From a virus (lineage: Duplodnaviria > Caudoviricetes): a DNA stretch of 36,350 nucleotides. A program made the position numbers and the translations under genes. The notes beneath the pieces were generated by a model, which saw only the letters and a list, made by a program, of their open reading frames with translations, did no database searches and was not told the origin of the DNA. Within the stretch, counting starts at the first letter, position 1. The number at the start of each line of letters is the position of its first letter. Location: the IMG/VR virus record IMGVR_UViG_3300032155_000031, positions 1-36,350 of that record; one strand, 5' to 3'. Below are positions 1 to 36,350 of the stretch, piece after piece.

Positions 1-351
1 GTTGTCGCTGTTGCTGAACGTGGACAGCCCGGCCCCGACGATGGAATTGGAGATGCTCTTCGAGCCGAGCGTGTATTCGATGAAGAAGTCGGCGTTCTTG
101 GCGCAGGAGTTCCTGCCGACGTAGAACCCGCTGGTGTCCCACTCGAACTGGCCGTCATCCCCGGCCATTTGGATGTACGACTTGTAGTACGCATCCATGC
201 CGTTGACCCGCAGATAGAACCTCCGGTCCCCACCGGCCGAGGTCAACTCCCCGGAGCCGTAGATTTTGATGTAATCCGCCCCCGCCGCGTCGAACGAGCA
301 CAGGATCGGGCCCTCGCTCTTCACCAGGTCGAACTGCTTGATCAGTTGCAT
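1..351 (-). CDS. Host hypothetical protein, runs off the window edge (MQLIKQFDLVKSEGPILCSF...)
   Basis: Not in the ORF track. ATG at 351 preceded by a GGAGG RBS; frame open to position 1 with strong GC3 bias. Confidence 0.75.
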   Translation of the reverse strand, partial: MQLIKQFDLVKSEGPILCSFDAAGADYIKIYGSGELTSAGGDRRFYLRVNGMDAYYKSYIQMAGDDGQFEWDTSGFYVGRNSCAKNADFFIEYTLGSKSISNSIVGAGLSTFSNSDN

Positions 352-789
352 ATGGCCTCCCCACATGAACGGTTGAAGGATATGCGCAAAAGAAGGCGAC
401 CTCGACAAACCACGACCGTTTCCGGCACGATGGCGAGCGCCCTCACCCTCCGCTTTGCCTCTTCCCGTGCTCCTGTCCGCGTGGTCCGCCTCCAGGAAAT
501 CGCGCACCACGCGTCCTAAATATTATTCTATTTATAGAATAAGATGTATATTGCATGACCAGTCTACGCGAATAATTTCTACATGGCATTATTTTTTATA
601 GCAAATGGAAAATAATATACTCTCTCCGCACCTCATCAACCGACAGCCGCCGCCTCCCCCCTCCCGGCCCCGCTCGACGCGGCAGGCCCGATTCCTGCGA
701 AGCCCTGTCCGGCATCCCGGCGCGCCGTCTTGTCCGGCGGAATCCGATGAGGTACAGACTGACATCCAGTTCATCCCAGGACGCCCGCC

Positions 790-1308
790 ATGATCCAGCC
801 CGCCGCCGACTGTTCCCGCATCAAGGAGTTCATCAACAGCCGCGACCTCTACGCCGTGCACAACGGCATCTCGGTCAGCGAGATCGGGCCGGGCTACGCC
901 ACGGCCCAAATGACCATGGCCGACCACATGCGCAACGGCCTGGGCATGCTGCACGGCGGGGCCCTCTTCGGCTTGGCGGACGTGGCCTTCGCCGCGGCCT
1001 CCAACTCGCACGGCACCATGGCCGTGGGCATCTCCGCCTCCATGACCTTTGTGAAAGCGGCCACGGGCGGCATGATCACGGCCGAGGCGCGAGAGACCTC
1101 GCTCGGCCCCAAGATCGCCACCTACGCCATCACGGTCACGGACGAGGCGGGCGAAACCCTGGCCACCTTCCAGGGCATGGTCTACCGCAAGAAGGACCGC
1201 ATCGAGCTGCCTCCTGTTTTACGGCACCTGCTTTTATCACTAGAGAGAGGCGGGACTATCCGGGAAAGAACTAGACGTGGTGGGACGTCCGGGGCTTTTT
1301 GCTCGTGA
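790..1308 (+). CDS. paaI: PaaI-family hotdog-fold thioesterase (host); its 3' end reads through into the prophage left end
   Basis: NGLGMLHGGALFGLADVAFAAASNS motif and FQGMVYRK C-terminal strand. After ~1214 the codon bias collapses and the peptide is unrelated. Confidence 0.85.
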   Translation: MIQPAADCSRIKEFINSRDLYAVHNGISVSEIGPGYATAQMTMADHMRNGLGMLHGGALFGLADVAFAAASNSHGTMAVGISASMTFVKAATGGMITAEARETSLGPKIATYAITVTDEAGETLATFQGMVYRKKDRIELPPVLRHLLLSLERGGTIRERTRRGGTSGAFCS

Positions 1309-1367
1309 GTGCCGCTTTTATCACCCCTGCGCCATTTTAGCCCTCTTGCGACAGCTGCTTTTATCAC
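1215..1367 (+). repeat. Prophage left end (attL) with three transposase-binding direct repeats CYGCTTTTATCAC
   Basis: Copies at 1228-1240, 1312-1324 and 1355-1367. The 84-bp spacing of the first two resembles the Mu L1-L2 arrangement; terminal TG at 1215. Confidence 0.8.
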
Positions 1368-1846
1368 CACAATAAAGCCTTCGCATGGGCTATCTACTTA
1401 AATTTGCTGCTCATCACGGAAGCACATTGATTTTGCGCTGAGAAAGAATGGTAGCCGAAGTTTTGCGTGAAGTTTTGCATCGCTTGAACATGTTAATTGT
1501 GTAAGATTATTCATTAAATTAAAATTTTCAAAAATTCAAACTTTAACACCCAAAGGCTGAGTGTAGCTGGAACTGCGAAATGAAGTACGAAACGAAGAAA
1601 TTGAATAAGGCAAAGAAATTATTATATAAATTTATTTTTGAAGAAAATAAACTCCGAAGTTGTCTTCGCACGTTACCGTCATCTTAATTCATAGCAGGCT
1701 TGCTCGCATTGATACTGCGAGCAACGTCTTCCTGGCTCATGGCCACGCTAACCTGACGAATGCGCGCTCCGATGCTCACAGTGCTTCCGAGTTTTGCGTC
1801 CGAAGTCGGAAGTTAAGTCGGAAGTCATTTTACCGCTCCAGCAGCC

Positions 1847-2518
1847 CTATCTCAGTTCTCTTCCCACCCAGATCACGTGTCCGATGATCCTAACGCCGTC
1901 GCTCAGGTCGCCCCTGGCGTCGACTTCAATCGGCGGGTAGGCTGGGTTGTAGCTCTTTAGCAGCAACTTCCCCGGCAGCGTGTCTATCATCTTAAGATAG
2001 ACGAGATCCTCGACTCCCACGGCAAAGACTCGACCTGGCACGGGCTGCTTCTGGCTCTGATCGATCAAGACTACATCGCCATCTTTGATCTCCGGATCCA
2101 TGCTGTCGCCAGCGACGTGCATGAGTACCATCTTGCTCGGGTGTCCCCTGCTATTCAGGAAGTCGGATCTAAAGGCATACCTGCGCTCTACTTCCGCACT
2201 GGTCTCGAAACTTCCCGTCCCCGCCGCCAGGCGCGCCTTGACCATGGGCACATAGATCAAGTCCACATCGCAAACGGCCTCGGCGGCTGGAGCCGCAAGC
2301 GTCACGCCTGCCTTCATTTGTCCTTTGCCGGTCAGCAGCCAGTCGATGCTCACATTATAATGCTTGGAGACGGCGAGTAAAAACGCTGCCCCAGGTAGTT
2401 GGTCTCCGCGCTCGTAGTGCCCGATTGCGCTTTGACTAACTCCGAGCTTTTGCGCGGTCGCCATCTGGCTTGCTTCTCCCCGGAGCTCTCTTAGCCGTGA
2501 TCCTAACCCGGTGTCCAA
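1847..2518 (-). CDS. CI-like prophage repressor (XRE HTH + S24 peptidase)
   Basis: SQMATAQKLGVSQSAIGHYERG HTH, VAGDSMDP catalytic Ser motif, LVYLKMI Lys. TTG start after GAGGAG. Confidence 0.92.
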   Translation of the reverse strand: MDTGLGSRLRELRGEASQMATAQKLGVSQSAIGHYERGDQLPGAAFLLAVSKHYNVSIDWLLTGKGQMKAGVTLAAPAAEAVCDVDLIYVPMVKARLAAGTGSFETSAEVERRYAFRSDFLNSRGHPSKMVLMHVAGDSMDPEIKDGDVVLIDQSQKQPVPGRVFAVGVEDLVYLKMIDTLPGKLLLKSYNPAYPPIEVDARGDLSDGVRIIGHVIWVGRELR

Positions 2519-2786
2519 GTAAACTCCTCAAAGTTTGACAGAAAGTTTGACAGCGCGAGTTGCGTGCATCCTGCTGGCATTATTACAATAGTAGCCAAAT
2601 TCAGTTTTAATAAACTTTGACACTCTTTTTATGGTTGACCACTAGCCCAATTGTGCTTAAACATGGGCCTCGGACGGTTCGTGTCCATAGCTCAACTCGA
2701 ACACTAGCCGTCCGGCTTATCGGGGTCAACGTCCGACCAAGGGTCACGTTTCGACGCCGACCCTGCAAACCGATGGACGGCAAAGC
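2519..2786. promoter_or_regulatory. Divergent repressor/early-operon control region (operators, possible transposition enhancer)
   Basis: Tandem AAAGTTTGACAG x2 (2530-2553), AT-rich core, inverted AAACTTT near 2612, TTGACA/TTGACC hexamers at 2617 and 2635. Confidence 0.6.
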
Positions 2787-3209
2787 ATGCAGCAGCTCTC
2801 CCTCTTCAACGACGACAGCGCCCTGGCGGGCATGATGCCAGCGATCCGAGCGGCCATGAATAGGGCCGCCGGCGAGAGTATCGAGGGGCGCAAACTGCTC
2901 GTGGACAAGATCAACTCCATCGCTTCCGCTGCGGGTATCAGGCTCACGGCTGGAAACGCCAAGACCATCTCGAAGGATACCCTCGACAAGTGGCTGTCTC
3001 CGACTGACCGAGACCACACGCCGTCCTTGCAGGCGGTGGCCGTTTTTGTGCGAGCCACGGGCGACATCTCCCCGCTGCGGGCCTACCTGCAGGTGCTGGG
3101 CCTGGACGTGATGACCGATGATGATAGGCGCGGCCTCGACTATGGCCGCGCCTGTCTTGCTGAACGAGACGCGCGCAAGCGCAAGCGCATACTGGAGGGA
3201 GCGCTATGA
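2787..3209 (+). CDS. Early phage regulatory protein (CII-like DNA-binding protein)
   Basis: First gene of the early operon; TISKDTLDKWLSP HTH-like segment; ATGA overlap with the next gene. Confidence 0.65.
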   Translation: MQQLSLFNDDSALAGMMPAIRAAMNRAAGESIEGRKLLVDKINSIASAAGIRLTAGNAKTISKDTLDKWLSPTDRDHTPSLQAVAVFVRATGDISPLRAYLQVLGLDVMTDDDRRGLDYGRACLAERDARKRKRILEGAL

Positions 3210-3481
3210 ATGAAGATTGTAAGATGACTAGCCGCGAATGCGGCGTGGCCAGGCACCGGATGCGGTTCCGCGTGAGGGAACATCTGGACCGCAAGGGGGT
3301 TTCCCTTGCCGAGGTGGGCCGCCGCATAGGCGTGACCGCCGAAGCCGTTGGCCGAACGTTGCACGGGTACAACCACAGCCCTCGCGTGTTGAACGCCCTG
3401 CGCGAGCTGGGCGTGCCGGAGAAGTATCTTTACGACCCCAAACGCCAGATGTCCCAGGAATCCGGAGCAAAGGTGGCGTGA
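3206..3481 (+). CDS. Ner/Cro-like HTH DNA-binding protein
   Basis: SLAEVGRRIGVTAEAVGRTLHG HTH; lies immediately before the transposase, as ner does in Mu. Confidence 0.75.
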   Translation: MNEDCKMTSRECGVARHRMRFRVREHLDRKGVSLAEVGRRIGVTAEAVGRTLHGYNHSPRVLNALRELGVPEKYLYDPKRQMSQESGAKVA

Positions 3482-5553
3482 TGGCCACGCTCAAGGGGGC
3501 ATATACTTCTCTGGAACTGGCGGGGTTATTCCGCCGTCCAGTAAAGGCCATCCACAGGATGGCCCAACGTGAGTCTTGGGCGTCCCGTCCCCGCCCTGGC
3601 CGTGGCGGCGGCAGCGAATGGCTGGTGTCCTCTATGCCGGAAACGACGCGTCAGCAGATCCTGGAGCGCGTCCTGGCCGATGAGGCCCCAGTCGAGGCCC
3701 CGCCGGCAGTGTGCGCCCCGGTCCCGGCGGCGACCGCAGCCGCGCCGCAGCTCAAGGGCTGGCAGCGCGACGTGCGCGACGCCAGACTGGCCATTCTCCA
3801 CCTGGTGCAAAGCCTTGCTGAAAGCGCCGGGGGGCAGCTGGCAGCCGAGCGCCTGTTCGCGTCCAAGGCCGCCAAGGGCGAGCTGAGCCAGCAGGTCATG
3901 GACATGGTGCGAGTCGCTCACACCCGGAAGAACGACAGCCGCGCGATCTCCGCGATCACTCTGCGCGTGTGGCGCAGCACGCTGAGGCGCGAAGGGCCGG
4001 ACGCTCTCGCGCCGAAGCCCACCGCGACCGGGCGCGCAGGCTATCCGGAATGGCTCGGCTCCTTCCTGCGCATCTGGCGTCGCCCGACGAAGCCTTCAGT
4101 CTCCTCGGCCTACGAAGAAATTTCCAAGGATGCGGAGCTCCGATTGCCCTCTCTGCGCAGCGTGGAACGCGAAATTCGCCGTCTTGGCGTCGTCACTGCC
4201 AGCAGGGGCCGCATGGGGCCCCGCGAGCTGCGCAACCTGCAGGCATACGTGAAACGCACCTTCGACGACCTGGAGCCCGGCGACGTGTACAGCGCGGACG
4301 GGCACAAGGCGGACATCGAGGTGCAGCATCCGGAACACGGCCAGGCGTGCCGCCCCGAGATCATCACGGTGGTGGACATCGCCACGCGCCGCGTCGTGGG
4401 CTGGAGCGCCGAGCTGTTCGAGTCGAGCTGGCTTGTGGCCGACGCGCTGCGGCACGCGGTCGAGTTCGCGGGAACGCCCGCGATCTTCTACGTGGACAAC
4501 GGCTGCGGCTTCAAAAACGACTTTTTGACGGGGCCTGGGCTGGGCATGTGCACCCGGCTGGGCATCACGCCGCAGCATTCCATCCCCTACCGTTCCCAGG
4601 CCAGGGGCGTGATCGAGCGCCTGCAGGCGACGCTGTGGGTGCGCGCGGCCAAGCGCCTTCCCGCCTACATGGGCGCGGACATGGACAAGGAAGCCAAGCA
4701 GATCGTCTTCAAGAACAGCCGCAAGGAGCTGGCCGCAAAGGGCGTCTCCAAGTTCCTGATGCCCTGGGACCGCTTCCTGACCTGGGCGCGGGAGCAGGTG
4801 GACGCCTACAACGCCCGTCCGCATTCATCACTGCCGGTCATCAACGATCCCGAGACGGGCAAGAAGCGCCACCAGAGCCCGGACGAGCGCTGGCTCGAAC
4901 TGGTGGCGGCTGGGACCGTGGTGGTGATGCCGTCCGCCGAGGAGATCGCGGACGTGTTCCGCCCCTACGTCGTGCGGACGGCAGGGCGTTGCCTCGTGAA
5001 GCTGTTCAAGAAGACCTACTACAGCCGCGAACTGGACATCTACCACGGTCGCGACGTGCAGGTCGGGTACGACATCCACGACCCGAGCCGCGTCTGGATC
5101 CGCGATCTCGACGGTCGCCTGGTCTGCACAGCCGAGCTCGACGGCCATGCCGCGCCGTACTTCCCCAAGTCGGTCATCGAGGAGGCCAAGGAACGCCGCG
5201 CCAAGCAGCAGCTCCAGCGTCTGGAGCGCAAGGAGAGCCAGGTTCTGGCGGCGCTGGGGAACTCCCAGGCCGAACCTGCCGCCGTGGCCGAGCCCATTCC
5301 TGTCGCTCTGGAGGAAAAGCGGGAGCAGCTCGCGCGCGAGATGGAAGCGAGCCGTTTGGCCGCGGCGCAGCCCAAGCGCGACCCCAAGCAGGAGCGTTTC
5401 CTGCGGGCGCTTAGCATCGAGAAGCGTCTTGAGGAAGGGGCGGCGGTGGACGCCGAGGAGACGCGCTGGCTCGCGGGCTACCGGGAGACCTCGGAATACC
5501 GCTCACAGCGCATGATCTACCAAGATTTCGGCCTCGCGGCGTTCGGGGGATGA
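3481..5553 (+). CDS. MuA-like DDE transposase (690 aa from ATG 3481)
   Basis: N-terminal Mu HTH (RPGRGGGSEW); catalytic SADGH / YVDNG / GVIER; YNARPHSSL; Mu C-terminal domain (VGYDIHDPSRVWI). Confidence 0.95.
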   Translation: MATLKGAYTSLELAGLFRRPVKAIHRMAQRESWASRPRPGRGGGSEWLVSSMPETTRQQILERVLADEAPVEAPPAVCAPVPAATAAAPQLKGWQRDVRDARLAILHLVQSLAESAGGQLAAERLFASKAAKGELSQQVMDMVRVAHTRKNDSRAISAITLRVWRSTLRREGPDALAPKPTATGRAGYPEWLGSFLRIWRRPTKPSVSSAYEEISKDAELRLPSLRSVEREIRRLGVVTASRGRMGPRELRNLQAYVKRTFDDLEPGDVYSADGHKADIEVQHPEHGQACRPEIITVVDIATRRVVGWSAELFESSWLVADALRHAVEFAGTPAIFYVDNGCGFKNDFLTGPGLGMCTRLGITPQHSIPYRSQARGVIERLQATLWVRAAKRLPAYMGADMDKEAKQIVFKNSRKELAAKGVSKFLMPWDRFLTWAREQVDAYNARPHSSLPVINDPETGKKRHQSPDERWLELVAAGTVVVMPSAEEIADVFRPYVVRTAGRCLVKLFKKTYYSRELDIYHGRDVQVGYDIHDPSRVWIRDLDGRLVCTAELDGHAAPYFPKSVIEEAKERRAKQQLQRLERKESQVLAALGNSQAEPAAVAEPIPVALEEKREQLAREMEASRLAAAQPKRDPKQERFLRALSIEKRLEEGAAVDAEETRWLAGYRETSEYRSQRMIYQDFGLAAFGG

Positions 5554-5569
5554 ACGCCGGAGGCCATTT
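5528..5569 (+). repeat. 42-bp hairpin-forming direct repeat, copy 1 (contains the MuA stop codon)
   Basis: TCGGCCTCGCGGCGTTCGGGGGATGAACGCCGGAGGCCATTT, identical to 5997-6038. Confidence 0.95.
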
Positions 5570-5598
5570 GGGGAAGGCACAACCAAAGGAGAAGGGCG

Positions 5599-5994
5599 AT
5601 GAAAATGATTAAGAATCCGAATCCAGAGAAGATTTCAAGACGCATCGGCGGTGCTGCAAGAATGAAGGATTCCGGTGTGGTGGCCATTATGTTCGAGATA
5701 GACATAACGCCGCGCGAAGTCCACGAGACCAGCCTGGAGGCGTTTCCTTGCGGGAACGCGAGGTACTTCATTGAAGGGGCGTACACAAGCGGCAAGATAC
5801 TTGACGAAAAGCTTCTCTGCTTCCTGCCAGAGCATGGCTCAACTGGCTACTTCATGGCGCTTATTCCCATCGCGGCCATGCATAACGTCGTCGTCTCTTA
5901 CAATGAACGGCCCAGTCTCAGCCTTCTGCGGTTCTACGGTCGCATGCGTCGAAAGATGCGCAAATTCGTGAGGCACCATGAGGTGGCGGCATAA
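5599..5994 (+). CDS. Hypothetical protein, lower-GC insert between MuA and MuB
   Basis: AAGGAG RBS; ORF fills the interval between the two 42-bp repeats; atypical codon usage. Confidence 0.7.
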   Translation: MKMIKNPNPEKISRRIGGAARMKDSGVVAIMFEIDITPREVHETSLEAFPCGNARYFIEGAYTSGKILDEKLLCFLPEHGSTGYFMALIPIAAMHNVVVSYNERPSLSLLRFYGRMRRKMRKFVRHHEVAA

Positions 5995-5996
5995 AA

Positions 5997-6038
5997 TCGG
6001 CCTCGCGGCGTTCGGGGGATGAACGCCGGAGGCCATTT
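5997..6038 (+). repeat. 42-bp hairpin-forming direct repeat, copy 2
   Basis: Identical to 5528-5569. Confidence 0.95.
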
Positions 6039-6062
6039 CAGGAAACAGGCAACGGAGGAATC

Positions 6063-6806
6063 ATGACGACAGGCAACGGCAAAGTCAACGGGGGCACGAT
6101 CGCCCCCCTGCGGAACGTGGCCGCGTTCAACGAGTTGGTGGACCGGACCATCAAGCGGCCCGCGCATCTGCCCGGCATGGCGACGTTCCACGGCTTCAGC
6201 GGCTTCGGCAAGACCTGGGCGGCTATCTACGCCACGAACCGGCATGGCTGCCGCTACGTGGAGATGGGGCAGTCCTGGACGCAGCGCAAGCTGTGCAGCG
6301 CGATCCTGGCCGAGCTGGGCATGGTGGCGCGCGGCACGATCGCGGACATGGTGGACAACATCGTGGACGCCCTGGCCACGGACGAGCGACCGCTGATCAT
6401 CGACGAGGCCGATCACCTGGTCACGCGCGGCATGGTCGAGCTGGTGCGCGAGATCCACGACAAGAGCGACGTTCCGGTGGTGTTGATCGGCGAGGAGCTG
6501 CTGCCCGCGAAGCTGTCCAAGTTCGAGCGCATCCACAACCGGATGCTGGACTGGCTCCCGGCGCAGCCCGCGGACCTTTCCGACGTGCGGCACTTGGCGC
6601 AGCTCTATGCGCCCGAGGTGCTGATCGATGACGATCTGCTGCAGCGCATCGCGGACGCGGCCCAGGGCCGGATCCGGCGCATCTGCGTGAACCTGGAGCG
6701 CGTGCGTGAGCGGGCGCGGGTGCTGGGCGCGGCGCGCATCGACATGGCGCTGTGGGGCGACGAGGCGTTCTTCAGCGGGCAGCCGCCCGTCAGGAGGGCT
6801 GTTTAG
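6063..6806 (+). CDS. MuB-like AAA+ transposition ATPase
   Basis: Walker A GFSGFGKT, Walker B LIIDEAD, VVLIGEE; GGAGG RBS. Confidence 0.93.
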   Translation: MTTGNGKVNGGTIAPLRNVAAFNELVDRTIKRPAHLPGMATFHGFSGFGKTWAAIYATNRHGCRYVEMGQSWTQRKLCSAILAELGMVARGTIADMVDNIVDALATDERPLIIDEADHLVTRGMVELVREIHDKSDVPVVLIGEELLPAKLSKFERIHNRMLDWLPAQPADLSDVRHLAQLYAPEVLIDDDLLQRIADAAQGRIRRICVNLERVRERARVLGAARIDMALWGDEAFFSGQPPVRRAV

Positions 6807-6808
6807 CC

Positions 6809-7381
6809 ATGCGCAAGGCGCACAACGGACTTGAGCGGTACTGGCGCCGGATCATGGCGTTCGCCCCGGCGACGTTCACCGTGCGCGACGTCTGCGGAAG
6901 CCGGTCCGAGTTCAGGGAAGCGAGCCGCTACATGCGCCGCCTTGAGAAAGGAGGCTATGTGAGGCTCGCGGGACGGGACGGCGGAGCCAACCTTTGGGCT
7001 CTGGAGCGTCCGAGCCGCGAGGCTCCCCGGCTGGGAGACGACGGGAAGCCCGTCCTGATGGGGCAGGGCTACGCCCACATGTGGAACGCGATGCGGATGC
7101 TCAAGGGCTGGTGGCGGACGGACGAACTGGCCGGGGTGGCGAGCACTTCCGAGGTGCCTGTCCCGGCCAGCACGGCCATCTACTACGTGAAGCATCTTCG
7201 TCTGGCCGGGTACCTGGACAGCAAGAGGGATTCCGCGACCAGGCGGGCCATGTTCAAGCTGCGTCCCACGCACAACACCGGTCCGAAGGCTCCGCAGATC
7301 CTGAGGAGTCCGCGCCGGGTCTTCGACCCCAACAGGGGACGGATCCTGGACGCGAGGGAGGCCGCCGATGCGCGCGATTGA
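6809..7381 (+). CDS. Conserved transposable-phage early protein (tandem winged-helix-like)
   Basis: ATG 3 nt after the MuB stop; YVKHLRLAGYL and TGPKAPQI...VFDPN motifs typical of the gene following MuB. Confidence 0.7.
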   Translation: MRKAHNGLERYWRRIMAFAPATFTVRDVCGSRSEFREASRYMRRLEKGGYVRLAGRDGGANLWALERPSREAPRLGDDGKPVLMGQGYAHMWNAMRMLKGWWRTDELAGVASTSEVPVPASTAIYYVKHLRLAGYLDSKRDSATRRAMFKLRPTHNTGPKAPQILRSPRRVFDPNRGRILDAREAADARD

Positions 7382-7733
7382 GATCGTCCGGGAGAAGTGG
7401 GGGCAGCTGCTGCCCGATTGGCTCCAGGCGCTGGCGGAGGCGTGCGACGCCACCAGCCAGAGGAAGGTGGCCAAGCTGCTGGGCTACAGCGCCACGACCA
7501 TCAACCAAGTCATCAACAACGGCTATGGCTCCGGGCTTCGGGAGATCGAGGCCACGGTGCGGGCGAAGCTGCTTACGCAGGACGTGGAATGTCCGGTGCT
7601 GGGCACGATCAGCAGCGACCGCTGCCTGGACGAGCAGCGCCGTCCGTTCGCGGCCACCTCGGGCCTTCGGGTCCGGCTGTGGCGCACGTGCAAGGTCTGT
7701 CAACGCAACGTCTCAAAGGAGGCCGCGTCATGA
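7368..7733 (+). CDS. HTH protein with Cys-containing C-terminus
   Basis: SQRKVAKLLGYSATTINQV HTH; CPVLG...C...CKVC. Confidence 0.75.
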   Translation: MRAIEIVREKWGQLLPDWLQALAEACDATSQRKVAKLLGYSATTINQVINNGYGSGLREIEATVRAKLLTQDVECPVLGTISSDRCLDEQRRPFAATSGLRVRLWRTCKVCQRNVSKEAAS

Positions 7734-7924
7734 TCCATGGCAAGTACATGTCGGCGCTCACCGAGCTTCGCGCCCTGGCCGGAGAGGTTCCGGCCGACGT
7801 CTGGGAGCGGATCCGTCCGGTCGTCGCCCAGCTTTCCGGCCTTGAGCCCCTGGTCAAGAACCTTGAAACGGCCACGGTGATCGTGGTCGCGCCGGTGCCC
7901 GAGAAGCGCCTGGCGCTGCAGTAG
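7730..7924 (+). CDS. Hypothetical protein (MIHGKYMSALTEL...)
   Basis: AAGGAGG RBS and ATGA coupling. Confidence 0.65.
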   Translation: MIHGKYMSALTELRALAGEVPADVWERIRPVVAQLSGLEPLVKNLETATVIVVAPVPEKRLALQ

Positions 7925-7934
7925 GAGGAAAGAG

Positions 7935-8447
7935 ATGGCGAGAATCAAGCCTCAGGCGGTGGTGATCGCGGATCTGAAGGCGGCCGAGCAGGCGCTGTCG
8001 GAGATCGCGATGATCGACCGGAACATCAAGGGCATCGAGTCGAACCTCAACGAGGTGATCGACCGGGCCAAGGCGGGCGCGAAGCTCAAGACCGAGCCTC
8101 TGGGGATCCGGCGCAAGGAGCTGGAGACGGCTCTGGCGCAGTTCGCCGAGCACAACAAGGCCGAGCTGTTCCAGAAGCGCAAGAGCGTGGAGCTGGCCTT
8201 CGGCACGATCGGCTTCCGGCTGACCACGAGCATCAAGACGGCGGCGAAGACGACCTGGGCGATGATCCTTGAGAAGGTCCGCGATTACGGCTTTTCCGAG
8301 GCGATCCGCACCAAGGAGGAAGTGGACAAGGAAGTGCTGCGCGGCTGGAGCGACGAGAAGCTGGCCACCGTGGGCGCGCGCCGGGACACCAAGGACGAGT
8401 TCTACATCGAGATCAAGGCCGAGGAACTGGAGAAGGACGCGGCATAA
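7935..8447 (+). CDS. gam: Mu Gam host-nuclease inhibitor
   Basis: Coiled N-terminus, RKSVELAFGTIGFR, IRTKEEVDKE, FYIE motifs. Confidence 0.92.
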   Translation: MARIKPQAVVIADLKAAEQALSEIAMIDRNIKGIESNLNEVIDRAKAGAKLKTEPLGIRRKELETALAQFAEHNKAELFQKRKSVELAFGTIGFRLTTSIKTAAKTTWAMILEKVRDYGFSEAIRTKEEVDKEVLRGWSDEKLATVGARRDTKDEFYIEIKAEELEKDAA

Positions 8448-8785
8448 TGAGAACCCCACGCGAACGCCTGAAGGCCGCGCTGGTGGCCCTGGATGAACTC
8501 GACGCTGCGAATGGCCCGAAGCCCACCAAGTTGAAGGGTGTGCTGGAAGCGTTGCACCGCGCGTCCCAGGACATGGACGACGAGGGATGGCGGGAGCCCG
8601 GGCAGCCTCCCCGCATCCGGCGCGAGGCCCTGCAGGATGCCGAGCGGCAGGCGCTTGCGCACCGCTCCCTGGCCATCCGGATGGGCGGCCTGGTCAGGGA
8701 GATTGCGGCCTCTGGCTCGCTGCCCGAGGCCCTGAAGGACAAGGCGAATGAACTCCTCCGGCGCGTCGAGGCGCTGGAGGCATGA
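8447..8785 (+). CDS. Hypothetical protein
   Basis: TAATG coupling to gam; host-like codon bias. Confidence 0.65.
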   Translation: MRTPRERLKAALVALDELDAANGPKPTKLKGVLEALHRASQDMDDEGWREPGQPPRIRREALQDAERQALAHRSLAIRMGGLVREIAASGSLPEALKDKANELLRRVEALEA

Positions 8786-8799
8786 AAAGGAGAGAGCAG

Positions 8800-9078
8800 A
8801 TGAACAAGGTCCAGCTGATCGACGCGATCAAGAACGAGCAGCCCAACATCACCAAGTCCGACATCGAGCGCGTGTTGGACGCGTTCGTGGAAATCGTCAC
8901 CGAGAGCCTGACGCATGGCGAACGCGTGGTGCTGGTCGGCTTCGGCTCCTTCACAGTCAAGGACAAGGCAGCCCGCGAGGGACGCAACCCCAAGACCGGC
9001 GAGGTCGTCGAGATCGAAGCCCGGCGCGTGGTCAAGTTCAAGCCGGGCTCGGAGCTCGCCGAGCGCGTCAACTCTTGA
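8800..9078 (+). CDS. HU-family DNA-binding protein
   Basis: MNKVQLIDAI...LVGFGSF...AREGRNPKTGE...KFKPG signature. Confidence 0.95.
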   Translation: MNKVQLIDAIKNEQPNITKSDIERVLDAFVEIVTESLTHGERVVLVGFGSFTVKDKAAREGRNPKTGEVVEIEARRVVKFKPGSELAERVNS

Positions 9079-9140
9079 TGCGAAACCGCCCTGCGGGGCG
9101 GTCGCCGGGCGGTGGCGCGCCCGGCCTGATGAGCAGCCGA
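9079..9140 (+). ncRNA. Type II hammerhead ribozyme, copy 1; predicted cleavage after C9103
   Basis: GAAA 9082-9085; stem III ACCGCCC/GGGCGGT; GUC triplet; stem I GCCGGGC/GCCCGGC; CUGAUGA 9126-9132; short open stem II TGC/GCA. Confidence 0.88.
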
Positions 9141-9152
9141 GAGGAAAGCAAG

Positions 9153-9689
9153 ATGGAATACCAGCATTTCATTGGCGAAGGGCCGGAGGCCACTGCTCTC
9201 ATCAAGCAGGTGATGGCGGGGGTTAAGGCGTTTCAAGAGGCTGCCAGAACTCTTGAAGTCAAAACCGGTCTGAAGTTCTGGAGAACACGAGAGGGGATCG
9301 GCGGGCCCATGTTGGAGAACGGGATTGATAACGCCGAGGCTCGGAAGCGCGGGTTGAAGTTCAGATGCTTCGTCCCAGGCGAAAAGGCCTTTCATTGCTT
9401 CCTGCCTCACATGGGCACCAAAGCCGGGAGAGAGATGTCGGCAGAGATCGACAAGATCAACCGTCTCCGCTGTGACGCGAGCGACATGATCATCAAAGCC
9501 ACCGGGATGGAGATGACGGTGTACGACGGACGGGTAATTGCCCATTCCTGCGCGGGAGCCGCTGACGGCAAGATCGTGGTCAAAATCCCCATCAAAGGCA
9601 CGGATGGCGGCGATGACGCCATGCCGACACCCCCCGCTTGGTTTCGCCCTGCCAAGGAGTCCGAGGCCCTTGCCGTATTCGGGAAGTAG
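9153..9689 (+). CDS. Hypothetical protein between the two ribozymes (weak resemblance to phage Eac/DUF5420-type proteins)
   Basis: GAGGA RBS right after ribozyme 1; 178 aa; lower GC3 than neighbours; stop codon abuts ribozyme 2. Confidence 0.75.
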   Translation: MEYQHFIGEGPEATALIKQVMAGVKAFQEAARTLEVKTGLKFWRTREGIGGPMLENGIDNAEARKRGLKFRCFVPGEKAFHCFLPHMGTKAGREMSAEIDKINRLRCDASDMIIKATGMEMTVYDGRVIAHSCAGAADGKIVVKIPIKGTDGGDDAMPTPPAWFRPAKESEALAVFGK

Positions 9690-9751
9690 CGAAACCGCCC
9701 CCACGGGGGCGGTCGCCGGGTGGTGGCGCGCCCGGCCTGATGAGCAGCCGA
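9689..9751 (+). ncRNA. Type II hammerhead ribozyme, copy 2; predicted cleavage after C9714
   Basis: GAAA 9691-9694; stem III ACCGCCCC/GGGGCGGT; GUC; stem I GCCGGGT/GCCCGGC; CUGAUGA 9737-9743. Confidence 0.85.
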
Positions 9752-9760
9752 TGGAGAACC

Positions 9761-9988
9761 ATGATGCGCATCCTCTTCACCATCAGCATCTTTGTGTGGC
9801 TATGGGCTGCCTGGATGGCTGGAAGGGCATATCAGGCGCGCACGGATCTGCACGCCGTCCAGGAGAAGGTCGAGGAACACCAGCGTGCCATGGACCGCGA
9901 ACTGGAACGCATGTCAACGGCCCTGCTGCAGGTGGACCGGAATGCGGACGAGTGCGTGGCCCTGATGGAGGAGGTTCTGCGGCGATGA
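9761..9988 (+). CDS. Small membrane-anchored coiled-coil protein
   Basis: GGAG RBS; hydrophobic N-terminus ILFTISIFVWLWAAWMA. Confidence 0.65.
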   Translation: MMRILFTISIFVWLWAAWMAGRAYQARTDLHAVQEKVEEHQRAMDRELERMSTALLQVDRNADECVALMEEVLRR

Positions 9989-10260
9989 GCTCTATGCAGA
10001 CCAAGGCCCGCTCGGCCTGCGAGACGTGCCGACACAATTCCAACGACTTCCTCTATCCCGGCTGCCAGAACTACGTCTTCAGGGCTGGCCGGGAGGTTCA
10101 AGTCTGCCGCTACGTGCCCCAGGACGCCTCCGTGATCGTTCCCTGCGCCGACGGCTACACCTGCCCGAAGCGGGAGCGCTGCGTCCACTGGCTGGGAGGC
10201 GGCATCGGCGAGGCTTTCTTCAGGGTCTATGGCCCAGAATGCCCCAAGGAGGTGTGCTGA
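9985..10260 (+). CDS. Cys-rich hypothetical protein
   Basis: GGAGG RBS; ATGA coupling; CETC and CPKRERC motifs. Confidence 0.6.
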   Translation: MSSMQTKARSACETCRHNSNDFLYPGCQNYVFRAGREVQVCRYVPQDASVIVPCADGYTCPKRERCVHWLGGGIGEAFFRVYGPECPKEVC

Positions 10261-10631
10261 TGAACACGAGACAGATCCTGGCCACGGTGATGGCGGACCG
10301 CTTCGCGCAGGGCGCCCGGTGCATCGGTGTAGACATGCTGCGCTGCCTGCTCAACAGCCGTCTGCCGGATGGACGCTGGCTGACGCCGGAGGAGTTCCGG
10401 GAGCTGCTCGACGCCGTCGGCGCGAAGACGCTCCGAAACCGTGGGCTGACGGTCGAGCTGACCCCGGCCTTCGTGGCCTCCCTGCAGCTTGGAGCGGACG
10501 AGGACGGCTCGCTGCGGCAAAAGGCGGGTGAGAGCGGCTCCCGCATGGACGCCCTGGTGCGGCCTATGGAGTGCCCCTGGGCCACGGGCAAGATCACGGT
10601 CGAGTCTCCCTGGGAGCGTTACGTCATGTAG
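10260..10631 (+). CDS. Hypothetical protein
   Basis: AAGGAGG RBS; TGATG coupling. Confidence 0.6.
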   Translation: MNTRQILATVMADRFAQGARCIGVDMLRCLLNSRLPDGRWLTPEEFRELLDAVGAKTLRNRGLTVELTPAFVASLQLGADEDGSLRQKAGESGSRMDALVRPMECPWATGKITVESPWERYVM

Positions 10632-10675
10632 GTGGGGTGTACACCGAGTGTACACCTCCCCGGAGAACGGTTGAA

Positions 10676-12082
10676 ATGAACACCGCACCAGCCTGTCACC
10701 GCACCCCTGCGCCACGCTGCGCCAGCTCTCTGGCTGAGCTTGCGTCTGCTCCCGTGTCCGGCCTCCCGCCGCATGACCGGGAGGCGGAGCAGGCGGTGCT
10801 GGGCGGCGTGCTGCTTTCCAACAAGACCCTTTCGCTTCTGGCCTCGGTCGTGCGCGATGAGGATTTCTTCTTCCCGGCGCACCGCATGATCTGGCAGGCA
10901 ATGCTGGGGCTCTTCGAGGCTTCGCAGCCCGTGGATCTGCTGACCGTGGCGGACACCCTGGCGCGAGCCGAGACGCTGGAAGCGGCAGGAGGCCGGGCCT
11001 ACCTGGGCGAGTTGGCCGCGGCAATCGTCCCGTCGGCCAACGCAGAGTATTTCGCCGGGCGCGTCAGGGAGTTGGCCGGGCTGCGCCAGCTCATGGGCAC
11101 CGGTGTGCACATGGTGCGCGAATCCCAGGCTCCTGGCGCTGAACTTTCCGATCTGCTGGACCGGACGGGCGCTGCTCTGCTGCGCATCGAGTCGCGGCGT
11201 CAGGACACGGCGATCTTCGAGTCCGGCTCCCTGGTCACGGAAACCTTGAATCGCCTCGCCGACCTCGCCGGAAAGACCGGCGACGTCACCGGCGTGACGA
11301 CCGGCTACAGCCGTCTGAACGAGTACACGGCTGGCTGGCAGCGTTCGGACCTCATCATCCTGGCGGCGCGCCCTTCCATGGGCAAGACGGCGTTGGCGCT
11401 CAACTTCGTGCGTAACGCAACCCTTTCGGGCACGGCGGCCGCAGTCTTCTCGCTGGAGATGAGCAAGGAACAGTTGATGGCCCGCCTGCTCTGTATGGAC
11501 GGCGAGATCGACCTGCAGAGGTTCAGACGCGGCTGGTTGCACGACGACGAATGGAGCCGCCTGCGCGCCGCCGGAGCGAGACTTTCCGCCCTTCCGCTCT
11601 TCATCAACGACACCCCGGCGCTGAACGTCATGGAGATGCGCGGCATGTGCCGCAGGCTTGCCAGGGAGCGCGGCCTTGGCCTGGTCGTGGTGGATTACCT
11701 GCAGCTGATGCGCGCGGCCAGGCGCGTGGACAACCGGGAACAGGAGATCGCGGAGATCTCTCGCAGCCTGAAGGCCCTGGCCAAGGAGCTGAACATCCCG
11801 GTGATCGCGCTGTCCCAGCTCAACCGCAAGGTCGAGGAACGCTCGAACCGTCGGCCCATGCTGTCCGACCTCAGGGAAAGCGGCAGTCTGGAGCAGGATG
11901 CCGACGTGATCGCGTTCATCTACCGGGATGAGGTGTACAACAAGGAGTCTCCCAAGAAGGGGACTGCGGAGATCATCATCGGCAAGCAGCGCAACGGGCC
12001 GATCGGGGAAATCGAGTTGCGTTTCGAGGGGCCTTCGGGGAGATTCCTGGAGCTCTACGAACCCATACCCGAGAGGACATGA
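10676..12082 (+). CDS. dnaB: Replicative DNA helicase DnaB (phage-borne)
   Basis: PPHDREAEQAVLG, AARPSMGKT, FSLEM, VVDYLQLM, LSQLNR, SDLRESGSLEQDAD, KQRNGP motifs. Start codon uncertain. Confidence 0.95.
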   Translation: MNTAPACHRTPAPRCASSLAELASAPVSGLPPHDREAEQAVLGGVLLSNKTLSLLASVVRDEDFFFPAHRMIWQAMLGLFEASQPVDLLTVADTLARAETLEAAGGRAYLGELAAAIVPSANAEYFAGRVRELAGLRQLMGTGVHMVRESQAPGAELSDLLDRTGAALLRIESRRQDTAIFESGSLVTETLNRLADLAGKTGDVTGVTTGYSRLNEYTAGWQRSDLIILAARPSMGKTALALNFVRNATLSGTAAAVFSLEMSKEQLMARLLCMDGEIDLQRFRRGWLHDDEWSRLRAAGARLSALPLFINDTPALNVMEMRGMCRRLARERGLGLVVVDYLQLMRAARRVDNREQEIAEISRSLKALAKELNIPVIALSQLNRKVEERSNRRPMLSDLRESGSLEQDADVIAFIYRDEVYNKESPKKGTAEIIIGKQRNGPIGEIELRFEGPSGRFLELYEPIPERT

Positions 12083-12561
12083 CCATGCTGCGCCGCATTC
12101 TGCCCCTTCTTCTGCTGCTCGTTTCCGTCTCCGCCTCTGCGGAGACCATCACCGGCACCGTGATCCGCGTCTCGGACGGCGACACCCTGGTCATCAGGTC
12201 CGGGGCCGAGAACATCAAGGTCCGGCTCTACGGCGTGGATGCGCCGGAGAAGAAACAAGATTTCGGCAACAAGGCCAAGGACGCCCTGACTTCCATGACG
12301 GCCCTTCAGACCGTCCAGGCCGAGGTCATGGACAAAGACAGGTACGGCCGCACCGTGGCCATTGTCACCGTCGGCGATGCCGAGCCCGTGAATCAATCCC
12401 TGCTCAGGCTGGGCCTGGCGTGGGTCTATGACGCGTACTGCAAGAGCACGATCTGCGCCGACTGGCGCAAGGTCGAACGGACCGCCAGAGAGGCCAGGGC
12501 CGGGCTGTGGAGCGATCCAGCTCCCACGCCCCCCTGGGAATACCGCAGGAGGAAGCATTGA
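12079..12561 (+). CDS. Thermonuclease (SNase) family protein with signal peptide
   Basis: VSDGDT, VRLYGVDAPE, DRYGR, GLW...PWEYR; hydrophobic leader ending in ASA. Confidence 0.92.
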   Translation: MTMLRRILPLLLLLVSVSASAETITGTVIRVSDGDTLVIRSGAENIKVRLYGVDAPEKKQDFGNKAKDALTSMTALQTVQAEVMDKDRYGRTVAIVTVGDAEPVNQSLLRLGLAWVYDAYCKSTICADWRKVERTAREARAGLWSDPAPTPPWEYRRRKH

Positions 12562-13010
12562 TGGCGACAGCCAACCGCAATGCCTTGCTGGCCAAGGTGC
12601 ACATCGCCAAGACGCAGCTTGGGCTGGCCGATGAGGACTACAGGGACATGCTGGAGGAGCTGACCGGACAGCGTTCGGCCTCGAAGCTGCGCCCTGCTCA
12701 GCTCCTTTTCGTGCTGCAGCACTTCGAGGAGCGCGGCTGGCAGTCCAAGCCCAAGAAGAAGTCCGCTGCGGACACGCACGGCAAGCCCTCCGGGGCCCGG
12801 CCCGGGAGCAAAGGCATGATGGCCAAGATCGAGGCGCTGCTAGCTGAGAAGGCGCGGGTTGAGGGCCTTGGCTACCTGCCCTGGGATTACGCCAAGGCCA
12901 TTCTGCAGCGCCAGGGCGGGCCGGACAGGTTCGAGTGGGCCGAGGACGAGCAGCTGCGCGGCGTGATCGCGGCGCTGTACGCGGACGGGAAGCGCCGGGG
13001 GTGGTTATGA
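12561..13010 (+). CDS. gemA: GemA / Mu gp16 (DUF1018) family protein
   Basis: LAKVHIAKTQLGLADEDYRDML...TGQRSASKL and KIEALL motifs. Confidence 0.88.
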   Translation: MATANRNALLAKVHIAKTQLGLADEDYRDMLEELTGQRSASKLRPAQLLFVLQHFEERGWQSKPKKKSAADTHGKPSGARPGSKGMMAKIEALLAEKARVEGLGYLPWDYAKAILQRQGGPDRFEWAEDEQLRGVIAALYADGKRRGWL

Positions 13011-13423
13011 ACCTTACCCAGGCGTGCCTTGAAGAACTTCCCGGCTCGCTGCGCGAGCTGGCCCCGCTGATCGGCCTGAGGGGCTGCACCAAGCTCGCCG
13101 AGGTGTACGGCGGGATCGGCAAGCTCTACATCCCGGCGCAGATGCCGCCGGATCATCCTTTGTCGTCTCTGCTGGGCTGGGAAACGGCCCGCAAGCTCGC
13201 CGAGGTGTATGGGGGGGACTACATCCTTTCGATCCCGCGGTGCGTGGATGCCCTGCGCCGGGCGCGCGACCGCGAGATAGTGCGCATGCGCTCTCAGGGC
13301 ATGACGCCTCCGGCGCTGGCCAGGGGTTTCGCCCTCACCGAGCGCCAGATCTGGATCATCCTGGCCCGGGCCAAGGGGGAGGCGCACCGTCGCCAGCCCC
13401 AGGCTCGCCTGCCGGGGCTGTAA
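13007..13423 (+). CDS. Mor/C-family late transcription activator
   Basis: YGG..LYIP repeats, RDREIVRM, LARGFALTERQIWIIL HTH. Confidence 0.88.
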   Translation: MNLTQACLEELPGSLRELAPLIGLRGCTKLAEVYGGIGKLYIPAQMPPDHPLSSLLGWETARKLAEVYGGDYILSIPRCVDALRRARDREIVRMRSQGMTPPALARGFALTERQIWIILARAKGEAHRRQPQARLPGL

Positions 13424-13542
13424 CCCTCCACCATACCCGCCTTTGGGCCCGGCCGGTCGCTGGAAAAGGCCCGAATTTCCTTCTTTCTCCGCCGCCCGGC
13501 GGCTGCCCCGCCTCGCTATCCTCCGGCGCAGGAGGATGAAAA

Positions 13543-13746
13543 ATGAAGTTGCATGAAGAAAGCGACCATCCGTTCGATGTCGCGTCGCGAATCGCGGATG
13601 TTGCGCACCTGCTTTCCGATTACTGTGCCCAGGTAGATGAGCAAAACAGCAGGGCAACTGCGGGTATGTCCGTTGTATTGTTGGCAGTAGCGGACAGTGC
13701 CGATTACGTCAGAAGGTCCATTGACCAAAAATACGATCTCCCGTAA
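13543..13746 (+). CDS. Small low-GC hypothetical protein (moron-like)
   Basis: AGGAGG RBS; 67 aa; sits between mor and the lysis genes. Confidence 0.6.
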   Translation: MKLHEESDHPFDVASRIADVAHLLSDYCAQVDEQNSRATAGMSVVLLAVADSADYVRRSIDQKYDLP

Positions 13747-13776
13747 TGAAGCGATACTCCCCCTATACCCGTTTCA

Positions 13777-13822
13777 CCTGATCCACTTCAGGCTCAAGGC
13801 CAGTCTAACATTCATGTAGTCC
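13777..13822 (+). promoter_or_regulatory. Putative Mor/C-activated late promoter (lysis/packaging operon)
   Basis: Dyad CCTGA-N6-TCAGG followed by CTCAAGG and GTAG at the same spacing as in 20972-21017. Confidence 0.65.
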
Positions 13823-13906
13823 ACCGACCAGAGAGGCGCGGTAGCGCCGATGGTTGCTTTCCTTCCTCCCCGGTCGCTTCGGCGACCGGGGCAACAAGGA
13901 GAAGAC

Positions 13907-14374
13907 GTGGACGAACGAATTTCCCCCCATTTCCAGCTGTCGGAGTTCCTGCGCAGTGAGTCCGCAGCCCGGCATGGCATCGACATGACGCCGAACGCGG
14001 CCGCCCGCTTGAACCTCAAGCGGCTTTGCGAGCTCGTCCTGGAGCCGCTGCGCGCGGCCCTGGGGCCGGTGCACATCACCTCGGGCTACCGCCCGGAACA
14101 GCTCAATGAGCTGATCGGCGGCGCGCGCGGATCGGCGCATCTTGACGGCCGCGCCGCGGACATCGTGGTCACGGGCAAGAGCCCGGCCGAGGTGGCCGCA
14201 TGGCTGGCCGCGAGCGGCCTGCCTTTTGACCAGGTCATTCTGGAATTCGGTCGCTGGACCCATGTCGCCGTGCCCGTGGGCGGCGAGGCGCACAGGCGCC
14301 AGGCGCTCACGGCCGTGCACCGCGCGGGCCGGACCATCTACCTTTCGGGCCTCCAGGCCGGGGAGGTCGCGTGA
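13907..14374 (+). CDS. Endolysin, peptidase M15 family
   Basis: SPHFQLSEF, ITSGYR, SAHLDGRAAD, FDQVILE, WTHV; GTG start after AAGGAG. Confidence 0.9.
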   Translation: MDERISPHFQLSEFLRSESAARHGIDMTPNAAARLNLKRLCELVLEPLRAALGPVHITSGYRPEQLNELIGGARGSAHLDGRAADIVVTGKSPAEVAAWLAASGLPFDQVILEFGRWTHVAVPVGGEAHRRQALTAVHRAGRTIYLSGLQAGEVA

Positions 14375-15015
14375 GCTGGCTGTCGCGCAACTGGAGCAAG
14401 CTGGCCAAGGGCGTGCTCTCCGTGATCCCGGGCGGCGGGGTGATCGCGACCGGGCTCGACCTGGCCGAGAGCGTCGCGGACGCCATCGGAGGAGAGGCCG
14501 GAAGCAAGATCGCCGAAGGGGCCAAGATTCTTCAGGAGGGCCTCGAATCAGCCAACTCCCAGTCCCTGCCGCCCGAGGTGCAGGAGCGCATCCAGGAGGC
14601 CGCCATGCAGCACCAGGAGCGCATGGCGGAGCTCGGCATCGAGTCCCAGCGCATCGAGCTTGAGGACACCCAGGGCGGGCGCGATCTGGCCAAGACCGAG
14701 ATCGAGAGCGAGGACGAGTACGTCCGCCGCACCCGCCCCATGCTGCTTCGCGTCTTCGGCATCGGCTCTCTCGTGCTGGTGGCGGCCATCGTGGCCGTCG
14801 GCACGGCGGCGGCCTTCCTGGCCGACCTCTCACAGACGCAGGCGTCGTTCCTGATCGAAGTCTACCAGTGGGCGCTGACCGGCATTCTGGGCGCCTTCTT
14901 CATGATGTTCCGGGCCTATGTCGGGGCCAGGTCAAACGAAAAGATCGCGGAGTCCACCGGATCCATGCCCCTGACGTTCATGGACCGGCTGCTGCAGCTC
15001 AAAGGGAAGAAGTGA
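14371..15015 (+). CDS. Putative holin (3TM/GTA-holin-like)
   Basis: Follows the endolysin; VRRTRP motif followed by two hydrophobic helices and YVGARSNEK. Confidence 0.7.
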   Translation: MSWLSRNWSKLAKGVLSVIPGGGVIATGLDLAESVADAIGGEAGSKIAEGAKILQEGLESANSQSLPPEVQERIQEAAMQHQERMAELGIESQRIELEDTQGGRDLAKTEIESEDEYVRRTRPMLLRVFGIGSLVLVAAIVAVGTAAAFLADLSQTQASFLIEVYQWALTGILGAFFMMFRAYVGARSNEKIAESTGSMPLTFMDRLLQLKGKK

Positions 15016-15239
15016 TGGACGTGATCGACGATGCGCAGGCCGCCGAGGCGGCCATCCGGGCGGAGCAGCTGAGGCTCGCCCGCAGACGCCAAACGAAGGG
15101 CCCGGCTCCGGATATGGTGGACGGGGTTCCGCACTGCGCGGACTGCGGCTGCCCGATCCCGCCGGCGCGGCTTGAGGCCGTGCCCGGAGCGGGTCTGTGC
15201 ACGGCCTGCCAGGCCATGAGGGAGGGCAGCCATGCTTGA
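15015..15239 (+). CDS. TraR/DksA C4 zinc-finger protein
   Basis: MDVIDDAQ; CADCGCPIPPARLEAVPGAGLCTACQ. Confidence 0.9.
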   Translation: MDVIDDAQAAEAAIRAEQLRLARRRQTKGPAPDMVDGVPHCADCGCPIPPARLEAVPGAGLCTACQAMREGSHA

Positions 15240-15588
15240 AACCATCCAAAAGTGGCTCCCGCTCGTGGTGCTGGTCATCCAGCTGCTGCTGTCCTGGTTC
15301 ATGTGGACGCTCTCGCGCCAGTTCATGCCGCGCAAGGAGTGCGAGCAGTGCCGTGAGGACATGAAGAGGAAGGTGGACGTGCTGGAGAAGGGCGCCGCCG
15401 TGGCGGACGCCCTGCGTTCCGGAACGCCGACGGTCGAGGAGATCGGCGAGATCCACACCTCGGTCGAGGCGATCCGTGGCGACATCAAGGGGCTGCGGGC
15501 CGACATCAACGGCCAGGGTGAGCTGCTTCGCCGCCTGGAGCGTCCCGTCAACCTGCTCATGGAACACCATCTGAAGGACGGCCGCTGA
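15232..15588 (+). CDS. DUF2730-like membrane/coiled-coil protein (Mu gp25-like)
   Basis: N-terminal TM; coiled coil; LLMEHHL end; syntenic position. Confidence 0.7.
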   Translation: MLETIQKWLPLVVLVIQLLLSWFMWTLSRQFMPRKECEQCREDMKRKVDVLEKGAAVADALRSGTPTVEEIGEIHTSVEAIRGDIKGLRADINGQGELLRRLERPVNLLMEHHLKDGR

Positions 15589-15890
15589 TGAACTTCGCCG
15601 AACTGCTCTCCCAGGACCGCCGTCTGGCGATCCTGCGCTTTCTTTCCGAAGCCCCGGGCTACGAGCTCAACCTCTTCGTGCTCAAGTCCGCGTTGGACGC
15701 GACGGGACACAACGTCTCCAGCGACACGCTCGGCGGCGATGCCGCATGGCTGGCCGAACAGGGCCTGGCGACGCATGAGACGCTGGCCGGCGGCACGATC
15801 ACCGTGCTCGGCCTCACCCCGCGCGGTCACGACGTGGCCGCTGGCAGGGCCCGCCATCCTGGCGTGAAGCGTCCCGAGCCGGGGGTCTGA
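15588..15890 (+). CDS. Mu gp26-like winged-helix protein
   Basis: DRRLAILRFL, WLAEQGL, LTPRGHDVAAGRA..PGVKRP. Confidence 0.8.
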   Translation: MNFAELLSQDRRLAILRFLSEAPGYELNLFVLKSALDATGHNVSSDTLGGDAAWLAEQGLATHETLAGGTITVLGLTPRGHDVAAGRARHPGVKRPEPGV

Positions 15891-15892
15891 TC

Positions 15893-16447
15893 ATGCCCAA
15901 GGTGTCCACCATCAAGCGCCTGCCGCCCGAGGTCCGGGAGTTGATCAACGGCCTGTTCGACCGCGGTCGGACTCTCGACGAAATCCTGGCGGCCCTGCGT
16001 GAACTCGACGTCGTGGACGTGAGCCGATCCTCGCTGCATCGCTACAAGCAGCGCATGGACAAGATCACCGAGCGGATCCGGCGCACCCAGGCGCTGGCCG
16101 AGGCGGCGGTGCGCACTCTGGGTACCGTCCCGGAGTCCAAGACAGCCCGGGCCAACATCGAGGTCATGCACTCCATCCTCATGGAGATGATGGAGAGCAT
16201 CGACCCGAGCGGCGAGGACGCCGACAAGGCGGCCATCGACCCCATGCAGGGGATGCTGTTGGCCAAGGCGCTGGACCATCTCGCCAAGGCGGCCAGGAAC
16301 GACGCTGAGCTGACCATCAAGATCCGCGAGCAGGTCCGCAAGGAACTGGAGGCCGAGCAGCGGCAGAAGATCGACGAGGCCGTTGAGACCGGCGGCCTGG
16401 ATCCGGCGGCGGCGGAAGAGGCTAGGCGCATTCTCGGGTTCGCATAG
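15893..16447 (+). CDS. Putative small terminase (Mu gp27 / DUF3486)
   Basis: STIKRLPPEVR, VSRSSLHRY; directly upstream of terL. Confidence 0.82.
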   Translation: MPKVSTIKRLPPEVRELINGLFDRGRTLDEILAALRELDVVDVSRSSLHRYKQRMDKITERIRRTQALAEAAVRTLGTVPESKTARANIEVMHSILMEMMESIDPSGEDADKAAIDPMQGMLLAKALDHLAKAARNDAELTIKIREQVRKELEAEQRQKIDEAVETGGLDPAAAEEARRILGFA

Positions 16448-16455
16448 GGGGCCTC

Positions 16456-17853
16456 GTGAGCGAGGGACTGAATCAGCTCATCAGCTTTTATGACTACCAG
16501 CGTGCCTGGCTGGAAGACCAGTCGCGCTTCAAGCTGGGGATGTTCGCCCGCCAGACGGGCAAGACGTACACCACGAGCGGCGAGATCGTTGACGACTGCA
16601 TCCAGGCCGAGATCGCCGGCCGCCGCACCAGGTGGGTGATCCTCTCCCGCGGCGAGCGCCAGGCGTCCGAGGCCATGGAAGAGGCGGTCAAGCCTTTCAC
16701 CAAGGCGTTCTTCGTCCTGTACAACGCGCTGCTCAAGGGAAAGCAGCCCGAGTTCCGCGAGGAGACCTTCAGGGGCGAGTCTGGGGCCGAGTACAAGGCC
16801 CTGGAGGTGCGCTTCCCGTCCGGCTCCCGCATCACCGCCCTGCCCGCGAACCCCGACACGGCGCGAGGCTACAGCGCCAACGTCTTCCTGGACGAGTTCG
16901 CGTTCCACAAGGACTCGCGGGCGATCTGGAAAGCTCTCTTCCCCGTCATTTCCAAAACCGGCCTCAAGCTGCGCGTGACCTCGACGCCGAACGGCATGGG
17001 CAACAAGTTCCATGAGCTGTGGACGGCCAAGGACAGCATCTGGAGCCGACACCGCGTGGACATTTACGACGCCGTGAGGGGCGGACTGGACCGTGACATC
17101 GAGGCGCTGCGCGCAGGCGTCGCGGACGAGGACGCCTGGCGGCAGGAATACGAGCTGGAGTTCCTGGACGAAGCGTCGGCCTGGCTCCCCTACGACCTCA
17201 TCACCGCCTGCGAGCATGGCGATGCTGGCGTGCCCGGGCTCTATCAGGGCGGAGACTGCTTCGTGGGCAACGACATCGCCCGCCGCCGCGACCTTTGGGT
17301 CGCCTGGGTCTGGGAGCTGGTGGGCGACGTGCTTTGGACACGCGAGATCGTGGAGCTCAAGGGGGCGACGTTCGCTCGCCAGGATGCGGAACTGGACCGG
17401 ATCATGCGCGCCTACAAGGTGGTGCGAGTGGCCATGGACCAGACGGGCATGGGCGAGAAGCCGGTTGAGGATGCCCAGAACCGCTACGGTCGTCACCGCG
17501 TGGAGGGTGTGCTGCTTTCAGGGGCCAGGCCGCTGACGGTGGCCACCTGCGCCCGGCAGGCGTTCGAGGACCGCAAGGTTCGTCTCCCCGAGGGGAATCC
17601 CGTCCTGCGGGCAGACCTGCACAAGATCCGGAAGGTCGTGGGTGCCACCGGCGCGCCGAGGCTGCTCGCCGACCGAGACGGCGAGGGCCACGCGGACCGG
17701 GCCTGGGCTGGCTTCCTTGGCATCGCTGCAGCCGACAGGGCCGCACCGCCGTCTGCCGGCGCGTCCGTGGCGCGTGGCGAGAATCTCATCAGGCCTGGGC
17801 GGCCCTCTCTGCGCGAGATGGTGGGCCGGGCCGTTTCCATCTTCAATCGCTAG
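16456..17853 (+). CDS. Terminase large subunit (Mu gp28-like)
   Basis: ARQTGKT Walker A, VFLDEFAF Walker B, STPNG, VGNDIAR, MDQTGMG, GHADRAWA. Confidence 0.95.
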   Translation: MSEGLNQLISFYDYQRAWLEDQSRFKLGMFARQTGKTYTTSGEIVDDCIQAEIAGRRTRWVILSRGERQASEAMEEAVKPFTKAFFVLYNALLKGKQPEFREETFRGESGAEYKALEVRFPSGSRITALPANPDTARGYSANVFLDEFAFHKDSRAIWKALFPVISKTGLKLRVTSTPNGMGNKFHELWTAKDSIWSRHRVDIYDAVRGGLDRDIEALRAGVADEDAWRQEYELEFLDEASAWLPYDLITACEHGDAGVPGLYQGGDCFVGNDIARRRDLWVAWVWELVGDVLWTREIVELKGATFARQDAELDRIMRAYKVVRVAMDQTGMGEKPVEDAQNRYGRHRVEGVLLSGARPLTVATCARQAFEDRKVRLPEGNPVLRADLHKIRKVVGATGAPRLLADRDGEGHADRAWAGFLGIAAADRAAPPSAGASVARGENLIRPGRPSLREMVGRAVSIFNR

Positions 17854-17861
17854 GAGGCCGC

Positions 17862-19262
17862 ATGGCTTTGCTCGATCTGTTCAGGGGGGTGTTCAGCAAG
17901 CGTCAGCCTGACGTCCCGTTGCGCGAGGCGCGCGGCGTGACCATCGATCCGGACGAGGACGGCTGGCGGCCGCTCACGTCCGACATGTCGCGAGATCTTT
18001 CGCCGATGACCCGCAGACGGATGCAGGAGGTGGCGGTCTTCCTCTGGAAGAGCAACCCCCTGGTCAACCGCCTGGTCGAGTTGCCTCTCGTGTTCCTTCT
18101 GGCCGAGGGCGTGTCGCTCACGGCGTCGGCCGAGGAGGCGCAGGAGTGGCTGGATGAGTTCTGGAAGGATCCGATCACCAGGATGGACATCAAGCTGCCC
18201 AAGCTCGTGCGCGAGATGGCCCTTTTTGGCGAGCAGTGCTGGCCCGTGTTCCGGAACCAGGTCACGGGACACATCCGTCTCGGCTACCTCGACCCGTCCA
18301 GGATCGGCACCGTGGTGTTCGACCCTGAGAACGCGACGCAGCCCATCGGCATCGTCACGGCCAGGGATCAAAAGGGACGCGCCAGGCGCTACAGGGTCAT
18401 CGTCAACGGTCCCGAGGACGTCTTCACCGAGCGCACTCAGGAGATTCGCCAGAGTTTCAGCGATGGCGAGTGCTTCTACTACACGGTCAACGACCTGTGC
18501 ACCGCGGGCCGCGGGCATTCCGACTTCCTCGCGCAAATGGACTGGGCGGACGCCTACGATAAGGCGTTGTTCGGCGAGCTGGAGCGCTGGGACTTCCTGC
18601 GCGCCTTCATCTGGGACGTGACCCTCAAGGGCGCGACCAAGGAGGAGGTGGACGCCCGCGCTAAGACGATCCAGGTGCCGCCAGCGGGGGGCATCCGGGT
18701 GCACAACGACTCCGAGGAGTGGAAGGCCGAGACGCCGGATCTGCAGTCCGTGGACGGCTCCTCCTTCGCCAGGCTTTTCCGCAACCACATCATGGGCGGC
18801 GGGACCATCCCCGAGCACTGGTACGGCGGAGGCGGGGACGTGAACCGGGCGACCGCCGGCGAGATGGGCGAACCGACCTTCAAGGCGTTTTCATTCCGTC
18901 AGCGCATCTGGAAGCACATCCTTGAGGAGGTCGGCGACTACGCGATCCGCTCTCGTGCCCTGGCGACGGGCAGGAGCATCGACGAAGACGCCGACTACCG
19001 CAGCGGGGCCATCTTCCCCGAACTGACCACGCGGGACACGTCGGCCTACGCCGCCGCGCTGCAGCAGGTCGTGACCGCTGTCTCTGTGGCCGTGGAGCGC
19101 GGGTTGATGTCCAAGGGCACGGCTGTGGCCCTCATCGGCTCCGTGGCCGGGCGATTGGGTGTAGAGATCGATGCGCAGGCGGAACTGGAGGCCGCGATCG
19201 AGGATTCCGAGAAGGCTGCGGAGCTCGACCAGTTCCCGGATCTTGGCGGGGACGACGCGTGA
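17862..19262 (+). CDS. Portal protein
   Basis: 466 aa between terL and the MuF gene; RGHSDF and IPEHWYG...NRATA portal-like motifs. Confidence 0.8.
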   Translation: MALLDLFRGVFSKRQPDVPLREARGVTIDPDEDGWRPLTSDMSRDLSPMTRRRMQEVAVFLWKSNPLVNRLVELPLVFLLAEGVSLTASAEEAQEWLDEFWKDPITRMDIKLPKLVREMALFGEQCWPVFRNQVTGHIRLGYLDPSRIGTVVFDPENATQPIGIVTARDQKGRARRYRVIVNGPEDVFTERTQEIRQSFSDGECFYYTVNDLCTAGRGHSDFLAQMDWADAYDKALFGELERWDFLRAFIWDVTLKGATKEEVDARAKTIQVPPAGGIRVHNDSEEWKAETPDLQSVDGSSFARLFRNHIMGGGTIPEHWYGGGGDVNRATAGEMGEPTFKAFSFRQRIWKHILEEVGDYAIRSRALATGRSIDEDADYRSGAIFPELTTRDTSAYAAALQQVVTAVSVAVERGLMSKGTAVALIGSVAGRLGVEIDAQAELEAAIEDSEKAAELDQFPDLGGDDA

Positions 19263-20596
19263 CCGCAGCGGAACGCCGCAAGGCATTCCTCAAGGAGCGG
19301 GCCGCGCAGCTGAAGCGCCTCTCCCCGCTCATGCGCAAGACCTACGCCGAGGCGTTGGCGGTCATGGAGACAGCCAAGCGCCGGATCCGCGAGCAGCTCG
19401 CCGCAGCTCCCACCGACTGGCAGTCGTGGCATCTGCCGCAGCTCGCCAGCGCGGTTGAGTCCGCCCTGAGCGAGGCCGCTGCCGAGGTGGGGCGTCTGGC
19501 GTCTACTGGCCAGTCCAGCGCGTGGCAGATGGGGGCCGACCTGGTCAGCAAGCCGCTTGTCGCGTCCGGGCTGATCGAGGCGTCGCTCACTTCCGTTTCC
19601 ACGCAGCAGCTCACGGCCATGCAGTCATTCACCACGTCCCTGATCAAGGACGCGAGCAGGCAGACCATCTCGAAGATCAACACGGAGCTCGGCCTGTCCA
19701 TCGTGGGGGCGCAGAACACGTCTCAGACGATCGGCCGCGTCTCACAGCTCGTGGACGGGGGCCGGTCCAGGGCCATGACCATCGTGCGCACGGAGATGTC
19801 CAGGGCCTACAGCACAGCCAACCAGACCATGTTGAACGACGTCGCCGAGGACATCCCCGGCCTGCGCAAGCAGTGGCGCAGATCGGGTAAACTCCACGGC
19901 CGCGTGGATCACCGCCTGGCTGACGGGCAGATCCGCAAGGTCGATGAGCCCTTCGACGTCGGGGGCGTCAAGATCATGTACCCCTGCGCGCCCGGCGTGC
20001 CCGCCAAACACGCGGTGAACTGCGGCTGCGTCTCGCTGCCCTATGTGGCGGACTGGGAAGTGAAACACCCCAAGGACGTTCCGGCAGGGCGCAAGGATCT
20101 GCAGTCCGAGTCCGGGCGCTTCGCCGCCGAGATCCGCGCGCACCAGACGCGGGAGTGGATATCCCAGGTCATCACCCGCGAGACCAAGGCGAGCGGCGAG
20201 TTCAGGACCGTGGGCAGCATCTCCGGGCAGATCCTGGACAAGCTGGCGCTCAAGGGCGTCTCCCCGGTGTCCAGCGAGATCGGGCTCGCGGACAAGCGAG
20301 TGCTGCACATGGTCCGCTCAGCCAAGCGCGCCAAGCTGCCCGCGGCCGAGATCGTCCGCTTGCCCGTTCACCTGGCCAGCCCTCAGGCCGTGCTCTGGGA
20401 CAAGAACAAGAAGAACCTTCTCTACGTCTTCAAGGTCAAGGGAGAGGCACGCTACGGCGTCCTGCCTGTCGAGCTGCGCGACAGGGACGGCCAGGCCAAG
20501 GGCGTCGCGCACAACTGGGTGCAGACGGGCGGGTTGGTGGAAGCTGGAGTCCTGAGGACCGTGACACGTTACGAGGTGTTAAGTGGGACGCTTTGA
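19259..20596 (+). CDS. MuF/gpF minor head protein with C-terminal extension resembling a PBECR-type RNase domain
   Basis: IVRTEMSRA, KQWRRS, DH...DGQ, NCGC MuF motifs; then a ~150-aa basic domain (HMVRSAK, LASPQAVLWDKNKKNLLYVF, NWVQTG). Confidence 0.8.
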   Translation: MTAAERRKAFLKERAAQLKRLSPLMRKTYAEALAVMETAKRRIREQLAAAPTDWQSWHLPQLASAVESALSEAAAEVGRLASTGQSSAWQMGADLVSKPLVASGLIEASLTSVSTQQLTAMQSFTTSLIKDASRQTISKINTELGLSIVGAQNTSQTIGRVSQLVDGGRSRAMTIVRTEMSRAYSTANQTMLNDVAEDIPGLRKQWRRSGKLHGRVDHRLADGQIRKVDEPFDVGGVKIMYPCAPGVPAKHAVNCGCVSLPYVADWEVKHPKDVPAGRKDLQSESGRFAAEIRAHQTREWISQVITRETKASGEFRTVGSISGQILDKLALKGVSPVSSEIGLADKRVLHMVRSAKRAKLPAAEIVRLPVHLASPQAVLWDKNKKNLLYVFKVKGEARYGVLPVELRDRDGQAKGVAHNWVQTGGLVEAGVLRTVTRYEVLSGTL

Positions 20597-20717
20597 TGGA
20601 GGCTTCGGGGGGTGCGCCGGTCCCCGCCCCGAGTTACCGCTTTCGCGGCCCCGGCCGGAACGGGCTTGCGCCCGAACCGTGAGATCACCTTCGTCTTCCT
20701 CTCGAGTCCGAAGCCTC
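20597..20717 (-). ncRNA. Putative structured small RNA (~121 nt) convergent on the MuF gene
   Basis: 10-bp closing stem (20599-20608/20708-20717), two GNRA-capped hairpins on the minus strand (CGGGC-GCAA-GCCCG, CCGC-GAAA-GCGG), 3' CCA, upstream promoter. Confidence 0.6.
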
Positions 20718-20723
20718 GACTTC

Positions 20724-21309
<586 letters not shown>

Positions 21310-21310
21310 C

Positions 21311-23587
21311 ATGCTGCTCCCCCCCAAGCTCGGCATCTTCGGAGAGGTCGCAGTGCGTGAGGCCCTGGGGGGCGATTACGTGCAGATCGGCGACCTTTTG
21401 CGCGGGGCTCTGCGGCGTCTGCTGCAGATGGCTGACGACGCCGACCCGTTCCCCTTCCTGAGGGCTCTGTTCGACTCCTCGCTGGTCGTGGAGCGCGGCG
21501 GCAAGCTCTTCCGCTACCCCTACACCATCACGGGCATGGAAGTGTCTTTCGGAGACGTCGAGCCCGTGTATGTGACCTTCGCGCCCGTTTCCTCGGAGCC
21601 CGCCAGGGAGGCCAAGGGGGCGTTCCTGGAGGCCAAGGAGGAAGGCACGGGGGCCAAGTCCTTCCGGATCCGGGTGATCCGGGCGGGCATCTCGGGCAAC
21701 GGCAACTACTACCCCGACGCCGCGCTGCGCGAGGCCGTGTCCATGTTCGAGGGCGCGCGGGTGTTCGTCAAATCCGACAAGGAGCATCTCGCCGGAGAAG
21801 GCAAGGACGTGCGCAATCTGGTCGGCGCGCTGGCCAATGTCGCGTTCGTCGAGGGTGCCTCCCCGGATACGGGAGCGGTCCTCGCGGATCTGCGCTTGCT
21901 CGAACCCCACGGGGAGATCGCGGTCAAGCTGCGTGAGGCGTGGGATCAGGGCATGACCGGGCTGTTCGGCTTCTCCATCGACGCCGACGCCAAGGTCAAG
22001 ACCCGGGTCGTGGCCGGACGCAAGCTGCGCGAGGCCGTCCAGTTCACCAAGGTCTCGTCCGTGGACCTCATCGTCGAGCCCGGGGCCGGCGGGGAAATCG
22101 TGAATTTCATCGAAGCCAAGGAGGAATCCGACATGTTTCGCAAACGTATGATCCGCCTGATCGAGGCCAAGCGCCCCGAGCTGCTGCGTGACAAAGACGT
22201 GGACAATCTCAGCGACGAGGACATCGAGAAGATGGTCGAGGCGCTGACGTCCGGCCCGGCACTCGGCGACCGGGGCGAGGCCCGTGACGCCGGAGCGACC
22301 CGCGAGGACATCGCGGCCGCCATGAAGATGGTCGAGGCGCGCGCCTCCATGCGCGTGTCCATCGCCGAATCCGGCCTTCCCCAGGCCGCCAGGGACCGTC
22401 TGCGCAAGGACTTCGAGGCCATGGAGCGCTTCACCGAATCCGAGGTCGAGCAGCGCATCAAGGACGAGCGCGAGTACCTCGGCCGCTTCGCCGAGTCCGG
22501 CCGCATCCAGGGCCTGGGCGACGGCCGGATCGAGCCCGGCGAGAGCCGCGCCGAGAAGGTCTCCAGCATGCTGGATGCCTTCTTCGACCAGGGTCACAAA
22601 GACCACGGGGCTGTACGCTCCTTCAAGGAGGCGTACATCGACATCACCGGCGACCGCCTGGTCACCGGCCTGCGCTCCAACTGCGACTCCGCCCGGCTGC
22701 GCGAGGCCCTGGGCACCTCGGAGCTTTCCGACGTGCTGGGCAGCGCCCTGCGCCGTCGCATGATCGCCGACTACCGCACCCCGGACATCTACAGCATCTG
22801 GCGCAACGCCGTGGTCATCGACAACGCTGTGGACTTCCGCACCCAGGAGCGCGCCCGCATGGGCGGCTACGGCGATCTGCCGGGCGTCAACGAGGCCGGC
22901 GACTACCAGGCGCTGACCTCGCCGAGCGACGAGAAGGCGACCTTCGCCGTGACCAAGCGCGGCGGCCTGGAGTCCATCACCCTCGAAGCCATCAAGAACG
23001 ACGACGTGGCGGCCATCCGCCAGGTGCCCGTGAAGCTCTCCCGGGCCGCCAAGCGGACCCTGGCCAAGTTCGTCTTCGACTTCGTGCGCACCAACCCGAC
23101 CATCTACGACAGCGTGGCCTTCTTCCACGCCACGCACGGCAACCTGGGCGCGGCCGCGCTCGACGCCACCACCTACGCCGCCGCCCGGCTGGCCATGCTC
23201 AAGCAGACCGAGCTCTCCTCCGCCGACCGCCTGGGCATCGGGCCGCGCTTCCTGCTCGTTCCGGCCGACCTGGAGGAGGCCGCCGCGAACATCTTCCGGC
23301 GCAACACCAACCAGGACAAGACCTTCATCCAGTCCCTGTCGCCGGACATCCTGCCGATCTGGTACTGGACCGACGCCAACGACTGGGCTGTCCTCGCCGA
23401 TCCCATGGACATCCCCACCATCACCGTGGGCTTCCTGGACGGCAACGAGGAGCCCGAGATCTTCGTGCAGGACAGCCCGACCGGGGGCAGCATGTTCTCC
23501 TCGGACAAGCTGACCTGGAAGATCCGGCACATCTACGGCGGCGCGGTGACCGACTATCGCGGCGCTTACAAGGCCGTGGTCGCCTAA
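21311..23587 (+). CDS. Fused prohead protease / scaffold / major capsid protein (Mu gpT-type capsid domain)
   Basis: IRAGISGNGNYYP and GFSID...SVDLIVEPGAGG protease motifs; acidic helical middle; capsid motifs ITLEAIKNDD, FFHATHGNL, FLLVP, GFLDGNEEP, KIRHIYGG..DYRG. Confidence 0.88.
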   Translation: MLLPPKLGIFGEVAVREALGGDYVQIGDLLRGALRRLLQMADDADPFPFLRALFDSSLVVERGGKLFRYPYTITGMEVSFGDVEPVYVTFAPVSSEPAREAKGAFLEAKEEGTGAKSFRIRVIRAGISGNGNYYPDAALREAVSMFEGARVFVKSDKEHLAGEGKDVRNLVGALANVAFVEGASPDTGAVLADLRLLEPHGEIAVKLREAWDQGMTGLFGFSIDADAKVKTRVVAGRKLREAVQFTKVSSVDLIVEPGAGGEIVNFIEAKEESDMFRKRMIRLIEAKRPELLRDKDVDNLSDEDIEKMVEALTSGPALGDRGEARDAGATREDIAAAMKMVEARASMRVSIAESGLPQAARDRLRKDFEAMERFTESEVEQRIKDEREYLGRFAESGRIQGLGDGRIEPGESRAEKVSSMLDAFFDQGHKDHGAVRSFKEAYIDITGDRLVTGLRSNCDSARLREALGTSELSDVLGSALRRRMIADYRTPDIYSIWRNAVVIDNAVDFRTQERARMGGYGDLPGVNEAGDYQALTSPSDEKATFAVTKRGGLESITLEAIKNDDVAAIRQVPVKLSRAAKRTLAKFVFDFVRTNPTIYDSVAFFHATHGNLGAAALDATTYAAARLAMLKQTELSSADRLGIGPRFLLVPADLEEAAANIFRRNTNQDKTFIQSLSPDILPIWYWTDANDWAVLADPMDIPTITVGFLDGNEEPEIFVQDSPTGGSMFSSDKLTWKIRHIYGGAVTDYRGAYKAVVA

Positions 23588-23597
23588 GGAGCGCGCG

Positions 23598-24263
23598 ATG
23601 CTGGCGGATCTGCAGGCGCTGGTTGACAACCTGGTCAGGGACGAGGGCGGTCGTATCTCCTCCGAGGAGCGCGACCTGGCCATTTCCCTGGCGGTTGTCC
23701 GCTACTCCACGGATCGCCCCCGGATCCAGGGGGAGGATTACGCCGCTACTGGCGGACGCATCCTCGCCCTGCCCGCCGGCTTCGACGCGGACTTCTCGCG
23801 CATCGTCAGCATCGAGAGCCCTCCGGATCTGGCCCCGCCCGCCCTCATCACGGGGTGGACCATGGGGCGAGGCCTTTCCGGAGAGCGCATCGAGTTGGAA
23901 TCCTCACTGAACACCGGGGATGCCGTGCGGGTGTTCTACACCGCCCGGCACGATCTCTCTGCGGACACGGACACCATCCCACTGAGGGACCGCGAAGCCG
24001 TGGCCAACTGGGCGGCCGCCCTGCTGCTCGACGAACTCGCCAACGCGAGCGCCGGAGACCGGCAGGGAACCATCCAGGCGGACAGCGTGGATCACGCCTC
24101 CAGGAGCAAGGAATACAGCTACCGGGCCAAGTCCGCCCGGCAGCTGTACCTCGACCATCTGGGGATCGACACCAAGCGGAACGCCGCAGCCGGGACCGTG
24201 GTCACGCTTCCCTCCAAGGACAGCCTGGGCGGTCCTCGCTTCTACCATGGAGTCGATCGATGA
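23598..24263 (+). CDS. Putative head-tail adaptor/connector protein
   Basis: AAGGAG RBS; position directly after the capsid gene. Confidence 0.65.
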   Translation: MLADLQALVDNLVRDEGGRISSEERDLAISLAVVRYSTDRPRIQGEDYAATGGRILALPAGFDADFSRIVSIESPPDLAPPALITGWTMGRGLSGERIELESSLNTGDAVRVFYTARHDLSADTDTIPLRDREAVANWAAALLLDELANASAGDRQGTIQADSVDHASRSKEYSYRAKSARQLYLDHLGIDTKRNAAAGTVVTLPSKDSLGGPRFYHGVDR

Positions 24264-24769
24264 GCGCCTCGGTAGTCGTGCTCGGAGGAGAGCGCCTGGC
24301 CAAGGCGTTCGGCCGCGCGCCGGAGCTCGCGCAGCATGGGCTGCGCGCCGGCGTTATGGAGGCCAGTCTTTTCCTGCAGCGCGAGGCCCAGGAGAACGCG
24401 CCCGTCGGAATTGGCGGCGGCGCTGGTCTGAAGGGCTCGATCATGGCGCAGCCTCCAGCGGTCCGCGCTGACAACGTGATCGGATCCGTGGGCACGTCCA
24501 TCGCGCATGCCATACCCGTCGAGCTGGGGACAAAACCGCATTTCCCGCCCGTGACGCCCCTGGCCGAGTGGGCCCGTCACACCCTGGGCATCCCCGAGCC
24601 CGAGGCCGAGTCCGTGGGCTTCCTGATCGCCCGGGCGATCGCCAAACGCGGCACCAAGGGGACCAGGTTCATGGCCAGGACGTTTGAGCGCAATGCCCAG
24701 GCTGCACGGGAGATCCTGGACAAGCACGTGCGCCGCATCCTGGCCAAGCTGAAGGGAGGCGCGTCGTGA
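24260..24769 (+). CDS. HK97 gp10-like neck/tail completion protein
   Basis: APVG...LKGSI, VELGTKPHFPP, IAKRGTKG..FM motifs. Confidence 0.8.
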   Translation: MSASVVVLGGERLAKAFGRAPELAQHGLRAGVMEASLFLQREAQENAPVGIGGGAGLKGSIMAQPPAVRADNVIGSVGTSIAHAIPVELGTKPHFPPVTPLAEWARHTLGIPEPEAESVGFLIARAIAKRGTKGTRFMARTFERNAQAAREILDKHVRRILAKLKGGAS

Positions 24770-25335
24770 GCTCCGCCATCCGCGCCGCCATCGTGAGCAG
24801 CCTGCAGGCCGTGTCAGGCATCGGGTCCGTGCACGACCGTGAGCGCTTCGCCGCACGAGAGAAGGATCTGGCTGATCTGTACCTCACCGGGGGCAAGCTG
24901 GCTGGCTGCCATGTACGACGTGTCAGCGTGCGCGAGGCGCCCTACAGCACCCTGTACAACACCGTGTACACCCGCTGGCGGATCAGCCTCTTCGCCTCGT
25001 TCCTGGACGCGGAGTCGAGCGAGATCCTGTTCGACGACCTGGTCGATCGCATCAGGGCCAAGTTCCGCAACAGCGATCTCGGCGGCCTGGTCGAGTCCAT
25101 CGGGGATGAGGGCGAAGCCGGGGTGCAGCTGGATGATTCTGGCCCGGTCATGTTTTCGGGAGTGCTCTGTCACTCCGCCCGCCTGTCCCTGACCACGCGT
25201 CACAAGCAGCCGAAGAGCGAGGATCCCGACGACGCGACGGCCTGCCAGCTCTCCGGCATAGACATTTCCTGGGATCTAGCAGGGACCGATTCCACCGAGG
25301 AAGCACGAGACAGCATCAACATGGAGGAATCCTGA
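24766..25335 (+). CDS. Putative tail terminator/completion protein
   Basis: GSVHDRER, PVMFSGVLCHSARL motifs; lies upstream of the sheath gene. Confidence 0.65.
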   Translation: MSSAIRAAIVSSLQAVSGIGSVHDRERFAAREKDLADLYLTGGKLAGCHVRRVSVREAPYSTLYNTVYTRWRISLFASFLDAESSEILFDDLVDRIRAKFRNSDLGGLVESIGDEGEAGVQLDDSGPVMFSGVLCHSARLSLTTRHKQPKSEDPDDATACQLSGIDISWDLAGTDSTEEARDSINMEES

Positions 25336-25511
25336 TGCAGACCTTTTTCATCAAGCCCAAGGCCGGACTCCGGGTGCTGGACCCGGACATGACACCGCCG
25401 CAGCCGTTGCCCCCTGAGGGCAAGGACGTGCCCCGCAACGCCTACTGGCTGCGTCGCCTCGCCGCTGGCGATGTGGCCGAGGCCAAGCCCGCCAAGGGCC
25501 GCAAGGAGTAA
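25335..25511 (+). CDS. DUF2635 family protein (Mu gp38-like)
   Basis: Not in the ORF track (58 aa): MQTFFIKPKAGLRVLDP...LPPEGKDVPRNAYWLRRLAAGDV. Confidence 0.88.
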   Translation: MQTFFIKPKAGLRVLDPDMTPPQPLPPEGKDVPRNAYWLRRLAAGDVAEAKPAKGRKE

Positions 25512-25514
25512 GCG

Positions 25515-27017
25515 ATGACCATCAGCTTCAACGAGATACCGAACACCGTCCGGACTCCCTTCGTGTATGTGGAGTTTGATTCCTCCAAGGCCGTGCAGGG
25601 GCCGTCGCTGATGCCCTACAAGCTGCTGGTCATCGGTCAGCGCCTGGCTGTCGGAAGCGTTCCCGCTCTGCAGCCGGTGCGCGTGACGAGCAAGGCGCAG
25701 GCCCAGGACTACTTCGGCGAGGGCAGCCAGCTGGCCAGGATGTTCGAGGCGCTTCTGCAGAACAACGACTGGACCGAGACGTTGGCGGTGGCCCTGGACG
25801 ACGACGGCGCGGGCGTGGCCGCCACGGGCTCGATCACCTTCGGTGGCACCGTGACCGCGCCGGGCACCCTGGCGCTGTACATCGGAGGCCGCAGGATCGC
25901 GGTGGGCGTCTCGGCCGCGCAGGCCCCGGCGAGCATCGCGACGGCCGTGGCCGCCGCCGTCAACGCCCGCACCGATCTGCCCGTGACCGCTGCCGTTGAC
26001 GGCACGGACACGGCGAAGGTGAACATCACCGCCCGCAACAAGGGCGAATCGGGCAACGGCATCGACGTCCGGACCAACTACTACTCCGGCGAGGCCCTGC
26101 CGACCGGGCTGACTGTGACCTTCACCGGCGGCGGCACAGCCTCGGGCACCCCGACGCCTCCCGACGAGGTGGCCGCGGCCATGGCCGCCGTGACCTCGTA
26201 CTACGGGAACATCGATCCCGCGAGGCCGATGCAGACCCTGCCTCTGACCGGCGTGCTGCCGGCTCAGGAGAACAAGGGCATGCGCCTGTCCGGCGGCACC
26301 GGCAATCCCGACATCTCCGGCGTCTGGGCGGCCGTGGGCGACGAGCACTACAACGTGCTGGCCTTCCCCTACACCGACGGCGCCAACATGACCTCGCTCA
26401 AGACCGAACTGGCGGACCGCTGGGGGCCGATGCGCATGATCGAGGGGCTGGCCTGCGTCGCTGCGTTCGGCACTCACAGCGAGCTGGGCACGCTGGGCGA
26501 CGGGCACAACAGCCCGCATGTGTGCATCGCCGGGTGCGGCGGCCCCTTCACGCGGCAGGAACGCAACCTTCTGCTCTTCGACGGCGTCTCGACGCTCTAC
26601 GCCGATGCCGATGGCACGGTGCGCATCGAGCGGGCCATCACGACCTACAAGGAGAACGCCCTGGGGGCCGAGGACATGGCCTATCTCGACGTGGAGACGG
26701 TCCTGACCCTGGGCTATCTCCGCTACGATCTCCGAAACTACCTGCTGCGCAAGTACCCCAGGCACAAGCTGGCGTCGGACGGCACCAGGTACGGTCCCGG
26801 CCAGGCCATCGTCACGCCCAAGGTCATCCGCGCCGAATGCGTGGCCTGGGCGAGGATGATGGAAGAGAAGGGCCTGGTCGAGGGGCTCGATCAGTTCAAG
26901 GAGGATCTGCTCGTGGAACGGAACCAGAGCGATCCCTGCCGGCTGGACATCTACCTGCCGCCGGATCTCGTCAACCAGCTGCGCGTCACGGCCGTCCAGG
27001 TCGGGTTCCGCCTGTAA
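25515..27017 (+). CDS. Contractile tail sheath protein (Mu gpL-like) with two internal blocks apparently in swapped order
   Basis: ISFNEIP..VYVEFD, FGEGSQLARM, DPARPMQTL, ERNLLLFDG, IERAITTY, YPRHKLA, PDLVNQLR motifs; see findings. Confidence 0.92.
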   Translation: MTISFNEIPNTVRTPFVYVEFDSSKAVQGPSLMPYKLLVIGQRLAVGSVPALQPVRVTSKAQAQDYFGEGSQLARMFEALLQNNDWTETLAVALDDDGAGVAATGSITFGGTVTAPGTLALYIGGRRIAVGVSAAQAPASIATAVAAAVNARTDLPVTAAVDGTDTAKVNITARNKGESGNGIDVRTNYYSGEALPTGLTVTFTGGGTASGTPTPPDEVAAAMAAVTSYYGNIDPARPMQTLPLTGVLPAQENKGMRLSGGTGNPDISGVWAAVGDEHYNVLAFPYTDGANMTSLKTELADRWGPMRMIEGLACVAAFGTHSELGTLGDGHNSPHVCIAGCGGPFTRQERNLLLFDGVSTLYADADGTVRIERAITTYKENALGAEDMAYLDVETVLTLGYLRYDLRNYLLRKYPRHKLASDGTRYGPGQAIVTPKVIRAECVAWARMMEEKGLVEGLDQFKEDLLVERNQSDPCRLDIYLPPDLVNQLRVTAVQVGFRL

Positions 27018-27038
27018 GCGCGAGGAAGGAGAAACATC

Positions 27039-27404
27039 ATGGCCAACGATCTTCGCGCCGGCATCTTCTATCTGAAGGTGGACGGCACCATGTACGACGC
27101 CAAGGGAGCCTTCACCTACAGCCTCGGCCTGCCCAAGCGGGAGAGCATCGTGGGCGCGGACGGGCCGCACGGCTTCAAGACCACGCCCCAGGTTCCCTAC
27201 ATCGAAGGCGAAATCACCGACGCGCGGGATCTCGATCTGAAGAAGCTCTGCGAGACCGTGGGCGCCACGGTCACGCTGGAGCTTCAGAACGGCAAGGTGA
27301 TCGTGCTGCGCGAGGCCGCGTATTGCGGCGACGGCAAGGTGCAGACCGAAGAAGGCAACATCGCGGTGCGCTTCGAGGGCAAGAGCGCCGAGGAGGTCCG
27401 CTGA
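27039..27404 (+). CDS. Tail tube protein (Mu gpM-like)
   Basis: AGIFYLKVDG, RESIVGADGPHGF, PYIEGEI, ELQNGK, VRFEG. Confidence 0.9.
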   Translation: MANDLRAGIFYLKVDGTMYDAKGAFTYSLGLPKRESIVGADGPHGFKTTPQVPYIEGEITDARDLDLKKLCETVGATVTLELQNGKVIVLREAAYCGDGKVQTEEGNIAVRFEGKSAEEVR

Positions 27405-27712
27405 TGGATCCGGTGACTCTGAAACTCAAGCGCCCGGTGTCCTTCGGAGAGGAGTCCATCTCGGAGCTCGTGCTGCGCGAGCCGAAGGCCAAGGACTTCC
27501 GAGGCCTCAAGGTTTACGGCGACGGCTCCTTCGCCATAGGCGACTTCCTGGCACTGGCCAGCCGCCTGAGTAATCAGCCCCTGTCGGTCATCGAGGAGCT
27601 GAGCGTCGAGGACATGACCACGGTGCTGAGCGTGGTCGGCAGTTTTTTCGGCAATGGCCTGCCGACTGGCATGACGCCTGCGAGCTCCTCGCGGGATACC
27701 CGTTCCATGTGA
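27404..27712 (+). CDS. Tail assembly chaperone (gp41/gpE-like)
   Basis: LKRPV..GEE.ISELVLREPKAKD...IEELSVED; slippery T-TTT-TTC near the end. Confidence 0.85.
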   Translation: MDPVTLKLKRPVSFGEESISELVLREPKAKDFRGLKVYGDGSFAIGDFLALASRLSNQPLSVIEELSVEDMTTVLSVVGSFFGNGLPTGMTPASSSRDTRSM

Positions 27713-27804
27713 GCCCGGCGGAGCTGATGGAGATGTCCTCGGAGGATCTGCGGTTCTGGGTCGAGCGGGCGCAGTCTCGCCTCGACCGTGAACGGAGCAA
27801 GTGA
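27643..27804 (+). CDS. -1 frameshift extension of the tail chaperone (GpE'-like)
   Basis: The -1 frame after TTTTTTC reads RQWPADWHDACELLAGYPFHVSPAELMEMSSEDLRFWVERA...; stop overlaps the tape-measure ATG. Confidence 0.78.
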   Translation, partial: FFRQWPADWHDACELLAGYPFHVSPAELMEMSSEDLRFWVERAQSRLDRERSK

Positions 27805-29435
27805 TGCAGCAGACGCACGCCCTGTCCATAGTCATCAAGGCCCTTGACCAGGCCACGGCTCCGATCCGCGCCCTTGGGCAGCGGATCGACCGGCTCTCCG
27901 CGCCTGCCCGTCAGACGGCCAAGGCGATCTCTGGCATCGGCGGCGCGGCTCGGTTCGGCGAGTTGACCAGTTCCATCGGCAAGGCGGGCGGGGCCATCAA
28001 GGATGTCGCGGGAGAGGCTTCCGCCCTGGCCGGAAAGCTGGCGCTTCTCGGCGGCGGCCTCGCGTTTGGCTTCAAGAAGGGCTTTGTGGATGTCGCCTCG
28101 CAGTTCGAGGATTTTCAGACGGTCCTGACGACCCTCTATGAGGGCGATGCGGAACGTGGCGCCAAGGCCATGGAGTGGGTGAGCGACTTTGCGGCCAAGA
28201 CGCCCTATGAGCTCGCCCAGGTCAACGAAGCCTTCGTCAAGCTGCAGTCCTACGGCATGGATCCCACGAACGGGCTGCTCAAGACTCTGGGAGACACGGC
28301 GGCGGGCATGGGCAAGCCGATCATGTCCGCCGTCGAAGCCATCGCTGACGCGGTCAACGGCGAGAACGAACGCCTCAAGGAGTTTGGGATCAGGGCTGAG
28401 GCTGTCGGAGACAAGTTCGTCTACTCCTATGACAAGAACGGAAAGACGATTCGGAAGGCGGTGGACAAGAACAACCGCCAGCTGATCCAGTCCACGCTGT
28501 CGCACATCTGGAACGACAAGTACGGCGGTGCGATGGAAAATCTGTCGCACACCTGGTCGGGAATGCTCTCCAACGTCTCGGACTGGTGGACCCGTTTTGC
28601 CAAGCTGATCATGGATTCCGGCGCGTTCTCCTGGCTCAAGGACAAGCTGCAGGGCGTACTTTCCACTCTGGACGAGATGGGGAATTCCGGTGCCCTCAAA
28701 GCCTTAGCCGAGGACATCGGCAAGCGCCTGGTCACCGCCTTGGAGACCATGTGGTCCGTCGGGCAGAAGGTGGTCCAATGGGCCATCTGGTTCGGCGGCG
28801 TCCTTTCCGACCTGGCGTCCCTGATGGGCGGCTGGGACAACCTCCTTCTGGCCGTGGCTACCGTCATGGCCGGGCCCCTGATCGCCGCGCTCGCAGGAGC
28901 GTGGGTGGCGATCGCGCAGCTCGGATGGGCGTTAGCCACCACTCCGATCGGCTGGTTCCTTGGAGCCATAGCGCTGCTCGCCGGGGCCGCGTTCCTGATC
29001 TACCGGAACTGGGGCGCGATCAGCGAGTTCTTCACCAACCTCTGGGCCAAGATCGTGGCCGACTTCGAGGAGGCCATCGACTGGATCATGAGCCGGATCA
29101 TCGGCTTCGCGGATTCGGTTGTCGGTGTGGTGCAGAAGATCGGGTCCGCCATGTCCAGCCCGCTGCAGTTTATCCGCGGGGTCATCGGATCGGATGCCAA
29201 GGATCCCACCGGGACTGGCGATGGCGGAAACGGCCCTGGTCTCGGGTCCAAGCCCGGGTTCTTCGGGGCGGGGACGGGGGCTGCAGGAACGGATATGAGA
29301 TTCTCCCGGGCCGAGGCCAAGACCGAAGTCGTCATTAAGGGCGAGAACCTTCCGCGCGGCCTGGACGTCAGCGTGCCCCGGAGCACTGCCGACGATACGA
29401 CCGTTGACCTCGGCTACGCGATGGCGGGCGTGTGA
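27804..29435 (+). CDS. Tail tape measure protein
   Basis: IKALDQATAPIR, FAAKTPYEL, GENERLKEFGI, TWSGMLSN, Trp/Ala-rich repeats, hydrophobic segment. Confidence 0.9.
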   Translation: MQQTHALSIVIKALDQATAPIRALGQRIDRLSAPARQTAKAISGIGGAARFGELTSSIGKAGGAIKDVAGEASALAGKLALLGGGLAFGFKKGFVDVASQFEDFQTVLTTLYEGDAERGAKAMEWVSDFAAKTPYELAQVNEAFVKLQSYGMDPTNGLLKTLGDTAAGMGKPIMSAVEAIADAVNGENERLKEFGIRAEAVGDKFVYSYDKNGKTIRKAVDKNNRQLIQSTLSHIWNDKYGGAMENLSHTWSGMLSNVSDWWTRFAKLIMDSGAFSWLKDKLQGVLSTLDEMGNSGALKALAEDIGKRLVTALETMWSVGQKVVQWAIWFGGVLSDLASLMGGWDNLLLAVATVMAGPLIAALAGAWVAIAQLGWALATTPIGWFLGAIALLAGAAFLIYRNWGAISEFFTNLWAKIVADFEEAIDWIMSRIIGFADSVVGVVQKIGSAMSSPLQFIRGVIGSDAKDPTGTGDGGNGPGLGSKPGFFGAGTGAAGTDMRFSRAEAKTEVVIKGENLPRGLDVSVPRSTADDTTVDLGYAMAGV

Positions 29436-30697
29436 TGGCTGGCTGGCGCGACAGCTACCGCTCCGCATCATTCAGAGGGGTGCCGTTCTTCGTCTCCTCG
29501 ACCGATTCGGAGTATGCCCGCAGGGGGCAACACCACGAATTTCCGCAGCGTGATCGCGGCTACTTCGAGGATCTGGGAGACGCCGATCCCTCGTTCTCTT
29601 TTGAAGCCTACGTCACCGAGAATCTGCCCGGCGGGTACATGGACGCCAGGGACAAGTTGGTCGCCGCCTGCAGGACTCCTGGGCTTGGCGAACTGGTGCA
29701 TCCCTACCGCGGCTCTAAGCGCGTGGTCTGCACCAGATGCGTGGTGCGCGAAAGCGTCGATGACGGGGGCGTGGCCAGGTTCCAGCTCTCTTTCTTGGAA
29801 TCAGGGGAACGTGAGTCCCCCGCGGCCAGGACGGATCACTTTTCGGCGATCTCTGCGGTATCTGACACAGCCCTGGACGTAGGACTGGACGACTTCGCCG
29901 ACACCTTCTCGGTGGCGGGATTCCCCCAGTTCGTCTCTGACGCGGCCTCCCTGGACATAGGATCGGCCCTGGATGACCTCCAGGCGGCCTGTCCGTCGCT
30001 CTCTACCACGGAAAATGCGATGGGCGGCTTCCTGCGCGGCGCGCTCAATATGCTGGACATGGCCACGTCGCTGACGATCGAACCCGTGTCCTTCCTGTGG
30101 CGCACGGTCAGCATGAGCCGCCTTGGCTTGTCGGGACTGCTTGGTGACGCCATGGGTCTGGGATATCGCCTCGCGGGGTTGATGCGGCTGCTCTCTCCGG
30201 CGGCGGGTAGCTACGATTCAGCCTTCTCTGCTCAGCGCAGTCTGTGGGATTTCTCTTTGACGGCGACATCGGCCACCACGCCAAGCAGGACGCAGCAAGC
30301 CGCGAACACCACGGCCGTGGCAGGATTGATCCGGCAGTGCGCGCTGATCGAGTCCGCCAGGTTGACGCCCCTCATCACTCTGGCGACGCGAGACGAGGCC
30401 GTGCAGCTTCGTGAGGAACTCGCCGACCGCTTGGATGATGAAGCCGGCCGTGCCTCCGATCCTGTCTATGCGGCCCTGCAGGATGTCCGGTCGGCGACCG
30501 TCTCGGCTCTCTCTTCCCGTGCTCCGCAGCTTTCCCAGGTCAGTTCATTCGTCCCCTCGAGCACCATGTCGTCTTTGGTCGCAGCCTATGAGGTATACGG
30601 CGATTGCCGCCGAGCGAGCGACATCGTCCAGCGCAACCATGTGCGGCACCCCGGATTCCTGCCGGGCGGCCAGCCCCTAGAGGTGCTGCGTGGCTGA
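29435..30697 (+). CDS. DNA circularization protein (Mu gpN-like)
   Basis: ASFRGVPF, HEFPQRD..EDLG, GELVHP, RNHVRHPGF. Confidence 0.9.
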   Translation: MAGWRDSYRSASFRGVPFFVSSTDSEYARRGQHHEFPQRDRGYFEDLGDADPSFSFEAYVTENLPGGYMDARDKLVAACRTPGLGELVHPYRGSKRVVCTRCVVRESVDDGGVARFQLSFLESGERESPAARTDHFSAISAVSDTALDVGLDDFADTFSVAGFPQFVSDAASLDIGSALDDLQAACPSLSTTENAMGGFLRGALNMLDMATSLTIEPVSFLWRTVSMSRLGLSGLLGDAMGLGYRLAGLMRLLSPAAGSYDSAFSAQRSLWDFSLTATSATTPSRTQQAANTTAVAGLIRQCALIESARLTPLITLATRDEAVQLREELADRLDDEAGRASDPVYAALQDVRSATVSALSSRAPQLSQVSSFVPSSTMSSLVAAYEVYGDCRRASDIVQRNHVRHPGFLPGGQPLEVLRG

Positions 30698-31781
30698 TGC
30701 GCTCTCCCTCCTCATTGACGGCCGACTGTATGGCGGCTGGACCGGGGTCAGCGTGAGCAGATCCATCGAGACGGTCTCGGGCGCGTTCGAGGTACAGCTC
30801 GCCGATCGCTGGCTCGGACAGGAGCTGCGCTGGCCGATCCGGCCCGGCATGGCATGTGAGGCGCGCATCGGCGACGACAGCGTGGTCTCCGGCTATGTGG
30901 ACGAGGCCGAGCTGAGTCTCGATGACGGGTCGCACAGCATCCGGATCACCGGCAGGGACAAGACAGGCGATCTGGTGGACTGCTCAGCCGTGCATTCGCC
31001 GGGCCAGTGGTCTGGGCTGCGCCTGGAGGAGATCGCCAGGATCCTGGTCAGGCCCTTCGGGGTCGAGGTCAGGGCCCTGACCGACACGGGGGCCCCGTTT
31101 TCCCCCTTCAAGCTGCAGCCCGGCGAGAGCGTCTTCGAATCCATTGAGCGCATGTGCCGCATGCGGGCGGTTCTGGCCATGTCCGACGGACATGGCGGCT
31201 TGCTCCTGTCCAGGGCTGGCACCGATCGCTGTGCGGAGGATCTGCGGGAAGGTAAGAACCTCCTCTCCGCATCAGCCCAGTACTCCATGAAGGATCGGCA
31301 TTCTGAGTACATCGTGCTGGGCCAGAGCCCGAGCAAGGACGGGGACTCGGCGGATGTGGCCGCGCACCCCAAGGCGTCGGCCAGGGACGCCGGCGTCCCA
31401 AGGCACCGCCCGCTGGTCGTGATGGCCGAAGGGGCCTCGCACGGCCGCCTGGGTGATCGCGCGGAATGGGAGTCATCCGTCCGCGCCGGGAGAGCCCTGC
31501 GAGTGACCGCCAGCGTTCAGGGGTGGAGGCAGAACGATGGTTCCCTCTGGCCTATCAACCGTTTGGTTCGTGTGGTCAGCGAAACCCTGGGGCTGGATGA
31601 CATTCTTCTGATCGCTTCAACGCGATTTTCCCTCGATGAGCGAGGGTCACGAACCGAGATGTCCCTTTCGCGTCCAGATGCCTACCGACTCCTGGAAGAA
31701 CTGCCCAAGGGCAAGAAGGGGGCCGCCTCAGGGCTTCCTCCCGGAACGGAGGTCATAACCTCAGAGGATCAACTGAAATGA
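30690..31781 (+). CDS. Baseplate hub protein (Mu gpP/gp44-like)
   Basis: YGGWTGVSVSRSIE, GRDKTGDLVDCS, QPGESVFE, GWRQ..GSLWPIN. Confidence 0.9.
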   Translation: MADALSLLIDGRLYGGWTGVSVSRSIETVSGAFEVQLADRWLGQELRWPIRPGMACEARIGDDSVVSGYVDEAELSLDDGSHSIRITGRDKTGDLVDCSAVHSPGQWSGLRLEEIARILVRPFGVEVRALTDTGAPFSPFKLQPGESVFESIERMCRMRAVLAMSDGHGGLLLSRAGTDRCAEDLREGKNLLSASAQYSMKDRHSEYIVLGQSPSKDGDSADVAAHPKASARDAGVPRHRPLVVMAEGASHGRLGDRAEWESSVRAGRALRVTASVQGWRQNDGSLWPINRLVRVVSETLGLDDILLIASTRFSLDERGSRTEMSLSRPDAYRLLEELPKGKKGAASGLPPGTEVITSEDQLK

Positions 31782-32395
31782 GCGATCTCATCAGGACCAT
31801 CCGGAAGGCGACCTCAGATCTGCGCAACCGCATCCTGCTCATGGTGGCGCGCGGCGTGGTGCGGGCGATATCCGACGATGGAGGTCTGCAGAGGATGCAG
31901 GTCGCCCTGCTGGCCGACGAGCTGCGCGAGGGCGTCGAGCGGCTGCAGAACTACGGCCTCTCATCGCACCCTCATCCAGGAGCCACGGCTGGCGTCGCGT
32001 TCGTCGGCGGTAACAGGGATCACGGCCTGGTTATGGCGGTCGATGACCCCAGGTACAGGCCACAGGGGCTCGCCGAGGGCGAGGTGCAGGTCTACGCCTC
32101 CTTCGGGCAGTTCATGCACCTACGCGAAGACGGGGTGCTGCACATCAAGGCCCCGGCCGGAATCATCCTGGATACTCCTGGGGCTCTTGAGATGTGGGGC
32201 GGCACGGTCATGCGCCATGCCCAGGACTATGACGGCGTGGATGTGCATGGACTCGGCAGCAAGCTGCACTGGCGCGATGGCGAGTGGCAGGAGGAGAACT
32301 GGACAACCGGAGCGCAGATGCAAACGCCGATCGAGCATTCGGTGAACCCGCCGGCTATCCCCGGTGAAACGCGCGCGCCGGATTGGGTGATCTGA
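31778..32395 (+). CDS. Baseplate spike/assembly protein (Mu gp45-like)
   Basis: ERLQNYGLSSHP, GGNRDHG, DDPRYRP..LAEGEV. Confidence 0.88.
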   Translation: MSDLIRTIRKATSDLRNRILLMVARGVVRAISDDGGLQRMQVALLADELREGVERLQNYGLSSHPHPGATAGVAFVGGNRDHGLVMAVDDPRYRPQGLAEGEVQVYASFGQFMHLREDGVLHIKAPAGIILDTPGALEMWGGTVMRHAQDYDGVDVHGLGSKLHWRDGEWQEENWTTGAQMQTPIEHSVNPPAIPGETRAPDWVI

Positions 32396-32844
32396 TGGAC
32401 ATCGCGCTGCAGCTCGACGCCCAGGGGCGCTTTGACCTGGCCATCACGGACGGGGGGCTGGCTGTTGACCAGAGCTTGGCGACGGCTGTCGCTGTATCCC
32501 TTTTCTCTGACCGTAGGGCGCTGCCAGGTGAGACGTTGCCCGCCGGAGAGATATGGCGCAGGGGCTGGTGGGCGGGCGGGCTGACCTCGGCGGGGTTGGA
32601 CACTTGGGGCTCCGGTCTTTGGCTTTTGTCGCGGGAAAAACAGACCGAGGAGGTCCGCCTGCGCGCTGAGGAATACGCCAAAGAGGCCCTGAAGTGGTTG
32701 ATCGAGGACGGCATTGCCCAGGCGCTCACGGTCTCTGCTACGTGGCAGGGGCGCGGTGTTCTTGGTCTTGCGGTGGAGATACAGCGGGCCTCTGGCGTTG
32801 AAGCTTATACGTTTGAACGCGCCTGGTCTGTACAGGGGGTGTAA
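32395..32844 (+). CDS. Baseplate protein (Mu gp46-like)
   Basis: LATAVAVSLFSDRRA, RRGWW, GSGLWLLSREK, EALKWLIEDG. Confidence 0.9.
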   Translation: MDIALQLDAQGRFDLAITDGGLAVDQSLATAVAVSLFSDRRALPGETLPAGEIWRRGWWAGGLTSAGLDTWGSGLWLLSREKQTEEVRLRAEEYAKEALKWLIEDGIAQALTVSATWQGRGVLGLAVEIQRASGVEAYTFERAWSVQGV

Positions 32845-32846
32845 AG

Positions 32847-33899
32847 ATGCCGTTTGCCAGGCCAACGCTTGATCAAATCCTTTCGCGTATCCAGGCGGAT
32901 CTGGACAGCCGCCTTCCCGGCGCTGACGCCCGGCTTCGTCGGTCTGTTCTGGATGTGCTCGCCAAGGTACTCGCTGGAGGTCAGCATCAGCTTTATGGTT
33001 ACCTGAACTGGATTTCCAGGCAGACGCTGCCCGACACAGCTGAATCCGAGCAGTTGGACCGCCACGCGGCCATCTGGGGCGTTACGCGGAAGGCCGCCAC
33101 CTACGCATCAGGGACGGCCACCTTCAGCGGACAAAATGGGAGCGTTGTGCCCGTCGGCACTGAGTTGTTGCGTTCGGACGGCCTGCGGTACCTGACGCAA
33201 GCTGAAGGGCTGATTTCCGGTGGAACCGCCACGATTGCGATCGAATGTCTGGAGTCCGGCACAGCCGGAAACGGTGCAGGCGTCCAGGGTGGGCTGGTGT
33301 CCCCGATCGCGGGAGTGCAGTCGGCCGTGACGCTGAGCGCGGACGGTGGAGAAGCGCAGGAAGGAGACGAAGCGCTTCGGGGGCGCATCTTGCGCAGGAT
33401 CCAGCAGCCGCCTCATGGCGGTGCGGCAGATGATTACGTCACATGGGCGTTGCAGGTGCCCGGAGTGACCCGCTCCTGGTGTCTTCCGCAGTGGATGGGG
33501 ATTGGCACGGTCGGTCTCACCTTCGTGTGTGATCAGCAGACGCCGTCCATCATCCCCGATGCCTCAACGGTTGCCGAGGTGCAGGCGTGGATTGATGGGG
33601 ACACGGTGCGCCCGGTCACCGCTGACGTGTATGTCTTCGCTCCCACGGCCAAGCCCCTGGACGTGACCATCAATGGCCTATCCCCGGATACGCCGAGCGT
33701 ACGAGCGCAGATCGAAGCAGAGATCCAGGATCTCTTGACGCGAGAGGCTGCTCCTGGCGCGACGATCCTTCTATCGCACCTGCGCGAGGCTATTTCCATA
33801 GCCGCGGGTGAGAATGATCATGCGCTGACCGCGCCCTCCACCAACTTCATTTGCGCGCCGCATGAGATCGCCATCTTGGGCGTCATTACGTGGAGTTAA
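32847..33899 (+). CDS. Baseplate J / Mu gp47-like protein
   Basis: PFARPTL, QTLPDTA, EGDEALRGR, PPHGGAADDY..WA..VPGV. Confidence 0.92.
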   Translation: MPFARPTLDQILSRIQADLDSRLPGADARLRRSVLDVLAKVLAGGQHQLYGYLNWISRQTLPDTAESEQLDRHAAIWGVTRKAATYASGTATFSGQNGSVVPVGTELLRSDGLRYLTQAEGLISGGTATIAIECLESGTAGNGAGVQGGLVSPIAGVQSAVTLSADGGEAQEGDEALRGRILRRIQQPPHGGAADDYVTWALQVPGVTRSWCLPQWMGIGTVGLTFVCDQQTPSIIPDASTVAEVQAWIDGDTVRPVTADVYVFAPTAKPLDVTINGLSPDTPSVRAQIEAEIQDLLTREAAPGATILLSHLREAISIAAGENDHALTAPSTNFICAPHEIAILGVITWS

Positions 33900-33901
33900 C
33901 C

Positions 33902-34501
33902 ATGCGAGCCGAGCAGGGTGATTATCTCAAGCTGCTGCAGGGGCTGATGCCTGCTGGGGTGGCTTGGACGGACGAACCGGATGCGATTCTGACACTCCTC
34001 CTGGCCGGTCTGGCTGAGGATCTGACGCGCGGCCATAATCGCGGCGCAGATGCCCGCGATGAGTCCGACCCCCGCAGTACCCTGGAGATGCTGCCCGACT
34101 GGGAGCGCGTCACCGGCCTTCCGGACGAATGCACCCTGGACGCCGACACGCTCCAGGAGCGCCGTGCCGCCGTGGTGGCCAAGCTGCGCAGCACCGGCGG
34201 GCAGTCCGTGGCTTACTTCCGGGACCTGGCCGAGAGCCTTGGATGCCAGGTCGTGATCGAGGAGTTCAAACCGTTCATCTGCGGGATCTCGCGCTGCGGC
34301 GACGTCCTCAATGGCGGCCATGAGGTCCGGTTGCACTGGCGCGTGCGCGTGCTCGGCCCGCGCGTGACCTATTTCCGGTGCGGGGCGAGCCGTGCTGGCG
34401 ACAAGCTGCTGAAGATTTCCATCGCGGAAGATTTGGAATGCCAGTTGCGCCAGCGCAGCCCGGCCCACACTGAACTGATCGTATCCTATCAGGAGGTCTG
34501 A
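33902..34501 (+). CDS. Baseplate protein YmfQ / Mu gp48 (DUF2313)
   Basis: LMPAGVAW, EMLPDWERVTGLPD, GGQSVAYF, LEC...PAHT. Confidence 0.88.
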   Translation: MRAEQGDYLKLLQGLMPAGVAWTDEPDAILTLLLAGLAEDLTRGHNRGADARDESDPRSTLEMLPDWERVTGLPDECTLDADTLQERRAAVVAKLRSTGGQSVAYFRDLAESLGCQVVIEEFKPFICGISRCGDVLNGGHEVRLHWRVRVLGPRVTYFRCGASRAGDKLLKISIAEDLECQLRQRSPAHTELIVSYQEV

Positions 34502-34504
34502 TCC

Positions 34505-35080
34505 ATGGAATACGTACCCCCGGTCGGCGCCGAGGCCGACGAACCCTACATCAACGGCAACCCGTCCCTCGGCATTGAGGGATCACCCGTCCCCGCCGCG
34601 GCGATCGAGCACCCCATGCGCGAGATCCTGGCCGTCATCGAGCGGGCCGGGTTGACTCCCAGCGCGGAGAACCTGGAACAGCTGGCGGACGCTATCGTGA
34701 CGATGATCGCGGCAGCGCTTCCGCCCGCCGACCCCAACCTCCTGCGCCGCAACGTGCATGCGCGCCTGGAGGCGGCCTACACGTCCGCGGTCCGCACGGC
34801 CAATGCGTCTGGGAACATCACGGTTGACCTGAACACGCAGGAGGGGCTCCAGGTGCTGACCCTCACGGGCGCGGCGACGCTCGACGCACTGGTGGCCGAT
34901 GGCGGCGGCACGGCCGTGATCTGGGTCGTGCCCGGGGGGCACGCCCTGAGCATCAACACCGCCAATTTCCGGGTCATCGACGACTCGAAACCCCTCTCGC
35001 TGACCCGGGAGATGATCCTGCAGCTGCAGTACCGGGGCACGGGCCGGTGCGACCTGGCGATACAGTACGCGGGGGTCTAG
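34505..35080 (+). CDS. Short tail fibre protein
   Basis: YINGNP..GIEGS.VPAAAIEHPMREI..VI..AGLTP....QL..AI, a typical fibre-attachment N-terminus. Confidence 0.75.
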   Translation: MEYVPPVGAEADEPYINGNPSLGIEGSPVPAAAIEHPMREILAVIERAGLTPSAENLEQLADAIVTMIAAALPPADPNLLRRNVHARLEAAYTSAVRTANASGNITVDLNTQEGLQVLTLTGAATLDALVADGGGTAVIWVVPGGHALSINTANFRVIDDSKPLSLTREMILQLQYRGTGRCDLAIQYAGV

Positions 35081-35082
35081 CA

Positions 35083-35853
35083 ATGCTGATGCCCGCCCTC
35101 GTTCCGGCCCTGGGCCGGGAAATCAACCTGATCATCACCGCCTCGCAAAACAACCTCGATCTGCGCACGTGGATCATGGAGCACTCCCCCTGGGACGGCG
35201 CGGCGCAGGCCACGCTCATCGTGACCATCGCGGCTGGCGTGGTGGTCGGGTCCGCGTCCACCGGCGCGGCCGCCATGACCATCGCCAATTTCCCGGCGGG
35301 CGCGTCCCTCCGCCTGATCAACCTGGGCCGCATCCAGGGCGCGGGTGGCGCGGGCGGGGGCTCCGCGTCCACCGGCGGCGCGGGGGGACCCGCTTTGACC
35401 GTGTCCAGCCCCGTCACCATCGACAACGCGGCCGGGCAGATATGGGGCGGCGGCGGAGGCGGCGGCGGTGGGCGTCAGTACCAAATGAACTTGCCGACGA
35501 GCGTGTATATCGCCGGAGGCACTGGCGGCGGCGGCGCGGGCACGCAGCCTGGCTCGCCGAACGGGTCGACCACAAGCGGCGGCGCTGGCGGCGCTGGAAC
35601 GACCGGACAGGTGTACGTGGATGACGGCTCGTCCGGGGGGTATTACGACCAGTATGCGGGCGGTACGGGCGGCGCGGGCGGTGGCCCCGGGCAGGCGGGC
35701 GGATCGGGCACGACTGGCGACCCCCCGGAGGGCAACAACGTTACGGCCACGCAAACCGGTCCCGGAGGCGGCGGCGCGGCGGGGTACTTCATCACAGGCA
35801 ACACACACATCACGTGGCTGGCCACCGGCGACCGCCGCGGCCAGGCAGCATAG
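35083..35853 (+). CDS. Glycine-rich receptor-recognition protein, T-even gp38 adhesin-like
   Basis: LINLGRIQGAGGAGG, IDN..GQIWGGGGGGGGG, repeated GGAGG, GGGGAAG...ITWLATGDRRG end. Confidence 0.7.
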   Translation: MLMPALVPALGREINLIITASQNNLDLRTWIMEHSPWDGAAQATLIVTIAAGVVVGSASTGAAAMTIANFPAGASLRLINLGRIQGAGGAGGGSASTGGAGGPALTVSSPVTIDNAAGQIWGGGGGGGGGRQYQMNLPTSVYIAGGTGGGGAGTQPGSPNGSTTSGGAGGAGTTGQVYVDDGSSGGYYDQYAGGTGGAGGGPGQAGGSGTTGDPPEGNNVTATQTGPGGGGAAGYFITGNTHITWLATGDRRGQAA

Positions 35854-35861
35854 GAGGCGAC

Positions 35862-36350
35862 ATGCAACACTGGTACAATCGAGAGTCCGGCGAGGTCCTG
35901 TCGTGGCCGCGCATGGCTGGCATCCTCGTGGGGGATTTGCTCTACCCGGCAGACATCCTGGTCGCGTGGACCCAGGAGGCGCTGGCGGCCATCGGTCTCG
36001 TCCCCTACCGTGAGGAGGGGCCGCCCGAAGGGCAACAGGCCACGGCCTGGGAGCTGGCGGACGACGGCACGGAGGCGGTGCGCCGGGCCATCGCCTGGGA
36101 GCCGATCCCGGAGCCACAGCCCGCACCCTCGCCCGTGCTCTCGGCCAACGAGTTCGTGCGACGCTTCACGGCCGAGGAGCAGGCCGCCATCTGGGCCAGC
36201 GCAAATCCCCAGGTCGTGATGCTGCGCAACCTCGTGCTCTCGGCCCGCGAGGGAATCCGCCTGGACGATTCAGAGACGCTCGGCGGCATGGCGCTGCTGG
36301 TGGCCGAGGAGCTGCTCACGCAGGCGCGGGCGGACGAGATTCTGGCTTAG
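35862..36350 (+). CDS. Putative tail-fibre-associated/chaperone protein
   Basis: AGGAGG RBS; EALAAIG motif; C-terminal FVRRFTAEE...LLTQARADEILA. Confidence 0.6.
   Translation: MQHWYNRESGEVLSWPRMAGILVGDLLYPADILVAWTQEALAAIGLVPYREEGPPEGQQATAWELADDGTEAVRRAIAWEPIPEPQPAPSPVLSANEFVRRFTAEEQAAIWASANPQVVMLRNLVLSAREGIRLDDSETLGGMALLVAEELLTQARADEILA

Follow-up and report, generated by a model that had tools for sequence, protein, structure and literature searches.

Tandem type II hammerhead motifs around an early DUF5420 gene of a Mu-like phage

We confirmed that two genuine type II hammerhead motifs (RF02276) flank one early gene, of the DUF5420 family, in a Mu-like transposable phage. In the reading that we favor, both ribozymes probably cut the early transcript, which would turn the enclosed gene, hereafter the cargo, into a linear single-gene mRNA, and the pair probably arose by gene gain at a variable slot marked by the ribozyme. 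The analysis covered the 36,350-nt sequence of this Caudoviricetes virus (IMG/VR record IMGVR_UViG_3300032155_000031, positions 1-36,350), referred to here as the window.

Two hammerhead motifs around a DUF5420 gene

PHROG comparisons identified a repressor gene on the minus strand, as well as MuA, MuB, Gam, HU, DnaB, Mor, lysis, head, and contractile tail genes. See Table 1 for the coordinates of the features discussed. The order of interest is HU, hammerhead 1, cargo, hammerhead 2, and an ORF of 75 aa. The HU gene is the upstream anchor, and its TGA adjoins hammerhead 1. The 75-aa ORF showed no PHROG match, no Pfam match above the cut-off, and no tblastn match among 289 loci. A weak consensus scan of the + strand from 2400 to 14000 revealed no promoter-like sites, and no terminator-like sites at either repeat, which fits a single early transcript at the hammerhead unit. 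The Mu-like early region also holds genes for a full DnaB-like helicase and for a nuclease (10571-12561). Near the left end, at 1219-1368, there are three short repeats, each ending GCTTTTATCAC, which are possibly transposase-binding sites.

Table 1. Features of the window and the evidence used to assign them
Feature	Position	Strand	Basis
Mu-like transposable phage	1847..36350	+	PHROG comparison of two window ORF sets (28 and 19)
48-nt hairpin repeat, copy 1	5528..5575	+	repeat search; fold z -3.0
Second repeat-bounded cargo gene, 131 aa, GC 0.53	5599..5994	+	repeat-flanked ORF
48-nt hairpin repeat, copy 2	5997..6044	+	just before MuB; fold z -3.8
HU-like DNA-binding protein gene, 92 aa	8800..9078	+	phrog_379, E 2e-32
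Type II hammerhead 1	9079..9140	+	RF02276, 67 bits; descriptor
Predicted released RNA, 611 nt	9104..9714	+	inferred from two predicted cut sites
Cargo gene, 178 aa, DUF5420 / phrog_2260	9153..9689	+	PF17457, phrog_2260
Type II hammerhead 2	9689..9751	+	RF02276, 60.6 bits; descriptor
75-aa ORF downstream of hammerhead 2	9761..9988	+	no family

A preliminary description of this DNA had pointed to two near-identical elements with a full hammerhead core and had suggested an Infernal search with Rfam models. In that search (cmscan), both elements exceeded the RF02276 (Hammerhead_II) gathering score of 37. Hammerhead 1 matched at 9078-9142 with 67.0 bits (E 5e-12) and hammerhead 2 at 9687-9753 with 60.6 bits (E 3e-10); among the three Rfam matches in the window at E<=1, only these two passed a gathering score. 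The hammerhead 1 core consists of GAAA at 9082-9085, a GUC ending at 9103, and CUGAUGA at 9126-9132, with the predicted cut after C9103. Its stem II is formed by 9079-9081 and 9133-9135, stem III by 9086-9101, and stem I by 9104-9125. Hammerhead 2 has GAAA at 9691, a GUC ending at 9714 (predicted cut after C9714), and CUGAUGA at 9737. The core (CUGANGA, GAAA, NUH) is thus intact in both copies, and stem I, like stem III, is closed with stem II open, as had been described: stems III, I, and II measure 6, 8, and 3 bp in hammerhead 1 and 7, 8, and 2 bp in hammerhead 2. CUGANGA is absent from the minus strand between 8800 and 10000.

As a repeat in the DNA, copy 1 spans 9080-9140 and copy 2 coincides with hammerhead 2. 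The two are 89% identical, which ranks the pair at 3.7% among 273 cores. All of the structure-preserving differences described earlier are present, namely an extra pair in stem III, a different loop, and a C-G to U-G change that is the single difference in the 22 nt of stem I. Only four other stem I sequences among 231 lie within two differences of the window copies. Each element begins at an upstream stop codon and ends before an RBS, again in line with the first description. The stops adjoin stem II in both cases (TGA at 9076-9078 for HU and TAG at 9687-9689 for the cargo), and the G of the cargo TAG sits in the 5' strand of stem II of hammerhead 2.

The proposed pseudoknot between loop I (UGGC) and the 3' tail (GCCG) can form 4 bp in both copies; in hammerhead 1, tail 9136-9139 would pair with loop 9113-9116. 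Covariation across the hammerhead family supports this predicted pairing. Among 231 unique 22-nt stem I hairpins, 195 pair at four of four positions with their own tail, compared with 173.5 on average and no more than 185 over 2000 shuffles that leave kinship among the sequences uncorrected. Furthermore, of 21 non-consensus loops, 12 can pair with the tail of their own element and none can do so with the consensus one, with kinship likewise uncorrected. In a pseudoknot-free model, the probability of stem I depends on context, ranging from 0.12 to 0.99 for hammerhead 1 and from 0.02 to 0.81 for hammerhead 2.

The cargo protein matches PF17457 with 27.4 bits against a cut-off of 26. Its structure model has a pLDDT of 96 and is similar only to uncharacterised phage proteins, and a comparison with the PDB gave no matches at E<=0.001. 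Two possible folds were rejected: qRRM, for which the best VIA-align Z score of 5.2 (rmsd 2.5 over 67 residues) is within background, and MutS-like, with a TM of 0.42 or less. An open frame at 8748-9689 spans hammerhead 1 in the reading frame of the cargo. We read this frame as chance and rejected an HU-cargo fusion, as none of the 72 representatives of the cargo relatives is HU-fusion-like; their lengths are 80-237, except for one 627-aa match over 30 residues. The lower GC3 reported for the cargo holds, at 0.72 compared with 0.78-0.94 in 15 other early genes scored, a set that leaves out two further low-GC genes. A third low-GC gene, at 13543-13746 (GC 0.51, GC3 0.57), lies in the mor-endolysin interval, has no family, and has no flanking repeat among the 20 largest repeats listed.

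We then compared DUF5420 loci. A single-protein search of viral contigs confirmed none of three candidates, and a 59-sequence alignment was too diverse, while a 10-sequence alignment gave seven loci, which together with phage SuMu make eight. None of the eight has two hammerheads, and two (L283 and L288) have one, just downstream of the gene. In L283, L285, and L288, HU is followed directly by DUF5420, without an upstream hammerhead. Therefore, the DUF5420 gene needs no two-ended excision, and the window arrangement could also have come from a ribozyme added before a resident gene. After the DUF5420 gene of L285, a sub-threshold hammerhead match (15.9 bits) at 3035-3120 keeps the 3' half of the motif (CUGAUGAGCAGCC) and has no GAAA, which suggests a decayed or variant hammerhead. 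The 5' hairpin of this element resembles hairpins that follow DUF5420 in L284 and L286.

Predicted processing of the early transcript

Cutting of the early RNA after C9103 and C9714 would release the 611-nt RNA of Table 1, and this span contains the RBS and the entire cargo ORF, as the preliminary description had it. The type II layout would keep a hairpin on both cleavage products, so that the released RNA would start with a 5'-OH and the stem I hairpin and end with the stem III hairpin and a 2',3'-cyclic phosphate. These hairpins would uncouple its stability and translation from those of its neighbours, as RiboJ-type insulators do. Stabilisation of an RNA by a 5'-OH hairpin depends on host RNases. 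In RiboJ-type synthetic insulators, self-cutting takes away the RNA upstream and leaves a 5' leader that is fixed (PMC12857756); these are engineered, whereas we infer a natural insulating role in the window phage.

The flanking-hammerhead layout in prophages has been known since 2011, and the window locus is no new class. Perreault et al. 2011 (PMC3088659) reported that multiple hammerheads in prophages often enclose one gene or a short block of genes, and that these genes vary. All three of the arrangements tested cleaved in vitro, and one of them, cloned in E. coli, also cleaved in vivo (PMC3088659). The window unit shares with these clusters the type II architecture, the pseudoknot, the 2-3 bp stem II, and a single variable gene between same-sense prophage copies, and processing was proposed and circles considered there as they are here (PMC3088659). 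Its same-sense copies flank one gene and its cargo is not constant, which is what defines clustered prophage hammerheads, but the phage and the cargo, DUF5420, are different. We did not find empty and filled DNA alleles or stop-codon abutment described in that paper or elsewhere in print, although supplements of the cited papers could bear on this. Likewise, a literature search that was thin on subscription journals found no paper on a DNA-cassette role of phage hammerheads or on large arrays.

In Desulfovibrio vulgaris, three type II hammerheads cleave in vivo according to cyPhyRNA-seq (Olzog et al. 2021, PMC8782182). Two of them, loc 2 and loc 3, form a same-sense pair near phage-like genes, as in the window, and cleave in vivo; unlike the window copies, they are only 313 nt apart and are not from this phage (PMC8782182). 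A 2019 review calls the role of bacterial hammerheads unresolved, and that of phage hammerheads is still open (PMC6765202).

The position of the motifs bears on how cutting might be controlled. We surveyed the hammerhead family by pattern scans, which gave 27 viral, at least 126 metagenome, and at least 125 genome stretches, the metagenome and genome scans being biased to the search pattern. Applied to 281 loci and the window, the descriptor recognised 281 unique hammerheads, and 37 loci gave no match. GAAA lies 1-11 nt after an upstream stop in 226 of the 263 with enough flank, compared with 8% at random positions. The distance from stop to stem II has a median of 1 nt (133 of 252 within 1 nt), and that from tail to start codon a median of 12 nt. 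Because the upstream stop abuts stem II or, as in hammerhead 2, forms part of it, a terminating ribosome, given the size of its footprint, would overlap the core. Cleavage could then be a translation-coupled switch, in which a ribosome that terminates at the upstream stop would sit on stem II and GAAA and prevent cutting, so that cutting would occur mainly when the upstream gene is untranslated. We consider this very unlikely. Phage intergenic regions are compact anyway, the 3' side has to hold the RBS, and the null for the stop distances consists of random positions, not other intergenic elements. Furthermore, the D. vulgaris hammerheads were active in both conditions tested (PMC8782182).

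Three readings of the unit had been offered initially, and they fared differently. Processing of the early operon fits the published tests, and a mobile gene cassette finds support at the DNA level in relatives, whereas a protein-coding circular RNA is not supported. Retrozymes, with which the unit had been compared, are eukaryotic, non-coding, LTR-like, multi-copy elements with proven circles. The window unit resembles them in that its two same-sense hammerheads could set a monomer free, but it is a single-copy coding unit in a phage operon, and we judge the comparison not apt. A conserved multi-copy unit of the retrozyme kind was not found: no DUF5420 homolog locus of the eight has both ribozymes, and the window holds one unit.

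It is highly improbable that the 611-nt piece is ligated, retrozyme-like, into a stable, functional protein-coding circle. The 5'-OH and cyclic phosphate would make its ends ligatable, and the circular fold has a z of -2.4 against 60 shuffles. The stem I that would re-form on circularisation is predicted to be sequestered, with a pair probability of 0.0 and a cost of 5.1 kcal/mol to enforce it, which could protect a circle from re-cleavage. However, the fold z drops to -1.1 for the cargo without the ribozyme hairpins, and the highly self-paired monomer expected of viroid-like RNA was not seen, the fold being branched and its paired fraction 0.65 compared with 0.63 in shuffles. It also argues against a circle that none of the eight DUF5420 homolog loci has two hammerheads and that two have one, downstream, and the 47 ORFs scanned from the window gave no match to a ligase or reverse transcriptase family. 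Perreault et al. looked for products that were spliced or circular and detected none (PMC3088659). A host ligase might make a circle at a low level.

Probable gene gain and loss at hammerhead slots

A neighbour hammerhead lies within 1.5 kb of 44 of the 129 family members that have at least 1.5 kb on both sides. Among 41 pairs, which leave out 19 pairs from one large array, 26 bracket one gene, with cargo from 16 clusters. HU is directly upstream of the hammerhead at 52 of 281 unique sites, and 33 different gene clusters follow downstream. Twins are therefore common and their cargo varies, and the pair likely marks a slot where genes come and go. One cluster, holding DUF2786/DUF7168, is the sole cargo between twins in six loci (L048, L072, L077, L170, L176, and L191) that differ in flanking genes.

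Related phages support the idea of a ribozyme-bounded cassette at the DNA level. In L072, two identical hammerheads enclose a gene of the DUF2786/DUF7168 cluster. L223 (from a Desulfomicrobium MAG) and L107, whose flanks are 91-93% identical to it on both sides, carry a single hammerhead and are shorter by exactly 751 nt, corresponding to the ribozyme plus gene. L048 and L176 show the same ribozyme-plus-gene indel relative to L094, at 83-87% identity. Breakpoints were clean in 4 of 18 pairwise comparisons, which do not fix the polarity of the indels (gain or loss); in 13 others the flanks were diverged or not shared, and in one counter-example, L099 compared with L048, a gene was added behind the hammerhead without a second copy.

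The comparison with relatives suggested in the preliminary description thus turned up empty sites and differing cargo in related phages, but no empty site for the window hammerhead cargo. A ~95% identical relative from run X1 also carries DUF5420 (9138-9685, 29 differences in 548), on a contig that ends at both repeat edges. Five MuB relatives (45-50% identity) gave no Rfam match, and their distance is too great for an empty site to be recognised.

In the reading we prefer, a gene would be gained together with another copy of the ribozyme already at the site, in the way described for the PeSL repeats of T4-like phages. In the DNA this 60-nt motif is a direct repeat, and homologous recombination between its copies could delete the ribozyme-plus-gene unit. 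In 20 of 41 pairs the twin is within the top 5% by identity (273 cores), and in the other 21 it is not unusually similar. Among the single-gene pairs for which both neighbours were scored (n=20), the GC3 deficit of the cargo correlates with how identical the twins are (rho -0.54, p 0.014), more similar twins going with more alien cargo, in a small sample of partly related loci; without three related loci, rho is -0.55 (n=17). This small, not fully independent sample suggests gain with duplication, followed by drift.

In PeSL cassettes, short intergenic repeats flank accessory genes (Arbiol et al. 2010, PMC2839356). They show filled and single-copy empty alleles and recombination between copies (PMC2839356), to which we liken the proposed hammerhead slots. 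Such alleles are seen in relatives and at a second repeat of the window, between MuA and MuB, and no empty one was found for the hammerhead cargo of the window. PeSLs are promoter-terminator units (PMC2839356), whereas the window repeats are a ribozyme or a plain hairpin; promoter-plus-terminator sites were not found at the window repeats in the weak consensus scan.

The MuA/MuB repeat consists of 48-nt hairpin copies that are 96% identical. It has no Rfam match and is classed as non-ribozyme. Copy 1 holds the last codons and stop of MuA, and the repeat duplicates the MuA 3' end. No homolog was found for the low-GC 131-aa gene between the copies. In an X1 contig, 5527 is followed directly by 5997, with a junction that is ambiguous over 42 letters matching both sides, and 5542-5883 is uncovered in this relative, which lacks the 131-aa gene; the exact empty site rests on one contig of depth 6. 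A non-ribozyme repeat thus behaves alike, and the repeat behaviour needs no catalysis. The 48-nt hairpin may serve MuB as a signal for RNA processing or stability.

This repeat also bears on whether bracketing is selected. It could be that a single ribozyme matters, at the tail of DUF5420 or HU, and that the twin is a by-product of local duplication or recombination. The HU-DUF5420-hammerhead order with a single ribozyme in L283 and L288 is consistent with this, as are the 85 of 129 family members without a neighbour within 1.5 kb, and the non-ribozyme repeat indicates that the window phage makes such duplications regardless of catalysis. However, every difference between the window copies keeps pairing, with core and pseudoknot kept in both, and other phages retain diverged twins whose cores are intact, with as many as 22 on a single contig. 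Overall, we regard an unselected bracket as unlikely.

The locus and its relatives provide natural paired alleles, with empty or filled slots and one or two ribozymes around the same gene family. With the non-ribozyme repeat of the same phage as an internal control, they allow both processing and gene capture to be tested directly. A wider view, which we hold tentatively and with clearly less confidence than processing with gene gain, is that hammerheads in Mu-like phages serve a gene-capture system in two ways, by cutting the RNA and by providing its landing pad in the DNA. A new gene would arrive with a copy of the resident ribozyme and would thereby at once be cut out as its own mRNA, and units would travel between phages as ribozyme-plus-gene mini-circles. 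DNA mini-circles are a feature of PeSL (PMC2839356) and a proposal only for the window unit. A route through a ligated RNA circle is much less likely, its probability being very low.

If gene capture occurs in this manner, contig VFSW01021964.1 (L085-L087, 8506 bp) would be its extreme, integron-like form. None of six ORFs tested from this contig matched a PHROG. Its 22 distinct RF02276 hammerheads all lie on the same strand; most are separated by a single small ORF, and each sits between a stop codon and an RBS. The copies are diverged, and the arrangement suggests an integron-like array punctuated by ribozymes.

What the first reader, a model, noticed from the sequence alone, without database searches (positions are those of the whole stretch)
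26121..26549. Tail sheath gene is internally permuted: conserved blocks occur as A-C-B-D, fully in frame
Established (recalled Mu gpL-family order): ...TVTxT-x-(M/L)SGG.GNPD...RWGP...NSPH(V/L)xI-x-xSGxPTPP...DPARP.QTL...LP.....-x-FT..ERN.LL. Seen in sequence: after TVTFT comes ASGTPTPP...DPARPMQTL...PAQENK (26139-26276, 46 aa), then LSGGTGNPD...RWGP...NSPHVCIA (26286-26531, 82 aa), then FTRQERN. The two blocks are swapped. They are joined by three short Gly-initiated linkers (GGGT 26127-26138, GMR 26277-26285, GCGGP 26532-26546), about 9 residues more than the canonical order needs, with no stop or frameshift. The swapped region is flanked by an 8-bp direct repeat GCGGCGGC (26128-26135, 26536-26543), and every junction contains a GGC codon. 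Inference: this is a circular permutation of the B-C segment, as expected from excision as a circle and re-entry at another point, or from duplication followed by deletion. It could be a re-wired sheath fold, a scrambled gene that is unscrambled at the DNA, RNA or protein level as a switch for tail assembly, a dead allele, or an assembly artefact. I saw no such shuffling in the other virion genes.
Basis: partly seen in the sequence, partly recalled or inferred. Interest (0 to 1): 0.88.

Follow-up and report, generated by a model that had tools for sequence, protein, structure and literature searches.

The report
Naturally rewired phage tail sheath protein
This phage's tail sheath gene has two internal segments swapped in order, the same swap is kept intact in a family of related phage genes, and the protein is predicted to fold into the normal sheath shape with three rewired loops, which makes it a rare traceable case of a protein changing its chain path.

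Summary
ORF 25515-27017 (500 aa) is a Mu gpL-type sheath in the order A-C-B-D, where Mu and most relatives have A-B-C-D. It is not an artefact or a dead allele. 33 of the 120 best homologues share the order; pooled searches gave 40 distinct permuted proteins among 409, with the same breakpoints and purifying selection. Five host genomes hold only the permuted form. Programmed unscrambling is unsupported: the 8-bp repeat is not conserved, junction codons vary freely, no gene is specific to these loci, and no locus holds both orders. AlphaFold2 folds the permuted chain confidently across all three junctions. 407 residues superpose on Mu sheath at 2.7 A, against 458 for a canonical control; the difference is about block C. 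Best reading: a stable non-circular permutation that likely works as is. It likely arose once and spread by recombination, since whole-gene trees reject one clade while the linkers are shared. Function is untested; no cultured phage with it was found. The precedent is the BPP-1 capsid protein.

The parts
25515..27017 (+). Tail sheath gene, Mu gpL type, 500 aa, order A-C-B-D
   Evidence: PF04984 in two stretches, PF17481, PF17482; phrog_165, four stretches
25515..26126 (+). Block A (aa 1-204): N-arm, first part of the subtilisin-like domain, beta-sandwich domain
26127..26138 (+). Junction 1 (GGGT): new loop from the last sandwich strand into block C; length and sequence vary across the family
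26139..26276 (+). Block C (aa 209-254; Mu 294-333): TPP, long helix 216-233, DPARP, LPxxG; moved ahead of B
26277..26285 (+). Junction 2 (GMR): conserved G-M-R/K-L; predicted to form strand 253-257, replacing the second half of the canonical strand 199-207
26286..26531 (+). Block B (aa 258-339; Mu 210-~291): GGxxNPD ... RWGP ... NSPH, alpha/beta part of the subtilisin-like domain
26532..26546 (+). Junction 3 (GCGGP): family motif G-T-G-G-P, the last Gly in 40 of 40
26547..27017 (+). Block D (aa 345-500): end of the subtilisin-like domain, C-terminal domain and C-arm
25335..25511 (+). DUF2635 small gene, the usual upstream neighbour (context)
27039..27404 (+). Tail tube gene, colinear with relatives (context)

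Best explanation
The gene is a stably inherited, internally swapped (non-circularly permuted) variant of the Mu-type tail sheath that is likely translated as written and is predicted to fold into the ordinary sheath shape, with three short glycine loops re-routing the chain. Shown: the order, the family, selection, and the absence of a second sheath in five host genomes. Predicted: A, B and D sit as in Mu, and the GMR linker completes the strand at the foot of the beta-sandwich. Inferred: helix C packs in its usual place, and the N- and C-arms, which lie outside the swap, assemble and contract the sheath as in Mu. Origin (inferred, about 55% within this reading): one tandem duplication of B-C followed by loss of the first B and the second C, then spread among Mu-like phages by homologous recombination in the flanking and core sequence, so that the junctions share one ancestry while the blocks are mixed with canonical relatives.
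For: Family: 33 of 120 top homologues, 4 of 150 listed 50%-cluster representatives, 22 of 296 fetched locus records, which collapse to 15 distinct loci, 40 of 409 distinct proteins pooled. Hosts named by the records are Alphaproteobacteria and Deltaproteobacteria/Desulfovibrionaceae, including two single-chromosome records. Selection: pN below pS over the swapped segment in 8 of 8 pairs (0.12-0.29 against 0.27-0.62, uncorrected); 25 of 31 listed in-gene differences of run X4 fall on third codon positions. Conservation profiles of B and C track the canonical ones (entropy rho 0.70 and 0.83; A 0.78, D 0.83). Sole sheath in 5 of 5 genomes searched, twice in G002. Model: mean pLDDT 84; 86, 94 and 90 in the ten-residue blocks holding the junctions; 94-96 over residues 211-230. 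407 residues at 2.7 A on 9khy_a against 458 at 1.9 A for canonical P0014. Beta-sandwich matches to the same unrelated chains end at residues 261-267 in the permuted model and 209-213 in the canonical one (4nx9, 1el6, 9f4b), so the start of B docks where it normally does. [quoted passage not shown] Shared junction features: F/Y/W at 203 in 35 of 40 against I/V in 90 of 101 near canonical; M at 256 in 28 of 40, L at 258 in 37 of 40. Overlapping ends: Mu 294-295 are matched by both B and C; canonical 288-291 and 203-204 appear twice by eye.
Against: No experiment shows these proteins in virions. Of 71 matching records among 50,697 GenBank phages, the 25 listed showed no permuted order; the top hit was checked directly and is canonical. 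All examples are prophages or metagenome contigs. Two of the 15 loci are damaged in block A (L004 frameshift near codon 35, L084 truncated remnant). The permuted model is weaker than the control at the arms (pLDDT under 50 at 1-28 and 486-500; 34 against 87 sequences in the alignment). The single-origin step is not shown: one clade is rejected for D (p-AU 0.0002), A+D (5e-5) and the whole gene (5e-5), borderline for A (0.051), neither rejected nor shown for B+C (0.26; delta lnL 2). Site patterns in B and C lean to local canonical neighbours in 9 and 8 of 10 non-independent quartets. No duplication intermediate was found.
Confidence: 0.82

Rival explanations
1. The protein works in permuted form as above, but the same swap arose independently several times, or reverted several times, at the only three loops that tolerate it.
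For: The label needs 6 changes on the whole-gene tree, 5 forced by starred branches. B and C site patterns follow local canonical neighbours. Residual permuted-canonical affinity is as high between A+D and B+C (0.31) as between A and D (0.21). Gly-Gly codon pairs near the breakpoints offer microhomology (inference).
Against: The same derived linker residues (F203, G-M-R/K-L, G-G-P) and the same +10 length occur in all lineages. B+C alone does not reject one clade. Canonical rows were chosen as nearest neighbours, which favours incongruence. The local signal fades within 5 residues of a junction. This rival concerns origin only; its share lies inside the best explanation's confidence.
Confidence: 0.2
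2. A scrambled gene that is restored to A-B-C-D by a programmed DNA, RNA or protein rearrangement, as a switch for tail assembly.
For: Three Gly-rich junctions with an 8-bp repeat in the window; two hammerhead ribozymes elsewhere in the genome show RNA processing in this phage. Protein-level splicing cannot be tested with these tools.
Against: Third-position identity at the junctions (0.56, 0.55, 0.45) is no higher than in the blocks (0.48-0.56) over 15 genes; the longest J1/J3 repeat in the other 14 genes is 4-9 nt and differs in sequence. None of 48 ORF clusters shared by four or more permuted loci is a sense-strand gene missing from the 127 long canonical loci. No locus or genome has both orders. 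Junction 1 varies in length. The permuted chain folds well as it stands.
Confidence: 0.04
3. The permuted sheath is expressed but changed or impaired in function (altered hinge or contraction, or carried by prophages that spread by transposition alone).
For: The model shortens the strands that tie the beta-sandwich to the core (199-207 becomes 200-203 plus 253-257). No cultured example was seen. Two of 15 loci are damaged.
Against: Purifying selection across about 55% mean pairwise identity; conservation of B and C is not lower than in canonical genes; tube gene in 14 of 14 and hub gene in 12 of 14 other loci, some of which are short.
Confidence: 0.12
4. Assembly artefact or one-off dead allele.
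For: None beyond the oddity. No listed contig bridges junction 1 by 31 letters on both sides.
Against: A Logan protein 96% identical has the same order (P0001). A contig of run X2 bridges junction 2 with no differences, and one of run X4 bridges junction 3 with 59 differences in 1227 nt. 40 distinct permuted proteins.
Confidence: 0.01

Closest known systems
Phage Mu tail sheath gpL/gp39 (PDB 9KHY; PHROG 165; PF04984, PF17481, PF17482)
   Same: All four blocks homologous; same operon position between DUF2635 and tube; predicted fold superposes at 2.7 A over 407 residues.
   Different: B and C swapped, three new loops, about 10 extra residues; the strand at the foot of the beta-sandwich is predicted to be built from two separate chain segments.
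BPP-1 / epsilon15 major capsid protein topology of the HK97 fold (PMC3863775, passages seen)
   Same: A phage virion protein with two internal elements swapped non-circularly, N-element fixed, same architecture.
   Different: Capsid, not sheath. There, no sequence similarity links the two topologies, which the authors say obscures the origin; here both orders coexist at 60-79% identity per block. That case is a solved structure; this one is predicted.
Multiple loop permutation, triple-point chain switching, protein rethreading (PMC4882587, passages seen)
   Same: Secondary structure elements kept, three connections exchanged.
   Different: The paper's experimental case is an engineered DHFR; it calls natural triple-point switching potentially rare because three crossover points must be close. 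Closeness of the points was not measured here.
Non-circular permutations in DNA methyltransferases and hammerhead ribozymes (PMC10085705, passages seen)
   Same: Natural within-domain reordering of conserved motifs; described there as rarer than circular permutation.
   Different: Enzymes or RNA, not a polymeric contractile structure. The methyltransferase paper itself was not held.
Programmed gene unscrambling (ciliate scrambled genes, shufflons, permuted tRNA; recalled, except permuted tRNA, which is in the passages)
   Same: Segments out of order in the DNA.
   Different: No conserved sites, no dedicated enzyme and no restored form were found; the frame is open and selected as written.

Membership tests
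Mu gpL-type tail sheath | Subtilisin-like, beta-sandwich and C-terminal sheath domains | tested here: met
   all three Pfam families above their cut-offs; phrog_165 E 4e-167
Mu gpL-type tail sheath | Position in a Mu-like tail operon (DUF2635, sheath, tube, chaperone, tape measure, baseplate) | tested here: met
Mu gpL-type tail sheath | Sheath fold | tested here: met
   predicted model only: Z 32.4, 2.7 A, 407 aligned on 9khy_a; Foldseek TM 0.75
Mu gpL-type tail sheath | Colinear order A-B-C-D | tested here: not met
   hence filed as a permuted variant, not a plain member
Mu gpL-type tail sheath | Polymerises around the tube and contracts | not testable with these tools
   needs virions or expressed protein
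Non-circular permutation (segment swap) | Internal segments exchanged, direction kept, termini unchanged | tested here: met
Non-circular permutation (segment swap) | Swapped elements keep their places in 3D | tested here: inconclusive
   A, B and D superpose and the start of B docks canonically; the place of C is inferred from pLDDT 94-96 and its conserved profile
Non-circular permutation (segment swap) | Three crossover points close in space | not testable with these tools
   coordinates not available; short high-confidence linkers imply it
Programmed unscrambling or recombinational switch | Conserved DNA or RNA sites at the junctions | tested here: not met
Programmed unscrambling or recombinational switch | Dedicated recombinase or processing gene linked to the locus | tested here: not met
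   within up to 10 kb on each side; an unlinked or host enzyme is not excluded
Programmed unscrambling or recombinational switch | Restored form detectable in DNA, RNA or protein | tested here: inconclusive
   none in 297 records or 5 genomes; only contigs were laid; RNA and protein not examined
Circular permutation of the whole protein | New N- and C-termini | tested here: not met
   termini align with Mu

The most novel reading that the evidence does not exclude
Mu-like phages carry two interchangeable wiring alleles of one sheath gene, and the switch between A-B-C-D and A-C-B-D has happened repeatedly (at least five changes on the gene tree) at identical breakpoints. That would be a protein topology changing back and forth between close relatives, possibly kept because the rewired hinge alters folding, contraction or mixing of subunits between co-infecting phages.
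Probability: 0.25. Interest if true: 0.85.

Novelty: new variant of a known kind. Interest (0 to 1): 0.66.

Why it matters
Natural non-circular permutations inside a domain are described as rare (PMC10085705, PMC3863775), and in the best phage case the two topologies share no sequence, so their origin cannot be traced. Here both orders exist at 60-79% identity per block, with readable breakpoints and dozens of members. That allows a direct test of how a three-point rewiring arises, spreads and is tolerated in a polymeric contractile machine. It also marks three loops of the sheath core that accept cutting and rejoining, which is useful for folding studies, and it warns that colinear alignments and annotation miss such cases: the records carry ordinary sheath names.

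Tried and rejected
Junction repeat as a recombination site: not conserved, rejected; no larger repeat family at the junctions among those listed. Internal translation start at the junction-2 Met: a Shine-Dalgarno-like stretch of -5 kcal/mol or stronger lies upstream in 7 of 10 genes against 22% of 109 other internal ATGs, but it is no stronger than synonymous recodings in any of 15 genes and Met is missing in 12 of 40 proteins; set aside as a by-product of Lys/Arg/Glu codons. Split forms (A-C plus B-D): a search of proteins under 275 aa gave 2 hits among 108 candidates, both canonical fragments. Duplication intermediates: none in 297 records, 120 top hits or 150 representatives; longer proteins had insertions in A only. 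Only the best 120 of 4553 and 150 of 4635 hits were seen. The joints come from one 10.6-kb contig of run X4 whose matched pieces are 39 nt closer together than in the window, which fits a canonical relative; not read as unscrambling. No RNA holder was listed. A simple 'C-B cassette hopping as one unit', suggested by a FastTree run with untrimmed blocks (1 change, support 59), was not upheld after trimming (6 changes) or by quartets. The first mixture-model tree did not finish. The viral structure library gave only distant sheaths. Earlier scan notes: nothing by sequence or words. Literature: eight full-text searches, seen as listings, showed no report of a permuted sheath; most subscription journals and all supplements were unseen.

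Full report
Setting. The window is a 36-kb virus record of a Mu-like phage: repressor, MuA, MuB, Gam, terminase, portal, capsid gene, and a tail operon through baseplate and fibre genes. The sheath ORF is 25515-27017, 500 aa.

Observation. Against the solved Mu sheath, query 3-205 matches Mu 4-209, 210-249 matches 294-333, 258-343 matches 210-295 and 341-499 matches 336-494. The swap adds about 10 residues (median span 141 in 36 permuted proteins against 131 in 228 canonical ones). None of the 30 other window ORFs with BLAST hits shows off-order matches.

It is a family. Of the 120 best homologues, 33 have the same order and 87 are canonical. Four scans of viral, metagenome and genome collections gave 296 locus records; 22 are permuted and collapse to 15 distinct loci (by matching contig lengths and coordinates), 267 are A-B-C-D, 4 are partial and 3 have a split or extended A match. 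Of 150 listed cluster representatives, 4 are permuted. Pooled and thinned at 95% identity, 40 of 409 are permuted; these searches were seeded with the permuted form, so the true share is lower. Named hosts are Alphaproteobacteria and Deltaproteobacteria/Desulfovibrionaceae. The variant sits behind two different head modules. In 5 of 5 host genomes searched it is the only Mu-type sheath; G002 has two copies, identical over at least 12.4 kb. Contigs from other studies bridge junctions 2 and 3; junction 1 is crossed by only 10 letters. Two loci are damaged in block A. No permuted example was seen among the 25 listed GenBank phage hits.

It is selected as protein, not as DNA sites. Over the swapped segment pN is below pS in 8 of 8 pairs, and 25 of 31 listed differences in a near relative are at third positions. 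B and C keep the canonical conservation pattern. Junction residues are conserved: Gly at 343 in 40 of 40, Pro at 344 in 33, Leu at 258 in 37, Met at 256 in 28, and an aromatic at 203 in 35. Their silent positions are not: third-base identity is 0.56, 0.55 and 0.45 at the junctions and 0.48-0.56 in the blocks (15 genes; L087 left out as identical to L086). GCGGCGGC is not shared by the other genes and occurs 24 times in this 65% GC window. No sense-strand gene is specific to permuted loci, and no locus carries both orders. DNA-level unscrambling therefore has no support. RNA and protein were not examined.

Predicted structure. AlphaFold2 with the 34 permuted sequences gives mean pLDDT 84, with 86, 94 and 90 in the blocks holding the junctions; the canonical control gives 93. 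On Mu sheath the permuted model aligns 407 residues at 2.7 A and the control 458 at 1.9 A. The gap of 51 is about block C, as expected if the aligner keeps chain order (inferred). The canonical strand 199-207 is predicted to be split into 200-203 from A and 253-257 from junction 2; beta-sandwich matches to the same unrelated chains end at 261-267 instead of 209-213, so B starts in its usual place. That helix C lies in its usual groove is inferred from its confidence and conservation, not seen. In Mu, contraction is a rigid-body rotation carried by the N- and C-arms (PMC11915804, passages); the swap leaves these alone, so normal assembly is plausible. The arms themselves are poorly predicted in the permuted model.

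Origin. Segment ends overlap: Mu 294-295 are matched twice, and by eye against P0014 canonical 288-291 and 203-204 each appear twice, with three new residues at junction 1. This fits duplication of B-C with loss of one B and one C better than clean excision and re-entry, but no intermediate was found. The history is mixed. With 30 permuted rows and 21-23 canonical rows picked as nearest neighbours (L084 left out throughout; gappy L196 and L249 left out; quick LG+G4 trees), one permuted clade is rejected for D (p-AU 0.0002), A+D and the whole gene (5e-5), borderline for A (0.051) and not rejected for B+C (0.26). B+C cannot choose between the two A+D-derived trees. Quartet counts in B and C lean to local canonical neighbours (9 and 8 of 10, not independent), and this signal weakens beside the junctions. 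The shared linkers argue for one origin, the trees for later exchange with canonical genes. I favour one origin with recombinational spread and mixing; repeated origin or reversion stays open.

Comparison and verdict. It works like Mu gpL by sequence, context and predicted fold, but fails the colinear-order test, so it is a variant. The closest kind is the non-circular permutation of the BPP-1 capsid protein (PMC3863775, passages) and triple-point chain switching (PMC4882587, passages); PMC10085705 (passages) calls such swaps rarer than circular ones, while PMC2213659 (abstract) finds non-sequential structural alignments common across folds. Eight literature searches, seen as listings, showed no permuted sheath. 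New variant of a known kind; interest 0.66, mainly because both topologies are close enough in sequence to trace and test.

Noticed in passing
window 9078-9142 and 9687-9753, + strand: Two type II hammerhead ribozymes (Rfam RF02276, 67 and 61 bits) in the early region. Each begins at the stop codon of the gene before it; together they bracket a reading frame of about 178 codons (about 9154-9689) behind the HU-like gene. The two copies are near-repeats.
   Followed up: partly
window 10571-12082: The phage carries a full DnaB-type helicase gene, which is not part of the usual Mu gene set (recalled).
   Followed up: no
window 21293-23587: One 764-aa ORF with the capsid domain in its last third (PF25209), likely a fused protease-scaffold-capsid gene. 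It is shared by 5 of 14 other permuted loci, while others have a different head module.
   Followed up: partly
window 26260-26285: A Shine-Dalgarno-like stretch before the junction-2 Met. It is common in the family but explained by the amino acids; an internal start giving a B-D fragment is not excluded.
   Followed up: yes
L086 and L087 (G002, 2.47 and 3.77 Mb): Two copies of the prophage tail region in one complete chromosome, identical over at least 12.4 kb, which suggests recent transposition.
   Followed up: partly
L290, L294, P0240, P0241, P0256: Canonical-order sheaths with large insertions inside block A.
   Followed up: no
L084:5490-8236 and L004:10001-10102: A decayed prophage remnant with a truncated permuted sheath, and a frameshift near codon 35 in another permuted gene.
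   Followed up: partly
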